Origin: a virus
Virus record (IMG/VR): IMGVR_UViG_3300028602_000019
Location: 1-52,984 of that record
Length of the DNA stretch: 52,984 bases
Reading direction: 5' to 3' (one strand)
How positions within the stretch are numbered: the stretch's first letter is position 1; the number at the start of each line of letters is the position of its first letter. A program made the translations under genes and the position numbers. Positions 1-52,984 of the stretch are shown here, in pieces. The notes beneath the pieces were generated by a model. It had not been told where the DNA came from, did no database searches, and saw nothing but the letters and a program-made list of their open reading frames with translations.

Positions 1-127
1 TCCTCTGAAGTCGGAAGCATATCTTAAGTACAGTATAGATAAAGGAAAGCGTAGGATATGCTATGTGGAATATGTGAAGATAGAGAGAGTGTAGATTAGA
101 TATGATGAGGATAGTAGGGTGTGTAGA
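1..127. repeat. Left inverted terminal repeat (ITR)
   Basis: 1-127 is the exact reverse complement of 52858-52984, checked base by base. The first mismatch is 128 vs 52857. Confidence 0.95.
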
Positions 128-129
128 GC

Positions 130-357
130 GTGGAGGAGAGAGGGAAGGGAGATATATGTACATACGAGACTGCGGATAAGGAGGGGTATAGGGGAGGGGA
201 ATACATATCGTTGGATATAGCTAGTATGATTGTAGTGGGTTGGGAGATGGATAATCTTATAGATGATTGTATGAAGAGAGAGAAGAGAACAGAACAGAAG
301 ATATTGAATAGTATAGCGAAGATGAGTGTATTGAAGAGTACGTATAGAGTTGATTGA
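130..357 (+). CDS. Terminal-family protein, short member
   Basis: GTG-start ORF beginning 3 nt after the ITR. Its C-terminal half shares the pattern (S/D)(I/S)A..(I/L)(V/I)..W...(I)D with the three other terminal genes. The mRNA is almost cytosine-free. Confidence 0.4.
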   Translation: MEERGKGDICTYETADKEGYRGGEYISLDIASMIVVGWEMDNLIDDCMKREKRTEQKILNSIAKMSVLKSTYRVD

Positions 358-358
358 T

Positions 359-697
359 ATGAAGACAGGATTCTACTATCACAGTGATGAGAAGGGAGAA
401 CGCATATTGTTCATCTTCGACGAGGGAAACCCGTGGGAAGCATGGTATTCCTCTACTACCAACGAATTGTCAAGCGTGATGATGTGGCCTTCAGGGATAG
501 GGATATGTCAATTTGAAAGTGCAATCCCCATCTCGGAGCAGAGCGCACATGCTCTGTTGCAGTCGTGGCATAAGAATATGATAGATAAGATAGATATGGA
601 GTATGAAATGTCTAAGAAAAGATTGGAAGAGAAATGGGGTTGGAGTGAAGTGGTATTCAATAAGGGAAAGAGTTTTCAGGGTATACATCTGAGATGA
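359..697 (+). CDS. Terminal-family protein
   Basis: The ORF track gives 350..697 with a TTG start. The ATG at 359 gives MKTGFYYHSDEKGE, mirroring MKKGWYYSEKGE of the right-end gene. It sits 1 nt after the upstream stop. Confidence 0.55.
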   Translation: MKTGFYYHSDEKGERILFIFDEGNPWEAWYSSTTNELSSVMMWPSGIGICQFESAIPISEQSAHALLQSWHKNMIDKIDMEYEMSKKRLEEKWGWSEVVFNKGKSFQGIHLR

Positions 698-796
698 TTA
701 TACTTATGTCTTCCTGCTTCTAATCTATTCTTGATTACTGTATATTCATCTATGAGGATATTAGAGGATTGTTGATAGGCACGTGTTTGTATGAGA

Positions 797-1729
797 TTAA
801 GTAAATCCTGCAATAGTACAATCTAAACGATTGATATACTTATGAATAAGATGCTTGGAATCACAATGTATACTGAATCCTATATATGATTGAAGCGATT
901 GCATAGAATGAGAAGTTATAGGAACATGATGATGAATATTATATATAATAAAATTGATAGATTTAATAAGAGAATGCTTTATTCTTTTTCTAAGTCTTGT
1001 ATAATCATGCCTGAATACAAATCCTAAAAAATCTATTCCTCTAGATTCTACAGGAAATATCTGATAATTTTTCTTGAGTTTCAATTTGAGATTATTAGTA
1101 ATGTATATATTTATGAAGTTCAAATATCTATGAAGTTGCAATTTATTTGAATATAATATAACAATATCATCCATATATCTATAATAATATTTTATACCAA
1201 GATTCTCTTTACAATAATGGTCAAAATAAGATAAATAGAAATTACTGAAATATTGACTTGCATAATTACCTATTGGAATACCTGTTGAAGGAGCAGTGTA
1301 TATTATGATGTGTATAAGATTTAATGTCTGTTTACATTTTATCTTCTTACATATTAATGAGTACAATATATCTCTATCTACATTTTCGAAATAATGATGC
1401 ACATCCAATTTAAGGCAATACTTAGTTCCGATTGGGTCTTGCTTGAGTGTTTGCTTTACAGATTTGGCAGCCTTATGTAATCCTTTATCTGGAATCGCTG
1501 CATATGTAGTTTCTATAAATGTAGATTTCAATATTGGCCCAACAACTTGTAAAAGGCAATGCTGAATTATTCTATCTGGAAAAGTACGAGTGTAGTTCAG
1601 TGTGCGATATTTACCGCTTTCATAAATCTGCCTGGTATTATATTTGGAGGGTACATAAGATTCTTCCGATAATATCTGTTCTATTGCATCAATATATGGT
1701 GCAGGATTGGATAAAATAAGAACAGACAA
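797..1729 (-). CDS. DGR-type reverse transcriptase
   Basis: Carries the YMDD catalytic box (YRYMDDIVIL) and the DGR-typical IGNYASQYFSNFYL motif. The open frame continues upstream to 1837 without a canonical start (see findings). Confidence 0.85.
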   Translation of the reverse strand: MSVLILSNPAPYIDAIEQILSEESYVPSKYNTRQIYESGKYRTLNYTRTFPDRIIQHCLLQVVGPILKSTFIETTYAAIPDKGLHKAAKSVKQTLKQDPIGTKYCLKLDVHHYFENVDRDILYSLICKKIKCKQTLNLIHIIIYTAPSTGIPIGNYASQYFSNFYLSYFDHYCKENLGIKYYYRYMDDIVILYSNKLQLHRYLNFINIYITNNLKLKLKKNYQIFPVESRGIDFLGFVFRHDYTRLRKRIKHSLIKSINFIIYNIHHHVPITSHSMQSLQSYIGFSIHCDSKHLIHKYINRLDCTIAGFT

Positions 1730-1964
1730 ATAATCCTTATGTCCTTTACAGGCATTATGTATTGCTGATATAATGTTATCTCTGGATTTTATTGTATCAT
1801 ATAAATTTCCTTTTCTTCTTATGCTTATCCCTTCTATCTATCTATTATTTCGTTTTCCCCTAGAGTACCAACGAAAGTGGGGTTTAATTTACTAGATGTT
1901 TTGTCAAGAGGCATGGTTATGTGGTCTTGTTGTCCATGTGGACTGTAAGTATTTTGTAGATATT

Positions 1965-2100
1965 CGAGCACCAATGTTAGTGTTAGTATTAGTAGCAGAA
2001 TTGCTCACACGCAAATAGAAGAACCCCGCAAAAGTACCGCCGTTCCAATAACCTCCAAAATAAGGGAAATCAGAAGCACCGACAAAGCCATTGTTGCTGT
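1965..2100 (-). repeat. DGR template repeat (TR)
   Basis: Aligns to 2163-2298 at a constant offset of 198, with 15 mismatches. Ten fall where the TR coding strand has A. The TR lies between the target gene and the RT. Confidence 0.85.
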
Positions 2101-2121
2101 GCCACATCACCGTTAAAAGAC

Positions 2122-2136
2122 GCAAAGTACCTTTGC
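2122..2136 (-). promoter_or_regulatory. Short hairpin just 3' of the VR-bearing gene
   Basis: GCAAAG-TAC-CTTTGC is a perfect 6-bp stem with a 3-nt loop, 5 nt after the stop of ORF 2141..3307. Confidence 0.4.
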
Positions 2137-2140
2137 TTTA

Positions 2141-3307
2141 TTACTCACCCCCATAAGATAGCCGAGCACCAATCGCACTGCTAGTATTAGTAGCAGAATT
2201 GCTCACACGCAAATAGAAGAACCCCGCAAAAGCACCGCCGCTCCAATAACCCCCAAAATAAGGGAAACCAGAAGCAACGACAACGCCATAGTCGCAATAG
2301 TATTTTGTTTCATTTCCGCTTGCTGTAGAGGTAGGCAGGAATCCTGATTGTTCTCCTCCTAATGAAGCAGAGAAATATCCATCTACACCAGCAGATAACC
2401 CCGTATCTATTGTGGCATATCCTGTGCCTGTCGTGTTGGCAATATCTCCTACTTGTATGTTATAATTAGCATCTGTTTTCAATCCGCCAATCAACTCGAA
2501 AATGTTTCCCCACATGTCTTCTTGCCACAAGAACGAGACCCTCGATGTGCTGGACGATGTGTTTCCGTACATACCATACTCATTTACCAAAGTGTTATTA
2601 GCACCTGTGTACTGTTTTACGCTTCCTCCAACATACCCGTTGCCTAAATATGCTTGAGAATCGGTATTTTTGAATAATAATACATATAACATCTGAATAA
2701 ATGTTAAATTGTTGTACAGAGTTATATCATATCCACTTCCTGCACCTGATTGAGCGTATGTAATGAAATCAGTTAAACTACCGTAAACAGTAGGGCTTAC
2801 TCCTGTCCTCGAAGTCAATACGTTTGAGGCATTATATGTTTTATAGCATCCACTTTCGAAGTAATTCCTAACCACCCCATTCCTTGAGAAGTGCCAATCG
2901 GAATATCCTTCTCCTTTGACATTTGAAAATTTGATACTAACGACTGTTCCTGCTTTACTCATTTTCGTATATATTTTTTCAAAATGGGTGAACTTGTTAG
3001 CTGTTGTCGATACAGTATTTCCATCTATGTCTTTAGTCAAGTCTGTTTTCATTAAACGAGTAACAGTTGAACCAACACGCATTACAGGATATATCAAATC
3101 CCATAATGGACATCCGACCCAATCACCAGCAGTAAATGTGCCTATATTGGACATTGGTGAATAGCCTGCACAATCGTCTGTATATGTACATCTTGCATAT
3201 GGGTCTGCAACAGATTCATCTATCTCTACCCCCGCTATCCAATTGGTTGGAAAGGGGTGTGGCCCATGTGATTTAGACATCATCAATCTTCTGAACATCG
3301 AACTCAT
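2141..3307 (-). CDS. DGR target protein: tail-fibre/receptor-binding protein with C-type-lectin/FGE-like C-terminus
   Basis: Contains the VR at its C-terminus. The motif WQEDMWGNIFELIGG resembles the GNVWEW signature of DGR variable proteins. Its ATGA start overlaps the stop of the tail-fibre gene. Confidence 0.75.
   Translation of the reverse strand: MSSMFRRLMMSKSHGPHPFPTNWIAGVEIDESVADPYARCTYTDDCAGYSPMSNIGTFTAGDWVGCPLWDLIYPVMRVGSTVTRLMKTDLTKDIDGNTVSTTANKFTHFEKIYTKMSKAGTVVSIKFSNVKGEGYSDWHFSRNGVVRNYFESGCYKTYNASNVLTSRTGVSPTVYGSLTDFITYAQSGAGSGYDITLYNNLTFIQMLYVLLFKNTDSQAYLGNGYVGGSVKQYTGANNTLVNEYGMYGNTSSSTSRVSFLWQEDMWGNIFELIGGLKTDANYNIQVGDIANTTGTGYATIDTGLSAGVDGYFSASLGGEQSGFLPTSTASGNETKYYCDYGVVVASGFPYFGGYWSGGAFAGFFYLRVSNSATNTSSAIGARLSYGGE
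2163..2298 (-). repeat. DGR variable repeat (VR) in the 3' end of the target gene
   Basis: Partner of the TR. It encodes the last ~45 residues (YCDYGVVVASGFPYFGGYWSGGAFAGFFYLRVSNSATNTSSAIGAR) of ORF 2141..3307. Confidence 0.85.
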
Positions 3308-6300
3308 TGAGCTTCACCCCATACTCCAATCCCATTCAAGAAGGACACGACATACGATTTGCTTACTGCAAAGGTAGGGTCTGCATCTATCCACGTGCAC
3401 CCTGACGAATCAGTGAATGTGAACGATGTGCTAGAAGTGAAATAAATGATTATCTCCGAATCGGAAACAGGTACAGTATTGATGGTCAATGATGTCAATC
3501 CGCCTGATACAGTATATTTATATATGTTATTGGCAACAGGTGTCAGAGTAACAGATGCAGTACTGCTATCAGTGTTAATGGTCTGAACAGTTACCTTTGT
3601 TATTAATGCAGTATCTACGTATGACTTAGGAGTTGCACTATTTGCATCAGGTGGAGTTGAGTTAACTCTTATATCACCTGCACCAGCACGAAACACTAGT
3701 GTCCCACTTCCTCCAGTTGCACTGCTTGAAGCATCGTATGACCCTTGACTGCCATCAGTATTCTTTGCATAGATTTTAACAAATGTTGATGTGCCACTCA
3801 CTTTATCTACTTTAGTTGTATCGCTAGGATGAACATGGTCTCCGCGTGCAAAGGATGCGGTTTCTGTACCAGCACCTGCCGTTCCATCCATCGCAGGAGT
3901 AGTGGCAGATGCTTTAGCATGACCATAATCTGTTGCAGAAGATACACCATATGTTGTTGCAGATGAAGCATGAGATGTTGGTGCTTTACTTGTAAATTGT
4001 GTCTGAATAGCACTTGTAACTCCTGCAACATATCCTAACTCTGTGCTAGTAACTGCTGAAACATCTACTTTACCAGACGCATCAGAGACTAGTGCTTTAG
4101 ATGTTGTCAAGTTAGAAGATACAATTGTTGTTGCTGCTCCTGTTATAACATTCTGCTTATTAGACAATGCTGTATACACTGCACCGCTTGTAATTGCAAC
4201 GGTATTTCCACTTACAGGGGATGTATCTAACGTCTGCCATATTCCTGTTCCGCTTCCATCACTACTCCAATACTGTCCACTCGTACCAACTGTAGTTGGA
4301 GGATATACAGTTATCTCTGATATATTTGTGATGTGTCCTGAAGCGTTATAAGTTATAGCAGGTATAGCAGTTGTGGACCCTATTGAACCTGCTGTGATAG
4401 ATGCAAGATGATTCAGAGTTGTTCCTGAAAATGATAAACCTGTTCCTGCCGATATTATGTCTTGTTTTCCTGTAATCACTTGACTTAATACATATCCTTG
4501 ATGAGATGACAGGGCTTTCCCATCTACATATGCTGAATCTGTCAATGCATCTATCACGAGGCAATGACCATAATTAGAAGTTGTTCCTAATCCGTATGTA
4601 GAATCTGATGAAGCATGAGATGTTGATGCCTTACCTGTCAATGCAGATTCCACGTTAGAATTAATGGTATGCTGAGATAAGATTGTTCCTCCATCGTTTT
4701 GATAGACTTGGTCAGTAGAAATGAATCCTCCAGACCTGCTGAAATACACATACTCATTGGAAGCTATATCTGTTTCCATATTGATTGTCTGAGTATCTGC
4801 TCCATCTTTTACGATACGGAACGCCAGATTGAATTGAGTTCCTGCTAGAGCATCATACTGCGTATATAAAGCATAAGGTACAGTCACAGTTGCAGTATAC
4901 ACCGTACTCGCTGCCGTGAATATGACCGCTTGACCTAATGGTATTTCTGCTATGATTGTGTCTACTGAATCATATATTGCATGTAATACAGGTCTCCATG
5001 TGTATTTAGTTCCGATATTAAGATTTGCAAGTCTGGTATGATATCTCATAACGGTTTGAGTGTCATAAGAGCTAGCTAATGGCGCAGTATAGAACAAATC
5101 TTTTTGTATTGCAGTAGTTCCTACGAGTGATATGCTTGCGCTAACATCTGATGTCGGTTTGGTCGCACCCATCGTAGTAGATGTATCCATATAGAAATAT
5201 TGAATTACTCCTGATGGCATATCTCCAAGCTGTGCTGAAAAAATATCTTCAGTTTCACCTCTCTCAATAGTTATATTTGCTCCTGCTACTGAGTATTTTT
5301 GCTTTCCATCCAATGCATTTTGCAAATCAGTCTGACTGGCTAATGTTCCTGTGATGGCACCCCATGCAACTGCTGAGGCTGTAGGATTGGCAAGTACCCA
5401 TGAATATGTTCCTCCCGATTCCCTGCAAGCATAGAAATAGAATTGAGTATATACGTCTGTTGCACCTATATATTGATATACTTTATCTACATAATCAATG
5501 GATGCTAGAGGTAATTCTAAAACCGCATTGAGTTGCGCTTCAGATTCAATATTATCTAGTTTTGATTTCAATATATCTGTAAAATCATTTGCAGATAATT
5601 CTTTACCTGAAACTTTATCTACTTTACCATCTAATGAAGTATATAATCCTCCACTTGTAACTGGATTCAAACTAGATTCTACGGGTGTAGAATCGAATGT
5701 TAATTCAGATTGTTTTCCATTCCAGGATGATATTTGTACATCTGTTACAACTCTGTGTGTGGAATCATCGGATAAATCAGACAGTGTGGTAGGAACATAT
5801 ATATTTACATTCTTTCCTATTATTTCTATTGGAGTTGAATTTTTAGAGATGGACTCTATTACATTTACTTGTGCACCTGTAGCGATATTCGTAAGCTTTA
5901 TTTCAAAATCATCTGTGAAATCATTAGTAGATAAGCCTTTTCCATCCACTTTATCAACTTTAGATTGGTTTGCAGTATATACTCCTCCAGAAGTTACAGG
6001 GTTGATAGATTCTGAAATCGGAGACGAATCAAAGGTCAATGCGTCTTGTTTACTATTCCAGTCACTTTTTTCTGAATCTGAAACAACTCTATGTGTAGAA
6101 TCTTCAGATAATTCAGATAAAGCAGTAGGAACCAACACATCTACACTTTTATCTGTATTTACGAGAGCTACACCATTCTTTTTTACAACTTCTATGATAT
6201 TAACTTCTGCATTTGCTTCAATCCCATCTACTTTATTTTTGTAATCATTGGTAAAATCATTAGTGGATAATTCTTTACCTGCTTCTTTATCTACTTTGAG

Positions 6301-7317
6301 TATCAAAGAATCATGAATCCCATTGGACGTTACAGGATTTGTACTATCTTCTGTCGGAGTGTTGTCAAACGTTAATTGGTCTTGTTTATTATCCCAGTCA
6401 GATATCTGAGTGTCAGTCACTAATCTATGGGTGGAATCGTCAGATAAATCTGATAAAGCAGTAGGAACATATATATTTATGTTTTTGTTTATAATTTCAA
6501 TAGGTGTTCCATTTTCAGAGATGGATTCTATGATATTGACTTGAGCACCTGTTTGTATTGTTGCTAATTTGTTAAAGTCTACTTGAGAATATATAGTCAT
6601 CCAAGAAGTAATCTGAGAAGGGTCTGCACCAACACACAGATAAATATTCTTCTCATAAGCTCCTGCCGTTATAATTGCAAAATCAGGAGGAGATGCTGTT
6701 GTTAAAGTGGTTAGCAAACTAGGGTCTGTTATGAAGAATTCGTCTACTATGACTCCTCCTGGAATGAATCTGGAAGGAATCAAAGAATCTACTAGATACG
6801 GCATATTCAATATGACTTGTTGTGTAGCTCCTGAAAGAGTAGTGAATGTTAGAACAGGGCGGTCTTCTTCTGCATCTTCTGAATATTCTGTGCTGATATG
6901 TGCTTTGTTTGTTAATTGTAAGACTTCATTAGTATAAGTAGAATCATCCGATGGGGATATTACAGGAGAATAGCTAATATAAATCTGACTTTGTTGCGAT
7001 AACTCTATTGTAGTATAATCTTCAGATGTGAATTGTATATTAAATTTAAGATTGGTTTTTGAAGCATTAGCAGTTAATTCATAGGGTATCTGGAATATGT
7101 CACCTGTGATAAGATATCTGGGTTTGTATTTACCTAATATATCTGATTCGAGATAACAATCGAATAATATCTCTTTCGAATACGTATCATACATCTCTGG
7201 AAAATCAAAAGATAGAATAGTGGAATTATTGTCTCCTGCAACAGATTCTGCTTGTTGACCTGTTAACCTAAGTTTTCTAGTATCAGAACCTTCATAAATA
7301 TATTTCACTGTTTGCAT
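3304..7317 (-). CDS. Large tail fibre protein (1337 aa)
   Basis: Supported by its size, its position at the distal end of the tail module, three ~113-aa tandem repeats with the fibre motif GK(E/G)LS(T/A)NDFT, and SHASS..TYG......YGH repeats. Confidence 0.7.
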   Translation of the reverse strand: MQTVKYIYEGSDTRKLRLTGQQAESVAGDNNSTILSFDFPEMYDTYSKEILFDCYLESDILGKYKPRYLITGDIFQIPYELTANASKTNLKFNIQFTSEDYTTIELSQQSQIYISYSPVISPSDDSTYTNEVLQLTNKAHISTEYSEDAEEDRPVLTFTTLSGATQQVILNMPYLVDSLIPSRFIPGGVIVDEFFITDPSLLTTLTTASPPDFAIITAGAYEKNIYLCVGADPSQITSWMTIYSQVDFNKLATIQTGAQVNIIESISENGTPIEIINKNINIYVPTALSDLSDDSTHRLVTDTQISDWDNKQDQLTFDNTPTEDSTNPVTSNGIHDSLILKVDKEAGKELSTNDFTNDYKNKVDGIEANAEVNIIEVVKKNGVALVNTDKSVDVLVPTALSELSEDSTHRVVSDSEKSDWNSKQDALTFDSSPISESINPVTSGGVYTANQSKVDKVDGKGLSTNDFTDDFEIKLTNIATGAQVNVIESISKNSTPIEIIGKNVNIYVPTTLSDLSDDSTHRVVTDVQISSWNGKQSELTFDSTPVESSLNPVTSGGLYTSLDGKVDKVSGKELSANDFTDILKSKLDNIESEAQLNAVLELPLASIDYVDKVYQYIGATDVYTQFYFYACRESGGTYSWVLANPTASAVAWGAITGTLASQTDLQNALDGKQKYSVAGANITIERGETEDIFSAQLGDMPSGVIQYFYMDTSTTMGATKPTSDVSASISLVGTTAIQKDLFYTAPLASSYDTQTVMRYHTRLANLNIGTKYTWRPVLHAIYDSVDTIIAEIPLGQAVIFTAASTVYTATVTVPYALYTQYDALAGTQFNLAFRIVKDGADTQTINMETDIASNEYVYFSRSGGFISTDQVYQNDGGTILSQHTINSNVESALTGKASTSHASSDSTYGLGTTSNYGHCLVIDALTDSAYVDGKALSSHQGYVLSQVITGKQDIISAGTGLSFSGTTLNHLASITAGSIGSTTAIPAITYNASGHITNISEITVYPPTTVGTSGQYWSSDGSGTGIWQTLDTSPVSGNTVAITSGAVYTALSNKQNVITGAATTIVSSNLTTSKALVSDASGKVDVSAVTSTELGYVAGVTSAIQTQFTSKAPTSHASSATTYGVSSATDYGHAKASATTPAMDGTAGAGTETASFARGDHVHPSDTTKVDKVSGTSTFVKIYAKNTDGSQGSYDASSSATGGSGTLVFRAGAGDIRVNSTPPDANSATPKSYVDTALITKVTVQTINTDSSTASVTLTPVANNIYKYTVSGGLTSLTINTVPVSDSEIIIYFTSSTSFTFTDSSGCTWIDADPTFAVSKSYVVSFLNGIGVWGEAQ
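5530..6552 (-). repeat. Three tandem ~340-nt (~113-aa) coding repeats inside the tail fibre gene
   Basis: Residues ~256-595 repeat GAQVN(I/V)IE...VPT(A/T)LS(D/E)LS(D/E)DSTHR.V.D...S.W..KQ..LTFD..P..S.NPVTS.G......KVDK..GK.LS.NDFT. Similarity is also visible at the nucleotide level. Confidence 0.85.
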
Positions 7318-7335
7318 GAGAAGATACCCTGATAC

Positions 7336-7364
7336 AGGATATGATATTTAGAAATATAAAGAAG
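7336..7364 (-). promoter_or_regulatory. Late promoter motif copy 1 (TTTATATTTCTAA on minus strand)
   Basis: Shared 13-nt TATA-like core plus a downstream ATCATATCCT-like box, ~38 nt upstream of the ATG at 7317. Confidence 0.6.
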
Positions 7365-7368
7365 AGGT

Positions 7369-7788
7369 TTATGTTTTTTCAGGCAGATTATATGTAGGGT
7401 ATGAAACGGTTTGTGGGTATCCTTTCTGATTGACTGTATCAGATACTTGAAGATTAAAGTTATCTATATATTGACAACATAATTCTGAATACTCTAAATC
7501 TACATTGTTACGAACGTTGCGAGCATATTTGAGATAGTCATCATCTGTTGCTGAGTGAAGTTTTACTCTTTCCTGTAAACGCTCTTCAACTGTCCATATT
7601 TTCACTTCGTACTGCTCTTTTATCAATTGTCCATCTTTTACTTTCCAAGCATAATGTTGCCTTATTGCAAATGTATTATTATATGTGGTATCATCTACTT
7701 CTATATTGCCCACAGATTCACTTTGCTCAAAATGCAATGGATACCTATCACAAACCCACCCATCTATATTATAATATATCTGTTTCAT
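7369..7788 (-). CDS. Hypothetical tail-module protein
   Basis: The ORF track gives a GTG start at 7806. The ATG at 7788 has an AGAGGT ribosome-binding site 6 nt upstream. Lies between a baseplate-type gene and the fibre gene. Confidence 0.5.
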   Translation of the reverse strand: MKQIYYNIDGWVCDRYPLHFEQSESVGNIEVDDTTYNNTFAIRQHYAWKVKDGQLIKEQYEVKIWTVEERLQERVKLHSATDDDYLKYARNVRNNVDLEYSELCCQYIDNFNLQVSDTVNQKGYPQTVSYPTYNLPEKT

Positions 7789-7798
7789 ATATGACCTC

Positions 7799-10678
7799 TT
7801 ACGCACCTACTACTTGCCCTAACGTCATCCATATTATCTTATTACATCCATTAGGAATTCTTACTACAAAAGACGTAGTTGATTTACTAACTATTTTTAA
7901 ATCTGTTCCTACTGTATTGTTTGTATATGGAATTGCCATCGCATAATAATATGTATTTATATATGTATGACCTATGGTGATTGTTTCATCGGTATTATCG
8001 TCAACATCTGATTCAGAATATGTAATTTCACAAGGATATATTGGGCCACCACTCATCTTTTCAGTGATTCCAATTCCATAATTAGTTACTCCGTTTTGAA
8101 CAATACTGCATTTATTAGCAGTTCCTGTTCTGAATCCCATATATATTCCATCATTATTCACTGTAGTTCCGCCTGTGAAAAATGTATCCGCATGTAAAAC
8201 AGAATGAACAGCAGTTGAACCATAAATATTATTTGAAAACGCAGAACCTGTATCAGAACCATAACCTATTGATATCTTTCCATATCCTGCACTTCCACTT
8301 TGACTTGCTTGTAATACTAATTTATTTGTATTGCTAGTAGTATTATATGCTCTTAAGTATATGCCATCCTCAGATACAGAATATAGATTTCCGATAATAT
8401 TGTTGCTACTATCTGTGAAATTGATTGCAGAATTGGAAGAGTATGTATAATATGATTTTACAGTCAATCCAGACCCATTGAGTTTGATATATGGTGTGCC
8501 TCCGTTGTATCCAGTGTTGTATGTACCAGCAGTATCTATGGAAGCTGTTAATGTAGCTCCGTTATATACTTGCATTCCAGTCGAATTGAGTTTGATTGCT
8601 CCTCCACCTGCAATGATATTACCATCAGAACCAACCGAACATTGCAATACTGAACTGGTATTATATGTCTTAAGACCATAAGAATTCAATAATACTGCAC
8701 CAGACCCTGCCGTGATGGCACCATTAGAGCTGATAGAGCACTGAAGCACCGAACTGGTATTGTAAGTCCTCATACCATTATCATCGAGCACCACGGCTCC
8801 TCCACCTGCCATGAATTTACCATTAGAGTTGAAGTAAGCCTGTATCACTCCGTTGTCATAACCTGCTAATCTGTATAAGCTGACATCGGAGTTCTTCTCC
8901 ATTATCAACCCAGTGAATCCTGCTCTATCGTCTACCAATTTAGATAATGTCTGATTTCCTACAACAATCTTGGAGACGGGCTTATCCCACGTAATAGTAT
9001 CCTCAGTTCCTTCTTCAGTGGCTGTTTGAGCCGAGGAAGTCAATCCTGAAATCTGACCCTGTGCATCCATGAATTGAGGGTTTCCAAAAGTCAAAGTTGT
9101 TACACAACTAGGATATGACAACATAATGCAAGACAGAGGAACGTTATACATCGTCAATCCATTCTGCACATCTTCTATCACACCAAGCATAGTATATGGT
9201 GCGAATCTGCTTACTCTTTGATTGCCATCATCGACATAATCAAATCTAGTCCACACTCCGCTTAAATACTTATAGAAAGTTATCATGAATCCAGCAGATA
9301 CTTTTCCTATATCTCCTTCTTGAACAGAAGCATCAGTAGGCAATCCTGCCACCGATGATGCAGTCCATTGATATTCGCTGACTTCACTTTCGCTTCCTAT
9401 CTCAGACATCGTGAACTGAATCGCATCCATCGGCTTATAATTGGTTACAATCCTATTCAAAGCTATCTTTCTGGTTTGAAGATTCCTATCGTAGTTATCT
9501 GTAGTTGCAGGGTCTGTCGGATTGCTTTCAGGATAAGGAAGATAAATTGAATCTCCTTCTTCATTCATGGAAACATCACTGATGGCGATAGTGGTCGCAT
9601 AGTTCTCAGCCGTTACCATCTGACTCGTTTGAACATAAGTAGAGCCTTGGTCTTCATTATCTATGATTGTGTAGATGTCTAAAGATTTGATAGTGGTAGG
9701 GTCTCCTTCTGTTAATTGTGTATATGCCTCCCCATTATCTAAGTGCATCTTATAGAGATAAGAATACTGAGATGCTGAATTGGAAGGATTATAATCTGCA
9801 AAATATGCATTATCATAGAAAAAGGGGATACGATTAGATATATATCCTATGGCTTTTATAGCATCCCAACACTTGACTATGTCTACACGACATTTGATGA
9901 TGTCGTTCTCATCCAACAATACTGATGCATTCTTTATTGCTTCAATCTCTTCAGAAGTATATGTATCTAAGATGGGAATGGTTGCTGTTGTAGGCACTTG
10001 TGTGTAATCATACATGTATCCTGTGTCGCAAACACAAGTAGGAATTGTATATCCAGCACCATTGACTGCAACGAATCTGAATAAGTTAGTACCATTTCCC
10101 ATAATATAATTTGTAACCACAGAATAAACTGTATCCTTGAGAGATACTGTAACGCTGAAGTCCACATAATATGATGGCAATGTAACTTCATTGAAATAAT
10201 ATCTGATTAGATATATGCCTTCATCTGTAACTGAATCCGTTAATATAGTTAAAGGATTAGATTTAGCTACATCATAGCTCATATAAAAATATTTCACAGT
10301 TGATACAATCTCGAAATTTATAGAGCAGATTGAACTCAGATTGATAGAACTTTTAAGTTTATATGCCTTATTATAGCATAAGAATGTGATAGTATCCTCT
10401 TCAGAATCATGTCTCTCTATATACATATCATATGATTCACCATATGCTTCGACATGGATTGTAGTTTTCCCATTTATGATTGCAGGATGTGTTAATCCAA
10501 ATTGACTCCAATACAAATCATCTGAATTGAAATATGCTTTCTTAACTAATACTTCAGCCATTGCGAAAGGCTGATTCCTTCCATATGTATAATTTATACG
10601 AGAAGTAATGGTAGATATGTCGTATGCTATTCCTTCTGCATCATATATGATTACTATGGGTTCTGAAACTGTACTCAT
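7799..10678 (-). CDS. Large tail tip/baseplate protein (959 aa)
   Basis: Size and position two genes downstream of the tape measure; contains 3 x 31-aa repeats. No motif-level identification. Confidence 0.5.
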   Translation of the reverse strand: MSTVSEPIVIIYDAEGIAYDISTITSRINYTYGRNQPFAMAEVLVKKAYFNSDDLYWSQFGLTHPAIINGKTTIHVEAYGESYDMYIERHDSEEDTITFLCYNKAYKLKSSINLSSICSINFEIVSTVKYFYMSYDVAKSNPLTILTDSVTDEGIYLIRYYFNEVTLPSYYVDFSVTVSLKDTVYSVVTNYIMGNGTNLFRFVAVNGAGYTIPTCVCDTGYMYDYTQVPTTATIPILDTYTSEEIEAIKNASVLLDENDIIKCRVDIVKCWDAIKAIGYISNRIPFFYDNAYFADYNPSNSASQYSYLYKMHLDNGEAYTQLTEGDPTTIKSLDIYTIIDNEDQGSTYVQTSQMVTAENYATTIAISDVSMNEEGDSIYLPYPESNPTDPATTDNYDRNLQTRKIALNRIVTNYKPMDAIQFTMSEIGSESEVSEYQWTASSVAGLPTDASVQEGDIGKVSAGFMITFYKYLSGVWTRFDYVDDGNQRVSRFAPYTMLGVIEDVQNGLTMYNVPLSCIMLSYPSCVTTLTFGNPQFMDAQGQISGLTSSAQTATEEGTEDTITWDKPVSKIVVGNQTLSKLVDDRAGFTGLIMEKNSDVSLYRLAGYDNGVIQAYFNSNGKFMAGGGAVVLDDNGMRTYNTSSVLQCSISSNGAITAGSGAVLLNSYGLKTYNTSSVLQCSVGSDGNIIAGGGAIKLNSTGMQVYNGATLTASIDTAGTYNTGYNGGTPYIKLNGSGLTVKSYYTYSSNSAINFTDSSNNIIGNLYSVSEDGIYLRAYNTTSNTNKLVLQASQSGSAGYGKISIGYGSDTGSAFSNNIYGSTAVHSVLHADTFFTGGTTVNNDGIYMGFRTGTANKCSIVQNGVTNYGIGITEKMSGGPIYPCEITYSESDVDDNTDETITIGHTYINTYYYAMAIPYTNNTVGTDLKIVSKSTTSFVVRIPNGCNKIIWMTLGQVVGA
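8552..8830 (-). repeat. Three tandem 93-nt coding repeats
   Basis: Protein repeats NG...AG.GAV.L...G..TYNTSSVLQCS occur three times, read directly from the translation. Confidence 0.75.
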
Positions 10679-11898
10679 GTTACTATTTCTCCTGGTGATG
10701 CTGTATATGGTTTATACAATGTTTCTCCATATTTGAATCTCTCTGTAAGAGTTATAGAGTATTCTAATAATCCTGGAACGGTATCGCTGAATGTGGCAGA
10801 CATTGCCGTAACCGCTACATTCCATCCTTTCTGACTCTCACTCCCATCGGGTACAAAGTATATAAACCTATTGTCGGTAGGGTCCGTATTCCCTATATAA
10901 AAACAGTATCCTTTCAATACTACTTGTATCTTCGATAGAAGCCATGTTAATCCTATATAACAATATCCATGACCGTCGGGAGAATTACCTATGTCTATAT
11001 CTGTTGCAAAATTCAATTCGGTGTTTATGAAATCCCAATTGGATATCGTCTCTTCCCAGTCATATCTTTTCCCTGTAATTTTGAATGTGCGTACTGGACC
11101 GCTTGTATCGAATATCTGAGTGCGCGATGCAGGTTTGTCAGGCAACCCCATTGTACTGGTAGTACCAGAGATAGACATGCTGATTGAATCCACATGCTTT
11201 AATTCCCAAGGACACAAATATATATTGTGCAAAATTCCAAAGGAATCTGTGAATTGAATGTATTTTTTAACCGTTGAACCTGGTGATGTCACTCTTGTGA
11301 CAATCGCATACATGTTGGATATTGTAACGATGAGGTCTTTTGATGGGGTGGATGTTTCTTCGTTATACGTTATGGTGACATATTCTAAAGTAGCAGTGGA
11401 TAAGACAGAGGATGATATTGTCAACGAGAAATGCGTAGATTGGTCCGTAGTGCTCTTAGTCCAAGGATAAGAAGCCGAATATGTAGTTTCAACTGAAGTA
11501 CTATTATTTATATATGTAGCAGACATCGTGAAGCTTCCCTGCGTAGAAGGACGATTTATCGCATCAGGTTGAACCTCCACTAAACATACGCAAGATAAGA
11601 CTACACTATAAGCTGTACTTAAACTAGACAACATTCCTGTGGGCGTAGTTATGGTGAGCGATGCATCGCCTGAGGGTCTGGTGAAAGAAGTATATGCAGA
11701 TGTGTCTGTGATGATGGCTGGAAATTCAGAAGAACCGAATATATAGTTGACATTAGATACAGATGTAGAATACAAATTCAATATAGCAGACATAGTAGAT
11801 GTCGTGTTAGAGTATGTTGCATTTGTTGTAGTCGATGCTATCATTGGATTATTAGAACCGTATGTTCCCAATCTGAACGTATATGCTGAATCTTCCAT
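10675..11898 (-). CDS. Tail/baseplate structural protein (407 aa)
   Basis: Position in the tail module; its start overlaps the upstream gene. No motif recognised. Confidence 0.45.
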   Translation of the reverse strand: MEDSAYTFRLGTYGSNNPMIASTTTNATYSNTTSTMSAILNLYSTSVSNVNYIFGSSEFPAIITDTSAYTSFTRPSGDASLTITTPTGMLSSLSTAYSVVLSCVCLVEVQPDAINRPSTQGSFTMSATYINNSTSVETTYSASYPWTKSTTDQSTHFSLTISSSVLSTATLEYVTITYNEETSTPSKDLIVTISNMYAIVTRVTSPGSTVKKYIQFTDSFGILHNIYLCPWELKHVDSISMSISGTTSTMGLPDKPASRTQIFDTSGPVRTFKITGKRYDWEETISNWDFINTELNFATDIDIGNSPDGHGYCYIGLTWLLSKIQVVLKGYCFYIGNTDPTDNRFIYFVPDGSESQKGWNVAVTAMSATFSDTVPGLLEYSITLTERFKYGETLYKPYTASPGEIVT

Positions 11899-11899
11899 T

Positions 11900-12472
11900 T
11901 TAAGTACTTCCTGACGTATTATAGCCTAATAATGCATTCCTCTGTATAAAGTTCAAAGATACATCTATCGAATTAGGACTCTCCAAATCTAATGTTATAT
12001 CTATCGAATTGATGAATACGAATAGAGATTTGGGTTCGGTCTGCAATTCTGTTCTTTTCTCAATAATCTCTAAAGGAGTGAGATTGTCATAATCGCTTTT
12101 CTGCATAGTTGTAAGATTATACATTCTTAGAACATATGCGCTTTGTGTCATCTGAATTGCTGTTCTCATTGCGATTATAGCTTCAATGAATGCTTTGTTG
12201 GAGTATGTGTTAGGGTGGTCATCATCCGCATCAGATGGGTTCACACGGGTGCTTGTAAGGGCTATCTGCATGACTGCACCCGCTGTGCCATCTACAAACA
12301 CGGCTGTACTCGTGTCTTGCCCTAGAACGCCCACTGTTGACGATGTATAAGAGATTGTGAGAGGGAGTGTCGATGCACTTCCTATGAACATGAAATTAGA
12401 ATCTGCAACATAACCTGTATTGTCCGCAGGTACAGTTGAAATCCATAATGAGTATTGTCCGTTTAAAGACAT
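11900..12472 (-). CDS. Tail structural protein in the distal-tail-protein position (190 aa)
   Basis: Lies immediately downstream of the tape measure gene. The call is positional only. Confidence 0.4.
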   Translation of the reverse strand: MSLNGQYSLWISTVPADNTGYVADSNFMFIGSASTLPLTISYTSSTVGVLGQDTSTAVFVDGTAGAVMQIALTSTRVNPSDADDDHPNTYSNKAFIEAIIAMRTAIQMTQSAYVLRMYNLTTMQKSDYDNLTPLEIIEKRTELQTEPKSLFVFINSIDITLDLESPNSIDVSLNFIQRNALLGYNTSGST

Positions 12473-12476
12473 CTAA

Positions 12477-14411
12477 TCACCTGAAATATCCTTTGTTAGC
12501 CACGTTAGTCACATTCTTGCGTACAACCTGTTGGAAATCTGTTTTAGACATCACATCTCCTGTCAATTGCACCACTATTGTGTTATCTTTTCCTACTCCT
12601 TCTAATTCTTCATCTGTCAATCTGTATTCTCCTTCTCCGCCTTCCCCTGCAATTACTGGAATTCCTCCATTATATGCAGGAAATTTACCTCCGTTAGCAG
12701 CAGCTGTAAGATTAAGATTCAAATCCCCTGCATCCGAACCTGTGGAAGTAGTGGCTAAATTTGACAACGATTCTGATAGCTTGTCAATCGCTTCAAAATC
12801 TGTATCGGATAATGTTGTAGAATCTGAACTGCTCCCTCCTACGAAATTCATAAAGAAATCGGCGATTTTCAACATAGCTTTGAATACTGCTGTAATAGTT
12901 GTAACTAGATTGGATGCATTGTTCTTAATCCACCCCATCACATCCACTCCGAACTGCAAGAATATTTCTAGTAATCCTGCATTCATCAAAGCTTTGAATG
13001 CAGCCAATCCTTGTGTAATGAAATTTAATAATAGAACTTTGTTCTTTACTATGTCATTTACGAACGATATTGCGAAATCCAATAAATCTGGCATCAACTT
13101 CAAAATCTCTGGAAGAAACTCTTTTATGAATTGAACTGCTAATGCCGTAGCCTGTTCTAATAAACTAGATACTATGGATTCCAATTCTTCGTTTGTTATT
13201 CCTGTCAAACTGAAAAAATCAGAGAACTGCTGACCCGTTTCAATAGCCCAGTCTAATAATTCTAATACATAAGGTAATAATACTAATGCGAAAGAATTCA
13301 TAAACGGCATGAAGAATAATGTGAATGCAAGATTCAGCAATTCTAACATGGCTTTGAGGATAGGAGATGTGAGTGCTATCTTTTTGAACAATTTGAATAT
13401 GGATGTGAGTGTAGAAGCGAAGATGTTGAATCCAGATTGAATAGCCTGAACCGCAATAGATATGATTGATGAAATTACCTTTAGAATTGCAGAGGCTAAT
13501 GAAGCTGCAACGGCTGCTGATGACTTTCCACTTCCTTCTTCACTATCGCTTCCTCCGAAAAATGAAGATATTATGCCTGAAATTGAAGATAATAAAGACG
13601 ATAAGAAGCTGAAAGCAGATGATATACTCGCTGCCATCCCACTCATAATTGATATAATCGCACTCATCGGGTCTTCAAGCATATTGCCGAATCCTGACAT
13701 AATTGCAGCTCCTGCTTGACCAACAGAAGCCATAAAAGAAGTCATAGATGCGTTGACAGCAGAAATCGTCTTACCTGCTACATCTACCAAATTATATAGT
13801 GTTCCCCATTTGGATTTACCACCACTGGATTCCTCATTTCCTGCACTAGGTGCGCTACCAGGATTTGATAGAGCAGGTTGCCCTTCTGTACTATTTGGAG
13901 AGACCGATGCTTTAACATTCAGAATATAAGCTTTAGAAGATGCCTGCTTCTCATGAGTTTGCTCATTAATCTTAGGAGAGAGGTTACTCATTGAAGTTCT
14001 GGCTTTCTCTCCACCTACTTTACGATATACATCTAAAGAGCTTGCAACATCTGCAACACCAGACATTATCTTATCTAAGGCTACTAAACGAGAAGTGTCT
14101 CCTTTAGCGGTAGCAGAAGCTCCCTCTTTATCTGCTGTTTTCTTTATATCCCTTAATGTTAAATATACTCCTTTCAGAGTACTCTGAAAAGAAGCAGATT
14201 GAGAAGAGTACAATTTGTATTTTTCTGATTCATCTTCGCTGACACTCGCAATAGTTTTGATAACATCATCTAAAGATGAGGCTTGTACTTTCATCTCTGT
14301 CGAGTTCTTGTCTAAAGAATCTGTAAGGGATTTGATTGAACGCATGACCTCATGGTCTAGTAACAGAGCACTCTGGTCCAACTTATCGGCATACGTCCAA
14401 TCCCCTGGCAT
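12477..14411 (-). CDS. Tape measure protein (paralog C of three)
   Basis: Follows the G/T chaperone pair. Long helical protein with Ser/Ala/Gly-rich hydrophobic segments. Shares a ~300-aa C-terminal module with ORFs 16408..18402 and 18407..21061. Confidence 0.7.
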   Translation of the reverse strand: MPGDWTYADKLDQSALLLDHEVMRSIKSLTDSLDKNSTEMKVQASSLDDVIKTIASVSEDESEKYKLYSSQSASFQSTLKGVYLTLRDIKKTADKEGASATAKGDTSRLVALDKIMSGVADVASSLDVYRKVGGEKARTSMSNLSPKINEQTHEKQASSKAYILNVKASVSPNSTEGQPALSNPGSAPSAGNEESSGGKSKWGTLYNLVDVAGKTISAVNASMTSFMASVGQAGAAIMSGFGNMLEDPMSAIISIMSGMAASISSAFSFLSSLLSSISGIISSFFGGSDSEEGSGKSSAAVAASLASAILKVISSIISIAVQAIQSGFNIFASTLTSIFKLFKKIALTSPILKAMLELLNLAFTLFFMPFMNSFALVLLPYVLELLDWAIETGQQFSDFFSLTGITNEELESIVSSLLEQATALAVQFIKEFLPEILKLMPDLLDFAISFVNDIVKNKVLLLNFITQGLAAFKALMNAGLLEIFLQFGVDVMGWIKNNASNLVTTITAVFKAMLKIADFFMNFVGGSSSDSTTLSDTDFEAIDKLSESLSNLATTSTGSDAGDLNLNLTAAANGGKFPAYNGGIPVIAGEGGEGEYRLTDEELEGVGKDNTIVVQLTGDVMSKTDFQQVVRKNVTNVANKGYFR

Positions 14412-14415
14412 TTAT

Positions 14416-14652
14416 TTACCTTCCTTTCTTCTTACCGAACAGAGCTTCTTTTAAAGCACCCACCATCATCTTGGATGCTCTCTCTTCTTTGGCATAATAA
14501 TCTACAATAAGAAGTTTCATGTCTTGAACGGTCATATTATCCCAATCTTCAGAAGTTTTACCTCCGTTCATCATCCACTGAGCTTTAATAGAGAGTAATT
14601 GTATCTCGGAATTATCAGTTCCATTAACTATTCCTCTTCTATAACCTTCCAT
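14416..14652 (-). CDS. Tail assembly chaperone, T-like part
   Basis: Small ORF between the G-like chaperone and the tape measure. It lies in the -1 frame relative to the upstream ORF, and that frame stays open back to a CCCTTTA heptamer. Confidence 0.5.
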   Translation of the reverse strand: MEGYRRGIVNGTDNSEIQLLSIKAQWMMNGGKTSEDWDNMTVQDMKLLIVDYYAKEERASKMMVGALKEALFGKKKGR

Positions 14653-14657
14653 AGCTC

Positions 14658-15047
14658 TTATTTCTGAACCTTGCCACCTGTCCGCGCTAAAGGGAACTGT
14701 ATGCCTTCCTGGATTGCGACCATAATGTCTGTAAGAGTTTCCATCGGCAAATCTGATAATTCTTCATCTGTAATCGGTCTGAATGTGCCATCTTCCTCTT
14801 CAACGAGAGTACTGAGCTTGATATTGAACATCGTAGCTTTTATCTTATATTTCCCAGATATTAACTTCTGCAAATCTTCCTCTGTTTTCCACCCGATACC
14901 GTCTTTAGAGGCGCATTCAGTAATGTAATCTATCAATTGCATATTTGCAACACCTTTGGGAAGGCTGACACGAAGACATCCCTCTCCGCCATACTTAGTC
15001 ATATCTATCTTTTTTCCAATCGAACTCGGTACTTTGAATGCTGTCAT
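14658..15047 (-). CDS. Tail assembly chaperone, G-like
   Basis: 129-aa acidic protein between the major tail protein and the tape measure, which is the canonical synteny. An AGGAGA ribosome-binding site lies upstream. Confidence 0.55.
   Translation of the reverse strand: MTAFKVPSSIGKKIDMTKYGGEGCLRVSLPKGVANMQLIDYITECASKDGIGWKTEEDLQKLISGKYKIKATMFNIKLSTLVEEEDGTFRPITDEELSDLPMETLTDIMVAIQEGIQFPLARTGGKVQK
14688..14694 (-). promoter_or_regulatory. Candidate -1 programmed frameshift heptamer C CCT TTA
   Basis: The zero frame reads TTC CCT TTA. Slipping -1 reads CCC TTT AGC GCG GAC AGG TGG CAA GGT TCA GAA ATA AGA GCT ATG, with no stops, directly into ORF 14416..14652. Confidence 0.5.
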
Positions 15048-15072
15048 TTTTTCTCTCCTTTAAATAATATGT

Positions 15073-16341
15073 TTAAGCAGGTACATATCCTACTGCGAAT
15101 CTGATTTTTCTTGCACGTAAATCTGGCTCATCCATAATCGCACTATCTACGTTCAATGTTCTGTTTTCACTTCCAACATAAACGGTTGTCAAATCAACAT
15201 CTAAAAATATAGTCGCAACAGTCGTTCCTGCTGAAGTGTCATCCGACCTGAATTTCATATAAGGAATGGCGTTGGGCTGTTTTGAAGTTGTATATGCATT
15301 TCCTATCGTAACTCCGCTTACAGCTTGGTCTGCAAAAGTAGTTCCATACATATAGCTGAGATATTTATTAGGATTGTTGGAATAGGTGGATGTGCTCAAC
15401 TCCACTGTCTGTGTTCCGATACTAAACGATGAATAATAATTCTTCAAACAGTTACCGCGCTTTTCAGAATTGTTGGAAAGAGTGACACTCATAGAATCGG
15501 TTTGTGCAATCGGCACATACCCTGCGCCAGTATCTGTGTCCACACTCAAACATCCTGTTGCAAGAACTGTTGTAGGAACATCTGAAAGAATAGCGTTATA
15601 ATCAAAAACATAAGAAGTTGTTGAAATCCATTCATTCAATGCAACTCCTTCAATAGAGAATTTTACAGCTGCATCACTGCCTGATTCCTGAGTGATAGTG
15701 AATGAATCAATCATACAGCCTGTAATCACACCATATTCATTCAATCCGCCAAATGTTGTATTGCTGTTGATAATTTCATAACCTAAATCAAAATATGTAG
15801 GTCCATCTAGATTAACATATGAATAAACATTAATATTCATGCCTGCGGTAGCAGTAGCTGTTGCCTTATATGTATCAAAATCATATTCTAAGATGGGTGT
15901 CGTATATGTAGTTCCGCTTGTAGTTACATAGCCCACTGTCGCGCTTCCTTCTGCCAGTGCAAATGTAGATGAGGATGTAATAAGAATAGGCTGAGACAAT
16001 ACTCCGTATTCCAGCCATCCAGAATACTCTGGTACAAAAGCACCACTCAATGAAAATGATACTTCGTAATTTCCTGATGTTTCTGTAGTGAATTCACGAT
16101 TTCCGATATCGGTAAGATAGTTATTGTTTCTGCTACGATTTATAGAAATCTCGATTCCAGCACCAACTCTCTGAGTGAGATGATGAAGACAATCTTCTTT
16201 CGTGCTTGCAGTATAATCTGACCTGAATATGGGTAAGCGTGTTCCGCTTATACCGCCTCCTACATAAGGTAACTCGGCAGGACCTAGACCTGAGGGTCTT
16301 GTAAGTTTACCTATTCCAACATTTGCTCTATATCCTGACAT
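15073..16341 (-). CDS. Major tail protein (422 aa)
   Basis: Has its own late promoter copy and sits immediately upstream of the chaperone pair and tape measure. No separate sheath/tube pair is seen. Confidence 0.55.
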   Translation of the reverse strand: MSGYRANVGIGKLTRPSGLGPAELPYVGGGISGTRLPIFRSDYTASTKEDCLHHLTQRVGAGIEISINRSRNNNYLTDIGNREFTTETSGNYEVSFSLSGAFVPEYSGWLEYGVLSQPILITSSSTFALAEGSATVGYVTTSGTTYTTPILEYDFDTYKATATATAGMNINVYSYVNLDGPTYFDLGYEIINSNTTFGGLNEYGVITGCMIDSFTITQESGSDAAVKFSIEGVALNEWISTTSYVFDYNAILSDVPTTVLATGCLSVDTDTGAGYVPIAQTDSMSVTLSNNSEKRGNCLKNYYSSFSIGTQTVELSTSTYSNNPNKYLSYMYGTTFADQAVSGVTIGNAYTTSKQPNAIPYMKFRSDDTSAGTTVATIFLDVDLTTVYVGSENRTLNVDSAIMDEPDLRARKIRFAVGYVPA

Positions 16342-16364
16342 GAGTTAACTCCACCCCATAAGGG

Positions 16365-16392
16365 GTTATAAATTAGGATATGTGATTTAGAA
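16365..16392 (-). promoter_or_regulatory. Late promoter motif copy 2
   Basis: The minus strand reads CCTTTTATATTTCTAAATCACATATCCT, ~43 nt upstream of the ATG at 16341. Confidence 0.6.
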
Positions 16393-16407
16393 ATATAAAA
16401 GGTCTAA

Positions 16408-18402
16408 TCACTGAAAAACATAAGAATAAGAAGAGTCCAAATCTAAATCTTCCACTAGCTTCTCTATAACTTCTTTGTTATATACTTTACCTTTACATCT
16501 GATGATTATATTATTACAACCCCTGAATTGAGACAGCTTAGATTCAGGCACTATATATTCCCCCTCTCCTGCCTCTGAAATCAATCCTACGATTCCACCT
16601 ACAGATGGGGATATTTTTCCTCCGTTCGCGAATGCTTCATATTGGAAACCCTCCAATCCTTTGAAAACTTGGTCATATATCACCCAGTATGCAGCTGCTC
16701 CTGCTATGGCACCTGTAGCGGCTCCTACAGCGATACAGACAGGTATAGAGGCACCGAAGGTGAACCACGAACTCATAGCTCCTGCAATGGCTCCTGCAAT
16801 GGCTCCTGCAGCTGTACCTATCCCTACGAGTAATGCAAACGTCCATAGTTCTATATCGCTTATAAATATACCTACGGCTTGTAAACATAATTTACATAAG
16901 CTTAGTAAAAAGTTCACACAATTCGTGACAGTTTCAGAATTTTTACTCATCCATGTAAAAAACGCTGTTCCATAATCTATAAGATTCACTATAAGATTCT
17001 CTTTTATCATAGTCGTAAATGCAGATATGCCTTTAGACAACATCTGGAATATCAAATCTTTATTATTTAGTATAACCTCTATGAATCCTAACACAAATTC
17101 TAAGAAAGGCTTAACTAAAGGCACGAAAACTGGTAGGAAATCTTTCAAGAATTTAGTCGCCAATTCTTCTAATTCATCTACTATATTTGACATCGCATCA
17201 TTAAAAGCTTCATCCGATTTCAATTGAGAACGATAATTAATACCTAACTGCACTCCTGTAGTAATCATGATGGAAATCATTGATGTTATTGCATTCATTA
17301 TAGGTGTTCCGAATACAATGAAGAAAGTCACAAAGAACAAACTGCAAACCAATTCTATATAAGACAGTATCCCCTCTAATACTTTAGATGTTTCAGCTAT
17401 GGATTTCATGATTTTCATTATAGAAGTCAATAATGAAATGAACAATGTAAATCCTAACTGGAACATAGAAGAAATAAGAGATGTGATTCCACTAAGAGAA
17501 TTAGCTATAAGCTCCATAGTTGTTCCTAATGATTTCATAAATGTGTTGGATGCATCTTCCGCCTTCTCCGCTCCCCCCTTCTTTTTGTATGCTTTAGATA
17601 TCTTATCTAATCCTGAACTGGTTGCGTCCGTTACTGTTGCTCCTATGTTGATTGCATAAGATGTCATGGTAATATATCCTGACATTACTTCTATTATAGC
17701 ATGTAACGGTCCTGCTTTCAAATCACCGAATGAAGCTCCTAACTGAGATGCTCCTTGATTCAATAAGCCTGAACTATCATTCATTCCTTTTACAATAGTT
17801 TCCAAACTTGCATTTATAGCATTACCTACTTTGAGATACTGACCTAAGAATATAAGCATATAAGGAGGTTTGACTAATATATCTCCTGTGTCAGATAGAT
17901 TCTTCATCGAAGTATCTTTGACTCCACCCACATTCATTACAAATAATGCTTGGAAATTAGATAAGTCTACCCTTTTCTTATAAGCTTCTCCTTCTGTCCA
18001 AGTATGTTGTGTTTTTATATAATTTTTACTGGTAATATACTGTGCCGATTTGAACTTCTTATCCTTATTGAATATGGATTGCGCTGTTTGAATATGTGCT
18101 ATCAGAGATGCGAGTCTCCCTGCATTGAGGTCATCTCCGTGCTCGTGTAGATTTGTTGCTATTTTAGAAGATGTGGAAATGAGCTTAGAGGATACTGCAT
18201 TGACACGGCTTTTACCTGTGCTCTTCAAATCATCTATTTCAGACTTATAATCAGATTCTAATTGTACAATCTTTGATATTTGTGTGTGTTGCAACCTACT
18301 AGAATATTTTATACTGTTTGTAATTTTAGATAGGTCTGATTCTATCGCATTAGTACTCCAATCTATATAATCGAAATCTATGTTGGAATTGTATTTGCTC
18401 AT
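16408..18402 (-). CDS. Tape-measure-like protein, paralog B
   Basis: The ORF track start is 18438. The ATG at 18402 has an AGGTGA ribosome-binding site and avoids overlap with the upstream gene. Shares the modules S.L.SI.K..K..A.TS, FLP...L.P.L.F and GG..P..GG.....GE.EYI.PES with ORFs 12477..14411 and 18407..21061. Confidence 0.65.
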   Translation of the reverse strand: MSKYNSNIDFDYIDWSTNAIESDLSKITNSIKYSSRLQHTQISKIVQLESDYKSEIDDLKSTGKSRVNAVSSKLISTSSKIATNLHEHGDDLNAGRLASLIAHIQTAQSIFNKDKKFKSAQYITSKNYIKTQHTWTEGEAYKKRVDLSNFQALFVMNVGGVKDTSMKNLSDTGDILVKPPYMLIFLGQYLKVGNAINASLETIVKGMNDSSGLLNQGASQLGASFGDLKAGPLHAIIEVMSGYITMTSYAINIGATVTDATSSGLDKISKAYKKKGGAEKAEDASNTFMKSLGTTMELIANSLSGITSLISSMFQLGFTLFISLLTSIMKIMKSIAETSKVLEGILSYIELVCSLFFVTFFIVFGTPIMNAITSMISIMITTGVQLGINYRSQLKSDEAFNDAMSNIVDELEELATKFLKDFLPVFVPLVKPFLEFVLGFIEVILNNKDLIFQMLSKGISAFTTMIKENLIVNLIDYGTAFFTWMSKNSETVTNCVNFLLSLCKLCLQAVGIFISDIELWTFALLVGIGTAAGAIAGAIAGAMSSWFTFGASIPVCIAVGAATGAIAGAAAYWVIYDQVFKGLEGFQYEAFANGGKISPSVGGIVGLISEAGEGEYIVPESKLSQFRGCNNIIIRCKGKVYNKEVIEKLVEDLDLDSSYSYVFQ

Positions 18403-18406
18403 AAAA

Positions 18407-21061
18407 TCACCTGTAAGATGCCCTGTTGTATTCATCACTTATCGCAGCTTGAATCTCTGTAGAGATATTATCTACACCATAGATGTCTCCCTGAAATTCC
18501 AATATAATTGTGTTGTGTCCTCTTACCATTCCCATTCTAGATTCAGGAATTATATATTCTGTCTCTTTCTCTCCGACTATTATCATTTTACCACCAGGAG
18601 TTGAGGGTATATATCCTCCTTTTTCAAATGCAAACAGAGATTCGTAGAAAACCAATCCAATCAATGCGCCCAATCCTGCTCCTGGTATTCCAGATTTAGC
18701 AACTAATTCAGCAATTGTTTCAGCTAAGAATCTCTTAGACATAAATTGTCCTATTACTTGAAGTGTACCTCCTGCACCAATGAATGCTAAAGCAATTGAA
18801 ATTAGTGAAACTATCGCAGCTCCTAATAGTACACAAAATGCCATAAGATGTTTTGTCACCCATGACATGAATCCCAAAGCCCAATCTGCAACGGTAAAAG
18901 TATATTTAAGAACTTTTAAAATCGCATCGTTATTATTCTTCAAAAACTTCATGGCTTGCACTCCGAAGGATAAGAACACTGCTAGGATTCCATTTTTCAA
19001 CATAGCATTGGCTGCATCTATGCCGTATTTTACCATATCACATATTGTTTGTATATTGTCTGCGAATACACTCATCATGAATAACGCAAAACTTAATAAA
19101 TTCGGGATTAGTTTAATCATATCTGGCAAAAAATCCTTTATAAAACTTATAGCCAATTCTTTTATCTGTTCATCTGAATCACTTAAAAACTTGGCTATAC
19201 TGGTAAGTATGGTGGTCATGGCTTCTGAAAACGTAGAAAACAATTGCCCGTTGAGAATCATTTGAGATAAGAATGAAAAGAATGTTGTCAGTAAGGAATC
19301 ACCTATCATAGTAAAGAATGGCAAGAATATCATGGTAATTATCAATGTGACTATGTTTGAAATCTGTTCCATGAGCTTGGATGTGGATGCTAAGGTTTTA
19401 AGCATTTTCAGAATTGTACTTAAAATTCCTGTGAACATGGAAACTCCTGATTGAATAACAGATGAAATCACAGACATACCTAATGCGAAAGCCGTGAATA
19501 TAGCTGATATTAAATTGATAATCATCGTCACAACCTGTGTTGCAGAAGATGCTTTACCTGTTGCACCTGTTTTCCCCTTCATCTTCCCTACGATAGAGAA
19601 TATCTCACTACACAATTCGATAGAAGAAGATACTACCAATAAAGCTGCGGATATACCTTTAGTCATACCTGACATAAAAGACACTAAGGATGATGTAACT
19701 GAACTAACTGGATTTGCCAATCCTGACATCATATCCTGTGCTCCATCTGAAAACAAAGAAACCGCTTTGCTCATCTCTGCATTCGTGTTCATCAATGCTT
19801 GACAGAATTGTGCTGTTGTTTTAACAAATTCAGATACGACTGGTGACTGCAATGCAGTGATGATTTCGCCAGGGGGTGCAGGTCTGCCATCCTTCATCTT
19901 TTCAACGGATTTGTCTGGATTGACAGCCGTTGCTTTGGGTGATTTGGTTGCTTCAGGATATTTTCCTTCCACTTTGCCTACTTCTGGAACGTAGGGGTTT
20001 CCTCTAACGTGATACTTCTCCCCAGCACGTATGGATATGATTGCGGATTTAACGGTGTCCACTACCAATTCATTGATAGCTTTACGATAATCTTCATTGG
20101 AATCAGCATCATCTATCATGCTTTTAGCTATTCTTCCATATGCTCTTTTGTCATCGGAATCTATCGCTTTCTGAATAGAAATAGAATTAGAATCTGCACT
20201 ACTTGCAGGTTTGCGTTTCTTGGTTGCATCCTGAATAGAAGATTCCACACAACTTTCTATGAATTGTTCTTCCGCTTTGGCTTCTTTCAATCTCTGATTA
20301 TTTATGGCATTTTTGAATTGATTGTCTATCCTCTTGAAATCGTTAGGTGTACCCTTCATACTGTCTATGTTCTTCAAAATCTTATTGATAGAACTTTTAC
20401 TCATTCCTAAAGCAGAAGCTCTTGCGGATACTTCTTCTTTCTTGGTTCTTTTCTCATAGTATAATTGGGTATAATGCTGTGTGTATTTATTCCCTACAGA
20501 TTTTCCTACACCTCTGGTTTTATATTTACCTTCACCGAATACAGTAGATGCTAATTGTGTTAATTCAACTAATGTTTTCCTTACTTGAGCCTGTCCGCTT
20601 TTAGATAGCTTTCCGCCATTAAGTGCTAATTGAAGAGACTTGGTAGCATCGTTTATTTGATTCTTCAGACGTTTCAAATCCGATTTGGGGTCTAACGATA
20701 TGCGCTTGAAATCTAGTTCGAACATCTTGCTTTTCAAGTCATACCCGTTACCGTACTCTTCCATGAAGTTTATCAGATGCTGATGAGACTTTATATACGT
20801 TGGAATCTCTTCTTCAAAAACATCTAATGTATCTTGCAGTTTGGAAGTTAGTGCTGATTCTCTTTCAGATTTAGAATCACCTATGAAATTATCTTCTAAC
20901 TCTGGTGTCGTTGGGGTTTTTCTAGCAGATGCTTGCTTTATCTTCTTATTATTTTCTCTTTCTGTTTTCTTTACTCTTTTGAGCGATTCTTCTAAGGATG
21001 TATCATATTCTCTCTTGGTATTGGATTCTCCCATCCTTCCGTAGTTCGCTCTTCTAGGCAT
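18407..21061 (-). CDS. Tape-measure-like protein, paralog A (884 aa, basic N-terminus)
   Basis: Has the same C-terminal module as the other two paralogs. The N-terminal ~400 aa are Lys/Arg/Glu-rich and helical. Confidence 0.65.
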   Translation of the reverse strand: MPRRANYGRMGESNTKREYDTSLEESLKRVKKTERENNKKIKQASARKTPTTPELEDNFIGDSKSERESALTSKLQDTLDVFEEEIPTYIKSHQHLINFMEEYGNGYDLKSKMFELDFKRISLDPKSDLKRLKNQINDATKSLQLALNGGKLSKSGQAQVRKTLVELTQLASTVFGEGKYKTRGVGKSVGNKYTQHYTQLYYEKRTKKEEVSARASALGMSKSSINKILKNIDSMKGTPNDFKRIDNQFKNAINNQRLKEAKAEEQFIESCVESSIQDATKKRKPASSADSNSISIQKAIDSDDKRAYGRIAKSMIDDADSNEDYRKAINELVVDTVKSAIISIRAGEKYHVRGNPYVPEVGKVEGKYPEATKSPKATAVNPDKSVEKMKDGRPAPPGEIITALQSPVVSEFVKTTAQFCQALMNTNAEMSKAVSLFSDGAQDMMSGLANPVSSVTSSLVSFMSGMTKGISAALLVVSSSIELCSEIFSIVGKMKGKTGATGKASSATQVVTMIINLISAIFTAFALGMSVISSVIQSGVSMFTGILSTILKMLKTLASTSKLMEQISNIVTLIITMIFLPFFTMIGDSLLTTFFSFLSQMILNGQLFSTFSEAMTTILTSIAKFLSDSDEQIKELAISFIKDFLPDMIKLIPNLLSFALFMMSVFADNIQTICDMVKYGIDAANAMLKNGILAVFLSFGVQAMKFLKNNNDAILKVLKYTFTVADWALGFMSWVTKHLMAFCVLLGAAIVSLISIALAFIGAGGTLQVIGQFMSKRFLAETIAELVAKSGIPGAGLGALIGLVFYESLFAFEKGGYIPSTPGGKMIIVGEKETEYIIPESRMGMVRGHNTIILEFQGDIYGVDNISTEIQAAISDEYNRASYR

Positions 21062-21069
21062 GATTCCTC

Positions 21070-21549
21070 TTAGATTTGATGACCTGCTAAGCTGACATTA
21101 GGAAGCATCTGGTAATATTTCTTCAATTGTATCGTGATGTTATATCTGAAGAAATTATAAGTAGGATAAATAGGGGTGTATGATGAGAACCACATCGTTT
21201 GCCAATCATTCCCTGGACGGATACGGTATAAAGCCAGAATCTTCATGATTTGGTCAACTGCTGCTAAAGACAGTTCTCTGCTCATGGTTTGTATATTCAA
21301 TCTGATATTACGATGCTGTGTAACACTATCGAATGAAATTCCTCTGGGCTCATTCACAATCTCATCAGCATAGATTTTTACTGCAATACATCCGCTTCCA
21401 TAATCTATCGAAGCGATATCTGTCTGGTCATTGAAAAACAGAAGAGTTTTGTCCTTCATCAATCCCTCTGCCCAGTTGTTTTCCAATATGTCATGAATCA
21501 TTTGACCATCATCATCTAGAAAACCTTCTTCACCATACTCGTTAGTCAT
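21070..21549 (-). CDS. Neck/head-tail joining protein (159 aa)
   Basis: Position after the adaptor-like gene, preceded by a late promoter copy. Positional call. Confidence 0.4.
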   Translation of the reverse strand: MTNEYGEEGFLDDDGQMIHDILENNWAEGLMKDKTLLFFNDQTDIASIDYGSGCIAVKIYADEIVNEPRGISFDSVTQHRNIRLNIQTMSRELSLAAVDQIMKILALYRIRPGNDWQTMWFSSYTPIYPTYNFFRYNITIQLKKYYQMLPNVSLAGHQI

Positions 21550-21570
21550 TATGATATCCTCTAATGATAT

Positions 21571-21598
21571 AGGGTATGATGTTTAAAAATATAAAAAG
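21571..21598 (-). promoter_or_regulatory. Late promoter motif copy 3
   Basis: The minus strand reads CTTTTTATATTTTTAAACATCATACCCT, ~41 nt upstream of the ATG at 21549. Confidence 0.6.
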
Positions 21599-21605
21599 AA
21601 AGAGT

Positions 21606-22787
21606 TTATATTCCGCCAGTGATTACGTAATCGGACCAGGGTCTCATTAAATCTTTTAATTCCCATGTCCACATGTTGATTGTCTCCGACCTCAACGGGT
21701 CGAATCCAGGAGACTGCGCGAACTTCTGTCTGAACCAATCGGTTTGAACTATGAGCATAGCTGTTTTTAACAGTGTTGCACGTTTGATATCTTTAGGAAC
21801 AGGACCATAACCATATCTATATGTCACTCTTACGGCAAAATCCTTCTGCAATACGATAGACTTTATGAACATGATACCATTACGTCCATCCATCCAAACA
21901 TTATCTTGCGGTACAGTTTCCCAACTGCTTCCGAACAATCTTATCTCTACTAAATCACCTTTAGTATAATCTATATCTCTAACCTTAACTCTGGTCAACT
22001 TGACGGGTGCTCCCCTATATAGGTTGTTGGATGCAAAATTTCCACCAGAAGGAATATATATGCTGTAATATGCTCCTGCGCCTGTTAATCCCGTTTCAAC
22101 GTTACGTATCTCTCCATCGACCCTTCTTTCCGTCCATGCTTGTCTAGTAGTGTTCTCGATAAAAGCTTCCGCTTCCACTATACGATTAGCTAGAATATTA
22201 TATGAAGGTCTGGATGTTTCTGATACTTTGAATGGTGCACCGCTATTAGAATTATCTACCATCATCAAGAAATCTGCAACTTCTTGGGGAGTACAGTATG
22301 TAGGATTCTCAGATAGAGATAAATATAAATCACTCAAGGTAGCTGTAAATGCTCTGGATGATTTCGGATTCTTGATATGAAATCCTATTTTGACAACGAA
22401 GGAATCATTGAAATCTTCTGCTCTGACTAAAGCTGTTAGAAGCAACGTGTTCTCTTTTCCCAACAGCATATCTGTTAGCCCATATGTAGCGGTGATTCCG
22501 TTACAATCTTCCAAATATATCTCAAAGGTATCGAAGAAAGAAGGGATAGATGTTGCTTTTATGTTAAAATAAATCTTATTCTCATCAGAGATGGATATTC
22601 CGTCTTCATTGACATAATAGAACCATGCTTCATAATCTGTGCTCATGCTGTCAGATATGAATTTAAATTTTGTTCCACTTGTATCTATGGACGCAACAGT
22701 TACTGAGTTGATAACAACAGAAGATGTACCTTCATACCCTCCGAATTTAAAGACCCACGAACTTCCAGGATACAATACTTGTGTCAT
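21606..22787 (-). CDS. Head-tail adaptor-like protein with N-terminal extension (393 aa)
   Basis: Lies downstream of the capsid genes. The C-terminal half (..PKDIKRATLLKTAMLIVQTDWF..) resembles the end of gp6-type adaptors, judged from memory. Confidence 0.4.
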   Translation of the reverse strand: MTQVLYPGSSWVFKFGGYEGTSSVVINSVTVASIDTSGTKFKFISDSMSTDYEAWFYYVNEDGISISDENKIYFNIKATSIPSFFDTFEIYLEDCNGITATYGLTDMLLGKENTLLLTALVRAEDFNDSFVVKIGFHIKNPKSSRAFTATLSDLYLSLSENPTYCTPQEVADFLMMVDNSNSGAPFKVSETSRPSYNILANRIVEAEAFIENTTRQAWTERRVDGEIRNVETGLTGAGAYYSIYIPSGGNFASNNLYRGAPVKLTRVKVRDIDYTKGDLVEIRLFGSSWETVPQDNVWMDGRNGIMFIKSIVLQKDFAVRVTYRYGYGPVPKDIKRATLLKTAMLIVQTDWFRQKFAQSPGFDPLRSETINMWTWELKDLMRPWSDYVITGGI

Positions 22788-22788
22788 A

Positions 22789-23172
22789 TCAGAATATACT
22801 CTCTATTGCGACAATAGCGGATGTTACTGCTCCAGCAGATACTGCTATGCTATTTATCCTCAGCATCGAATAACCTTCTACAGTTCCTATGTTGTTCAGA
22901 ACAAATGTACTTGTACCTGTGCCTGTCAATGCGACTGTGAGATTAGATTGAGCTACACCTGCTTTATCAGGATAGTATCCGACAGTTCCTGCTAATCCCA
23001 AAGATAGTGTGATGTCGCAATCTGCGGATGCAGTACCGCAAACAGTCACACATATCTTCTTAGCTCCGTTGATATTCAATTCATTGGAGGGATTGTCAGG
23101 AACAGTAGTGACATCTGCTGTACTGTATTTCAGTGTCTCCCCTACTGCTCCCATCATCACCATTCGATTCAC
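22789..23172 (-). CDS. Small beta-rich head-module protein (127 aa)
   Basis: Tightly coupled to the upstream ORF. Gly/Thr/Ala/Val-rich composition typical of Ig-like decoration domains. Function not established. Confidence 0.4.
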   Translation of the reverse strand: MNRMVMMGAVGETLKYSTADVTTVPDNPSNELNINGAKKICVTVCGTASADCDITLSLGLAGTVGYYPDKAGVAQSNLTVALTGTGTSTFVLNNIGTVEGYSMLRINSIAVSAGAVTSAIVAIESIF

Positions 23173-23972
23173 CCCTTCGTGATATACAAGACGTTAAGCC
23201 CTGTTATATCAGTACCTGCTGGTACTTCTGAGGGTACTGCGATATAATCAGAAGTATCAAGTTTACGTCCTATAACGTTTCCTGTAAATCCGACTGGCGT
23301 AGAATCGAGAAGATACTCGCAATAAATAGGTGTAGTCAAATCAAGTGTTTTAAGTACTTGGTCGTTGCTATCTGTTCCTGTTGCGATTGAGAAATATTCT
23401 ATGAATTTCCCACCGAGTATATTATCTCCATCTGCTTCAAGTGAAGTAGGTGAACTCAATGTTGTAGTTCCAGAACCAAAGGCAACATTGTTGATTGCTG
23501 TCGGAGTTACAAGACCTGTATCGAATACGATACCAACATATGTGTTTCCGCCCTTAAGAAGCTGTGCTGGAATACCTGCTGTGCTAGCAGCTACTGTATC
23601 GAAAACAGTTTTGTTGACCACTATGCAGTTATCTACAAAGCTAACTCCGATACTTGCATAAGCTGCTGGATAATCATAATCTGGCTCTGCACCTGCTGCA
23701 CCTGCTGGTCTGAGAGATGCAGTCTGAGTCAATGCAGGTGAATATGTAGTAAGTGCGGAAGCAACAGGTGCACCTGTGGAGAATGCGATTTTACCACTCT
23801 CTCCGACCTGATACGCTTTGTATCCCCTTTCGGTTATCATGAATATAGCTGTCTGATTCAGTCCAGCATCTACTCCACCTGTCGTATAGGCTCCTGTGAA
23901 TTGAACAATTCCTGTTTTACAATCCCCAAGCCCACCCCCCACAGAGGGTCTTACATTTTCAAATGATACCAT
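23169..23972 (-). CDS. Abundant head-module protein, possible decoration protein (267 aa)
   Basis: Has its own late promoter directly after the capsid-gene terminator. Ala/Gly/Thr-rich. Confidence 0.45.
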   Translation of the reverse strand: MVSFENVRPSVGGGLGDCKTGIVQFTGAYTTGGVDAGLNQTAIFMITERGYKAYQVGESGKIAFSTGAPVASALTTYSPALTQTASLRPAGAAGAEPDYDYPAAYASIGVSFVDNCIVVNKTVFDTVAASTAGIPAQLLKGGNTYVGIVFDTGLVTPTAINNVAFGSGTTTLSSPTSLEADGDNILGGKFIEYFSIATGTDSNDQVLKTLDLTTPIYCEYLLDSTPVGFTGNVIGRKLDTSDYIAVPSEVPAGTDITGLNVLYITKG

Positions 23973-24017
23973 TTAAATACCTCGAATATTCGATTAGGGT
24001 TAGACCCTATCTATCAT

Positions 24018-24046
24018 AGGTATGTGATTTAGAAATATAAAGAATG
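24018..24046 (-). promoter_or_regulatory. Late promoter motif copy 4
   Basis: The minus strand reads CATTCTTTATATTTCTAAATCACATACCT, ~64 nt upstream of the ATG at 23972. Confidence 0.6.
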
Positions 24047-24050
24047 AGAA

Positions 24051-24070
24051 ACTCTCAGTTTCCTGAGAGT
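24051..24070 (-). terminator. Hairpin terminator/attenuator after the major capsid gene
   Basis: ACTCTCAG-(4 nt)-CTGAGAGT is a perfect 8-bp stem, 22 nt after the stop at 24092, followed on the minus strand by a U-rich tract. Confidence 0.6.
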
Positions 24071-24091
24071 AAAAAGTTTGAATAATCGTGT

Positions 24092-25381
24092 TTACTTCAA
24101 GTGGACTATCTTTCCGAGACCTTTGAACATTCCCTTGTACTGAACCTCACCAAACTGGTTCATATCACAAAGTCTTGTGTATCTCTGGGTAATCAACGGG
24201 TTGTCGCTCATGAGAACATTAGGTGCTCTGAGAACTCCCATGAAGAGGTTCTCTGAATCTGCAAAGTACATTCTTGAGATACCATCGTCTGCGTGTCCGC
24301 CTGTGGTCGGTCCATATCCTTTTCCGACTTCTCTGTCGGGAATGATAATCATGTTCTGGTATTTTGCAACCTGGAAACCAGTCTCGCGACCTTCAAGAGT
24401 CTTGACACCGTTCTGGTCGAACTGAGCCGAAACCTGACCCTGATATCTCTGTTGAGGCTGGAGAATCATCTGCAATTTGGTCATTGTATCTGGACCAGTG
24501 ATGATTACCTTACCCTTCGAGGAATAGTTATCCCAGTATGGGTTAAGCGTATTGATTGTGGTATCAATCATAGACAGTGTAAGCTGTCTGAGCGTAGCAT
24601 CACCAGTCGTAGTTCCTGCCGTGTAGTTCGCATCGACATAACAGTTTATGTTATTGTCTGCAACTGCTCCAGAAGCTGCTGGATTCCTATATTTAGCCAG
24701 AGGCTGTGCCGAATCGGTGGATGGGAGTTGTGTGTACATCTTCCACGGAACGTTGTATCCTGCTGGAACGTACTGTCCTTCAGTGTAGTTGGAGATAATC
24801 CTATCAAGTGATTCTGCTCCCACATATTCTGTAGCTCCGTAAGGGTTGGCTCCAGTAGGTGTCGGGTCTTCTACACGTCTGAGCAAGTCGTTGTTGATTG
24901 TCCAGAGGAATGTATCGGCTTCGTTCTTGACCTGTGTTTCCCAGAGCATGACATCGTCAATCTGCTTGGAACCAATCTCTACCATACCGAGATTCATTGC
25001 GAATCTGTGTGCGAAAAGCTTATAAGGCTGTTCGAACTGGAGATAGTTTCCGACAACAGGGTTTGGTACACCTGCTCCTCTCGCGAGACCTGATGTCTGT
25101 GATTTGGTCATAGACATGCTCTCTTGGAATCTGTATGCTGTTCTGTACGGCTGTTGACCGATTGCAGTAAGTGCATATGCTTTGTTATATGCGAGGTTCT
25201 GAACGTAAGGTCCATAAACCGCATTCATTGCACCATCTGTATTAATTCCGATAGTTCCTTCTCCTTTCAATCTCTCAACGGACCTCATATCGTTTCCCCA
25301 TGAGAAATCAAATACTTCTTCCATTGAGGAATAAGTAGGGAAAACCCCGTCGGATGTAAATCCTGTCATAATCGAATTCAT
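24092..25381 (-). CDS. Major capsid protein (429 aa, presumed HK97 fold)
   Basis: Canonical order portal, protease/scaffold, capsid. ATGA start/stop coupling, locally higher GC and a terminator hairpin downstream. The fold is not verifiable by eye. Confidence 0.6.
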   Translation of the reverse strand: MNSIMTGFTSDGVFPTYSSMEEVFDFSWGNDMRSVERLKGEGTIGINTDGAMNAVYGPYVQNLAYNKAYALTAIGQQPYRTAYRFQESMSMTKSQTSGLARGAGVPNPVVGNYLQFEQPYKLFAHRFAMNLGMVEIGSKQIDDVMLWETQVKNEADTFLWTINNDLLRRVEDPTPTGANPYGATEYVGAESLDRIISNYTEGQYVPAGYNVPWKMYTQLPSTDSAQPLAKYRNPAASGAVADNNINCYVDANYTAGTTTGDATLRQLTLSMIDTTINTLNPYWDNYSSKGKVIITGPDTMTKLQMILQPQQRYQGQVSAQFDQNGVKTLEGRETGFQVAKYQNMIIIPDREVGKGYGPTTGGHADDGISRMYFADSENLFMGVLRAPNVLMSDNPLITQRYTRLCDMNQFGEVQYKGMFKGLGKIVHLK

Positions 25382-27912
25382 TTTTCTTCACCAACTAATT
25401 TCTTTAAAAAGTTTTCAGGACTCGTACCGAAATACTGAAGGTAATCCTCTGTGCTAGGCTTGTCTGTGACATGCCCATCAAATCCTTTTACCTTCTCAGA
25501 CGGATAAATCAATGAGACATTACTCTTATTGGTTTGCATTGCAGGAGTCAATGTTGCAAGGCTGATGACCTCGCTGTCTGCGTAATGCACGTCTACTCCC
25601 TTTTGTTTCAACTCTGCCTGTCTTGCAAACACCATCGCTTTGAAATCGACAACAGTCTTGCAACCTTTGGTCGCAACAATGTCTGGTTTCTCTTCGATAG
25701 GTTCTACAACGGGCACATCTTCTTTGGAAGTTTCTTTCACTTCCTCTTCGGACTTGTTTTCAACAACGGGAGCTTCAATAGATTCAGGTTCAACTACTGT
25801 ATCTGTAACAGTCTCAGTATCTCCTTTCTTCTTTTCTTTATTCTCAGGCTCTTCCTTCTTTTTTAAATTAGGAATGCCGTCTTTCTTTTCAGAAGTTGCT
25901 TCTTCATTATCAGTAGACTCGGACTTGTCTTCCCCTTCGGCTGGTTTTTCTTCCTGCTCTGGTTTCTCTCCATCATCCGACTTGCCATCAGATTCTTCTT
26001 CGGGGTCGTCTTCGTCTGTAGACTGGACTTCCTCTTCAGTATCTTCGGATTCCTTTTCAGAACCTTCTGTTGGCTTTTCGAATTGAGGAGGTACGTCACC
26101 CTTGGCATCTGTCTCTTCCTTCGCAACACCATTCATGGGTTGTTCGATACTCTCTTCAGAACCTTCTGCGGTTTCTCCGAGAATTGCATCTGCTATACTT
26201 TCATCATGACCAGTGTTTTCGGCACTGGATGCTTCAAGCTTCATTATCCTGATATTTATCTGGTCAAGTAATGCTAACATACTTGCCATAGTGGATGCAA
26301 TCATTGGTATGGAAGATTGGGTGTCAGACATAGCTGGAAGACCTTTGTCCTTCTCTACAGTTTGAGGAGCATCTGTAAGGGTTGCTTCTTCTGATTTTAT
26401 CTCAGGAGTTGCTACCTCTTCTTTACAACCTGCTTGTTTCTCAACCATCTTGCTCTCTCCTTTCATCTTGCGCTGTTTTAGTTCTAAAAACGCAAGTATA
26501 AACTCCTTCCCAGATGTCGTTGTAAGAAATTGTTGAACCTCATCATCAGAATATCTGGATAATATGGTTGCAACCTTTTTCACAATGTTCTGTAAAGTAG
26601 GAGTCGGGGTGTTTTGAATTGCATTGACATCAATATTCTCATCAGTGAGGTCTAGCTTGTCAGTTGGGTTTGTGGTATTGTTGATGTGATGTACGCGAAA
26701 TATATCGTGACATCCCCAAACACCAGCATGCTCATGCTGACCAGCAGGGCATTCGCCCTTTTCCACCTCATCATAGGATTCTTTCATGCCTTCTGCAATC
26801 GAGGATGCTACGGCAGGGTCTATTCTTCTTAAAGCTTCCAAGATACTGCCGATGTGCTTTTCCTCATCATGAATTATCTCGTTGAAAATAGCAAACACTT
26901 CTGTCTGCACCTCTTCAGTGAGATAATTGCCGAGTCTAATTGACTCCATGACTGTGTTATAACCGTGAATTGCTTCTTTTTCATCTACGATAAGATGCAC
27001 TAAAGAATCTAACAATTCATCGGAGTTGTTTATAGGTTTAGGACAGATGAGGATTGAATCCCCATCATCCCCTTTGGACACTTCGAATGCCCTGTAATCA
27101 GGATACATAGAAGAAATCGTAGATTTGTCTTCTTCATCCAGTTTACCGTTGATTAAAATCATACCTTCGTTGTATGATGTCTCCAGACCCTTTTCACCCA
27201 GGGTTTGCTTGAGTTGCATGTATTTCTTTTTTATCGGACACACTTCATCATGAAGTTCGACCACGTATGAATCATCGCCTTTGGCGTGTTCATTCACCTC
27301 TACTGGATATGTACTTGTATTCCTAGGGCTTCTGACATTTGACAACTCGAACCAGTGTTCGGGAATCAATCTGAAATAACAATGATTAGAATCACATTCC
27401 CTTATTGATTTAGAGAACGAACCTATTGAATATTTGGTCTTACCTTCGAGGAATTCCTTCCATGCCATGTCATACATCGGCTTATCTCTGAAGTAATTCA
27501 TGCATACTAAGATGCATGGTTTGCCTGTCCTCTCATCTATTCCTTTGAATACCTTCCAAGCAGTACCTACTACTTTATTGGAATGTGAATTGATTAGCAA
27601 TCCCCCAGAATCTACAAAGAATTGACCAGCGTCTACATATGCATCTACATCTGCCAGGTCATTATCTAAATCTACAATCTCAGTAGAAACATTGGCTAAC
27701 ACATAACGAGATGATTCACAATACTTAACCGACTCCCATGCGCATTCTCTGCAAAATTGTTCCATAGAGAAGCAATTTCCAATATCTGCATCTAGGTCAT
27801 CTTTGATTGAATCGAAAACCAGATTGTATTCTAATCTCCATTTTTCCTGGTCTTCAGGATGTAAAGAGTTACGTACGCCAGTAGGCAATTCCAAACAAGT
27901 AGTGTAACTCAT
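25378..27912 (-). CDS. Prohead protease/scaffold polyprotein with ferritin-like insert and acidic low-complexity region (844 aa)
   Basis: Lies between portal and capsid. The N-terminal LLINSHSNKVVGTAWKV resembles the prohead protease His region. Residues ~298-365 carry two E..H helices, and residues ~560-720 are an Asp/Glu/Lys-rich scaffold-like stretch. Confidence 0.55.
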   Translation of the reverse strand: MSYTTCLELPTGVRNSLHPEDQEKWRLEYNLVFDSIKDDLDADIGNCFSMEQFCRECAWESVKYCESSRYVLANVSTEIVDLDNDLADVDAYVDAGQFFVDSGGLLINSHSNKVVGTAWKVFKGIDERTGKPCILVCMNYFRDKPMYDMAWKEFLEGKTKYSIGSFSKSIRECDSNHCYFRLIPEHWFELSNVRSPRNTSTYPVEVNEHAKGDDSYVVELHDEVCPIKKKYMQLKQTLGEKGLETSYNEGMILINGKLDEEDKSTISSMYPDYRAFEVSKGDDGDSILICPKPINNSDELLDSLVHLIVDEKEAIHGYNTVMESIRLGNYLTEEVQTEVFAIFNEIIHDEEKHIGSILEALRRIDPAVASSIAEGMKESYDEVEKGECPAGQHEHAGVWGCHDIFRVHHINNTTNPTDKLDLTDENIDVNAIQNTPTPTLQNIVKKVATILSRYSDDEVQQFLTTTSGKEFILAFLELKQRKMKGESKMVEKQAGCKEEVATPEIKSEEATLTDAPQTVEKDKGLPAMSDTQSSIPMIASTMASMLALLDQINIRIMKLEASSAENTGHDESIADAILGETAEGSEESIEQPMNGVAKEETDAKGDVPPQFEKPTEGSEKESEDTEEEVQSTDEDDPEEESDGKSDDGEKPEQEEKPAEGEDKSESTDNEEATSEKKDGIPNLKKKEEPENKEKKKGDTETVTDTVVEPESIEAPVVENKSEEEVKETSKEDVPVVEPIEEKPDIVATKGCKTVVDFKAMVFARQAELKQKGVDVHYADSEVISLATLTPAMQTNKSNVSLIYPSEKVKGFDGHVTDKPSTEDYLQYFGTSPENFLKKLVGEEK

Positions 27913-29645
27913 CTTACAACAACTCCATGCTTTAATAGTATCTTCTTAGCATCTTCAATGCTAACTTCGACTTCACCCTTTGTCATCTCCATAAGATTGT
28001 CTCCGTGTGAATCGGATTGTTTGGACTTAGACATGTTATAACCATTATCGCCTTCGGACTCTGCTTCCATGTCTTCTACTCCTTGCCCTTCTGCTCCGCC
28101 TGCTGGCTGGAACAGAGACTTTATAGGGTCTAGTTTACGAGGGGTATAAGAAATCTCAATCTTGCCATCTTTCTGAGAGATGATGTCGAATCCCAAATCT
28201 TTAGCCATCTTGGCATTCATGAGGTTCTTGTTGAATTCCTCCGCTTCATCAATAGATTGATTATCAGGAGGTTCAACTACACGAAGTTCCCAGTCCACGA
28301 TACCTTTGTATTTGGATTTGATGAATTTTAAAAAGTCGTTGACGTGCGTTCTGATTCCTACGAGATTCCTGTCCATTATATCCATAAGGCTGCTTTCGTT
28401 GGAATTTCCCTTCAGAGAATTGGTATCTCCTGTGAACAAACCAGACACTCCGAATATTGCAGATATTCTCTGTTGCAATTCAGATTTGACTGCCATCATC
28501 TGCTCTGTAGGATTGTCTGCCAAAGGATGCCATTTAGTACTTGTGACTTTATCTGAAGAAGGAGGGATACCGATAATAGGGATAGTATAAGGGTCATCCT
28601 TCATCTGTATCTTGATAGTCTGTGTGACTGTCGCTAATGCATCAGGACCTGCGTTATTGATTACGAATATACCTTGAGGATGCCCTACCGAATAATATTT
28701 CTCCACTCTCAATTCCATTGCAATCCATGCGCGTACATCTGATTCCACCAGTAAACTGAGTGGCAATCCATATGTCATTGAATCTACACCGTAATGACTG
28801 CAATAAATCTCTGGAGAAGCGTAATATTCTCCACTGGTCTCTTGTCCACCGTCATTCTCAAAGATGGACCAGCGAGCAGGATATATCCTTTTTCCATTAA
28901 AATATCCTGTATTCTTAATCTCATCTGAATACAAATCAACATTTGTAGTTCTATCATCAAGAGAGAACCCGTATCCGTCTCCTGGAGTTCCTGAATCATC
29001 GAATATCATTCTTGCTTTAGAAGGAGATAATGGGATGAACTGTTGCGGAATCTCTTCCAGAACGTTGACGTGTTCGTCAACCAGATAAACTGATTTACAT
29101 AATATAACTGGTTGATTGTATGTTAAACTGATTGTGAGAAACGACCTGCATAATTGCAATAATGTCCATCCGTTCTCGTTCACCTTATCGAAAAGGCTTC
29201 CGCCTTCCCAGTTTATGAGAAGTTTCTGCTGAGTTGTGTCTGGTTTGAGCATATCTCCCTCAAAACCGCAACTTGAGCATAATCTCATAGAACGTTGGAA
29301 TGTTTCACCACATCTAGGACATTTCGATTGAAATTTAGGAACCCATTCTATTCCGTTCCTCAATGCTTCCAAACATATCCTGATTACAACAGTAGATAGG
29401 ATTGAACAATTGAAAAAATAGAATGAAGCTCTGCGATACTGGTCTACAAAATATTGAGAATTCCTATTCCTGTATTCTATATTCTTAGGAGTAGGTGCTG
29501 ATAAGATATTAGACTCGAATACTTTACCTTGTCTAATAGGGTCTTTTAAGGAATACTGCTTTGTCAGAGGGTTTCCTATGATAGATAAATCGTCATAAAT
29601 AGAAACACCCTTTCTACATTCTTGCAGTTCACTTATAATAGACAT
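27909..29645 (-). CDS. Portal protein (578 aa)
   Basis: Size, first gene of the head operon behind a late promoter, acidic C-terminus. Positional call. Confidence 0.6.
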   Translation of the reverse strand: MSIISELQECRKGVSIYDDLSIIGNPLTKQYSLKDPIRQGKVFESNILSAPTPKNIEYRNRNSQYFVDQYRRASFYFFNCSILSTVVIRICLEALRNGIEWVPKFQSKCPRCGETFQRSMRLCSSCGFEGDMLKPDTTQQKLLINWEGGSLFDKVNENGWTLLQLCRSFLTISLTYNQPVILCKSVYLVDEHVNVLEEIPQQFIPLSPSKARMIFDDSGTPGDGYGFSLDDRTTNVDLYSDEIKNTGYFNGKRIYPARWSIFENDGGQETSGEYYASPEIYCSHYGVDSMTYGLPLSLLVESDVRAWIAMELRVEKYYSVGHPQGIFVINNAGPDALATVTQTIKIQMKDDPYTIPIIGIPPSSDKVTSTKWHPLADNPTEQMMAVKSELQQRISAIFGVSGLFTGDTNSLKGNSNESSLMDIMDRNLVGIRTHVNDFLKFIKSKYKGIVDWELRVVEPPDNQSIDEAEEFNKNLMNAKMAKDLGFDIISQKDGKIEISYTPRKLDPIKSLFQPAGGAEGQGVEDMEAESEGDNGYNMSKSKQSDSHGDNLMEMTKGEVEVSIEDAKKILLKHGVVVR

Positions 29646-29653
29646 ATCTGAAT

Positions 29654-29684
29654 GAGTATATATCTCTTAAAAATATAAAGAGTG
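29654..29684 (-). promoter_or_regulatory. Late promoter motif copy 5
   Basis: The minus strand reads CACTCTTTATATTTTTAAGAGATATATACTC, ~30 nt upstream of the ATG at 29645, implying a near-leaderless mRNA. Confidence 0.6.
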
Positions 29685-29715
29685 TTAATAAAAAAATAAA
29701 AAGTTTAAAGATGGA

Positions 29716-30072
29716 TTATAATGATTTGACATCCAGCTTATCGTATGCAATAGAATGCTCTTCCATAGCAAATGTTAAGAATCCAAACCCGACATTTTCT
29801 TTGGTTCCGCCTTCTCTTTTGAACGTTTCTACACCCGTCAATTCACTAGGAATCTCATTGTCATTCTCTATATATAAAGGTTCATAAATATAGAATTTTC
29901 TAACTACATCCATATTTCCTAATTTTTCAGGAACTTTCATAAACCAAGTATATGTATTCGAATATAGTTTATATCCTGTTATTTTAGAAACTACCCTGAA
30001 TGCATATTCTACCGAACTGTTTTTGAGGTCTGAATTCGGACCGACATCTTTTCTTGCTACAATTATATACAT
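29716..30072 (-). CDS. Hypothetical protein (118 aa)
   Basis: Co-directional, tightly spaced ORF. No motif recognised. Confidence 0.45.
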   Translation of the reverse strand: MYIIVARKDVGPNSDLKNSSVEYAFRVVSKITGYKLYSNTYTWFMKVPEKLGNMDVVRKFYIYEPLYIENDNEIPSELTGVETFKREGGTKENVGFGFLTFAMEEHSIAYDKLDVKSL

Positions 30073-30076
30073 ATTT

Positions 30077-30445
30077 TCACCTTCTGAATGCTCTGTTCTC
30101 TACCAATTTTCCAAACCAAGTCTGAGTATGGCATCTGCTACACTCTTGCGGAGGGATAGGCATCAAATACTTCATACCGCAGTGCGGACAAACATAATCT
30201 GGACTATCCACATCTGGAGCGACTTCTCCACCCAATTGATTGAATGCTTTTTCTTGAATAAGGTCATGCATGGAAATATCTGCCAATCTGAATTCACCAG
30301 CAGGTAGATTTGTTGTGATATCATCTCTGAATTCATCATCAACTGTTCTAACACGTCTGGTTCTTTCGTCGCGATATGATTTTACAATCATCTTATCCAA
30401 TGCCTGGTCATCCTTCGGAAGCGGTCTGTTGAACGGTGCAATCAT
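30077..30445 (-). CDS. Zinc-ribbon protein (122 aa)
   Basis: CPHCG...(14)...CSRC four-Cys ribbon near the C-terminus. Confidence 0.5.
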   Translation of the reverse strand: MIAPFNRPLPKDDQALDKMIVKSYRDERTRRVRTVDDEFRDDITTNLPAGEFRLADISMHDLIQEKAFNQLGGEVAPDVDSPDYVCPHCGMKYLMPIPPQECSRCHTQTWFGKLVENRAFRR

Positions 30446-30690
30446 CTTTTAATCTCTCCTGTTTGTTTTGCCTTCATACGTATCTTAGCTAATTCTCTAG
30501 CTATTTCCCATGCACCATCAGGATTTACCCAATTTACAACATCAGACGATAAAAATGGCGAGTTGCATCTAGGACATCTATCTTCCGCCACTCCGTATTT
30601 TGAAAATACAGCGAAGCAGGAAGGGCAGATAACAGGGTTATCCGCTCCATACTGCATTTGTTTGAATTGCATTCCAGACATGATAAGCAC
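30442..30690 (-). CDS. Zinc-ribbon protein (82 aa)
   Basis: CPSC...(14)...CPRC four-Cys ribbon. Overlaps the downstream start by 4 nt. Confidence 0.5.
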   Translation of the reverse strand: MLIMSGMQFKQMQYGADNPVICPSCFAVFSKYGVAEDRCPRCNSPFLSSDVVNWVNPDGAWEIARELAKIRMKAKQTGEIKR

Positions 30691-30718
30691 AAATAAATGT
30701 AAATATATAAAATATAGT

Positions 30719-31354
30719 TTACCTTTTCCTTACATACACCATATCTGCATGAGCACAATTCATACAGCACATCTCTCCAGCTTGGTCCAGCATATCAAGA
30801 TTATCACAACTAAAATCTGCATCTACTGTATCCATGTCGTTCCAACAGAAACAAATCTTAGGCAACACCATCTCGATAGGTGTGGCTTCCTGAACAGGAA
30901 CGAACTCTTCTTCTTTTACAGAAGTTTGAGGAACATTATTCCCCCAAGGTGAGAATGTCTGAGTGGTTTTAGGTGTTGTAACAGGAGTTGTAGCAACTGA
31001 GATAGTAGGTTTGACTCCTCCATTATTAATAGGCAATTCCTGCTTACTGCAAGTGTGCGCTCCATCTTCATCCACATAGAAATAAAAGGTCTGACTGCAA
31101 TGCCTTCCTCCTACTTCTGTATTCCAATCCCCGACTCCCATCATGTAACTTGCTTCTGGCAAATCCAATGTAATTTCTACTTTTTGATTACCAGGGATTC
31201 TTTTTCCACCAATCATCGTATTATAATTGACAAAGGACGTGGAATCCATATTCTTCAACCACCATGACATTTTAGTGGCTTTACCGTTAGATTCCAACGC
31301 GTTATATTGTTCGTTACTCAACCAATGCTCTCCGACTACTTCACAATTTACCAT
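30719..31354 (-). CDS. Hypothetical protein with C-terminal Cys cluster
   Basis: The ORF track gives a TTG start at 31363; an ATG lies at 31354. The C-terminus CFCW...C...CCMNCAH is metal-binding-like. Sits next to radA. An SSB-like role is only a guess. Confidence 0.45.
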   Translation of the reverse strand: MVNCEVVGEHWLSNEQYNALESNGKATKMSWWLKNMDSTSFVNYNTMIGGKRIPGNQKVEITLDLPEASYMMGVGDWNTEVGGRHCSQTFYFYVDEDGAHTCSKQELPINNGGVKPTISVATTPVTTPKTTQTFSPWGNNVPQTSVKEEEFVPVQEATPIEMVLPKICFCWNDMDTVDADFSCDNLDMLDQAGEMCCMNCAHADMVYVRKR

Positions 31355-31397
31355 ATATATCAATCCTGTTAGCCTTTATTAGTATAAATAGTTTACT

Positions 31398-32399
31398 TCA
31401 ATCATCACATATACCTTTTTCGTTCAATGTAGCTACGCATTCTCCATTGGGCAAAAATGGACATTTCTCCAATTTTATAACCCTTTTTCCAGCTTTACCT
31501 CTTCTTATCAGAAGTCTTACAGCGGAGGCATGACCTAATATGTTTCCTCCAACTGCCTCGGCAGGGTCTACGAACATCATCGCGTCTGGTCTCATGGACA
31601 TCTGATTGGTCATAAGGACCACTGCATCATTGTTCTTGGCGAATCTCAACAAATCTGCTAAATATCCATTGAGCAACTGCTGTCTTTCTGCCAAAGCTCC
31701 CCTACCTATATATTCACTTCTGAAATGGCTGATTACGGAATCTATAATCAACAATTTGACAGGATGCTCTCTGGCGAATTCTCTGATTTTATCCATCACT
31801 ACTATCTGATACGATGAACTTGTTGCATCTATGTGCTTTATCTTTGAGAGAGTATCGTTTACATCATATCCCCGTTTAAGGGCTATTTCCGCTACCCTAG
31901 AAGCCCTGAACGTGTTCTCGGTATCTACAACTACCACATACCCGTCCAAACCGCCTTCTAGGAGGGTTCTAGTAGCCATTACGGCTGCTGTGAGACAGCA
32001 TTGTGTCTTACCTATGCCATTAAGCGAATGAATCTCTGTCAATAGTCTGGTAGAATACCCTCCTCCGATTAGATTGTTGAATTCCTCAGAACCTGTTGTG
32101 AGTTTTGGAGATTCTTTTTCTAAAATCAGCATTTCCTCACAGTTCTCAAGATTTCCAATCTGAGCCAAAGTACGTGCATTGGAGATAATTTTCTCAGCTG
32201 CCGATTTAGCGAATCCTGTTCTATCTATGAAATCTCCTATGGGTGCAGATGCTATTGCGAGCATTGTCAAATAACCTGCATCAATGAGCTTATTAGCTCC
32301 TGCATCTCCTATTCCTTTCAATTCCTTTAACTGAGAAGCTATAAGCTCTCTATCTATGTTTGACTTAACACCTGTTATATTTTGCTCATCTTCTTGCAT
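31398..32399 (-). CDS. radA: RadA/Rad51-type recombinase
   Basis: Carries an HhH motif (LKELKGIGDAGANKLIDAGY), Walker A (NGIGKTQ) and Walker B (LLIIDSV). The ATG at 32399 has a GGAGGT ribosome-binding site. The upstream extension to 32543 in the ORF track overlaps the preceding gene. Confidence 0.85.
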   Translation of the reverse strand: MQEDEQNITGVKSNIDRELIASQLKELKGIGDAGANKLIDAGYLTMLAIASAPIGDFIDRTGFAKSAAEKIISNARTLAQIGNLENCEEMLILEKESPKLTTGSEEFNNLIGGGYSTRLLTEIHSLNGIGKTQCCLTAAVMATRTLLEGGLDGYVVVVDTENTFRASRVAEIALKRGYDVNDTLSKIKHIDATSSSYQIVVMDKIREFAREHPVKLLIIDSVISHFRSEYIGRGALAERQQLLNGYLADLLRFAKNNDAVVLMTNQMSMRPDAMMFVDPAEAVGGNILGHASAVRLLIRRGKAGKRVIKLEKCPFLPNGECVATLNEKGICDD

Positions 32400-32832
32400 T
32401 TGTACCTCCAAACTTACCACCCTTTGAATCTTCAGGCAGAATCCTATCGAATCTGATTGTATCGCTATCATATGTATCATTGCAAAGATAGCGAATCCTA
32501 TAATACCCGAACGCTTTTCCGTATATATGTGTTTTGGCATCACAGATTTTTATCACATAATATGAATTGGATTGTGAATTGTGCTGTACTCTTACATCTA
32601 AGTCGCATCTGTTTATCTTGTTGCGTAATGTAATCCACGCACGGGGTGACATATTCCCAAATCCAGCACGCTCTTCCAATGCTACTCTTTTACACTCCGA
32701 TACCGACTCGCCTGTTGAATACACTATCTTCGTGGATAAGCTGTCAGATATCAGTGCATAATATCTTTTCCCCCAATCTAACTTTTCACATGGAGGCAAG
32801 GATACTTCTATACACTTGTTCGATTCATTCAT
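32386..32832 (-). CDS. Hypothetical protein (148 aa)
   Basis: Co-directional ORF between the helicase gene and radA. No motif recognised. Confidence 0.45.
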   Translation of the reverse strand: MNESNKCIEVSLPPCEKLDWGKRYYALISDSLSTKIVYSTGESVSECKRVALEERAGFGNMSPRAWITLRNKINRCDLDVRVQHNSQSNSYYVIKICDAKTHIYGKAFGYYRIRYLCNDTYDSDTIRFDRILPEDSKGGKFGGTNARR

Positions 32833-32871
32833 GTTTATGTATGATTGAAAGAATATTTAAACTCTCTTATC

Positions 32872-34485
32872 TCATATATCTTTGAATACGTACATGTAAT
32901 CGGATTTACCAAACGAACTTGTGTGGACTCTTGTGTACTTTAAACCAAACTTCTTCATATATTGAGTAAATCTGGTTTGAGAACTGCAAGGTCTCCCTAT
33001 TTCATCAGCATACTCCTTCAAATCCTTATACGCTTCGAAATCTGTTTCGAATCTTTCACGATTGAGTAGGGAATCATGTACTTGTTGTTTATTCATGATG
33101 TCCAACTCCAACACATTGTACAGATAATCATCAATGATGTTACTGAAAACCATCATATCTGTTTTGGTCTGGTATGCACAAGCACATTCAGAATATTCGC
33201 CTGTAAGCTTCATACCTGGCTCATATTCTTTCCCGTGCATGGCGTTGTTTATGAATCTTCTGAATCCGTTCAATGCTTCCAAAGCAAACCACTCTATTGC
33301 GGATTCTTCCTTGAATAATTCAGCGATGGTCCTGTTCTCCTTGAAGGTCTTATTGAATGGAACTGCTTGCAATCTTCTCTGAGCACCGCCTGTTGTATCT
33401 CCTAAATTCAGAAACACATTAGATGCAAATACGAATTTGGGTGATAAGAACCCGATATGCGGTTGTTTATATTTGGGATTAATCTCTATGGATTCACCTG
33501 AAGATGATGTTTTCATACATGATGGAACAGCCGATACTGATTTGAATGCGGATTCGTGTGCTCCTGTTGACGAATCAGACAGGATGTTCATCGCTTTATC
33601 TTCCATAGATGCAGCCACATGGTCGTTAGCCATTCCTTCCAGAGTCACCTGTGAATAATTATCCTTCCCTACGATACGCATGATGGCATTCACAGCAGCT
33701 GATTTACCATTGCTTCCAGATTCACCGTACATGACAAAATAAGTAGGGATGAAAAATGTAGATGCATAAAGCGTATATCCAACCAATTCGAAAAAATATT
33801 TATATGTGTCGTCATCGTCGAACATCTCCCTATAATATTTTTCGATAGGATGATTCATATTGATTGGGTTGTAATTCACTTGCAACGCGGATGTTTTGAA
33901 GATACATGGAGTTGGTGGTAGGAGCATATCATATCTCAAACTATAATATCCATTCTTAAAAGCGATGACTTCTCCATCTGTGTACAATGTTCTCATCTTT
34001 TCAAACTCAGGAGTGATGACAATGTCCTCTATCAATGGCAGGGAAGGAATCACATTCATCCGAATCATGGAATCGAAATTAGCAGGAATCAAACAGTCTT
34101 TGTATTGTTTATGAATCAGATGGATGCACATGGATACTATATCTTCCGTGTCAAAGGGGATATAAACTCCCTGAGAATCCGAATAGACATATATCCTCTG
34201 GATAGCTCCGCGATGTCTTCCATCTATGACATTACTACGTCCTACGAAATAATCATCCCTCATATATCTGGTTATTTCTGCATAATTTATCTTTAATTTG
34301 CCTGAATCTTCTGTTACAAAATAATAATCAGAGGTCTTATTCTCGATATATCCTAAAGATACTCTTTTGACATTTATTGTAGAAGAAGGAATGAGGATTC
34401 CTTTTTCATCGAAGATTCTTTCATCGCAGTTTGACATAAAGGCTATAATAGAGTTAGAATACTTAAATATGTCGTATGAAATCAT
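32872..34485 (-). CDS. D5/P4-type SF3 replicative helicase (primase-helicase family, C-terminal domain)
   Basis: Walker A reads YGESGSNGKSAAVN. The overall layout matches phage/plasmid primase P4-family C-terminal domains. I see no primase motif in the N-terminal 240 aa. Confidence 0.7.
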   Translation of the reverse strand: MISYDIFKYSNSIIAFMSNCDERIFDEKGILIPSSTINVKRVSLGYIENKTSDYYFVTEDSGKLKINYAEITRYMRDDYFVGRSNVIDGRHRGAIQRIYVYSDSQGVYIPFDTEDIVSMCIHLIHKQYKDCLIPANFDSMIRMNVIPSLPLIEDIVITPEFEKMRTLYTDGEVIAFKNGYYSLRYDMLLPPTPCIFKTSALQVNYNPINMNHPIEKYYREMFDDDDTYKYFFELVGYTLYASTFFIPTYFVMYGESGSNGKSAAVNAIMRIVGKDNYSQVTLEGMANDHVAASMEDKAMNILSDSSTGAHESAFKSVSAVPSCMKTSSSGESIEINPKYKQPHIGFLSPKFVFASNVFLNLGDTTGGAQRRLQAVPFNKTFKENRTIAELFKEESAIEWFALEALNGFRRFINNAMHGKEYEPGMKLTGEYSECACAYQTKTDMMVFSNIIDDYLYNVLELDIMNKQQVHDSLLNRERFETDFEAYKDLKEYADEIGRPCSSQTRFTQYMKKFGLKYTRVHTSSFGKSDYMYVFKDI

Positions 34486-34943
34486 TGATGATTAATTGAC
34501 GTTCTATGAACAATAACGATTGTTAAGTTCAAGATACAAGCTTCCAAATTCGATTATGAACAAGGAGATGCTCATACAAAACCTAGGCAGATAAACCATC
34601 CAATCTTAGTTATATATAATATATAATAATAAGAATATTATTTACACTGTTCAATGTTCAACTTGTTCAAGTAAAAAAATAAATATATAATTAGGGCTCC
34701 TAAAACATTATAATAAGAAGATTGCGCGTACGCGCACGTGAGGCTTTTGTAGTTGAACAATTCGACACCTGCACAAACTTCTAAAAACCAACCTCCCGAA
34801 AACCATAGGGAAGTAGTTATCTTTCTGTCGAAGTTTGAATTATGCAAGTAGGTGTATGCAGTTTTAGTATTTAAAACGTAGTTTATAGCAGGTCAATGTA
34901 TTTCTTTATATTTCTAAGATGTATTATACACCTAGGTGAAAGA
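34486..34943. promoter_or_regulatory. Divergent intergenic control region, candidate replication origin
   Basis: 458 bp without a convincing ORF between the leftward and rightward gene blocks. Contains six copies of TGAACA/TGTTCA (three in tandem at 34648-34670), the GC palindrome GCGCGTACGCGC (34724-34735) plus CACGTG, and AT-rich tracts. Confidence 0.5.
34902..34933 (+). promoter_or_regulatory. Late-type promoter motif copy 7 (plus strand)
   Basis: TTCTTTATATTTCTAAGATGTATTATACACCT, followed by an AGGTGA ribosome-binding site and the ATG at 34944. Confidence 0.55.
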
Positions 34944-35300
34944 ATGAGTTTCGACATTAACGTAGTTATCGCATTCGTGATTGCAGCTGTAATCGTATTC
35001 GGCATAATGTTTTACAAAATCAAAGAGAAAGAGAAAGGTATCAGCATGAAGGATGCATTGGCATCTAAAATCATCAAGACTGCTCAAGGTCTCGTCGATA
35101 AGTATGAAGTGGAAATCAAAGCATATGATACAAAGCATGGAACTACATATTGGGAAGATTTGAATACGATGCTTGCCAAGATGTATGCATTGCTTACGGA
35201 TGAAGATATCGGAATCATGGGATATATTCAGGCTATTTTGGATATGGAGCCAGAAATTGAGAAAATCATGAAAGATGTCGGTTTGATAGATAAAGATTGA
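34944..35300 (+). CDS. Small membrane-anchored protein
   Basis: The ORF track start at 34896 would place the promoter motif inside the gene. The ATG at 34944 has a ribosome-binding site. N-terminal hydrophobic helix VVIAFVIAAVIVFGIMFY. Confidence 0.55.
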   Translation: MSFDINVVIAFVIAAVIVFGIMFYKIKEKEKGISMKDALASKIIKTAQGLVDKYEVEIKAYDTKHGTTYWEDLNTMLAKMYALLTDEDIGIMGYIQAILDMEPEIEKIMKDVGLIDKD

Positions 35301-35312
35301 ATGGGTCGAATT

Positions 35313-35364
35313 CCTTATGATACCTGAGCCGTTTCAAGATATCATAAGGGCATTCGGTCTTTTT
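35313..35364 (+). terminator. Hairpin plus T-tract terminator
   Basis: CCTTATGATA (35313-35322) pairs perfectly with TATCATAAGG (35340-35349) over a 17-nt loop. A T5 run follows at 35360-35364. Confidence 0.55.
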
Positions 35365-35516
35365 ATATTTTATTATCCTGTTAAAAAGGTGTTTAGGATG
35401 TATCTGAACAAAATCAAATCTACTTCTGAAACCGAATCTCTTATAAAATATCATTTTCCTACTTTGTATAAATTATATACCGATAAGTTTAAGAACAATA
35501 AAAAGAATACATAGAC

Positions 35517-36242
35517 ATGGTAAGATTTACGATAGATGCTTCTAATTTGAAGTCAATGTTAGATGTTATGAATATGTTCTCATGCGATTCCATATTGCAT
35601 TTGCGTGAGGATAAGGCAGAGATTGTAGAGGTCAGCGTAGACCACACATGTCTGATTCATGCTGAGATTGACTTATCTGTTTTCGGAGTGTATGATTATG
35701 ACAAGGATGAAGACATAAGTTTCAATATGAAGAAATGGAATGTCATCATTAAAACCTTGAAAGGAGAAGTCAGCATCGAGACGGAGGGAAGTTTGGTATA
35801 TGTTAAGTGTGGAAAATCTACATATACTGTCACACAGAATTATATCACAGGTGTTTCCACCAGAATGCCTAATGTTCCATTTGATGTGAGTTTTTCAATA
35901 TCTATGCCTGATTTCAAACGTGCGATAGATGTTTGTTCCGAGTTTGCAGAGATTGTACACCTCAAAACTGATGAGGATTCATTCATAGTGTATGCCAATA
36001 TGAATGCCAACAGTTCTAATATCGTATTCCCTATCGAGGAGTTGAAAGACGTAGAACCTTGTATGACCTTTGCAAGTTCTGCACTGGTCTATACACAGCT
36101 TTCCAATTTCTTTAAATATGTTAAGTCCGATACTGTGAGGATTAGTCTGGGTACAGATGTTCCCACCAATTACAGATTCACTCTGATGGACGGGAATCTC
36201 ATTGGAGATTTCATGGTTGCACCGATTATAGGAGATGATTAA
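35517..36242 (+). CDS. PCNA sliding clamp
   Basis: 241 aa, collinear by eye with archaeal PCNA from the N-terminal F..D...LK....D to the C-terminal ..F.VAPIIGDD (compare FYLAPRIEEE). An ISF.....W..I.K.L segment sits at the expected place. Confidence 0.75.
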   Translation: MVRFTIDASNLKSMLDVMNMFSCDSILHLREDKAEIVEVSVDHTCLIHAEIDLSVFGVYDYDKDEDISFNMKKWNVIIKTLKGEVSIETEGSLVYVKCGKSTYTVTQNYITGVSTRMPNVPFDVSFSISMPDFKRAIDVCSEFAEIVHLKTDEDSFIVYANMNANSSNIVFPIEELKDVEPCMTFASSALVYTQLSNFFKYVKSDTVRISLGTDVPTNYRFTLMDGNLIGDFMVAPIIGDD

Positions 36243-36492
36243 AACGATGTATAATGTATTGATTAAAGTAGAATTTATGAATAAGGATAATTATATAGAA
36301 ACAAAGAATCTGTATTATGAATCGTTAGACGATAAAGACAAAGCCATCAAGACTGTCGATGGTTATTTCGACAACAAGGAAACTCTTAAAAATATTGTAA
36401 AAGTATTCGGGTCGGATTATATCGAAGGTATAGTAACCGAGTGCGATTATAACAAAGAAGAGGTTATATTGGATACGATTGTATTTTTATAA
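36235..36492 (+). CDS. Hypothetical protein (85 aa)
   Basis: Its start overlaps the stop of the PCNA gene. No motif recognised. Confidence 0.45.
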   Translation: MIKTMYNVLIKVEFMNKDNYIETKNLYYESLDDKDKAIKTVDGYFDNKETLKNIVKVFGSDYIEGIVTECDYNKEEVILDTIVFL

Positions 36493-36496
36493 AAAC

Positions 36497-36521
36497 ATAT
36501 ATATACTTTAAACCCTTTACT
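36497..36521 (+). promoter_or_regulatory. Early/middle promoter motif copy 1 (ATATATATACTTTAAACCCTTTACT)
   Basis: This 25-mer is identical to 41775-41799 and ends 6 nt before the ATG at 36528. The TATA-to-ATG distance implies a leaderless mRNA. Confidence 0.6.
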
Positions 36522-36527
36522 TTTTTT

Positions 36528-37190
36528 ATGTCAAATGAAGCTGTTAAAAGTTGTCAGTCTAATGATTTTAAACTAAAAGATATTCCTAAAGATTATCTGA
36601 TTCCTCAATCTGGGGGTATGCCGTTAATCAGATTCGGAGGATTGATGTTCCTTGCCAGTCAGATGGGCGTATTCAAGTGTCAGACCAAAGATGTTACCAT
36701 TCCTAAGTCTCAAGAAATCATATTCGAGTGCAAAGGATGGATTATTCCTTCTAAAGCATATTTGGAATCTAAAGGTATGTCAGAAAATAGTCCTTTGATG
36801 TCGATGTTCTCTGAACCTGTTATCACACACGGCACTACCAATCCCATCAATCTAAAAGAGGCTATGCAGAAGTATAATTATGTGATGGCAGAAACAAGGT
36901 CTATTGTGCGTTGTTTGAGAATTCTCACAGAATGCCCATATGCAGCTGAAGATGAGGTTGATTTTGTAAAAGAATCTATTAAAGATTCTACTTCTACAAC
37001 ATCTTCCCCTAAAGAAGATAAGACATCTCGCGGAATCATGATTAATTTCATTTCCGAGCAAGTTCAACCAGCAGTGAAATCATACATTGCATCATATTTG
37101 AAAAATAATAATGCAAACATAGTTCAGAATCTCACTGATGTGCAATTGAATGAACTTATGAATGGATGTACAGATTTATCGAATGAGTGA
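36528..37190 (+). CDS. Hypothetical protein, possible recombination mediator (220 aa)
   Basis: Sits immediately upstream of, and translationally coupled to, the Cas4-like nuclease, as in exonuclease/annealase pairs. No diagnostic motif. Confidence 0.3.
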   Translation: MSNEAVKSCQSNDFKLKDIPKDYLIPQSGGMPLIRFGGLMFLASQMGVFKCQTKDVTIPKSQEIIFECKGWIIPSKAYLESKGMSENSPLMSMFSEPVITHGTTNPINLKEAMQKYNYVMAETRSIVRCLRILTECPYAAEDEVDFVKESIKDSTSTTSSPKEDKTSRGIMINFISEQVQPAVKSYIASYLKNNNANIVQNLTDVQLNELMNGCTDLSNE

Positions 37191-37944
37191 TTGTATGAAT
37201 CCTCTAATTCCAGCAGACGGCGTATATCGCCTGTCTGCTAATAAATTATCAATGTATCAAGCCTGTCCATTCAAGCATTATCTATATCTCACTCATCAAG
37301 AGTCTGGTGAATTCGATGATACTTATATTATGGCAGGTAATGCCGTTCATAAGTATATGGAAGAGCATATGAAAGGTGAAGGAAAGCCCATCGAAAGTTA
37401 TATCGAAGAGTTCAATGTAAAACCAGAAGTGTTGGACAGGGTAAGAGCATGTATTGAAAATGCGCCCACATATCTGGCATTAGACGGTATTCCAGAATTG
37501 AAAGAATATACGGAGTTCACCACCCCAAAAGGTCGCAATATCAAGTTGGAATCAAGAATAGATTTGCAGGTGGATAATGCAGATTTACCAGATGTTAAGG
37601 GTAAGGTAGTTATAGATTACAAAACAGGTAAAACTATAAAGAAACCCGAATACAATATGCAGATGCAAGTATATAGATTCGTTAGGAATTTTGAATATTC
37701 TGCAATGCTGGTATCTTTGTACACAGGAGAAACAGTAGTTCTGGATAAATCTCCGAAGAATTACATACCCAACCTCTGTGATAAATATATAGATGCAATT
37801 GAAAACAACGATTTTCCTAGAAAAAGAGGCAGTAATTGCGAGAGATATTGTCCGTATTATCAAATGTTTTGCACTTCCGAACACATGTATGACCAAATAA
37901 TTCCTAAGATGGTGTATAAAGATGGTAAATGGTATGAAGAGTAA
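37183..37944 (+). CDS. Cas4/RecB-like PD-(D/E)XK nuclease with Fe-S Cys cluster
   Basis: One N-terminal Cys (CPFKHY), the core IDLQVD...VVIDYKTGK, and a C-terminal C..YC.....C triad (CERYCPYYQMFC). Confidence 0.7.
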   Translation: MSDCMNPLIPADGVYRLSANKLSMYQACPFKHYLYLTHQESGEFDDTYIMAGNAVHKYMEEHMKGEGKPIESYIEEFNVKPEVLDRVRACIENAPTYLALDGIPELKEYTEFTTPKGRNIKLESRIDLQVDNADLPDVKGKVVIDYKTGKTIKKPEYNMQMQVYRFVRNFEYSAMLVSLYTGETVVLDKSPKNYIPNLCDKYIDAIENNDFPRKRGSNCERYCPYYQMFCTSEHMYDQIIPKMVYKDGKWYEE

Positions 37945-38275
37945 AACCTGCCAATGTGGTGGTCCTCTTATCGAAGTAGAGGGTCTTACAGGACTATTCT
38001 GCGATGATTGTGGTGCTCATTACGAGGATGAGAGCGATGAGCAACCTGTAAATATATTCTCTGAAGATAAACTGAAGATGGCAAGGGGAGTTCCTGTAAA
38101 TAAATTCTGTATCGGCAGTGAAACCAAGGGCAGAATCGAAATTTCCATTCCCATCTATGCTTCTAAAATCATCCAGAAAAAGATAATTGATGAACAGATA
38201 GAGATGTTGCAATATCTGAAAGACAGTATTGAAGAGAAAGGATTGGATATTATGACTAAGAGGGTGGTGAAATGA
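37922..38275 (+). CDS. Zinc-ribbon protein (117 aa)
   Basis: CQCGG...(15)...CDDCG ribbon at the N-terminus. Confidence 0.5.
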   Translation: MVNGMKSKTCQCGGPLIEVEGLTGLFCDDCGAHYEDESDEQPVNIFSEDKLKMARGVPVNKFCIGSETKGRIEISIPIYASKIIQKKIIDEQIEMLQYLKDSIEEKGLDIMTKRVVK

Positions 38276-38919
38276 AGCTGTGCAAAGCTCATTATTTGAT
38301 ATTGTCGGAAGGAAGAGTATTTGTAACTTCAAACGTATATTATCACAGTTTTTCATATTATGTAGCTGTACTGCAAGATAAAAAGCAGATTATGATAGAT
38401 AAGTCTCATGTAATTCATCTCAATGAGGACGTTTTTCAGGATTTGTATTCCAAGTTGGTTTGGTCATATAAATGTGACGGATGTCAAACATGCTATATTC
38501 GTGCTTTAGATGACAGTAATATAGCGTGTACGATTCGAAAGAACGGGGTGATTGTTTTCAATTCTGATGTAGAATACATTGGGTTCTTCTACATCTCTAG
38601 AAGTGCAACATACACACAATATTGTACTTTTATCTCCGATACATATTCTCACGAAATCAGACCTTGCGACATATCGGGAAGGACTTTTGAGCATATGGAG
38701 AACAGAGGTTATTCGAAAACATGCCAAGAGATATATGATTATATCGTATTGCACCCCATGCAATCTTCTTTACAGATTGCAGACGCATTAGCCCTCTCAC
38801 TCAACCAAGTCACGCCAAGATTGTCGGAATTGAATCAGGTAGAACGTATCTGTGAATATGACAAAGTGAATATCGAGGGAACAAACAGAAAAATAATCAG
38901 GTGGGTTGCTAATGGTTGA
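38272..38919 (+). CDS. Putative winged-helix DNA-binding protein (215 aa)
   Basis: The C-terminal IYDYIVLHPMQSSLQIADALALSLNQVTPRLSELNQ resembles MarR/wHTH recognition helices. ATGA start coupling. Confidence 0.4.
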   Translation: MKLCKAHYLILSEGRVFVTSNVYYHSFSYYVAVLQDKKQIMIDKSHVIHLNEDVFQDLYSKLVWSYKCDGCQTCYIRALDDSNIACTIRKNGVIVFNSDVEYIGFFYISRSATYTQYCTFISDTYSHEIRPCDISGRTFEHMENRGYSKTCQEIYDYIVLHPMQSSLQIADALALSLNQVTPRLSELNQVERICEYDKVNIEGTNRKIIRWVANG

Positions 38920-39991
38920 TTACTCATTTCAAGATAAATTATTCGGAGCTTGGAGAGATAACGGATTCAAAGGATGTTTGGATGGTTGTCCTTCTTGCGG
39001 AAAGACGATTGCAGGAAAAAAGACAATCGAGAAATATCAAAAATACTTCCCATATGAAAGAATATGGATAATTGTCAACAGTAAGATTGTAGCCGACCAA
39101 TGGAAAGAAGAATGCAAAGGAATGGAGGTAGAGATATATACATATCCTACCGCTGTTACCAAGATGCATAAGCTTGTACGCGAAGGAAAAGACAATCAGT
39201 TGCCTGAGATGCTAGTACTAGATGAATGTCAGTGCATAATGGCACCTTCCTGGGGTCAGGTGATGAACTTCGGGGTTAAGAAGTACATTGGCTTGTCTGG
39301 AACTCCTAATGGCTCAGAACGCGTTCTAGGTGGCATTATATGGACAGTGGATTGGAAGGATGCTAATATAGCTGACACAGAGGTATTCTTTGTGAAATTC
39401 ATGCCTACCGAAGATGAAATGCTGAAGTATGCATCTCTTTCAAAAGGAATTGAAAAGTATTGCGGAGAACACGAATATTCCAGATATAAGAATGATGAGT
39501 TCTTAAGGAGATTGTATAATAATCGCAGAAGGTATGTTTACAATCTGAAATCCAGACTACCGCATGCTATGAAGCTGATAGATAAGAATAGAGACAAGAA
39601 ACTCATGATTTTCTGTATGCATCATAAACAGGCGTTGGAGATTTCCAAGTTGTTGACGAAATCAGGTATAAAACATTGTGTTCATATATCTGGTCACGAG
39701 GAAGTGGAGAAATTCATCAGCGGAGAGGTGAATGTATGCATATCTTGCAGAAAGATTTCCACAGGATTCAATTATCCTCCAGCAGATACCGCTATATTGG
39801 TCTCTACTGCCACTTCAGCATATACAGCTATACAGACTTTATCTCGTGTCATTCGTCCTGACCCTGATAATCCAGACAAGAAAGCCAATATTTATATACT
39901 ATTAGCTGATAAGACCAATGATATTGATTTAATGTATCAAAATATATTTTTAAAGGAAAAGACACACAAGGTGAATATAGATGAAATATGA
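38912..39991 (+). CDS. SF2 (DEAD/DExH-like) helicase
   Basis: Motif I GCPSCGKT, motif II LVLDECQC, motif III LSGTP and motif VI-like LSRVIRP. An AGGTGGG ribosome-binding site precedes the ATG at 38912; the ORF track gives TTG at 38906. Confidence 0.7.
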   Translation: MVDYSFQDKLFGAWRDNGFKGCLDGCPSCGKTIAGKKTIEKYQKYFPYERIWIIVNSKIVADQWKEECKGMEVEIYTYPTAVTKMHKLVREGKDNQLPEMLVLDECQCIMAPSWGQVMNFGVKKYIGLSGTPNGSERVLGGIIWTVDWKDANIADTEVFFVKFMPTEDEMLKYASLSKGIEKYCGEHEYSRYKNDEFLRRLYNNRRRYVYNLKSRLPHAMKLIDKNRDKKLMIFCMHHKQALEISKLLTKSGIKHCVHISGHEEVEKFISGEVNVCISCRKISTGFNYPPADTAILVSTATSAYTAIQTLSRVIRPDPDNPDKKANIYILLADKTNDIDLMYQNIFLKEKTHKVNIDEI

Positions 39992-40346
39992 AGATGTATC
40001 GGAATTTCCAGAATTCATAAATCTAGATGACATGGAAGAAGTAGAGCGTATTGAATACTTGTTGAATATCATCAAGAGATATGATAAAGTTGTTAAATTC
40101 GCAAAGGATTATTTGATTAAGAACGAATTGCAAAGAGTGAAGGACAATATTGTATCTGGTAATTTCAAAATATCAACGAAAACCAATACATCAATCGACA
40201 ATAGCATATTGTTCGTATCATATCCTGATATATATTCTAAATTAGCATCTGAAGGCAAACTAGTGGCTAAGATTGATGATTTGAAAGAATTAGATTTGGA
40301 AGGAGTAGTAAATACTACTAAGTCCGAATGGCTATCTTCGATGTGA
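39981..40346 (+). CDS. Hypothetical protein (121 aa)
   Basis: Overlaps the helicase stop. No motif recognised. Confidence 0.45.
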   Translation: MKYEDVSEFPEFINLDDMEEVERIEYLLNIIKRYDKVVKFAKDYLIKNELQRVKDNIVSGNFKISTKTNTSIDNSILFVSYPDIYSKLASEGKLVAKIDDLKELDLEGVVNTTKSEWLSSM

Positions 40347-40391
40347 ACATATTAAATATTAAGAACACATATATGGTTCAATGAGAGATAA

Positions 40392-40443
40392 TTGTGGGGA
40401 TGCTACAATCTGTGCATGATAGGAATCTATCCTTTCCCCACAA
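40392..40443 (+). promoter_or_regulatory. Nested hairpin in the leader of the first peptidase gene
   Basis: TTGTGGGGA (40392-40400) pairs with TCCCCACAA (40435-40443). An inner GATAG-GAAT-CTATC hairpin lies at 40418-40431. No T-tract follows. Confidence 0.4.
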
Positions 40444-40460
40444 CCTCTCAAGGTGTATAT

Positions 40461-41063
40461 ATGAATTTTATGTTCAAAGTAGGTTTCAAAAAATACTATA
40501 TACGTATGGTATTTCCAGAAAAATCAGTATATTATAATAAATATGCTCCTCGTTCTTATAATGATTTGAGATTCTTTTCTACAATAGATGACACAGTCAT
40601 ACAAGATATGGCTCATCAGTTGAATTATCAGATGGAAGGGAGAAGCGACAATTATAAAGCCAAGGCACTTCTCAACTTTTTCCATCAGAATTTCACATAT
40701 ATCTCAGACGAAGAACAATTTCAGATAGAAGATGTTTGGGAACTTCCTGCACACATGATTAAAACCACGAAAGGCGATTGCGATGGGTTTGCGCTTGCAT
40801 ACACGGCATTAGCGCATAATATGGGATTAGATGTCGTAACTGTAGTATATTCCTCTCACATGGCTGTTGCAGTGCGCTTAAACGGAAAGATTGGATGGGA
40901 TTCAATCATGCATGATGATAAAGAATATTTTATTGTAGACCCAACTTCTAGGAAATCAAAGATTGGAATTGCAACATGTGATAAATCTATAATTTATATC
41001 ACTCTCCCATCTGCACCAAGTGAAAGATTCAAATTAAAGCTCACACATTTCCCTACGTATTAA
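40461..41063 (+). CDS. Transglutaminase-like cysteine peptidase (paralog 1)
   Basis: Candidate Cys-His-Asp triad: KGDCDGFA ... SSHMAV ... VDPT. The ATG at 40461 follows an AAGGTG ribosome-binding site; the ORF track TTG at 40392 lies inside the hairpin. Confidence 0.6.
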   Translation: MNFMFKVGFKKYYIRMVFPEKSVYYNKYAPRSYNDLRFFSTIDDTVIQDMAHQLNYQMEGRSDNYKAKALLNFFHQNFTYISDEEQFQIEDVWELPAHMIKTTKGDCDGFALAYTALAHNMGLDVVTVVYSSHMAVAVRLNGKIGWDSIMHDDKEYFIVDPTSRKSKIGIATCDKSIIYITLPSAPSERFKLKLTHFPTY

Positions 41064-41087
41064 ATATCTGAATAAGGATACGTATTC

Positions 41088-41774
41088 ATGGATGCGATAG
41101 ATGTATTTGGAATATTATTCATTTCAATATTGGTTATATTCTTAGGTTATACGCTTGGAGTAATTGTATTGAAGATGACCAACCCTAAAAAACATTTTAT
41201 TTGGATATATCACGGAATACCTCATATGATGAGTGTTCCTGATTTGACTAAGAGTCAATATTATGATTTGTTTCCAGATAAATCTATGAATTGGTTGGGA
41301 TGTTATCCTACGATAGATGATGTTGTACTTAAAGACATTGCAGATAACATATCTGCTAAATGTAGAAATAAATCTGATTCATACAAATATGGATTTGTAC
41401 TGGCTTTTGTTCAGCAGAATATAAAGTATGTTTCTGATATTAAACATTATGGAGATGAAGAAATCTGGTGTTTACCTATTCAAACCTTAAAAGAAAGGAC
41501 AGGAGATTGTGAAGACACGGCAATTCTGTATTGTAGTATAATTCATCTTATGGATTTAGATACATGCTTAGCGATAGTTCCTGGTCATGCAGTTAGTGGA
41601 GCAAAGAATGGATTGGGTGCTAGTTTCGAATGCTCAGGTAGGAAATATTATTTTGCAGAGACTACATCTGTGATTCCGATTCCTGGATTTTATACAGCTT
41701 CTAAAAATGTAAGATATTGTGCAACCCCTATATTGCCTGTAAAGGAGTTTTTAGATTCTTTGCATAAAAGATAA
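41088..41774 (+). CDS. Transglutaminase-like cysteine peptidase with N-terminal membrane anchor (paralog 2)
   Basis: TGDCEDTA ... PGHAVS motifs and the N-terminal hydrophobic helix ILFISILVIFLGYTLGVIVL. Confidence 0.6.
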   Translation: MDAIDVFGILFISILVIFLGYTLGVIVLKMTNPKKHFIWIYHGIPHMMSVPDLTKSQYYDLFPDKSMNWLGCYPTIDDVVLKDIADNISAKCRNKSDSYKYGFVLAFVQQNIKYVSDIKHYGDEEIWCLPIQTLKERTGDCEDTAILYCSIIHLMDLDTCLAIVPGHAVSGAKNGLGASFECSGRKYYFAETTSVIPIPGFYTASKNVRYCATPILPVKEFLDSLHKR

Positions 41775-41799
41775 ATATATATACTTTAAACCCTTTACT
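41775..41799 (+). promoter_or_regulatory. Early/middle promoter motif copy 2
   Basis: 25-mer identical to 36497-36521, 12 nt before the ATG at 41812. Confidence 0.6.
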
Positions 41800-41811
41800 A
41801 TTTTGATTAAC

Positions 41812-42159
41812 ATGGTTTGCCATTTATATATGAGTAAAGAATCTTCCTATGAAGATTTTTTCAAAGAGATTAAAAAAGGGATAACAGAAGCTTTAGAAAT
41901 AGAAGAAATCTGTTACGCGAACATCTCAGATAAAACAAATTTCAAAGTCCATCCTAATCAATTCATTGTAGACTTTATCAAAGGAGGCAAACACATCGAA
42001 CTCAAGATAGATATGGATATTTCACGTGTAGAAGATGAAGAATTGCCCGAATGTGAAGAGTGTCCTGAAGAGAAAGATGATGATAAAGATAAGAAAATAG
42101 CTGATTTGGAATCTAGAATCAAAGATTTGCAAGCGATAGTTAAATTTTTGTCTTTTTGA
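41812..42159 (+). CDS. Acidic hypothetical protein
   Basis: An ATG at the expected distance from the promoter motif. The C-terminus is Asp/Glu-rich and coiled-coil-like. Confidence 0.45.
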   Translation: MVCHLYMSKESSYEDFFKEIKKGITEALEIEEICYANISDKTNFKVHPNQFIVDFIKGGKHIELKIDMDISRVEDEELPECEECPEEKDDDKDKKIADLESRIKDLQAIVKFLSF

Positions 42160-42167
42160 GGTCTAAT

Positions 42168-42626
42168 ATGGCAAGAAAATCAAAAGTAGTCAAAGAAGAA
42201 TCGACAATTGTCGACAATGAAGAGCATAACGTTCAGATACAACCAGTTTCAGGAGTATATAATGATTCCGCTTTCACCTCTAATAAAGAAGTGGAGATAT
42301 TTAGCCACTGTGCGTCTATATCAATACCTGAATCTTCACATGAATCATATGAAATTCTAACCTCTGATGGGCTGTCTTCTTATAATAAAGAATGTAATGA
42401 TTTGAATTATACCATATCATGTTTATTGGAAGGAACTATGGATGAGATTACACGGTGTAATGAATACATCTATGCAAAAGCAGATGCTGATAAGAAGTTT
42501 ACAACGTATATAGAGGAATTATATACATATAGATATTTGTTACATCAATTGAAATTCAATTCCAAATATCCATATGTACCTATTTCAGAGTTCCCCATCC
42601 GTCCTGAGCGCGTTGAAGATTACTGA
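42168..42626 (+). CDS. Hypothetical protein
   Basis: A GAGGT ribosome-binding site lies 6 nt before the ATG at 42168. The 3' end overlaps the convergent terL stop by 7 nt. Confidence 0.45.
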   Translation: MARKSKVVKEESTIVDNEEHNVQIQPVSGVYNDSAFTSNKEVEIFSHCASISIPESSHESYEILTSDGLSSYNKECNDLNYTISCLLEGTMDEITRCNEYIYAKADADKKFTTYIEELYTYRYLLHQLKFNSKYPYVPISEFPIRPERVEDY

Positions 42627-43939
42627 ATACCTCCATTATCTATACAACCTCCCATATCAATAATCCCACTTTCTTTCATTTTTTTATCTAAATACTCCAT
42701 ATCCAGATTTCCAACCGAGAATTCTGAGTCTCTGAAATGGAATGAGAATACAGCATAACGAATCGCATCGCAAAAGTGATTGTTGGTGCTTATCGGCTTA
42801 TTTATAAATTTATTGGAGTCTTGTTTATCTCTTTCCCAAGTATATCCTCTGACTTCGAACATGGCAGCTTCGCCAGCTTCGCCAGCAGTATCCACGATTA
42901 TGTCATATTTCTTTAAAAACATGATTCCTGCGTCAATGTTCTTAACTGCTGGAAACGCTGTGAATCCATCTTTTAATAACTGCTGTCCTTTTTCAGGAGA
43001 CGCACTGTCATAATAGACCTTATGACTGCTATTAACCCCTATATCCTTCATAAACTGTATTAAATCTGAAGTAATCTGATGGGTTTTATAATATCTGCAA
43101 CGAACATATATCTTATCTTTATACTCTCTGCATTCTACTAGAACCATAGGGTCTATAAATCCCCAATCAATACCATAGTATGGTTTGACATTCCAAACTT
43201 CTTCATCCCACATATTATTGGGAGCGAATTTAATATTAGGATAAATCAATCCGATAGGCATACCAGGAATTCCTGTGATGTATGTTCTATAAACTTCTTC
43301 GCTTCTTTCTGCATCGGCGAATAATGTTTCTAGATTTTCAACATCTATATATTTATTCTGAGAGAAATTAGAGAAATGAACATGGGTATTCTTCTTGATA
43401 ATATCTGCTGGAGCAACCACGAACATCTGAACGACCCAATTATAATATGAAATCGGGTTGTATGCGATGAACATCTGATTGATTCCATACGGATTCGCAT
43501 TTCTGAGACGGAAGTTAAGCTGTGACCATTTATCCGGATTCAATTCAGTCGCTTCTTCTATAAAGACATAGTTAAGATTCATACTTTTGATTTTCTCAGG
43601 GTCATCCAACCCTAAGAAATAGATAACACTCCCATTGAGAGGATTTCTAAGTTCATTTTTAGTTTGATTCAACCACCCGTTGCTATATACATTTATATTC
43701 CAATCTACAAGTTGCTGACATATGCTCGGTTTTCCTTGATAAACAGTCTTTTGAAGGGCTGGCATCGTAGCTCTGACCACTGCAATAGTCATATTGCTTC
43801 TGGTCAAGAACAAATAACATAGTCTTTGACATATGGCAAATGATTTACCGCTTCCGCTTCCACCCTGCAATACTAGAAAACGAGATTTATCATCTTCCCA
43901 GAGCACTTCTTTAAAGTGGTCTAATATTTCAATCTTCAT
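42620..43939 (-). CDS. terL: Terminase large subunit
   Basis: Walker A LQGGSGSGKS, Walker B YVFIEEATE, and nuclease acidic motifs YGIDWGF and CDAIRYA. Confidence 0.85.
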   Translation of the reverse strand: MKIEILDHFKEVLWEDDKSRFLVLQGGSGSGKSFAICQRLCYLFLTRSNMTIAVVRATMPALQKTVYQGKPSICQQLVDWNINVYSNGWLNQTKNELRNPLNGSVIYFLGLDDPEKIKSMNLNYVFIEEATELNPDKWSQLNFRLRNANPYGINQMFIAYNPISYYNWVVQMFVVAPADIIKKNTHVHFSNFSQNKYIDVENLETLFADAERSEEVYRTYITGIPGMPIGLIYPNIKFAPNNMWDEEVWNVKPYYGIDWGFIDPMVLVECREYKDKIYVRCRYYKTHQITSDLIQFMKDIGVNSSHKVYYDSASPEKGQQLLKDGFTAFPAVKNIDAGIMFLKKYDIIVDTAGEAGEAAMFEVRGYTWERDKQDSNKFINKPISTNNHFCDAIRYAVFSFHFRDSEFSVGNLDMEYLDKKMKESGIIDMGGCIDNGGIQ

Positions 43940-44582
43940 CTTTTTTTACTCCCGAATTAGGAGCATCTCCATATCTTTCATGAAGCTCATCCAATTTTTC
44001 AGATATATATTCCTGAGCTTCAGGAGGTCTGGAATTGAATCCATTGACAAATTCGAAAGTAATTGTGTTCTTTTCAGCATTACCTGCGTTGATATCCTGT
44101 TGCGCTTTGTATTTAAGATTATATTTCTCAGGCTCTTGTCTTTCAAGCAACCACATAGCAACATATTCTTTACCTGTTTCAGAACATCTATCATAAAGCA
44201 TATTGCTTATTTCGATAATGCATTTGCTTTTGGCTTTATCTGCACCTATGTAGAATCTACCATAATCACTCAAGTTGACATCTGATTCATCATCGAACTC
44301 ATATCCGCTTTCAGATAGCTTATTAACTTCTTCCATCCCTTTCTTATACCATTTAAGTATCGTAGCAGGACATACTCCTACATACATGGCACAAGCAGAG
44401 AGAGATACTCCATGAGCAAGATTATAGAAGACGGTTTCCATTATCTTATCATTGAGTTTGATAATACTGCGATTCTTACCTGACCTGAGTTCTTTCAATA
44501 CAAGGTCATCTATACTGCTTCCATCATATTCTTCTTGTTTTTCATCACTATCGGAAGAAGACAGAGGTTCTACATCATTCAT
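43929..44582 (-). CDS. terS: Terminase small subunit-like HTH protein
   Basis: Immediately upstream of and overlapping terL. HTH-like SLSACAMYVGVCPATILKWYKKG. Preceded by a late promoter copy. Confidence 0.55.
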   Translation of the reverse strand: MNDVEPLSSSDSDEKQEEYDGSSIDDLVLKELRSGKNRSIIKLNDKIMETVFYNLAHGVSLSACAMYVGVCPATILKWYKKGMEEVNKLSESGYEFDDESDVNLSDYGRFYIGADKAKSKCIIEISNMLYDRCSETGKEYVAMWLLERQEPEKYNLKYKAQQDINAGNAEKNTITFEFVNGFNSRPPEAQEYISEKLDELHERYGDAPNSGVKKDED

Positions 44583-44587
44583 ATGAC

Positions 44588-44616
44588 GCAGATGTTTATT
44601 TAAAAATATAAAGAGT
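44588..44616 (-). promoter_or_regulatory. Late promoter motif copy 6
   Basis: The minus strand reads ACTCTTTATATTTTTAAATAAACATCTGC, ~26 nt upstream of the ATG at 44582 (leaderless). Confidence 0.6.
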
Positions 44617-44637
44617 TTTATAATTCATCGCTTATAT

Positions 44638-44859
44638 TTAATAGAAATCATCACTTCTATCTAATAGAAACAGTCCAAATCCTCCGATACAACTAGACAC
44701 TATACATAATACAAACCACGATACAACCATCTTGATTGCATCTATGTCTCCATTGTAGTATTGCCAGAATATGTATAGGAATATACAGATAGAGAAAGCG
44801 AATACAATCAACGCAATGAATGCACCCAGTACCTTAAATACTGTTTTTATTTCTGCCAT
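44638..44859 (-). CDS. Small two-helix membrane protein (holin-like topology)
   Basis: From the ATG at 44859: MAEIKTVFKVLGAFIALIVFAFSICIFLYIF ... VVSWFVLCIVSSCIGGFGLFLL. Two hydrophobic spans. Function inferred from topology only. Confidence 0.45.
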   Translation of the reverse strand: MAEIKTVFKVLGAFIALIVFAFSICIFLYIFWQYYNGDIDAIKMVVSWFVLCIVSSCIGGFGLFLLDRSDDFY

Positions 44860-44960
44860 ATTAAGAGAATGACATATGCAGTATTTATATTTTATTAAGA
44901 AAGATATAAATATGAATAAACATATAAGGTCAATCATAGTTCAAAATATAGAGTGATATA

Positions 44961-45125
44961 ATGACAAAGATTATGTTAAAACCAACTTGTTTCTGTTTCG
45001 GAGAAGAACAGCCTGTAATCGCATATGACAGTACAAAAGGCAACCCAAATGTCAGAGAATATTGCACGATAGATTGCGGTTGCAGATATGATTGCATGAA
45101 GTGTGGTAAAAGGTTTAAAGAATAG
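44961..45125 (+). CDS. Cys-rich 54-aa protein (not in the ORF track)
   Basis: Translated by hand: MTKIMLKPTCFCFGEEQPVIAYDSTKGNPNVREYCTIDCGCRYDCMKCGKRFKE. It fills an otherwise empty 198-bp gap but is oriented opposite to its neighbours. Confidence 0.35.
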   Translation: MTKIMLKPTCFCFGEEQPVIAYDSTKGNPNVREYCTIDCGCRYDCMKCGKRFKE

Positions 45126-45135
45126 TAGTAATAAT

Positions 45136-45783
45136 TTATTTTTTATTACATTTTTCTACTTCTTTACATTCTCCTCTCAAGCAAGGAGGTCCAGCATTCT
45201 CGAAAATCATAGGAGAAATCTGTTTGCATATCTCCAACATCGAATTTGCCATATCTCTTATCTCCCACTGAGCACGATTACAGCACCTGAGTTCAAAGAA
45301 ATGTAGTAATTCTCTGGCATTCATCGTCATTACTATATTGGTGACACACCCTTGAGGGAAATAATAACGCACATCTTCTTGAGGTACACCTTTCGATTTC
45401 ATCATGAATAGTAACTCACTGGTCGTATCTTGCCACCTCCTCATCATGTTATCCAGTTCTGAGTCTACATTTTGTACTGAATTAGGAACAACCATCATTA
45501 CCGACCCATCAGATTTGACATATCTTTGACTTTGTTGAGAATATGATGCCATTCTGTGTCTTACCAACTGATGAGTACACACTCTGCTTATTTCCTCTAT
45601 CGAAAATGTAAAGGTTATATGTTCTAAAACACTCAAATGTCCGCTACTTAGCGCACGTTTCAATGCTTTTCTTTCTTCTGTCGGTTTAATCTCTGAAGGT
45701 TCGGTTATAGAATAACAGCTTCTCGCAGCTATTTCTGCTAAATCATCTGGATTTTCTGTATGAGCCAATAATACTACGCGCAT
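45136..45783 (-). CDS. thyX: Flavin-dependent thymidylate synthase ThyX
   Basis: The ThyX signature RHRMASYSQQSQR (RHR..S....S.R) is present, and the length is typical. Confidence 0.9.
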   Translation of the reverse strand: MRVVLLAHTENPDDLAEIAARSCYSITEPSEIKPTEERKALKRALSSGHLSVLEHITFTFSIEEISRVCTHQLVRHRMASYSQQSQRYVKSDGSVMMVVPNSVQNVDSELDNMMRRWQDTTSELLFMMKSKGVPQEDVRYYFPQGCVTNIVMTMNARELLHFFELRCCNRAQWEIRDMANSMLEICKQISPMIFENAGPPCLRGECKEVEKCNKK

Positions 45784-45885
45784 AGATGGAATATGTAAAG
45801 ATAGTATTTAAACTTTTTATAGAAATGTATAAATACACTTAAAGGATACTTAAGATTATATAAATTAAAGGTGAAGGAGATATAA

Positions 45886-46062
45886 ATGAACAGACTAAAA
45901 GATTTTACTTACGAATGTCAATGTTATAGTGATAACATCTGGAGATTGATAATTGGTTGTGGTATAGGTGATGAAGTTTTAGCGGATGAATATCAAAGAT
46001 TTACAGAATTACCAAGAGCTATTAGATATCAGCAGAATGTTGAAAAGGAAGTGTTAGAATGA
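45886..46062 (+). CDS. Small hypothetical protein (58 aa, below ORF-track cutoff)
   Basis: Translated by hand: MNRLKDFTYECQCYSDNIW...KEVLE. A GGTGAAGGAGA ribosome-binding site lies upstream, and the stop overlaps the next ATG. Confidence 0.45.
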   Translation: MNRLKDFTYECQCYSDNIWRLIIGCGIGDEVLADEYQRFTELPRAIRYQQNVEKEVLE

Positions 46063-46220
46063 CCAAATTCATCTGTAAGCAATGTAAAGTTCCATGCGAA
46101 TTAAATACGAATTGCCCAGGATCTAAAATCATCAAGACAATATGTCCTATTTTTGGAAATTCTGTTTTAGTTAAGGCAAAATGGGAAAAGGTTAAAAATC
46201 AAAAGGAGACAAAAGAATGA
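46059..46220 (+). CDS. Small Cys-rich protein (53 aa)
   Basis: Translated by hand: MTKFICKQCKVPCELNTNCPGSKIIKTICPIFGN... ATGA coupling at both ends. Confidence 0.45.
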   Translation: MTKFICKQCKVPCELNTNCPGSKIIKTICPIFGNSVLVKAKWEKVKNQKETKE

Positions 46221-46318
46221 ACATAGAAAATAAACCTTTTATTTTAAATGTGCAGGGACTTGCAGATTTTCAAATGAATAGCGCTGCAAGTATGCTTGGT
46301 CGATATGATATAGACTGA
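46217..46318 (+). CDS. Very small ORF (33 aa)
   Basis: ATGA-coupled to the upstream ORF. Too short to judge. Confidence 0.25.
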   Translation: MNIENKPFILNVQGLADFQMNSAASMLGRYDID

Positions 46319-46367
46319 CGGATATATAAAGATAAATGTTAAATTGGAAAAAATAGGAAGTGAAACA

Positions 46368-46712
46368 ATGACCAACTATTACAATGATTTGAATCTACAT
46401 GATTTTGAAATAATGAAACATGCGATTGGATTAGATGACAATACTTCTATAAGAAGAAAGGTAGGACACATCAACCGCAATTACTACACATCTAACGGTA
46501 AGGATATAACCTGTGAGAAATTAGTAAAACTAGGATGTGCGAAATTCCAGCATACAAACGATTCAGGAGCATATGAAGTTTGTTGCTATTCTATTACATT
46601 CCGTGGCATAAAAATAGTGCAACAGATTATGGGCATAGAGAGAATAAAATTAGAACACAATATATGGAACATGGGCAAAGGATTTCTGGATAAACTGGAC
46701 GGTGGTCAGTAA
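46368..46712 (+). CDS. Hypothetical protein
   Basis: The ATG at 46368 follows GGAAGTGA; the ORF track gives TTG at 46344. First of a run of coupled small ORFs. Confidence 0.5.
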   Translation: MTNYYNDLNLHDFEIMKHAIGLDDNTSIRRKVGHINRNYYTSNGKDITCEKLVKLGCAKFQHTNDSGAYEVCCYSITFRGIKIVQQIMGIERIKLEHNIWNMGKGFLDKLDGGQ

Positions 46713-46954
46713 TGACTATCGAAGATGGACATTTCAGAACAGATGGCAAAAGGATAGAGCCTTGCTGTGAAGGTATGAAAAATAGCTTGGATGAAAGTAT
46801 TAATGATGATTTATTCTATTATGATAAAGAAAATAGTACATATAACATATATGGAAGTGAACATAATGACCATAGTGGAATAATAATATCCGATGCTGAA
46901 TATTGTCCTTTCTGCGGTGCTAAGCTCGAAGATATGAATAGGGAAAGTGATTGA
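46712..46954 (+). CDS. Small zinc-ribbon-like protein
   Basis: TAATG start overlap. CC...(~50)...CPFCG. Confidence 0.45.
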   Translation: MTIEDGHFRTDGKRIEPCCEGMKNSLDESINDDLFYYDKENSTYNIYGSEHNDHSGIIISDAEYCPFCGAKLEDMNRESD

Positions 46955-47374
46955 ATGACACAGAATTATATAGATTTAAGTAAAGATTTCGAAAGAATTT
47001 CTAGAAACATAGGAGCTGCTGGAGACATCAGGGCTTGTGTATCCGATATGTGGTGCATGGCGCAGATTATTAAGAATCATCCTGAATATATCTCATCGGA
47101 AAGTATAAATAAATTACAGATGTATCTATTCTATGTGAATGGAGCAGTGGACATAATTCCTAAATATCTAGAGGAAACAAAACAAATCATCAAAAATATG
47201 ATGTGCGATACTTCTGACGGATTTATAATTAGAAAATATAATTGTGTGCCCATAATTCCAAATGAGAATCCTTCTCCTGTTTTCGAATTCGAGAACTCGA
47301 TAGAAAAGCTTGCTGAACAACTTGATGAATTAAGAGAATATTATAATAAATTGAGGGATGAACATGATAACTAA
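46955..47374 (+). CDS. Hypothetical protein (139 aa)
   Basis: Starts directly after the upstream stop. No motif recognised. Confidence 0.45.
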   Translation: MTQNYIDLSKDFERISRNIGAAGDIRACVSDMWCMAQIIKNHPEYISSESINKLQMYLFYVNGAVDIIPKYLEETKQIIKNMMCDTSDGFIIRKYNCVPIIPNENPSPVFEFENSIEKLAEQLDELREYYNKLRDEHDN

Positions 47375-47609
47375 ATTCTACTTGATAGATAACAGAAAAC
47401 AACAGACGAGATTGATAAACAGACTGAAAGAATTAATCAAAAATGACATGGTATTCACCAATCAACACAATATACAGATGATTATGAATACTACGGAAGA
47501 AGTAGATGATATAATAAGAGCAGATTGTAAAATCAAGAAGTTGTACTTAAAAGCATATCGCGATGTGATATGGTGGGATGAGAACGAATATCAGAGATTG
47601 ATGGATTGA
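47358..47609 (+). CDS. Hypothetical protein (83 aa)
   Basis: Overlapping, co-directional ORF. No motif recognised. Confidence 0.4.
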   Translation: MNMITKFYLIDNRKQQTRLINRLKELIKNDMVFTNQHNIQMIMNTTEEVDDIIRADCKIKKLYLKAYRDVIWWDENEYQRLMD

Positions 47610-47616
47610 GGACATA

Positions 47617-47856
47617 ATGACCATAAATATAGATATGGCAAAATGGTTAGAGCAAAATATAGGACATTATCCAGTACATGAAACCCATGTATCTTTCGAT
47701 TCAGAGGGTTCGATACATCTTGAAAGCTCGGTAGCTTTGTATATGTGTAAAGGGTCCAGCAGTACTGAATTCATAAGATATGCTAAAATAAAAGATAATG
47801 TATTGAATCTTGAGAGATATGATGGATTGATATATCCTATTAAGATAGAGGGATGA
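47617..47856 (+). CDS. Hypothetical protein (79 aa)
   Basis: Tightly packed, co-directional ORF. Confidence 0.4.
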   Translation: MTINIDMAKWLEQNIGHYPVHETHVSFDSEGSIHLESSVALYMCKGSSSTEFIRYAKIKDNVLNLERYDGLIYPIKIEG

Positions 47857-47859
47857 AAT

Positions 47860-48102
47860 ATGATTAAAATAATTAAAAACTACCCTGAGACCAAGCATTT
47901 AGTTCTTCAATGCGAGGATTTTGTAGGTATATTTTCGAGTATGAAGTCTGTCGATGACGGGTTGAAGCTATTTGTAGATTTAGATATATGGGGGATGGGA
48001 ATTATTAAAAAAGATACGATAATTCACTGGTATGATTATGAAATAGGAATGGGAATCTTCTCTAAGAATATACCCGATGGATGGAAGCAATATGTATCTT
48101 AA
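47860..48102 (+). CDS. Hypothetical protein (80 aa)
   Basis: Tightly packed, co-directional ORF. Confidence 0.4.
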   Translation: MIKIIKNYPETKHLVLQCEDFVGIFSSMKSVDDGLKLFVDLDIWGMGIIKKDTIIHWYDYEIGMGIFSKNIPDGWKQYVS

Positions 48103-48340
48103 AGGCTGTGCAAATCCAAATAATTATCCTGTGCCAACCTTTATCTTCTGGTGTGATGCTTGTAAGAAATTCCATAGCAATTGCAGGATTGGGTTTATGG
48201 ATGAATGTTCAGATTATATAGATTACAAGAGATATGTAAGAAGAAATAAAGATACGAACTCAGAAGCACATCAGAGATATCTAAGAAAAAAATATTCTGA
48301 ACAGACGATAAGAAAATTAAGGAGGAAAACATATGCATAA
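48092..48340 (+). CDS. Cys-rich basic small protein
   Basis: The ORF track start is 48077; the ATG at 48092 is an alternative. C...CDAC....C...(6)C cluster and a Lys/Arg-rich tail. Confidence 0.4.
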   Translation: MYLKGCANPNNYPVPTFIFWCDACKKFHSNCRIGFMDECSDYIDYKRYVRRNKDTNSEAHQRYLRKKYSEQTIRKLRRKTYA

Positions 48341-48560
48341 TTTAGATAAATTTGATAAAGACGCGTTGAATGAAATTAGGTCATTGGTTTATCGTATTGT
48401 ATTCGAAGATTGCAATTCGGAAGACATAATGATGTGCGCATTGAATATTTATTTCGCCTCTGAAGGGATTCTTTCTAAAGATTGTCACGAAACAGAAGAA
48501 ACGGATTTTAAATCCTGGTATGAAGAATTTGCTTTTAAGATTAAAGGTGAAAGAAAATGA
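48333..48560 (+). CDS. Hypothetical protein (75 aa)
   Basis: Overlapping start, co-directional. Confidence 0.4.
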   Translation: MHNLDKFDKDALNEIRSLVYRIVFEDCNSEDIMMCALNIYFASEGILSKDCHETEETDFKSWYEEFAFKIKGERK

Positions 48561-48811
48561 ATGATACAAATCCGATAGTCGTAACCGCGATGAATACTAT
48601 GAAATATGGCATAGTCATTCAATTGAAACAACATATAATGTGTTGTAAAGAGTTATATATACAACTTGCAGAAATAGATAAAGATAATCCTAATTGTACA
48701 GACAATATTGGCAAAATGTCATCACTGATGGATGAATGGATAAATATATTCGATGAGGGTTGTATCGAGATAATAAAAACGATAGATGAGCAGAAGGAGA
48801 TTGAAGAATGA
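48557..48811 (+). CDS. Hypothetical protein (84 aa)
   Basis: ATGA coupling. Confidence 0.4.
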   Translation: MNDTNPIVVTAMNTMKYGIVIQLKQHIMCCKELYIQLAEIDKDNPNCTDNIGKMSSLMDEWINIFDEGCIEIIKTIDEQKEIEE

Positions 48812-48832
48812 ATACAATTTGTAATCAAAGAG

Positions 48833-49294
48833 ATGCATAAAATGTCGGTCTTTGATTATCAGAAAGAAGCACACATCCTAGAGTATTATAAAGATGGAGC
48901 AGAACGTTGCAGAACGCACGATAACGACGTTATACGCGACCTGATATTCTCAGGCTACCTGAAGTATGGCGTGACCAAGAAACTCGTTCAAACGCTGAAG
49001 ACGACCACCGCAGGAGTCCAATATCATCAATGGATATGCGACAAAGGACTCAACACGGAATGTGAAGAACAAGGATTGCCTTTGAGAACAATGAGAGATT
49101 CATCTGGGTTGACAATTAATTTCACGGAACTAAGACCTCATGCTATCGTGGCAGGAATCAAGTTCTATGATGACAGACACAAATCTACTCATGTGTGTAT
49201 GCTCTCAAAGAAGAATATAGAAAATATGATTGATATATTGAAAGAAGAATTAAATATCATGGAGTACATGGATGATAAGGAAGTGAAGAAATGA
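48833..49294 (+). CDS. Hypothetical protein (153 aa) with a locally GC-richer segment
   Basis: Long ORF. By eye, ~48895-49030 is visibly GC-richer than its surroundings. Confidence 0.45.
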   Translation: MHKMSVFDYQKEAHILEYYKDGAERCRTHDNDVIRDLIFSGYLKYGVTKKLVQTLKTTTAGVQYHQWICDKGLNTECEEQGLPLRTMRDSSGLTINFTELRPHAIVAGIKFYDDRHKSTHVCMLSKKNIENMIDILKEELNIMEYMDDKEVKK

Positions 49295-49365
49295 CAAATC
49301 TATACGAAGAGACAATAGAAGTAATGACAGAGAACAATCTTTGTCGTGAGGTTTCATATATCTAG
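49291..49365 (+). CDS. Very small ORF (24 aa)
   Basis: ATGA-coupled to the upstream ORF. Too short to judge. Confidence 0.2.
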   Translation: MTNLYEETIEVMTENNLCREVSYI

Positions 49366-49381
49366 ATTGTATTATACTAGT

Positions 49382-49474
49382 ATGGACAAGAAATCTCTCA
49401 AGATAATCCTTGTAGCCGACCTTGCAGCTTTGGGCATAGTTCTCTGTGTTCTTTGTGCTAGTATTTTCGGTTGA
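49382..49474 (+). CDS. 30-aa single-pass membrane peptide
   Basis: Translated by hand: MDKKSLKIILVADLAALGIVLCVLCASIFG. Followed directly by a T-tract terminator. Confidence 0.3.
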   Translation: MDKKSLKIILVADLAALGIVLCVLCASIFG

Positions 49475-49478
49475 AACC

Positions 49479-49491
49479 TTTTTTATTTTTT
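49479..49491 (+). terminator. Oligo-T terminator (T6-A-T6)
   Basis: TTTTTTATTTTTT lies 5 nt after the stop at 49474. Archaeal termination typically uses T-runs. A new promoter-like box follows. Confidence 0.5.
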
Positions 49492-49505
49492 AATATTTTA
49501 ATCAT

Positions 49506-49535
49506 AATATATAAATACATTCAACCCATAACATC
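49506..49535 (+). promoter_or_regulatory. Promoter-like box related to the early/middle motif
   Basis: AATATATAAATACATTCAACCCATAACATC resembles ATATATATACTTTAAACCCTTTACT. It ends 9 nt before the ATG at 49545. Confidence 0.4.
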
Positions 49536-49544
49536 TTTGCAGAT

Positions 49545-49769
49545 ATGCAGGAACTTAATATGGTTGAAGCAAACAAAGATAAGATTTTCTCTCCTTGTAA
49601 AGATTGTGTCTTCGAAGGAAGCCCTAAGATAGATGTTGTATTCGGTAAAGTGATTACAGGACATGATATGATGTGTCTGAATCGCAATATAGATTGTGAA
49701 AAGAACAGATGTGGTGCATATCAATCATATGAACTACGAGAATACGGGGTTATGAAGAAGAAGGAGTAA
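49545..49769 (+). CDS. Cys-rich small protein (74 aa)
   Basis: Carries CKDC...C...C....C. Confidence 0.45.
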   Translation: MQELNMVEANKDKIFSPCKDCVFEGSPKIDVVFGKVITGHDMMCLNRNIDCEKNRCGAYQSYELREYGVMKKKE

Positions 49770-49772
49770 TAA

Positions 49773-50258
49773 ATGATAAGAGAAACTAAAGTTAAAGAAG
49801 ATTCTTATATAGATTTCAATAATATGCTATATGACCATACTTCATCAGTAGGGGTTAAGATGAACAAGATTGCATCTATCTTAGAGGATAGGGCTTTTGA
49901 ACACGATGCTTCAAAATGGAAAGAACCCGAATACAGTTTGTTCAGGCAATCATTCAGTAAACTCAGTGAGATAGAATATGGTACAGAGGAGTATCGTGAG
50001 AATCTAAGACAGATTAAACCTGCAATCACACATCACTATGCTAACAATTCGCACCATCCTGAACATTATGAGAATGGAATAGATGGAATGGATTTAGTAG
50101 ACTTGACTGAGATGCTATGTGATTGGTTGGCAGCCATTAAGAGAGGTAAGAACGGAGATATAATGAAAAGCATGGATTACAATGCAGAAAGATTCAACAT
50201 GTCTCCGCAGTTGACTAACATATTAAAGAATACGATAGAGAGGTATTTTAATGAATGA
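49773..50258 (+). CDS. HD-like metal-dependent hydrolase family protein
   Basis: HDASKW ... HHYANNSHHPEHY ... CDWLAA. This His/Asp pattern recalls small phage HD-superfamily proteins (from memory, unverified). Confidence 0.4.
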   Translation: MIRETKVKEDSYIDFNNMLYDHTSSVGVKMNKIASILEDRAFEHDASKWKEPEYSLFRQSFSKLSEIEYGTEEYRENLRQIKPAITHHYANNSHHPEHYENGIDGMDLVDLTEMLCDWLAAIKRGKNGDIMKSMDYNAERFNMSPQLTNILKNTIERYFNE

Positions 50259-50610
50259 AAATGTAGATGTTGCAATGACTTTAAAAAAATATTCATGTGC
50301 TAATTGTGAAAGGTGGGGGAAATGTTATTTATCTGAAGTTATTCCGTTAGCTTATATTTCCGATACTTTGTGCAGATATTATAAATCTTTTGAATATCCA
50401 TATGGATTCAAAGAAATATGTGAACTATCTCAGCAAACACAATGCAAATTCGTAAGCGAATATTTTGAAAAAACAATATGTGTATATACAAGTGACCCAC
50501 CCAGAAGGGCATATATTTATCATGTTTACAGAGGGAAATTATTTGATGATTTCAACAAACTTGTACAGTTTGATATGGATGAGATTTCTAGTAAATGGAG
50601 AGTGATATGA
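50251..50610 (+). CDS. Small protein, W-R-(V/I)-I tail family member 1
   Basis: N-terminal CANC....KC. The C-terminal module YGFKEICELS...DEISSKWRVI is shared with ORFs 50607..51200 and 51815..52162. Confidence 0.45.
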   Translation: MNENVDVAMTLKKYSCANCERWGKCYLSEVIPLAYISDTLCRYYKSFEYPYGFKEICELSQQTQCKFVSEYFEKTICVYTSDPPRRAYIYHVYRGKLFDDFNKLVQFDMDEISSKWRVI

Positions 50611-51200
50611 TGGAGCAAAGTGATGAAAACAAATTAGAAGTATATGTTCAAGCAATTCAAGAATGTAATGATGAATTTGACAGAAGTTTATTTCGTATGA
50701 ATGTATACGCATACCCCTCAGAATTATGCTTAGAGGTAGGAGATGAAACATCAAGGATATGTATACACTTAGATTACAAAGGATTTGATGAGATTTCAGA
50801 TTTTATTCAAAAACAAAAAGAGATAAGAGTAAACAAACTAATTGAATATAAGAGTAAACCTGATGAATGTGCTACTTGTAAATTTAACGAACCATTTGCT
50901 CAATGTAAACTCAATGCAGTTGCCAATATTTATTATTCTAATCACATAGAATGCGATAAATACGAACCTTATGTCGAAGAATATACGGTCTTTCCTTATA
51001 CGTTCCGCCAGGTATGCAGTATCGCGCATGAGCATAATTATAGATTCATAAGCAAATACATATGCGACCTCACAAAGACGAAAATAAGAGAGCATTGCAC
51101 ATATTATTTTATAGGGGATGACATTTATTCTGAAGATAGTAATGAGCTTGCACACATCTCATATAATGAGATAAACGGTATGTGGAGAATAATAGAATGA
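50607..51200 (+). CDS. Small protein, W-R-(V/I)-I tail family member 2
   Basis: ATGA-coupled start at 50607. CATC......QC, then YTFRQVCSIA...NEINGMWRIIE. Confidence 0.45.
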   Translation: MMEQSDENKLEVYVQAIQECNDEFDRSLFRMNVYAYPSELCLEVGDETSRICIHLDYKGFDEISDFIQKQKEIRVNKLIEYKSKPDECATCKFNEPFAQCKLNAVANIYYSNHIECDKYEPYVEEYTVFPYTFRQVCSIAHEHNYRFISKYICDLTKTKIREHCTYYFIGDDIYSEDSNELAHISYNEINGMWRIIE

Positions 51201-51571
51201 ATGTATTAGATTCGGTTGATATGGATACCATTGAAAATTTTCAGATAGAGATTACAAAATACAACGACACTCTGTTGAAGAAACCACTCATCGTATCTGT
51301 ATACATCACAGGGGGATTGTGGGTTTCAGAATGTGAGGATTTATCTTTGGCAGGATTTGGAATGACCTTCGAGAAGTGCATAGAAGACCTCGTAGAGAAG
51401 TTTGCTATCGTCATCGAGATATACATCCTCGATACCTCCCCAATGACTGCCAAAGCTTCGGAATACGCCTCTAAAGTGATGTCTTATCTGTCAGAGAAGC
51501 CTGTGCACAAGATACCCTATGAATACTTAGGCATATGGGGAAAGATGAAGCGCAAACTGTTCAACAAGTAA
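51197..51571 (+). CDS. HicB-like (UPF0150-type) fold protein
   Basis: GGLWVSECEDLSLAGFGMTFEKCIEDLVEKF matches the ..y.a.vpdl.g....G.T.eEa...l.ea pattern of the HicB N-terminal domain (from memory). Visibly GC-richer than its neighbours. Confidence 0.35.
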   Translation: MNVLDSVDMDTIENFQIEITKYNDTLLKKPLIVSVYITGGLWVSECEDLSLAGFGMTFEKCIEDLVEKFAIVIEIYILDTSPMTAKASEYASKVMSYLSEKPVHKIPYEYLGIWGKMKRKLFNK

Positions 51572-51602
51572 ATATAAATATTATAAACCCATTATTCTTT
51601 TT
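51571..51602 (+). promoter_or_regulatory. Promoter-like box related to the early/middle motif
   Basis: AATATAAATATTATAAACCCATTATTCTTTTT directly abuts the ATG at 51603. Compare ...TTTAAACCCTTTACTTTTTTT-ATG at 36507-36530. Confidence 0.45.
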
Positions 51603-51818
51603 ATGAATCCAGGAGTATCTATATTTATAAACGGATTGAAAATGAGCGAGAGTAATGATGATGATTCATCAGTATTTTATGCATGTAATAATGAATCTAA
51701 TGTAAAATGTGTTATGTGGTTCTCTGAATCCAAAGCTGAAGAAGCGATACGTATGCTGATGAAAGCATATCCTAGATTGTCTAGAATTGGATGGTTGAAA
51801 GTAGGTAAAGACATATGA
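51603..51818 (+). CDS. Hypothetical protein (71 aa)
   Basis: ORF directly behind the promoter-like box. Confidence 0.4.
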   Translation: MNPGVSIFINGLKMSESNDDDSSVFYACNNESNVKCVMWFSESKAEEAIRMLMKAYPRLSRIGWLKVGKDI

Positions 51819-52162
51819 TTATCGAAGAGGAAAATTGTGATTTTAAATATAGTTTCATGGAAGCTTGTGAAATATCATATAATACAGGATATTTTATGGT
51901 TCCCGAAACGAATTCGACGTGCGTAGTACGTATCAGCGCGTTAGGTTCATTTACATCAGATACAGGATATACTGAAGATTTAATCTTAGATTATGATGAT
52001 ATTATTGCTAAATGGAGCATATATATTGGCGAATACGATGACATGTTAGATGAGGTCAACATGGTAATAAAATTAAATCCATTTGAAAAGATTGTAAAAG
52101 AATATATAGATATAAAAAATAGATTAGAAAAAGGAAGAAAGAAATATTTAGATAATAAATAA
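51815..52162 (+). CDS. Small protein, family member 3 (module at N-terminus)
   Basis: YSFMEACEISYNTGYF...DDIIAKWSIYI aligns with the C-terminal modules of ORFs 50251..50610 and 50607..51200. Confidence 0.4.
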   Translation: MIIEEENCDFKYSFMEACEISYNTGYFMVPETNSTCVVRISALGSFTSDTGYTEDLILDYDDIIAKWSIYIGEYDDMLDEVNMVIKLNPFEKIVKEYIDIKNRLEKGRKKYLDNK

Positions 52163-52177
52163 TTCAAATAATATATT

Positions 52178-52489
52178 TTATTTTTTCATTAAATCACAGC
52201 ATTTTTCAAACATACTATTAGTATATTCGCAATCATTCTCGAAATCTGATATATTTATTTGATATTCTCCATCTATTCTGTTTCTTCTATCCTGACACCA
52301 TTTGTCAATCAATAGTTTAGCACTTTCTGATGACATTTCTATCCCTCCTTTATCTTTTATATACATATACGGTGTTGCACATCCATTACAGAATATAACT
52401 TGACCTGTTATTCCTTCTCTAACTGTATGTGTATATATGATATATTCAGGATTGTCTTCGTTTTTGTTGTATCTGAATCCTTCATTCAT
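52178..52489 (-). CDS. Terminal-family protein
   Basis: MNEGFRYNKNEDNPEY...SESAKLLIDKWCQDRRNRIDGEY aligns with ORFs 359..697 and 52549..52818. Confidence 0.5.
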   Translation of the reverse strand: MNEGFRYNKNEDNPEYIIYTHTVREGITGQVIFCNGCATPYMYIKDKGGIEMSSESAKLLIDKWCQDRRNRIDGEYQINISDFENDCEYTNSMFEKCCDLMKK

Positions 52490-52548
52490 ATTTGTGTATC
52501 TCCTTCAACCTATATGACCCCTTCTATACTCATTTAATTTCTATCCAA

Positions 52549-52818
52549 TCACATCCCTCTCTCCACTCTCTCCAACACCTCTCTCATCTCCCTTTCCACC
52601 TCTCTCCCCATCTCCCTATACGTCTCTCTATACCACATCTTAACAATCTCCACTGCACTCTCCCTTCTAATCTTCACTCCCTCATACTCCTCTCTAATCC
52701 CGTCTCCGTATATCAACACCGCACCCTCTCTATTCTCCCATACCTCTACTCTTCCCTCTCTGCAATGCACTATACGCAACACTTCTCCTTTCTCCGAGTA
52801 ATACCATCCTTTCTTCAT
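52549..52818 (-). CDS. Terminal-family protein encoded by an almost cytosine-free mRNA
   Basis: The ORF track start is 52836. The internal ATG at 52818 gives MKKGWYYSEKGE, mirroring the left-end gene. The protein is dominated by E, R, G, V, Y, M, K and W. Confidence 0.5.
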   Translation of the reverse strand: MKKGWYYSEKGEVLRIVHCREGRVEVWENREGAVLIYGDGIREEYEGVKIRRESAVEIVKMWYRETYREMGREVEREMREVLERVERGM

Positions 52819-52857
52819 CTCATACCCTCTATACATATATCTTCTTCATACTATATA

Positions 52858-52984
52858 TCTACACACCCTACTATCCTCATCATATCTAATCTACACTCTC
52901 TCTATCTTCACATATTCCACATAGCATATCCTACGCTTTCCTTTATCTATACTGTACTTAAGATATGCTTCCGACTTCAGAGGA
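52858..52984. repeat. Right inverted terminal repeat (ITR)
   Basis: Exact reverse complement of 1-127. Confidence 0.95.

What the first reader, a model, noticed from the sequence alone, without database searches (positions are those of the whole stretch)
61..360. Extreme cytosine depletion of the 5'-to-3' inward strand at both genome ends
Seen: by hand count, positions 61-360 of the plus strand contain about 105 G but only 14 C. The mirror region 52501-52860 contains only about 11 G on the plus strand, with C the dominant base. At both termini, then, the strand whose 5' end is at the terminus is nearly C-free for 300-450 nt. The skew covers the inner part of the ITR and continues into non-identical subterminal sequence, so it is maintained independently of repeat identity. 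It stops sharply near 360 and 52490. Inference, two non-exclusive readings. (a) A mutational footprint: C-to-U deamination of a strand that is repeatedly single-stranded, as expected for the displaced 5' strand when replication or resection starts at the ends. (b) A functional signal: inward transcription yields purine-rich RNA on a C-rich template, which favours stable R-loops that could prime replication in a genome lacking a primase gene.
Basis: partly seen in the sequence, partly recalled or inferred. Interest (0 to 1): 0.65.

Follow-up and report, generated by a model that had tools for sequence, protein, structure and literature searches.

The report
C-poor leaders flanking an inverted repeat
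Two 300–430-base stretches almost without cytosine on one strand are real, but they sit at assembly breakpoints inside a larger, probably archaeal, virus genome and cover the start of two inward-facing gene cassettes, so they are not a sign of replication from genome ends.

Summary
The base counts are exact, and the two zones are the only extreme GC-skew regions in the window. They also exceed anything in 326 kb of other viral DNA.

The "genome ends" framing fails. The perfect ITR is exactly 127 nt, the largest k of the JGI metaSPAdes pipeline. MEGAHIT k141 contigs of the same virus share exactly 141 nt and run 14 nt past both window ends. A 29-kb contig ends in the same 127-mer. In a relative, the repeat element and the C-free gene are internal to a contig.

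Each zone runs from about position 62 of the repeat to the start codon of an L112/R103-family gene. It covers a non-coding leader and a small inward ORF; one of these ORFs (R89) is a paralog of that family.

Deamination is not supported. T is depleted, G is doubled, synonymous NNC/NNT is unchanged, and G is preferred over A at synonymous sites.

A P4/D5-type primase-helicase candidate is present, which contradicts the "no primase" premise.

The zones are the most RNA:DNA-hybrid-favouring windows when transcribed inward, but G-clusters are not enriched.

Best reading: an extreme, selected, sense-strand purine loading with C exclusion in the leader of a duplicated expression cassette. Its purpose is unresolved.

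The parts
1..127 (+). Left copy of the inverted repeat. Only its inner 127 nt are in the window; it continues at least 14 nt outward. Positions 10-127 form a non-coding module conserved in relatives.
   Evidence: The perfect match to the right end is exactly 127 nt. L001 and L003 share 141 nt. L022 ends in this 127-mer. Indels against relatives are not multiples of 3.
52858..52984 (-). Right copy of the inverted repeat.
62..358 (+). Left C-poor, G-rich zone: 297 nt with 13 C and 105 G. It runs from the last C in the repeat (position 61) to the base before the L112 start codon.
   Evidence: C positions; composition; ends at the L112 ATG at 359.
52490..52923 (-). Right C-poor, G-rich zone: 434 nt with 13 C and 170 G on the minus strand. 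It runs from repeat position 62 to the base before the R103 start codon.
130..357 (+). L75: a 75-codon ORF with a GTG start, called as a gene in the ENA assembly. It fills the left zone. It has no homologs, so its coding status is uncertain.
   Evidence: Gene call in L001. Stop-free run versus shuffles P=0.003. Sense GC skew 0.74. No similarity to R89.
52549..52818 (-). R89: an 89-aa gene (an alternative start at 52836 gives 95 aa). It is a paralog of L112 and R103, encoded almost without C.
   Evidence: Alignments A1 and A3. HMM E=1.7e-28. Stop-free run P=0.001. Sense skew 0.84 and GC3 skew 0.85. AF2 pLDDT 69. The first differences I read against L018 (GCG/GCA, GAA/GAG) are synonymous. The zone is 3.2% diverged against 9.2% for the flank.
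359..697 (+). L112: a 112-aa family gene of ordinary composition, immediately downstream of the left zone.
52178..52489 (-). R103: a 103-aa family gene of ordinary composition, immediately downstream of the right zone.
52829..52859 (-). Conserved pre-ATG element GATATATAGTATGAAGAAGATATATGTATAG with two TATA-like boxes. It is an unverified candidate archaeal promoter or leader element, and it precedes family genes in relatives too.
   Evidence: Sequence. The same element stands upstream of P0003 and of R95 copies in L017 and L018. No sigma-70-like promoter falls in the zones.

Best explanation
The two C-poor stretches are not terminal features.

Each is the first 300-430 nt downstream of one copy of a duplicated, inward-facing expression cassette. 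The two copies form an inverted repeat of at least 141 nt at the borders of a 53-kb segment. That segment lies inside a larger genome (at least about 82 kb) of a tailed virus that is probably archaeal.

Each zone begins about 62 nt into the repeat module and ends exactly at the start codon of an L112/R103-family gene. It comprises a non-coding leader and one small ORF: R89, a family paralog, on the right, and L75 on the left.

The composition is an extreme local case of a sense-strand purine and G loading that this virus shows genome-wide, combined with near-exclusion of C. It is maintained by selection at the nucleotide and transcript level, with amino-acid usage bent to fit. It is not maintained by cytosine deamination.

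Computed physical consequences: the inward RNA cannot form G-C pairs and is among the least structured in the genome. The outward RNA is essentially structure-free. The inward RNA:DNA hybrid is the most stable relative to the DNA duplex anywhere in the window.

Inferred, not shown: a promoter in the repeat fires inward, and the C-less purine-rich leader is what selection acts on. My split of the purpose is:
- an open, purine-loaded 5' leader for robust early expression: about 0.35
- a hybrid-prone (R-loop) element used in replication or recombination: about 0.2
- C-exclusion as protection against a C-specific attack: about 0.07
- the rest unknown or a by-product.
For: Not genome ends:
- The ITR is 127 nt, the top JGI metaSPAdes k.
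- k141 contigs share exactly 141 nt and extend 14 nt beyond both ends.
- The 29,286-bp contig Ga0265294_10001734 ends in the same 127-mer at 100% identity. It carries ordinary unique genes: about 26 small early-type genes, then dUTPase, RtcB, RNA ligase and NAMPT.
- In relative L018 the order on one strand is L112-homolog, repeat module, C-free R95, R103-homolog, all inside a contig.

Linked to transcription units:
- Both zones are filled by inward ORFs whose stop-free runs beat shuffles (P=0.001-0.003).
- The zones end at the ATGs at 359 and at 496 from the right end.
- Sense-strand GC skew is positive in 54 of 59 genes (mean 0.18), and averages 0.30 in the early genes of L022. The two zone ORFs are outliers at 0.74 and 0.84.
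- Shorter islands elsewhere are always on the sense strand.

Nucleotide-level pressure:
- The non-coding parts (166 nt) hold 4 C (P=8e-11).
- Synonymous G over A, P=2e-7.
- The two zones share no sequence similarity yet have the same composition.
- The zone is more conserved than the flanking gene: 3.2% against 9.2%, P=2.5e-4.

Physical consequences.

Archaeal-type replication proteins:
- RadA scores 322 bits, above the equivalog cut-off.
- The PCNA-like clamp has E=1.8e-25.
- RadA homologs in the phage database occur only in haloarchaeal viruses.
- PDB matches are to RadA/Rad51, not RecA.
Against: - No transcription data exist. The inward promoter and start site are inferred only from gene orientation and TATA-like boxes.
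- At T/C-ending synonymous codons C is barely avoided in R89 (4:10). Much of the C loss in coding parts therefore comes through amino-acid choice (Pro, His, Gln, Thr and Ala are 4.5-11% against 21% elsewhere). This leaves room for a partial protein-composition explanation.
- The G-over-A preference argues against 'minimal RNA structure' as the selected trait.
- The lack of G-clustering argues against R-loop nucleation.
- L75 has no homologs and may not be a gene.
- Only very close relatives carry the zones, so long-term conservation of the composition while the sequence diverges is shown only weakly, by the diverged cassette copy at L017 280-430.
- The genome topology remains unresolved. It could be a repeat pair in a circular or concatemeric genome, or very long terminal inverted repeats.
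Confidence: 0.55

Rival explanations
1. R-loop element. Inward transcription through the G-rich, C-free non-template strand forms a persistent RNA:DNA hybrid that primes DNA synthesis, or that stimulates RadA-mediated recombination or inversion at the repeat.
For: - The zones are the top hybrid-favouring windows on each strand (z -3.3 and -4.6).
- Extreme positive GC skew lies on the presumed non-template strand.
- G is preferred over A at synonymous sites.
- A G4-cluster GGGGTATAGGGGAGGGG sits at 183-199.
- The zones adjoin an approximately 900-bp intergenic region with tandem 19-mers, ATGTACA palindromes and a microsatellite, which looks like an origin or a control region.
- The virus encodes RadA, a PD-(D/E)XK nuclease and a helicase.
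Against: - G-runs are not enriched over composition, and runs of four or more are depleted in the right zone (P=0.03).
- There is no canonical G4. R-loop rule sets are met only in part: the left zone has an initiation cluster but the following sequence has under 40% G, and the right zone has the G content but no cluster.
- A primase-helicase candidate exists.
- A conventional origin-like AT-rich region lies beside it at about 34.6-34.75 kb.
- The zones end at start codons, which an R-loop function does not predict.
- The hybrid-stability result is a re-expression of base composition, computed with parameters recalled from memory.
Confidence: 0.2
2. By-product of protein composition. The zones encode Glu/Arg/Gly/Val/Lys-rich proteins whose codons (GAG, AGA, GGN, GTN, AAG) are naturally G/A-rich and C-free. 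No nucleotide-level function exists.
For: - Residues needing C in their codons are 4.5% (R89) and 10.7% (L75) against 21% elsewhere, and NNC/NNT is not shifted in R89.
- GAGAG is over-represented, as expected for Glu-Arg repeats.
- The highest skew in the outside baseline (0.63) lies in a charged, tropomyosin-like ORF of the methanogen virus psiM2.
Against: - The non-coding parts of the zones are equally C-free: 4 C in 166 nt, P=8e-11.
- G is preferred over A at synonymous sites (P=2e-7), while the paralog R103 shows the opposite, 2:23.
- Two unrelated ORFs and the shared non-coding module all show the bias, which starts inside the non-coding repeat at position 62.
Confidence: 0.12
3. Mutational footprint. 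Cytosine deamination acts on a strand that is often single-stranded, either the displaced strand at replication starts (first reader's reading (a)) or the non-template strand of a heavily transcribed unit.
For: The depletion is specific to one strand and tied to position. It affects unrelated sequences on both sides.
Against: - T is depleted rather than enriched, and G is doubled.
- Third-position T is only 0.14-0.30.
- Synonymous NNC/NNT is essentially at background.
- The borders are sharp and fall at start codons.
- GC content of the zones (40-44%) is above the genome mean (37%), the opposite of what C-to-T decay would give.
- The zones are not at demonstrated DNA ends.
Confidence: 0.04
4. 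The 29-kb outside contig is itself a very long terminal inverted repeat (outside contig, window, reverse-complemented outside contig; about 111 kb, linear). The zones would then lie at the junctions between the repeat and the unique region of a genuinely linear genome, 29 kb from the ends.
For: - In the JGI assembly the outside contig runs unbranched through the repeat to its inner edge, and both window ends attach to that same contig end.
- The JGI and ENA contigs both stop at nearly the same far point, within about 35 nt.
Against: - The virus encodes large and small terminase subunits and a recombination module, which is typical of concatemer packaging.
- Path extension and overlap trimming by the assembler can produce the same picture for a short repeat pair.
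- No coverage data were available.
- Even if true, the zones are not at the ends.
Confidence: 0.15

Closest known systems
Purine loading of the mRNA-synonymous strand (Szybalski's transcription-direction rule), as used for gene finding in AT-rich poxviruses (PMC552303) and as described for AT-rich archaeal genomes (PMC2447400)
   Same: Purines, and G over C, are in excess on the sense strand, in the direction of transcription, genome-wide (54 of 59 genes). The zones follow the same polarity.
   Different: The magnitude and locality differ. Purines are 70-77% and GC skew is 0.74-0.84 over 300-430 nt, against 0.36 or less for every other gene. The bias includes non-coding leader sequence, and the borders fall sharply at start codons.
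GC-skewed R-loop-forming regions downstream of promoters, such as CpG-island promoters, immunoglobulin switch regions, ColE1 RNA II and phage T4 origin R-loops (established knowledge; reviews PMC4083084 and PMC12599619)
   Same: The non-template strand downstream of a presumed promoter is G-rich and C-poor. The calculated RNA:DNA hybrid is more stable than the DNA duplex.
   Different: G-clusters are not enriched. There is no experimental evidence for hybrids or for a promoter. The zones are protein-coding and end at start codons. A primase-helicase candidate and a conventional origin-like region exist elsewhere.
Inverted terminal repeats of linear protein-primed or hairpin-ended viral genomes (phi29, PRD1, adenovirus; the archaeal Chaacviridae with pPolB, PMC9894754)
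   Same: An identical sequence stands in inverted orientation at both ends of the assembled contig.
   Different: The repeat length tracks the assembler k (127, 141). Sequence continues beyond both ends. No pPolB was found in the proteins I scanned, which cover most large ORFs but not all. Large and small terminase subunits are present.
Inverted-repeat pairs that break metagenomic assemblies and allow flip-flop inversion of the segment between them, such as plastid IRs and invertible phage segments (established knowledge)
   Same: Two identical inverted copies bound a unique segment. Both ends of the segment join the same outside sequence in the assembly graph. Relatives show alternative junction combinations (L017, L018, L023).
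   Different: Inversion isomers within one sample were not demonstrated. The segment is 53 kb and carries the whole structural module. No recombinase specific to the repeat was identified.

Membership tests
Terminal inverted repeats of a linear viral genome | The repeat lies at the physical ends of the DNA | tested here: not met
   Three other assemblies continue past the window ends: L001 and L003 by 14 nt, and L022 by about 10.8 kb held of a 29-kb contig. Relative L018 has the element inside a contig.
Terminal inverted repeats of a linear viral genome | The repeat length is a property of the genome, not of the assembler | tested here: not met
   127 nt in the window equals the largest k of the JGI metaSPAdes workflow. 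The k141 MEGAHIT contigs share exactly 141 nt.
Terminal inverted repeats of a linear viral genome | Matching replication machinery (protein-primed PolB with terminal protein, or a telomere resolvase) | tested here: not met
   None was found among the 39 window ORFs I scanned (most of those of 200 aa or more), nor among the Pfam calls listed for the genes of L025, about 11 kb of the outside segment. What was found: TerL, TerS, RadA, a PCNA-like clamp and a D5/P4-type primase-helicase. About 7 kb of the outside segment was not seen.
Deamination-driven strand asymmetry | C is replaced by T on the exposed strand (T excess, lower GC) | tested here: not met
   T is 21-25% against 32% genome-wide. 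G is 35-41% against 18%. Zone GC is 40-44% against 37%.
Deamination-driven strand asymmetry | Synonymous NNC codons shift to NNT | tested here: not met
   R89 has 4:10 and L75 has 2:18; pooled 6:28 against a background of 1622:3227 (P=0.07). Counts are small.
R-loop-forming sequence | Strong G>C skew on the non-template strand, with a hybrid more stable than the duplex | tested here: met
   Skew is 0.77-0.86. The difference in stability (hybrid minus duplex) has z = -3.3 and -4.6, the top window on each strand (parameters recalled from the literature).
R-loop-forming sequence | G-clusters that nucleate the hybrid, followed by an extension zone of at least 40% G | tested here: inconclusive
   The left zone has a cluster at 183-199, but the following 100 nt have at most 32 G. 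The right zone has 41-47% G but no cluster. G-runs are not enriched, and runs of four or more are depleted on the right.
R-loop-forming sequence | Transcription through the element and RNase-H-sensitive hybrids in vivo | not testable with these tools
   No transcriptome or DRIP data were available.
Purine loading (transcription-direction rule) | Purine and G excess on the sense strand, co-oriented with genes across the genome | tested here: met
   54 of 59 genes have positive sense-strand GC skew, and sense purine content is 0.47-0.64. The zone ORFs have 0.71 and 0.77 purine and skew of 0.74 and 0.84. All shorter islands lie on the sense strand.
Diversity-generating retroelement (considered because the RT abuts the left zone) | The zone is a template or variable repeat, or shows adenine-specific differences from another copy | tested here: not met
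   The DGR is complete without it: TR 1958-2097 and VR 2156-2295, with 11 of 15 mismatches at TR adenines. The zones have no other copy in the window.
Rho-utilisation (rut) site on the outward transcript | C-rich, G-poor, unstructured RNA in a host that has Rho | tested here: inconclusive
   The composition and lack of structure fit: MFE is -6 to -8 kcal/mol per 300 nt, C is 40-47% and G is 1-4%. However, the host is probably archaeal, and Archaea lack Rho (established knowledge).

The most novel reading that the evidence does not exclude
C-exclusion itself is the selected trait. The first 300-430 nt of two inward, probably early, transcription units can be made almost without CTP. They also offer almost no cytosine to a C-specific attack, such as ddhCTP-type chain terminators from viperin-like defence, C-specific RNases of CRISPR type III or toxin systems, or ssDNA cytosine deaminases. 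This would let an archaeal virus express its first genes under such a defence. A family gene (R89) would have been recoded into a 15-amino-acid, C-free alphabet for this purpose.
Probability: 0.07. Interest if true: 0.8.

Novelty: new variant of a known kind. Interest (0 to 1): 0.35.

Why it matters
1. This is a cautionary case. A 'complete linear genome with ITRs' is here an artefact of an internal inverted repeat combined with the assembler's k-mer. Biology inferred from 'ends' (protein priming, end-initiated replication) does not follow.

2. The compositional feature itself is real, and it lies outside the range seen in 326 kb of other viral DNA. A paralog of an ordinary gene is maintained in an almost C-free coding sequence, next to a C-free leader. 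That points to selection on a nucleic-acid property of a specific transcription unit in a poorly known, probably methanogen-infecting, viral lineage.

3. If the purpose is R-loop formation or escape from a C-specific defence, it would be a new regulatory or counter-defence device. If it is only extreme purine loading, it is a curiosity.

Tried and rejected
- Exact search for the first 40 nt and for the conserved repeat core in IMG/VR and GTDB genomes found nothing.
- RT-based relatives turned out to be unrelated phages without such zones.
- TerL-based relatives gave one 8.8-kb contig and no GTDB hit.
- I tried to walk to the far end of the 29-kb outside contig and reached about 22 kb.
- Rfam found no family in the zones or anywhere in the window or the outside segment. 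There was only a sub-threshold RT-17 hit near the DGR of a relative.
- There is no sigma-70-type promoter in the zones and no intrinsic terminator near them.
- The pre-ATG motif is not a genome-wide promoter. It occurs only in the cassette copies, plus one 2-mismatch match in the outside segment.
- The 'Shine-Dalgarno sponge' idea fails: GGAG-type motifs are not enriched beyond composition, and GGAGG is absent from the right zone.
- There is no canonical G-quadruplex motif.
- The Rho/rut terminator idea for the outward transcripts was dropped once archaeal-type RadA and PCNA pointed to a host without Rho.
- DGR involvement was rejected.
- The R89 structure model has no significant PDB match (best E 0.7; a weak PipX-like topology).
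- The exhaustive profile search shows the gene family is an orphan.
Full report
OBSERVATION

Window 61-360 holds A105 G105 T76 C14. Window 52501-52860 holds C146 T126 A77 G11.

Across the window, 300-nt GC skew has mean -0.014 and sd 0.187. Only two regions exceed |0.5|: 1-450 (max +0.77) and 52301-52980 (max -0.86).

No 300-nt stretch there holds fewer than 16 of either G or C, against 9-14 here.

The same sequence recurs in independent assemblies, so it is not a sequencing artefact:
- ENA sample ERZ27250894: 0 and 2 mismatches.
- A JGI and another ENA sample: 89-93% identical overall.

Beyond the 127-nt repeat the left and right zones share no detectable similarity.

THE 'GENOME ENDS' ARE ASSEMBLY BREAKPOINTS

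- The perfect inverted repeat is exactly 127 nt. That is the largest k used by the JGI metaSPAdes workflow.
- Two MEGAHIT k141 contigs from one ENA sample match the window's left end (L001) and right end (L003). Both start 14 nt further out (AGTGTTGCTTGCGG...) and share exactly 141 nt, which is their k.
- A metagenome scan for the repeat core found JGI contig Ga0265294_10001734 (29,286 bp). Its last 127 nt are 100% identical to the window's repeat, and it stops exactly at the repeat's inner edge.
- That outside segment is ordinary unique virus DNA. It has about 26 small early-type genes pointing away from the repeat, followed by dUTPase, a pentapeptide protein, RtcB, an RNA ligase, an isochorismatase-family protein and NAMPT.

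So the repeat is at least 141 nt long and extends outward, and the window is one segment of a larger genome of at least about 82 kb.

I could not reach the far end of the outside contig. Two topologies remain open:
- a repeat pair in a circular or concatemeric genome, which I favour because both terminase subunits and a recombination module are present;
- very long terminal inverted repeats.

In neither case do the zones lie at DNA ends.

Relatives from the same landfill series show the repeat module inside contigs and in other arrangements:
- L018: L112-homolog, spacer, repeat module, C-free R95, R103-homolog, all on one strand.
- L017: outside-like sequence, a diverged C-poor cassette, L112-homolog, spacer, repeat module, R95 truncated to 7 codons, then the RT on the other strand.
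- L023: repeat module, truncated R95, then the RT.

WHAT THE VIRUS IS

It is a tailed virus, with these assignments:

| Coordinates | Assignment |
|---|---|
| 42620-43939 | TerL |
| 43929-44582 | TerS |
| 27909-29645 | portal |
| 24092-25381 | weak capsid match |
| 16408-21061 | weak tape-measure matches |
| 31398-32543 | archaeal-type RadA (322 bits, above the equivalog cut-off) |
| 35517-36242 | PCNA-like clamp (E=1.8e-25) |
| 32872-34485 | P4/D5-type primase-helicase candidate (D5_N, DUF5906; TIGR01613 E=1e-24, 87 bits, below its 109-bit cut-off) |
| 37162-37944 | PD-(D/E)XK nuclease |
| 38906-39991 | SF2 helicase |
| 45136-45783 | ThyX |

RadA homologs in a 50,697-record phage collection occur only in haloarchaeal tailed viruses. 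In the PDB the protein matches RadA/Rad51 (5e-76) far better than RecA (3e-22). The samples are landfill leachate. Genes carry strong GGAGG ribosome-binding sites.

I infer an archaeal host, probably a methanogen, with probability about 0.75. TerL is at most 33% identical to any isolate, so the lineage is new.

An AT-rich stretch with a GC palindrome beside the primase-helicase gene, at about 34.6-34.75 kb, is a conventional origin candidate.

ANATOMY OF THE ZONES

On both sides the last C of the repeat is at position 61. The next C is at 129 on the left and at 187 from the right end.

The left zone ends at 358, and the ATG of L112 is at 359. The right zone ends at 495 from the end, and the ATG of R103 is at 496. 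L112, R103 and R89 form a small orphan family with an MKxG[FW]YY motif and 20-26% identity to R89. Only two further members turned up among 5.8 billion proteins, and an exhaustive profile search added nothing convincing.

The right zone consists of:
- 105 nt of leader,
- R89 (52549-52818),
- a 59-nt spacer.

The left zone consists of:
- 68 nt of leader,
- L75 (130-357), an ORF with no homologs.

Repeat positions 10-127 behave as non-coding, because the indels against relatives are not multiples of three.

Stop-free runs in both zones exceed those of shuffled sequence (P=0.001-0.003). That is notable because all three stop codons are C-free.

R89 is predicted to fold as four strands and two helices (pLDDT 69, pTM 0.59). 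It has no significant structural match. The R95 differences from L018 that I read from the sequences (GCG/GCA, GAA/GAG) are synonymous. The zone is more conserved than the adjacent R103 gene: 3.2% against 9.2% (P=2.5e-4), and 2.4% against 7.2% (P=0.005).

WHAT KIND OF PRESSURE

Sense-strand GC skew is positive in 54 of 59 genes (mean 0.18). It averages 0.30 in the outside early genes. L75 (0.74) and R89 (0.84) are outliers above the next-highest value of 0.36, and the same holds at third codon positions (0.88 and 0.85).

Shorter islands (100-175 nt) of the same kind occur at 7741-7850, 38176-38275, 42616-42730, 47916-48055 and repeatedly in the outside segment. All are on the sense strand. Those I checked sit at gene 3' ends and ribosome-binding sites. 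Unrelated phage loci almost lack such islands. The zones are thus the extreme of a lineage-wide, transcription-oriented habit. This corresponds to the known 'purine loading' of mRNA-synonymous strands (PMC552303, PMC2447400).

Evidence on the nature of the pressure:
- Deamination predicts more T, lower GC and loss of synonymous NNC. Instead T is depleted, G is doubled and zone GC is 40-44% against 37%.
- NNC/NNT is 4:10 in R89 and 6:28 pooled, against 1622:3227 (P=0.07). The strong synonymous signal is G over A, 43:20 against 1075:1962 (P=2e-7).
- Most C loss in the ORFs comes from avoiding Pro, His, Gln, Thr and Ala (4.5-11% against 21%) and from using AGR Arg and TTR Leu codons.
- Protein composition alone does not explain the bias. 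The presumed non-coding parts (166 nt) hold only 4 C (P=8e-11), and the bias begins inside the non-coding repeat.

PHYSICAL CONSEQUENCES AND THE R-LOOP READING

As RNA, the inward strand of the zones folds to -23 to -36 kcal/mol per 300 nt. The outward strand folds to -6 to -8. The genome mean is -60.5, sd 12.3.

I used nearest-neighbour parameters recalled from Sugimoto 1995 and SantaLucia 1998. With these, the inward RNA:DNA hybrid is more favoured over the DNA duplex in the zones than anywhere else on either strand (z -3.3 and -4.6). The outward direction is average. The physical premise of reading (b) therefore holds.

Against a specific R-loop or G4 function:
- There is no canonical G4 motif.
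- An initiation-type G-cluster occurs only at 183-199, and the sequence after it has under 40% G.
- G-runs are not enriched over composition, and runs of four or more are under-represented in the right zone (P=0.03).
- G is dispersed as GAGAG.

No Rfam family, sigma-70 promoter, terminator or SD-motif enrichment was found in the zones.

CONCLUSION

Its framing as a terminal, replication-linked feature is not supported, and the deamination reading is contradicted.

The best-supported description is a C-excluded, purine- and G-loaded leader with a small ORF, downstream of a duplicated inward-facing cassette. The two copies of that cassette form an internal inverted repeat in a probably archaeal tailed virus.

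Which property selection acts on cannot be decided from sequence. The candidates are an open leader, hybrid formation, or C-exclusion as such. I give them about 0.35, 0.2 and 0.07.

Noticed in passing
window 797-3307 (minus strand): A complete diversity-generating retroelement. It has the RT (797-1729; RVT_1, E=5e-15), a template repeat at 1958-2097, and a variable repeat at 2156-2295 at the 3' end of the 388-aa target gene (2141-3307). The repeats are 140 nt long and 11 of 15 differences are at template adenines. The ENA copy of the virus differs from the window only at 2214-2215, inside the variable repeat, which suggests the element is active.
   Followed up: yes
window 31398-32543, 35517-36242, 32872-34485: These genes encode an archaeal-type RadA recombinase, a PCNA-like sliding clamp and a P4/D5-type primase-helicase candidate. 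Among 50,697 phage records, RadA homologs occur only in haloarchaeal tailed viruses. The virus is probably archaeal, and TerL is at most 33% identical to any isolate, so it is a new lineage.
   Followed up: yes
L022 9966-10843 (outside segment, just beyond the window's repeat): An intergenic region of about 900 bp lies between divergent gene sets. It contains several repeats: four to five ATGTACA palindromic motifs, 2.8 tandem copies of the 19-mer GTATAGGATATGAAAATCA, direct repeats of CAACAACTTC.AGGGG..TATTCCGTCAT, about 20 copies of an (ACT)n microsatellite, and GATGTTGTCTTG repeats. It may be a control or origin region.
   Followed up: partly
L017, L018, L023 versus window 1-900 and 52000-52984: Relatives from the same landfill show different junctions at the repeat module. 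Examples are R95 truncated to MK[KR]GWYY-stop and fused next to the RT gene, and an L112-type gene upstream rather than downstream of the module. These look like inversion isomers or recent rearrangements at the repeat.
   Followed up: partly
window 34600-34760: A strongly AT-rich stretch (TTATATATAATATATAATAATAAG...) and a GCGCGTACGCGC palindrome lie in the divergent intergenic region beside the primase-helicase gene. This is a conventional candidate origin of replication.
   Followed up: partly
window 7741-7850, 38176-38275, 42616-42730, 47916-48055; L022 and L025, several sites: Short (100-175 nt) G-rich, C-poor islands lie on the sense strand at the 3' ends of genes. Where I checked, they combine charged C-terminal tails with strong GGAGG ribosome-binding sites. 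They are frequent in this virus and in its one TerL relative (L024), and rare in unrelated phages.
   Followed up: yes
window 697-797 and 52162-52178: Two pairs of convergent genes (L112 with the RT, and R103 with the 115-aa gene) are separated by 99 and 15 nt. No intrinsic terminator was detected between them, so long outward transcripts would run antisense through the C-free zones.
   Followed up: no
L025 4358-10205 (outside segment): A cluster of auxiliary genes: dUTPase/dCTP-deaminase-like, a pentapeptide-repeat protein, RtcB, an RNA ligase, an isochorismatase-family (nicotinamidase-like) protein and an NAMPT N-terminal domain protein. These suggest RNA repair and NAD salvage functions.
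   Followed up: no
window 40392-41774: Two adjacent transglutaminase-like (cysteine-protease fold) proteins lie in the plus-strand module.
   Followed up: no
L022 10746-10937, ending at window 94: A 63-codon ORF runs from the outside segment into the window's repeat and stops at window 92-94. Indels in relatives break its frame, so it is probably not a gene.
   Followed up: partly

What the first reader, a model, noticed from the sequence alone, without database searches (positions are those of the whole stretch)
797..3307. Diversity-generating retroelement targeting a tail receptor-binding protein of an archaeal virus
Seen: the RT ORF carries YMDD and IGNYASQYFSNFYL. A 136-nt TR (1965-2100) aligns with the VR (2163-2298) at a constant offset of 198. 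By my count there are 15 mismatches, and 10 lie where the TR coding strand has adenine. In the central 95 nt, all 4 mismatches are at adenines. At protein level, TR-encoded Asn (AAY) codons correspond to D, Y, S, S and A in the VR. The VR forms the C-terminus of ORF 2141..3307, which is ATGA-coupled to the 1337-aa tail fibre gene. Established: adenine-specific mutagenic retrohoming into C-type-lectin-fold tail fibre tips is the DGR mechanism of Bordetella phage BPP-1. To my recollection, DGRs in archaeal viruses have so far been reported only rarely. Additional points: I see no Avd-like accessory ORF between target and RT. The five non-adenine mismatches cluster at both edges of the repeat. 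At the 3' edge this may reflect an IMH versus IMH* difference (VR GGTGCTCGGCTATCT vs TR GGTGCTCGAATATCT).
Basis: partly seen in the sequence, partly recalled or inferred. Interest (0 to 1): 0.8.

Follow-up and report, generated by a model that had tools for sequence, protein, structure and literature searches.

The report
Mutagenic retroelement in an archaeal virus tail
This is a real diversity-generating retroelement that rewrites the tip of a tail protein in a new tailed virus of archaea; such elements are known, but here the element's own master template has lost 17 of the 40 adenines in its mutable stretch.

Summary
TR 1965-2100 and VR 2163-2298 sit at offset 198 with 15 mismatches, 10 of them at coding-strand adenines (P = 3e-5).

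The DGR interpretation holds:
- The RT matches Bordetella phage Brt far better than group II or retron RTs.
- The modelled target (pLDDT 91) resembles the DGR variable proteins TaqVP, Mtd and TvpA.
- Across ten VR alleles from related contigs, 39 of 40 template adenines vary, against 12 of 78 other positions (P = 2e-19).

An archaeal host is well supported but not directly shown. RadA passes the curated archaeal model. Portal and capsid proteins hit only archaeal viruses.

This is not a first. ANMV-1 (2015) and the GenBank Methanomassiliicoccales virus vir215 carry comparable cassettes.

Three new points:
- Contigs with the identical RT carry a more adenine-rich TR. The window's TR differs from it at 17 positions, all adenines, confined to 2004-2086. 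Fifteen of the 17 replacement bases match the window's own VR, so VR-like sequence has overwritten the template.
- The RT probably starts at ATA.
- Six of ten related target contigs lack TR-RT next to the target.

Verdict: new member of a known kind, moderate interest.

The parts
797..1837 (-). DGR reverse transcriptase gene. The mechanical ORF is 797-1729 (TTG start). The homologous reading frame runs from 1837, right after an in-frame TAG. The probable start is an ATA codon at 1837-1835, 1828-1826 or 1822-1820.
   Evidence: Family and relatives:
- Pfam RVT_1 E 5e-15; phrog_1423 E 3e-96.
- PDB 8ub7 E 1.5e-34.
- BPP-1 Brt 31% identity, E 3e-42, aligned from Brt residue 3.
- vir215 RT 38% identity, E 5e-67.
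- YMDD and IGNYASQ motifs present.

Start codon:
- The N-terminal 36 codons contain no ATG, GTG or TTG.
- They are conserved in L026 (85% nt identity), which has TTA where the window has TTG.
- L004 has ATG at the position of the first ATA.
1838..1957 (-). Non-coding spacer between TR/IMH* and the RT start. It is presumed to be part of the template RNA.
   Evidence: 100% identical in the window, L001, L002 and L003. No ORF. No significant RNA fold (z 0.40). No Rfam family.
1958..1972 (-). IMH*-like 3' end of the TR (GGTGCTCGAATATCT).
   Evidence: Differs from the VR counterpart by AA vs GG. The same sequence is present in the window, L001, L002, L003 and L026.
1965..2100 (-). Template repeat (TR), adenine-depleted allele: 23 adenines remain in the mutable stretch, against 40 in the allele of L002/L003.
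2004..2086 (-). Tract inside the TR where 17 of 26 ancestral adenines are replaced by the bases found in the VR.
   Evidence: - All 17 differences from the L002/L003 TR fall on adenines (P 6e-10).
- Fifteen of the 17 replacement bases equal the window VR, against 2-6 of 17 (4 of the 13 readable in L003) for unrelated VR alleles.
- None of the 12 adenines 3' of the tract changed (Fisher P 2e-4).
2122..2136 (.). Short inverted repeat (GCAAAG-GTA-CTTTGC) five bases after the target stop codon. It is either a DGR target hairpin/cruciform or a terminator.
   Evidence: Found by folding (z only -1.3) and by the terminator scan on both strands. The stem is kept with loop GCA in L019, L020 and L026. 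The hairpin is absent in L018 and L021-L023.
2156..2170 (-). IMH-like 3' end of the VR (GGTGCTCGGCTATCT).
   Evidence: GGTGCTCGGCTATC is present in all ten VR-bearing loci.
2163..2298 (-). Variable repeat (VR), encoding the last ~45 residues of the target protein.
   Evidence: The protein alignment shows a fixed scaffold (YYCD.G.V.AS.FP.FGG.W...AG.F.L.V..SAT.T...IGARLSYGGE) with variable positions between the fixed ones.
2141..3307 (-). DGR target gene: a 388-aa tail protein with a C-type-lectin/FGE-like fold.
   Evidence: - phrog_5302 tail protein, E 2e-35.
- Best annotated relative is the vir335 tail protein, 33.5% identity.
- Profile hit to TaqVP 5vf4, E 3.7e-9.
- Model pLDDT 91.
- Foldseek hits to TaqVP, Mtd and TvpA.
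3304..7317 (-). 1337-aa putative tail fibre, translationally coupled (ATGA) to the target gene.
   Evidence: ORF list. Weak tail-fibre PHROG hits on an internal repeat: phrog_32680 E 1e-7 and phrog_18608 E 3e-11.

Best explanation
The locus is a diversity-generating retroelement of the accessory-less 'target - TR - RT' layout. It is carried by a previously undescribed tailed virus whose host is very probably an archaeon, likely an anaerobic lineage near Thermoplasmatota or the methanogens.

Inferred mechanism, by homology to the Bordetella phage BPP-1 system:
1. An RNA spanning the TR and the spacer is reverse-transcribed by the RT.
2. Template adenines are copied unfaithfully.
3. The cDNA replaces the VR at the 3' end of the 388-aa tail protein gene.
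4. This re-randomises solvent-exposed residues of a C-type-lectin-fold receptor-binding tip, while AAY codons prevent stop codons.

What is shown:
- all sequence parts of the element;
- the RT's affinity to Brt;
- the fold of the target;
- adenine-specific variation among ten natural VR alleles.

What is inferred: the biochemical steps and the receptor-binding role.

The copy in this window is in a derived state. A central tract of its TR (2004-2086) has been overwritten by a VR-like allele, removing 17 of 40 mutable adenines. This cuts the theoretical protein repertoire from about 1e21 to about 3e12.

The tract stops short of the twelve 3'-proximal adenines. The most likely cause is therefore homologous recombination or gene conversion between the two repeats, which lie 198 bp apart, rather than a canonical IMH-primed homing event into the TR.

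The window VR then differs from this eroded TR, inside the tract, only at four remaining adenines. This suggests the element stayed active after the erosion.
For: DGR identity:
- TR/VR counts.
- RT affinity.
- Target fold.
- 14 AAY codons in the adenine-rich TR, with adenines almost only at codon positions 1 and 2.
- 39 of 40 adenine positions vary against 12 of 78 non-adenine positions across ten alleles.
- VR alleles from JGI contigs fit their own TR allele, L026.
- The window and L001 are 99.94% identical over 3064 nt and differ only at one VR codon.
- Accessory-less TR-RT cassettes make up 29% of surveyed DGRs (PMC5758913).

Archaeal host:
- RadA scores 322 bits against a cut-off of 259 for NF003301.
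- Named RadA homologues are all archaeal.
- RadA, portal and capsid tblastn hits are exclusively archaeal viruses.
- The nearest annotated target and portal are in Methanomassiliicoccales virus vir335.

TR erosion.
Against: - No reads were mapped, so within-sample hypervariability is not shown directly.
- No formal RT phylogeny was built.
- No Avd or other accessory gene was found. The mechanism may therefore differ in detail from BPP-1.
- The RT lacks a canonical start codon upstream of its conserved N-terminus.
- The hairpin is short, AT-rich and statistically unremarkable.
- There is no direct host link. Both scans of GTDB genomes found nothing, no CRISPR-spacer search was made, and there are no tRNAs.
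- Several details do not fit one simple history: non-A mismatches at 1976, 1980, 2079 and 2086, and the GGT codon in L001, which its own TAT template cannot produce.
Confidence: 0.85

Rival explanations
1. A decaying or already inactive DGR. The repeats and the RT are relics, and the VR differences are frozen history rather than ongoing diversification.
For: - The TR has lost 17 of 40 mutable adenines.
- The RT has no ATG, GTG or TTG before its conserved N-terminus.
- Six of ten related target-bearing contigs lack TR-RT next to the target. L019 and L020 keep only a TR stub.
- L001 has a VR codon (GGT) that its own TR (TAT) cannot generate.
Against: - The RT frame is intact over 346 codons, with its catalytic motifs.
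- The RT is identical in four contigs carrying four different VRs.
- The ATA-initiated N-terminus is conserved without stops at 85% nt identity.
- Inside the eroded tract, the VR differs from the TR only at remaining adenines.
- The window and L001 differ only in the VR across 3 kb.
Confidence: 0.12
2. The eroded TR arose by mutagenic retrohoming into the TR itself (self-targeting), not by DNA recombination with the VR.
For: - All 17 changes are at adenines.
- Their rate inside the tract (65%) is like that of a VR.
- From my recollection of Doulatov et al. 2004 (not checked here): in BPP-1, replacing IMH* by IMH makes the TR itself variable.
Against: - None of the 12 adenines next to IMH* changed (Fisher P 2e-4). 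Canonical homing starts at that end.
- IMH* keeps its AA in every TR copy.
Confidence: 0.25
3. The virus infects a bacterium, and the archaeal-looking genes are horizontally acquired.
For: The large terminase and the primase resemble those of bacterial phages at 22-33% identity. The nearest annotated RTs are in gut crAss-like phages.
Against: - RadA is an archaeal/eukaryotic-type recombinase, here passing the curated archaeal model.
- Portal, capsid and RadA have no bacterial-phage hits at all.
Confidence: 0.07
4. An ordinary duplication of the 3' end of the tail gene, diverging by drift, with an unrelated RT nearby.
For: None beyond the bare existence of a direct repeat.
Against: Adenine specificity in the window (P 3e-5) and across alleles (P 2e-19). 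The RT is of DGR type. The downstream copy lies outside the target ORF (it overlaps only a 73-aa ORF listed mechanically) and is adenine-rich at codon positions 1 and 2.
Confidence: 0.01

Closest known systems
Caudoviricetes sp. vir215 (BK063676 / NC_092586), a Methanomassiliicoccales virus from a gut metagenome
   Same: - Same gene order: tail protein (phrog_5302), then VR, TR and RT (phrog_1423), with no avd between them.
- RT is 38% identical (E 5e-67).
- Its 122-nt TR/VR pair has 15 mismatches, all at adenines.
   Different: - A different virus. No nucleotide similarity was found to window 1-25000, the part that was searched.
- 37.7 kb, circular, with an integrase.
- GC-rich hairpin with a 4-nt loop.
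- Canonical adenine-rich TR.
- TR and VR are not annotated in the record.
Bordetella phage BPP-1 DGR (mtd - avd - TR - brt)
   Same: - Adenine-specific TR-to-VR transfer into the C-terminal C-type-lectin fold of a tail receptor-binding protein.
- RT is 31% identical to Brt.
- An IMH/IMH* pair is present.
- An inverted repeat lies after the VR.
   Different: - No Avd.
- The hairpin has a 6-bp AT-rich stem and a 3-nt loop, instead of an 8-bp GC-rich stem with a GRNA tetraloop (PMC3240598).
- The host domain differs.
- The RT appears to start at ATA.
ANMV-1, the putative ANME-archaeal virus with a DGR (Paul et al. 2015, PMC4372165)
   Same: An archaeal tailed virus whose DGR targets a C-type-lectin-fold protein next to tail fibre genes.
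   Different: ANMV-1 has an Avd gene in its cassette (figure legend). It comes from a marine methane seep. Its sequence relationship to this window was not tested here.
TaqVP (PDB 5VF4), the Thermus aquaticus DGR variable protein
   Same: Best structural match (E 1.3e-11, TM 0.49) and best profile match (E 3.7e-9) to the target, in three collinear segments that include the VR.
   Different: 13% identity. It is a cellular protein, not a viral tail protein.

Membership tests
Diversity-generating retroelement (DGR) | Reverse transcriptase of the DGR clade | tested here: met
   Brt E 3e-42. 8ub7 E 1.5e-34 against about 1e-14 for group II and retron RTs. phrog_1423 E 3e-96. The IGxxxSQ motif is shared with Brt in the alignment. 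All NCBIfam group II, retron and DRT models fall far below their cut-offs. No phylogenetic tree was built.
Diversity-generating retroelement (DGR) | TR/VR repeat pair whose differences fall at TR adenines | tested here: met
   10 of 15 in the window (P 3e-5). Against the adenine-rich TR allele, 25 of 27 for the window VR and 18-26 per allele for the others.
Diversity-generating retroelement (DGR) | VR at the 3' end of a protein-coding target; TR outside the target ORF | tested here: met
   The VR encodes the last ~45 residues of ORF 2141-3307. The TR lies outside that ORF; only a 73-aa ORF listed mechanically overlaps it.
Diversity-generating retroelement (DGR) | Natural hypervariability confined to adenine-templated positions | tested here: met
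   Ten alleles: 39 of 40 adenine positions vary against 12 of 78 non-adenine positions, Fisher P 2e-19. These are contig consensus sequences, not read pileups.
Diversity-generating retroelement (DGR) | Adenines concentrated in AAY codons, so that no stop codons arise | tested here: met
   14 AAY codons in the adenine-rich TR and 6 in the window TR. Adenines by codon position 1/2/3 are 21/15/3.
Diversity-generating retroelement (DGR) | IMH at the VR 3' end and a non-identical IMH* at the TR 3' end | tested here: met
   The GG (VR) versus AA (TR) difference is conserved in all 10 VRs and in all five TR-bearing sequences. Function is not testable here.
Diversity-generating retroelement (DGR) | Hairpin/cruciform downstream of the VR (7-10 bp GC-rich stem with a GRNA loop in phage DGRs) | tested here: inconclusive
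   6-bp stem, 3 G-C pairs, loop GTA/GCA, 22 nt after the VR/TR homology ends. Trinucleotide loops occur in nanoarchaeal DGRs (PMC4372165). The hairpin is missing in four RT-less relatives.
Diversity-generating retroelement (DGR) | Accessory protein Avd (present in most DGRs, absent in architecture A) | tested here: not met
   No Pfam Avd hit in 29 small window ORFs or in the two neighbouring ORFs of vir215 and vir335. Avd is not a defining feature: 29% of DGRs lack accessory genes (PMC5758913).
Diversity-generating retroelement (DGR) | Target with a C-type-lectin (or Ig) fold displaying the variable residues | tested here: met
   Model pLDDT 91. Foldseek hits to TaqVP, Mtd and TvpA, then the FGE-like PvdO and EgtB.
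Archaeal tailed virus (Caudoviricetes infecting archaea) | Tailed-virus hallmark genes (terminase, portal, HK97-like capsid, tail) | tested here: met
   TerL. TerS, portal and a weak MCP hit. Weak tape-measure hits and a head-tail adaptor hit.
Archaeal tailed virus (Caudoviricetes infecting archaea) | Genes or relatives that tie it to archaea | tested here: met
   RadA is above the NF003301 cut-off. Named RadA homologues are all archaeal. Portal, MCP and RadA hits are only archaeal viruses.
Archaeal tailed virus (Caudoviricetes infecting archaea) | Direct host link (CRISPR spacer, provirus, isolate) | tested here: inconclusive
   Two scans of GTDB genomes (RadA peptides; VR-end DNA pattern) found nothing. 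A CRISPR spacer search is not possible with these tools.

The most novel reading that the evidence does not exclude
The window captures a natural DGR whose template has been overwritten by one of its own variable alleles. This would show that the TR is not immune to the diversity it generates. It would also suggest a route by which DGRs either decay or shift their scaffold.

RT-bearing and RT-less variants of the same tail gene coexist in the same samples: L003 with L019, and L002 with L020. The RT-less ones still keep IMH and the hairpin. The element may therefore also act in trans between co-infecting archaeal viruses.
Probability: 0.3. Interest if true: 0.6.

Novelty: new member of a known kind. 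Interest (0 to 1): 0.45.

Why it matters
DGRs are the only known natural system of targeted protein hypermutation in prokaryotes.

This locus adds three things:
- A well-documented case in a new virus lineage, with population-level evidence of activity.
- An accessory-less architecture shared with a Methanomassiliicoccales virus.
- A set of natural TR alleles (adenine-rich, intermediate, eroded) linked to an identical RT.

That allelic series is a ready-made natural experiment on how DGR templates evolve and fail. It bears on how long such elements stay functional, and on the design of engineered DGR mutagenesis systems.

Tried and rejected
- Megablast of window 1-25000 against GenBank phages: no hit.
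- The large terminase and the primase gave only distant bacterial-phage hits. They are uninformative on the host.
- A GTDB genome scan with RadA peptides and another with the VR-end DNA pattern both found nothing.
- IMG/VR holds no close relative: RT identity is at most 50%, and the terminal repeat was not found.
- A cluster look-up for P0002 (from an NCBI MAG contig) returned no name.
- RNA folding of TR plus spacer gave z = 0.40. Rfam gave no family in the window.
- Single-sequence phmmer of the target against the PDB found nothing useful. The profile search and the fold search were needed.
- Avd was searched among 29 small window ORFs plus one each from vir215 and vir335, and not found.
- Medvedeva et al. 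2023, the source of vir215 and vir335, could not be read. Whether they describe these DGRs is unknown.
- Full-text searches for DGRs in methanogen or Methanomassiliicoccales viruses, and for TR gene conversion, returned nothing relevant beyond Paul et al. 2015.
- Assembly chimerism as the origin of the eroded TR was rejected. The TR contains base combinations found in neither the VR nor the adenine-rich TR, and it is identical in the independently assembled contig L001.
Full report
**Observation**

All genes of the locus are on the minus strand.
- A 136-140-nt direct repeat lies at 1958-2100 (downstream copy, outside the target ORF) and 2156-2298 (upstream copy, inside an ORF). The offset is a constant 198 and identity is 89%.
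Only 27 of the 136 bases are adenine, so the chance P is 3e-5.
- The four central mismatches are all at adenines. The five non-adenine mismatches lie at the two edges.

**The reverse transcriptase**
- The ORF hits RVT_1 and the phage RT family phrog_1423 at E 3e-96.
- Its best solved-structure relative is a 328-aa RT (8ub7, E 1.5e-34). Retron and group II intron RTs score about 1e-14.
- A direct comparison with Brt of Bordetella phage BPP-1, fetched from NC_005357, gives 31% identity and E 3e-42 over almost the whole length.
- None of the curated NCBIfam models for group II, retron, Drt2 or Drt3 RTs comes near its cut-off.
- The nearest annotated relatives are the RTs of phages, among them crAss-like, Bacteroides, Faecalibacterium, Butyrivibrio and Bordetella phages, plus one Methanomassiliicoccales virus, vir215. 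CrAssphage LMMB among them has a published DGR (PMC7290462).
- I did not build a tree.

One correction concerns the RT start.
- The conserved N-terminus (…RRKGNLYDTIKSRDNIISAIHNACKGHKD…) lies upstream of the TTG that opens the mechanical ORF. It is in frame directly after a TAG, and it has no ATG, GTG or TTG.
- It aligns with residues 3 onward of Brt and of the vir215 RT.
- A 50%-identical RT in L004 has ATG exactly where the window has its first ATA.
- L026, 85% identical in DNA, keeps the ATA codons and the open frame but has TTA in place of the window's TTG.
- The RT therefore most probably starts at an ATA codon, at 1837, 1828 or 1822. This is an inference.

**The target**
- The 388-aa protein has no Pfam hit. 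It belongs to phrog_5302, 'tail protein' (E 2e-35).
- A profile of 32 homologues matches TaqVP, the Thermus aquaticus DGR variable protein, at E 3.7e-9 in three collinear segments including the VR. It matches Mtd weakly.
- The AlphaFold model is confident: pLDDT 91.1, pTM 0.91.
- Its top Foldseek matches in the PDB are TaqVP (E 1.3e-11), five Mtd variants (5e-4 to 3e-3) and TvpA (1.5e-3). FGE-like proteins follow. The fold test is passed.
- In the alignment of close homologues, the last ~60 residues show an invariant scaffold interrupted by freely varying positions.

**Natural variation**

The RT protein is found, identical, on three short ENA contigs, L001-L003. Close homologues of the target (64-87% identity) lie on six further contigs, L018-L023. 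A JGI scan with the IMH*-spacer string gave L026 and L027.
- Aligning the ten VR alleles to the TR of L002/L003 shows 39 of 40 TR-adenine positions variable, against 12 of 78 non-adenine positions (Fisher P 2e-19).
- Several of the recurrent non-adenine differences in the JGI alleles (T103, C112, G126, T130) are explained by their own TR allele, seen in L026.
- The window and L001 are 99.94% identical over 3064 nt and differ only in one VR codon.
It supports an active DGR in this lineage.

**The template is eroded in this window**
- L002 and L003 carry the same RT and a 100% identical spacer, but a much more adenine-rich TR.
- The window's TR, identical to that of L001, differs from it at 17 positions. 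All 17 are adenines in the L002/L003 allele (hypergeometric P 6e-10).
- At these positions the window's TR carries the same replacement base as the window's own VR in 15 of 17 cases. For the eight unrelated VR alleles the figure is 2-6 of 17, and 4 of the 13 positions readable in L003.
- The changes are confined to 2004-2086, where 17 of 26 adenines are replaced. None of the 12 adenines between this tract and IMH* is changed (Fisher P 2e-4).
- The direction follows from adenine specificity. No known process would turn 17 assorted bases into adenine.
- A canonical homing event starts at the IMH end, so the untouched 3' adenines argue for DNA-level recombination or gene conversion with a VR allele rather than self-homing. 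This is an inference, and I give self-homing about one chance in four.
- Inside the tract, the present VR differs from the eroded TR only at four remaining adenines (2035, 2043, 2054, 2070). This is what a later round of mutagenic homing from the eroded template would give.
The mismatch at 1980 matches the L026 TR allele. Those at 1976 and 2099 remain unexplained, as does the GGT codon of L001 opposite a TAT template.
- The consequence is a fall from 14 to 6 AAY codons. The theoretical repertoire drops from about 1e21 to about 3e12 protein variants.

**Other cis elements and accessory genes**
- IMH (…CGGCTATCT) and IMH* (…CGAATATCT) differ by GG/AA in every copy seen. A GG/AA difference (TGGGGT versus TGGAAT) was also reported for nanoarchaeal DGRs (PMC4372165).
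- Five bases after the stop codon there is a 6-bp inverted repeat with a 3-nt loop (2122-2136). It is also a terminator-like site and is not statistically remarkable. The BPP-1-type consensus is a 7-10-bp GC-rich stem with a GRNA tetraloop (PMC3240598). I leave this feature as inconclusive.
- No Avd-like gene was found between the parts or among 29 small window ORFs. Accessory-less TR-RT cassettes make up 29% of a curated DGR set (PMC5758913).

**The virus and its host**

The window encodes the following:
- TerL, ThyX, a Cas4-like nuclease, an SF2 helicase and two transglutaminase-like proteins;
- a P4/D5-type primase-helicase and RadA;
- a small terminase, a portal and a probable major capsid protein;
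- proteins with weak tape-measure hits and one with a head-tail adaptor hit.

Evidence on the host:
- RadA exceeds the curated cut-off of the archaeal RadA model NF003301 (322 against 259 bits).
- Every named RadA homologue is archaeal. The closest named one is a Thermoplasmata MAG at 45% identity.
- Among 50,697 phage records, RadA hits only haloarchaeal tailed viruses.
- The capsid protein hits only Methanomassiliicoccales and Methanofastidiosa viruses.
- The portal hits only Methanomassiliicoccales virus vir335 (E 1e-49) and haloarchaeal viruses.
- The target's best annotated relative is also in vir335.
- An archaeal host is therefore well supported, but no direct host link was obtained.

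**Comparison with what is known**
- A DGR in an archaeal virus was first reported for ANMV-1 (PMC4372165).
- The GenBank Methanomassiliicoccales virus vir215 has the same order: tail protein (phrog_5302), VR, TR, RT (phrog_1423). I verified its 122-nt repeat pair: 15 mismatches, all at TR adenines. The record annotates the RT but not the repeats.
- I could not read the paper that released vir215.
- The finding is thus a new member of a known kind. I did not find the TR allelic series or the eroded template described in the searchable literature, but that search was limited.

**Presence/absence of the cassette**

Of ten related target-bearing contigs, four have TR-RT after the target. Two (L019, L020) keep the hairpin and about 20 nt of the TR 5' end, then continue into other genes. 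Four (L018, L021-L023) diverge right after the stop codon. RT-bearing and RT-less forms occur in the same samples: ERZ27247361 holds L003 and L019, and ERZ27249489 holds L002 and L020.

**Verdict**

Interest is moderate. The mechanism and target class are textbook DGR, and the archaeal-virus setting is rare but precedented. The eroded template with its natural allelic series is the part worth following up.

Noticed in passing
window 1-127 and 52858-52984: The two ends of the window are a perfect 127-nt inverted repeat. Position 1 is not a physical end: contig L001 runs 14 nt further (AGTGTTGCTTGCGG). In L002 the left end is joined, through 160 unrelated nt, to the inverted right-end sequence 52589-52857. 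In L026 the RT is directly followed by the repeat. The genome probably has longer terminal or internal inverted repeats whose inner borders differ between strains. The window is the unique part plus 127 nt of repeat at each end.
   Followed up: partly
window 1820-1837 (minus strand): The RT appears to initiate at an ATA codon. An AGGG/GGGA motif lies 6-7 nt upstream of the third candidate. There is no ATG, GTG or TTG before the conserved N-terminus. The feature is conserved in L026.
   Followed up: partly
L018-L023 versus window 1700-2140: The TR-RT cassette is missing next to the target gene in six of ten related contigs. In two of them a short stub of the TR 5' end remains, which points to deletion. 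RT-bearing and RT-less forms coexist in the same samples.
   Followed up: partly
L016 (NC_092586, vir215) 5463-5584 and 5737-5858: The published Methanomassiliicoccales virus vir215 carries a complete DGR: 122-nt VR/TR with 15 of 15 mismatches at adenines, and a GC-rich hairpin after the VR. The repeats are not annotated in the record.
   Followed up: yes
window 31398-32543 (minus strand): A virus-encoded archaeal-type RadA recombinase with about 70 extra N-terminal residues. The nearest homologues (53-58% identity) lie on unnamed contigs, many of 30-70 kb, which may be related viruses.
   Followed up: partly
window 40392-41063 and 41088-41774 (plus strand): Two adjacent transglutaminase-like (Cys-protease-fold) proteins. 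They could be cell-wall or S-layer lytic enzymes of the virus.
   Followed up: no
window 3304-7317 (minus strand), residues ~250-580 of the 1337-aa protein: The putative tail fibre contains three tandem copies of a ~105-residue unit (…VNIIESISxNGTPIEIIxKNxNIYVPTxLSDLSDDSTHRxVTDxQISxW…). This unit is the only part of the protein that hits tail-fibre PHROGs.
   Followed up: no
window 25378-27912 (minus strand): An 844-aa protein between the portal and capsid genes has a weak match (E 4e-7) to the encapsulin EncB ferritin-like cargo family and no other hit.
   Followed up: no

What the first reader, a model, noticed from the sequence alone, without database searches (positions are those of the whole stretch)
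12477..21061. Three paralogous tape-measure-like genes, two of them placed upstream of the major tail protein gene
Seen: ORFs 12477..14411 (644 aa), 16408..18402 (~665 aa) and 18407..21061 (884 aa) share a collinear ~300-aa C-terminal architecture with four elements. First, a hydrophobic Ser/Ala/Gly-rich region. Second, (T/I)L(T/S)(S/T)I.K..K..A.TS..(L/M) followed by a membrane-like helix. Third, F(I/L)K(E/D)FLP....L.P.LL.F. Fourth, a terminal GG(K/Y)..P...GG......GE.E(Y)(I/R).(P/T)(E/D)(S/E) block and a beta-like ..N(T/I)I(V/I/L)...G.(V/I). tail. Only the 644-aa copy sits in the canonical position after the G/T chaperones. The other two lie between the neck genes and the major tail protein. 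Established: tailed viruses normally encode a single tape measure protein, present as a small homo-oligomer in the tail lumen, which sets tail length. Inference: either a hetero-oligomeric tape measure built from three paralogs, or two paralogs recruited as ejected, membrane-inserting pilot or internal proteins. The 884-aa copy has a long basic N-terminus suited to DNA binding. I do not know of a described precedent.
Basis: partly seen in the sequence, partly recalled or inferred. Interest (0 to 1): 0.7.

Follow-up and report, generated by a model that had tools for sequence, protein, structure and literature searches.

The report
Three tape-measure paralogs, one archaeal virus
This uncultured, probably archaeal, tailed virus carries three anciently diverged copies of the tail "tape measure" gene where related viruses carry one, which suggests a mixed tape-measure/DNA-conduit complex that has not been described before.

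Summary
On the minus strand, A (12477-14411, 644 aa), B (16408-18402, 664 aa) and C (18407-21061, 884 aa) are true paralogs: BLASTP E 3e-30 to 4e-39, and Z 14-18 against local-composition shuffles. They share about 390-435 collinear residues. This includes a 157-residue core of nearly fixed length and a 69-70-residue C-terminal block.

A sits in the classic tape-measure slot, after a T5/P74-26-type double-domain tail tube protein (15073-16341) and a G/GT chaperone pair with a conserved CCCTTTA -1 slip site. B and C lie between a 159-aa neck-region gene and the tube gene.

All eight genomes of this metagenomic clade keep C-B-tube-G-T-A. A, B and C are each monophyletic (bootstrap 99-100) and B+C are sisters (95-96). 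Sister lineages with homologous flanking genes have one longer tape measure (1101-1236 aa) and no B or C. Family members match tape-measure PHROGs down to E 1e-10.

Function is inferred only. I favour co-assembly of all three in the tail lumen, anchored by the shared C-terminal block and then ejected to form the membrane conduit (confidence about 0.45). The main rival is A as the sole ruler, with B and C as accessory ejected proteins. I found no published precedent. Verdict: a new variant of a known kind.

The parts
18407..21061 (-). Paralog C, 884 aa. It has a tape-measure-family core and C-terminal block, plus a type-specific N-terminal arm of about 400-460 aa with a conserved basic tip. An extra Gly/Ala-rich hydrophobic segment precedes the terminal block.
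   Evidence: BLASTP to A 4e-39 and to B 1e-37. phrog_58 tape measure 1.4e-4. Orthologs in 8/8 clade genomes. Monophyly bootstrap 99-100. Hydropathy. Basic tip. AF2 model nearly all helix, pLDDT 50.
16408..18402 (-). Paralog B, 664 aa, starting at ATG 18402. It has the same core and C-terminal block, a type-specific N-terminal arm of about 240-265 aa, and Gly/Ala-rich hydrophobic segments before the terminal block. It is the tandem sister of C.
   Evidence: BLASTP to A 3e-30 and to C 1e-37. phrog_2276 tape measure 2e-4. AGGTGA before ATG 18402. B+C sister bootstrap 95-96.
12477..14411 (-). Paralog A, 644 aa. This is the copy in the canonical tape-measure position, directly after the G/GT chaperone genes. 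Its core is the most like the single tape measures of sister lineages. The linker before its terminal block is hydrophilic.
   Evidence: Position. Core scores 158 bits against a profile of the outgroup single tape measures (sister lineages), versus 101 (B) and 91 (C). Orthologs P0001-P0020.
15073..16341 (-). Tail tube protein, 422 aa, of the double-domain T5 pb6 / P74-26 type. That type forms trimeric rings with pseudo-sixfold symmetry (my prior knowledge of the T5 and P74-26 structures).
   Evidence: AF2 pLDDT 84, pTM 0.83. Foldseek PDB: 8ed0 P74-26 tail tube 9e-12, 8xan 1.4e-11, 7qg9 (T5 tail tip core proteins) 8e-11 and 6e-10, T5 tail tube 9iny 5e-8, pb6 crystal structure 5ngj 9e-6.
14658..15047 (-). 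Tail assembly chaperone G, 129 aa. The -1 slippery heptamer C CCT TTA lies at 14694-14688.
   Evidence: Sequence read directly. The same heptamer occurs in relative L003.
14416..14652 (-). T part of the GT frameshift chaperone. The 78-aa ORF is in the -1 frame of G and is open from the slip site. The predicted GT fusion is 210 aa.
   Evidence: Frame arithmetic and sequence. In L003 the two ORFs overlap.
16342..16407 (-). 66-nt intergenic gap between B and the tube gene. It holds a TATA-like TTTTATATTT and a GGGGTGGAG ribosome-binding-like motif. A gap of similar size precedes the tube gene in the relatives, while other gene junctions are 4-8 nt. It may start a separate transcription unit.
   Evidence: Sequence. 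Gene coordinates of the relatives. Promoter function is inferred, not tested.
21070..21549 (-). 159-aa conserved protein directly upstream of C. It is in the neck / tail-terminator position, but its fold was not determined.
   Evidence: Orthologs precede C in clade genomes. In single-tape-measure relatives the ortholog directly precedes the tube gene (L010 33% identity at 8e-29, L011 2e-16).
21606..22787 (-). 393-aa protein with a head-tail adaptor-like C-terminal part.
   Evidence: phrog_17057 1.6e-19 and phrog_442 head-tail adaptor 2e-6. Ortholog in L010 at 40% identity and in vir335.
7799..12472 (-). Three distal-tail / baseplate-position genes downstream of A (190, 407 and 959 aa). All are single copy and syntenic in the relatives. 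They are the presumed docking partners of the shared C-terminal block.
   Evidence: Synteny. BLAST to L010, L011 and L014 orthologs. No family hits. The role is inferred from position only.

Best explanation
A, B and C are all virion tape-measure-family proteins.

Shown:
- They are homologous to one another and, through family members, to phage tape measure families.
- Each keeps a core of nearly fixed length containing membrane-like helices, and a 69-70-residue C-terminal block.
- The set has been kept in every genome of a deeply diverged clade.
- Sister lineages make do with one longer tape measure.

Inferred mechanism:
- The shared C-terminal block is the module that docks a tape measure into the tail-tip complex, as solved tails show for other tape measures.
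- Because B and C keep that block under strong, type-specific constraint, they are loaded into the tail lumen together with A as a mixed bundle. The stoichiometry is unknown. It could be 1:1:1 in a trimer, or a six-chain bundle as in the archaeal virus HFTV1.
- A is served by the adjacent G/GT chaperones and probably sets tube length.
- C's extra ~170-200-residue N-terminal arm, with its basic tip, would reach towards the neck and the DNA end.
- On triggering, all three are expelled and their hydrophobic helices build the conduit through the host membrane.
- The duplication would have hard-wired into separate genes the non-equivalent chain roles that a single tape measure plays by conformational switching in HFTV1.
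For: - Paralogy.
- Exactly three copies in the window and one in sister loci.
- The order C-B-tube-G-T-A is kept in 8 of 8 clade genomes. In the six genomes aligned globally, A-A identity to the window copy is about 40% and B-B and C-C about 27-33% (genomes).
- Each type is monophyletic at 99-100% bootstrap.
- Segment lengths: a core of about 157 residues and a terminal block of 69-70 residues across types and genomes.
- The terminal block has type-specific signatures conserved across orthologs. C reads VAEKETEYIIPESK..IRGHNN, B reads GE.G.GE.AIP.SK..LFRG.NN, and A reads GEGGEGEYKLSE.ELKEIGKDTT.
- Retention is mosaic. A is closest to the outgroup (the single tape measures of sister lineages) in the core, and C is closest in the terminal block: 67 bits versus 53 (A) and 46 (B).
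- Tape-measure PHROG hits are weak for A, B and C (E 1.4e-4 to 0.056) but significant for family members. P0123 scores 1.4e-10, 6.5e-10 and 1.3e-9.
- There is only one G/GT pair.
- Sister lineages L010, L011 and L013 have homologous adaptor, 159-like, tube, G, T and distal genes, but one tape measure of 1101-1236 aa and no B or C.
- Solved tails show tape-measure trimers with C-termini anchored in the baseplate core (JBD30, T5, 80alpha; PMC11445458).
- HFTV1 has a homo-hexamer with two alternating C-terminal conformations that contact two different partners (PMC12494034).
Against: - There is no direct evidence that B or C is in the virion.
- B and C are separated from A by the tube and chaperone genes, and probably by a promoter. 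That is not the layout expected for subunits of one complex.
- C is about 200 residues longer than A and B, and the N-terminal arms share no detectable homology. An in-register bundle along the whole tail is therefore not obvious.
- The presumed docking partners are single-copy genes, so the tail tip itself gives no sign of broken symmetry.
- The C-terminal block has no detectable match to tape-measure C-termini in solved structures. Its docking role is an analogy.
Confidence: 0.45

Rival explanations
1. A alone is the tape measure, as a homo-oligomer that sets tail length. B and C are tape-measure-derived accessory ejection or pilot proteins. They would be carried in the tail lumen above or beside A, in the neck, or in the capsid, and released with or before the DNA. 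Their job would be to strengthen or extend the membrane conduit, or to escort the DNA end. This would be functionally comparable to the three ejection proteins of podoviruses.
For: - Only A is in the canonical slot next to G/GT.
- B and C lie with the neck-region genes, upstream of a likely promoter.
- A's core is the most like the single tape measures of sister lineages.
- A may be orthologous to those single tape measures, since A+B+C monophyly has only 24-37% support.
- B and C evolve faster, at about 27-33% identity to the window copies versus about 40% for A.
- B and C carry extra Gly/Ala-rich membrane-like segments that A lacks.
- C has a basic N-terminal tip.
Against: - B and C keep the C-terminal block at least as well as A. 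C is the closest of the three to the outgroup consensus. That is hard to explain if they no longer use the tape-measure docking site.
- Core length is conserved between A, B and C.
- No separate chaperone for two very hydrophobic proteins is evident.
Confidence: 0.35
2. B and C are not virion components. They would be membrane proteins made in the infected cell, derived from the tape measure and used for another purpose. Examples are superinfection exclusion by blocking the incoming tape-measure channel, or a role in tail assembly or lysis.
For: - Both have several membrane-like helices.
- They are separated from A by a likely promoter.
- No family or structural hit assigns them a virion role beyond homology to A.
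Against: - They are embedded in the structural module, on the same strand, with 4-8-nt junctions to the neck gene and to each other. This position is invariant in 8 of 8 genomes.
- The C-terminal block and core length are conserved as in A.
- The same hydrophobic helices occur in A and in the single tape measures, so they do not point to a resident membrane protein.
Confidence: 0.1
3. The similarity is an artefact: low-complexity or compositional resemblance, or one or two of the ORFs are decaying duplicates.
For: - The proteins are rich in Ser, Ala, Gly and hydrophobic residues.
- Direct PHROG hits for the window proteins are weak.
Against: - Z is 14-18 against local-window shuffles.
- Composition-adjusted E-values are 1e-30 to 1e-39.
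- The ORFs are intact, and each type has its own conserved motifs across orthologs only about 27-42% identical to the window copies.
Confidence: 0.02

Closest known systems
Canonical siphovirus tape measure proteins (lambda gpH, T5 pb2, SPP1 gp18, TP901-1 TMP; JBD30 gp46)
   Same: - A has the classic gene context: tube gene, G/GT chaperones with a -1 frameshift, then the tape measure, then the distal tail genes.
- The fold is predicted to be all-helical, with hydrophobic helices thought to form the DNA conduit.
- Family members hit tape-measure PHROGs.
- The C-terminus is expected to anchor in the tail tip.
   Different: - There are three diverged paralogous genes instead of one.
- Two of them lie upstream of the tube gene.
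- The terminal blocks are type-specific.
- There is no Pfam hit and no sequence match to any solved tape-measure segment.
HFTV1 gp40, tape measure of a haloarchaeal siphovirus (PMC12494034)
   Same: - It is an archaeal siphovirus.
- Its tape-measure chains occupy non-equivalent positions. Three C-termini dock in the hub and three fold back onto the Dit-like connector.
- This provides a structural rationale for specialised paralogs.
   Different: - HFTV1 uses one 341-aa gene as a homo-hexamer.
- No sequence similarity was detected here.
- Its tube protein is a single-domain hexamer, whereas the tube protein here is of the double-domain T5 type.
Protein DBA35596.1 of Caudoviricetes sp. vir335 (BK063680 / NC_134205), host Methanomassiliicoccales
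   Same: - It is the only GenBank virus record hit when two family members were used as queries (tblastn 9e-55 to family member P0143).
- It shares the core helix and the C-terminal block (hhalign probability 98.7%, E 4e-16).
- It sits in the canonical slot after the major tail protein and two small ORFs.
   Different: - It is single copy and only 371 aa.
- It is annotated as hypothetical. The record's annotated 'tail tape measure protein' is a different, unrelated 641-aa gene.
Single long tape measures of sister metagenomic lineages (P0103 1236 aa, P0123 1152 aa, P0118 1101 aa; loci L010, L011, L013)
   Same: - The flanking genes are homologous: adaptor 40%, 159-like 25-33%, tube 37-39%, distal-tail gene d1 (the 190-aa gene downstream of A) 37-48% identity.
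- They have the same core and terminal block.
   Different: - There is one gene, about twice as long as A.
- The tube gene follows the 159-like gene directly, with no B or C.
Podovirus ejection proteins (T7 gp14/gp15/gp16; P22 gp7/gp16/gp20)
   Same: A set of three proteins expelled ahead of the DNA to build a trans-envelope channel. This is a functional analogy only, drawn from my prior knowledge.
   Different: - They are not homologous to each other or to tape measures.
- They are stored in the capsid and occur in short-tailed viruses.

Membership tests
Tail tape measure protein (TMP) | Sequence homology to established tape-measure families | tested here: met
   Direct hits are weak: A phrog_5493 0.056, B phrog_2276 2e-4, C phrog_58 1.4e-4. 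Family members linked to A, B and C at E<1e-30 hit tape-measure PHROGs significantly. P0123 scores 1.4e-10, 6.5e-10 and 1.3e-9, P0118 1.5e-6, P0111 2.6e-7, and the vir335 371-aa protein 5.5e-7. There are no Pfam hits.
Tail tape measure protein (TMP) | Gene lies directly downstream of the tail tube gene and the G/GT frameshift chaperone pair | tested here: met
   Met for A only. Not met for B and C, which lie upstream of the tube gene.
Tail tape measure protein (TMP) | Long, almost entirely alpha-helical protein with hydrophobic, membrane-like segments | tested here: inconclusive
   Hydropathy shows 2-4 membrane-like segments in each protein. The AF2 model of C is nearly all helix but has pLDDT 50 and pTM 0.25. 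A and B were not modelled.
Tail tape measure protein (TMP) | One gene per genome, whose product forms a homo-oligomer in the tail lumen | tested here: not met
   There are three paralogous genes in the window and in 8 of 8 clade genomes. The oligomeric state could not be tested.
Tail tape measure protein (TMP) | Present in the virion; protein length sets tail length; C-terminus anchored in the tail tip | not testable with these tools
   This needs virion proteomics, cryo-EM or genetics. The profile of the C-terminal block found no solved tape-measure C-terminus.
Double-domain tail tube protein (T5 pb6 / P74-26 type) | Fold match over both tube domains to solved members | tested here: met
   AF2 pLDDT 84, pTM 0.83. 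Foldseek: 8ed0 9e-12 (TM 0.52/0.62), 8xan 1.4e-11 (0.55/0.73), T5 and DT57C tail tip and tube entries 8e-11 to 5e-8, pb6 crystal structure 5ngj 9e-6. The ring stoichiometry was not tested.
G/GT tail assembly chaperones | Two small ORFs before the tape measure, the second in the -1 frame and reached through a slippery heptamer | tested here: met
   C CCT TTA lies at 14694-14688(-). The -1 frame is open into the 78-aa ORF. The heptamer is conserved in L003. Frameshifting itself has not been shown.
Podovirus-type ejection proteins | Homology to T7 gp14-16 or P22 gp7/16/20 families | tested here: not met
   No such family appears among the PHROG or Pfam hits of A, B or C.

The most novel reading that the evidence does not exclude
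The tail lumen of this virus clade holds an obligate hetero-oligomeric tape measure. A, B and C would each fill a distinct, non-interchangeable chain position: one each in a trimer, or pairs in a six-chain bundle. Each would dock through its own version of the C-terminal block. C's basic N-terminal arm would contact the DNA end. This would be the first tape measure and DNA-conduit complex built from specialised paralogs.
Probability: 0.35. Interest if true: 0.8.

Novelty: new variant of a known kind. Interest (0 to 1): 0.62.

Why it matters
In every described long-tailed virus, the tape measure is treated as one gene whose product fills the tail as a homo-oligomer, sets tail length, and then forms the DNA conduit.

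A clade that has kept three specialised paralogs over deep divergence offers a natural dissection of those roles. Sister lineages with the same tail genes keep a single copy. The roles that could be separated are length setting, tail-tip docking, membrane insertion and contact with the DNA end.

If the three co-assemble, this would show symmetry breaking inside the tail tube. It would also give a genetic counterpart to the alternating chain conformations seen in HFTV1.

Two practical points follow:
- It gives annotation rules for an unannotated family. There are 325 representative clusters, none with Pfam hits among the ten members scanned. This includes the true tape measure of vir335, which is currently labelled hypothetical.
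- It adds to the very small body of knowledge on entry machinery of viruses of gut methanogens.

Tried and rejected
- **GenBank phages.** Megablast of 12000-22000 and tblastn of C and of the tube protein against GenBank phages found nothing.
- **Collection scans.** Scans of GTDB genomes and IMG/VR with family alignments found nothing or failed. No prophage or named host genome was obtained.
- **Solved structures.** Profile searches of PDB sequences with the full family and with the C-terminal block returned only chance coiled-coil hits.
- **Pfam.** No hits on A, B or C, and none on the ten family members scanned.
- **AF2 of C.** The model was too poor (pLDDT 50) for a fold search, so none was run.
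- **Multimer modelling.** Modelling of A+B+C is not possible with the tools, which take single chains and window sequences only.
- **N-terminal arms.** Profiles of the A, B and C arms find no credible match to each other or to the N-termini of the single tape measures. The best E-value was 3e-4 in a tiny database.
- **First bootstrap run.** It failed because the Kimura correction overflowed. It was redone with BLOSUM and Poisson distances.
- **vir335 neighbours.** I considered that its annotated 641-aa 'tape measure' or its 513-aa neighbour might be further paralogs. Both were rejected (hhalign probability 0.1%; no tape-measure PHROG).
- **Sheath/tube reading.** I considered that the 422-aa and 129-aa genes might be a sheath and tube (myovirus). 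The tube fold of the 422-aa protein and the G/GT frameshift signal rule this out.
- **Literature.** Searches for multiple, duplicated or paralogous tape measure genes gave only irrelevant uses of the phrases.

Full report
**1. What is in the sequence**

All genes of the finding are on the minus strand. In transcription order the module is:
- portal-like gene (27909-29645; phrog_18178 1e-12);
- an 844-aa gene;
- capsid protein (24092-25381; weak major-head PHROG hit, and tblastn hits to the capsid genes of vir519 and vir335);
- two small genes;
- a 393-aa adaptor-like protein (21606-22787; phrog_442 2e-6);
- a 159-aa protein (21070-21549);
- C (18407-21061, 884 aa);
- B (16408-18402, 664 aa);
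- a 66-nt gap;
- a 422-aa protein (15073-16341);
- a 129-aa ORF and a 78-aa ORF;
- A (12477-14411, 644 aa);
- three distal-tail-position genes, a fibre gene, and a reverse-transcriptase cassette.

B most likely starts at ATG 18402, which is preceded by AGGTGA. C's stop codon lies 4 nt upstream of that ATG.

**2. The paralogy is real**

- Composition-adjusted BLASTP gives E-values of 3e-30 (A-B), 4e-39 (A-C) and 1e-37 (B-C).
- Smith-Waterman scores are 392-446. When one partner is shuffled within 10-residue windows, which preserves local composition, scores fall to 84-113 (Z 14-18). Against whole-sequence shuffles Z is about 50.
- The stretch from F331 to G488 (A numbering) is 157-159 residues in all three paralogs of six genomes. 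It comes out slightly shorter (151-156) in the TAG-recoded L012, whose lengths are undercounted. The terminal block is 69-70 residues.
- The N-terminal arms are about 205 residues in A, 190-215 in B and 350-410 in C. They are not detectably related to each other.
- A family HMM run against all six-frame ORFs finds exactly three copies in the 53-kb window.

**3.

- The 422-aa protein gives a confident AlphaFold2 model (pLDDT 84, pTM 0.83).
- Its best PDB matches are the P74-26 tail tube (8ed0, 9e-12), another phage major tail protein (8xan), and T5/DT57C tail tube and tail-tip proteins.
- It is therefore a double-domain tube protein. That type builds trimeric, pseudo-hexameric rings (my prior knowledge).
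- The 78-aa ORF lies in the -1 frame of the 129-aa ORF.
- A textbook slippery heptamer, C CCT TTA, sits at 14694-14688. The -1 frame is open from there into the 78-aa ORF. The same heptamer is present in relative L003.
- These two ORFs are thus a G/GT chaperone pair, and A is in the canonical tape-measure slot.
- I considered a myovirus reading, in which the 422-aa protein would be a sheath and the 129-aa protein a tube. These results rule it out.

**4. The family is a tape-measure family**

- Pfam finds nothing, and direct PHROG hits for A, B and C are weak tape-measure matches.
- An exhaustive profile search of 1.84 billion representative proteins found 325 relatives at E<=1e-3 and 56 at E<=1e-30.
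- These fall into five groups:
  - A-like proteins;
  - B-like proteins;
  - C-like proteins;
  - a set of 690-1236-aa proteins;
  - a large set of ~370-430-aa proteins that share only the core helix (SPLLQAIE..FNLAMTLFFMPLGNKL) and the terminal block (GGYIP..GG...GEGGEGEYIIPESK).
- Several of these hit tape-measure PHROGs significantly, down to 1.4e-10.
- The only GenBank virus record hit by two family members used as queries is vir335, assigned to Methanomassiliicoccales. There a 371-aa family member sits in the canonical slot but is annotated as hypothetical.

**5. Evolution**

- Eight genomes of the clade all have the order [~160-176 aa]-C-B-tube-G-T-A. They are the window, L001, L003, L005, L006, L007, L012 and L014. 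(In L014 the small upstream gene was not called.)
- All-against-all bit scores separate three orthologous groups: 200-1187 bits within a type and 60-180 between types.
- In neighbour-joining bootstraps, A, B and C are each monophyletic (99-100%) and B+C are sisters (95-96%). A+B+C monophyly relative to the single tape measures is unresolved (24-37%).
- The best description is one canonical copy (A) plus an extra copy that later duplicated in tandem into B and C.
- Three sister-lineage contigs (L010, L011, L013) carry clear homologs of the adaptor, the 159-aa protein, the tube protein, G, T and the first distal protein.
- In those contigs the tube gene follows the 159-like gene directly, and there is a single tape measure of 1101-1236 aa.
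- Retention of ancestral features is mosaic. Against profiles of the single tape measures, A scores best in the core (158 bits versus 101 and 91). C scores best in the terminal block (67 versus 53 and 46).
- Each type has its own conserved version of the terminal block.
- B and C evolve faster than A (27-33% versus about 40% identity to the window copies), but all are clearly under constraint.

**6. How it most likely works**

Nothing here shows function directly.

From solved tails, tape measures are trimers whose C-termini are anchored in the baseplate core and which are expelled to form the DNA channel (JBD30, T5, 80alpha; PMC11445458). In the archaeal virus HFTV1 the tape measure is a homo-hexamer whose chains alternate between two C-terminal conformations that contact two different partners (PMC12494034).

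Four observations point to B and C still using the tape-measure docking site:
- they keep the terminal block under strong type-specific constraint;
- core length is essentially conserved across the three types;
- there is a single G/GT pair;
- the set is invariably retained.

They would therefore travel in the tail lumen with A as a mixed bundle, and their hydrophobic helices would join in forming the membrane conduit. C's longer arm has a conserved basic tip, present in 15 of 18 C-type proteins and contrasting with the mostly acidic tips of A and B. It could reach the neck and the DNA end. I give this reading 0.45.

The main rival (0.35) is that A alone measures the tail and B and C are accessory ejected proteins. 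This fits four points:
- their position upstream of a probable promoter (TTTTATATTT plus a ribosome-binding-like motif in the 66-nt gap);
- their faster evolution;
- their extra Gly/Ala-rich hydrophobic segments;
- A's greater similarity to the single tape measures.

A non-virion membrane role (0.1) fits poorly with their fixed place inside the structural module. An artefact is excluded.

**7. Comparison with what is known, and novelty**

A passes the positional and homology tests for a tape measure. B and C pass homology but not position, and the one-gene-per-genome expectation is not met.

Literature searches for multiple, duplicated or paralogous tape measure genes returned nothing relevant. 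I know of no precedent either. The compendium paper that described vir335 is not in the searchable library.

I therefore class this as a new variant of a known kind. It is not a new kind of system. It is a conserved, previously undescribed three-gene version of the tape measure.

**8. Host and context**

The evidence for an archaeal host is circumstantial:
- the capsid protein and tape-measure family link to viruses assigned to Methanomassiliicoccales and Methanofastidiosa;
- a recombinase-like protein (31398-32543; PHROG UvsX-like recombinase 1.7e-15) looks RadA-like from its sequence;
- none of 49 long ORFs ends in TAG, which fits pyrrolysine-decoding gut Methanomassiliicoccales, where TAG stops are as low as 1.6% (PMC4153887).

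No CRISPR or prophage link was obtained.

Noticed in passing
L012 (whole 14.7-kb contig) and L014 (genes at 3125-17191): Two relatives of the window virus have TAG recoded as a sense codon. Each has 158 in-frame TAGs in its 8-9 long structural genes, no in-frame TAA or TGA, and genes ending only in TGA or TAA. The public protein set translates TAG as Gln (P0104 and P0105 versus the L012 translations). The data point elsewhere. In L012, TAG aligns preferentially with Ala in orthologs (21% of aligned residues, 2.65x background; 6 of 15 conserved columns, including otherwise invariant Ala in KKIALTSP). L012 is short of GCN codons (5.0% versus 7.2% in the window), while its Gln codon usage is already normal. 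The identity of the inserted residue is open. No tRNA was found on these loci (L012 was scanned; L014 was not).
   Followed up: partly
window, 49 long ORFs on both strands: TAG is never used as a stop codon (TGA 26, TAA 23, TAG 0). It is also absent in frame from these ORFs. This fits a host that reads TAG as pyrrolysine, as gut Methanomassiliicoccales do (1.6% TAG stops in Ca. M. alvus, PMC4153887).
   Followed up: partly
window 797-3307 (-): A diversity-generating retroelement. The reverse transcriptase is at 797-1729 (PF00078 4.7e-15). The template repeat is at 1958-2097. The variable repeat is at 2156-2295, inside the 3' end of the 388-aa tail protein gene (phrog_5302 2e-35). The repeats are 89% identical, and 11 of 15 mismatches fall at template adenines on the coding strand.
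   Followed up: partly
L009 = BK063680.1 (vir335), locus 14698-15813 and 17330-19255: The public annotation of vir335 probably mislabels its tape measure. The 371-aa 'hypothetical protein' DBA35596.1 sits in the canonical slot, belongs to this family and hits tape-measure PHROGs. The 641-aa gene annotated as 'tail tape measure protein' shows no tape-measure signal here.
   Followed up: partly
L001 1-1987, L003 1-2700, L006 1-1980, L007 3770-6940, L014 1-2577: In relatives, the tail module is preceded by a large terminase or a ribonucleotide reductase gene. Most of these carry precomputed intein or homing-endonuclease Pfam hits: Intein_splicing and LAGLIDADG_3 in L003, L006 and L007; weak or faint hits in L001; LAGLIDADG_3 only in L014. 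In the window the module follows the head genes instead. The module's left boundary is therefore a recombination point.
   Followed up: no
window 3304-7317 (-): The 1337-aa fibre-like protein has three near-identical internal repeats of about 110 residues (…VNIIESISENGTPIEIINKNINIYVPTALSDLSDDSTHR…), visible in the translation. It gives tail-fibre PHROG hits (phrog_32680 1e-7).
   Followed up: no
L003 10001-12274 and 5833-8001: In relative L003, both A (+~80 residues) and B (+~21-27 residues) carry insertions at the same place, the linker just before the C-terminal block. C there changes by only ~5 residues. This is a single case of possible co-variation between A and B.
   Followed up: no
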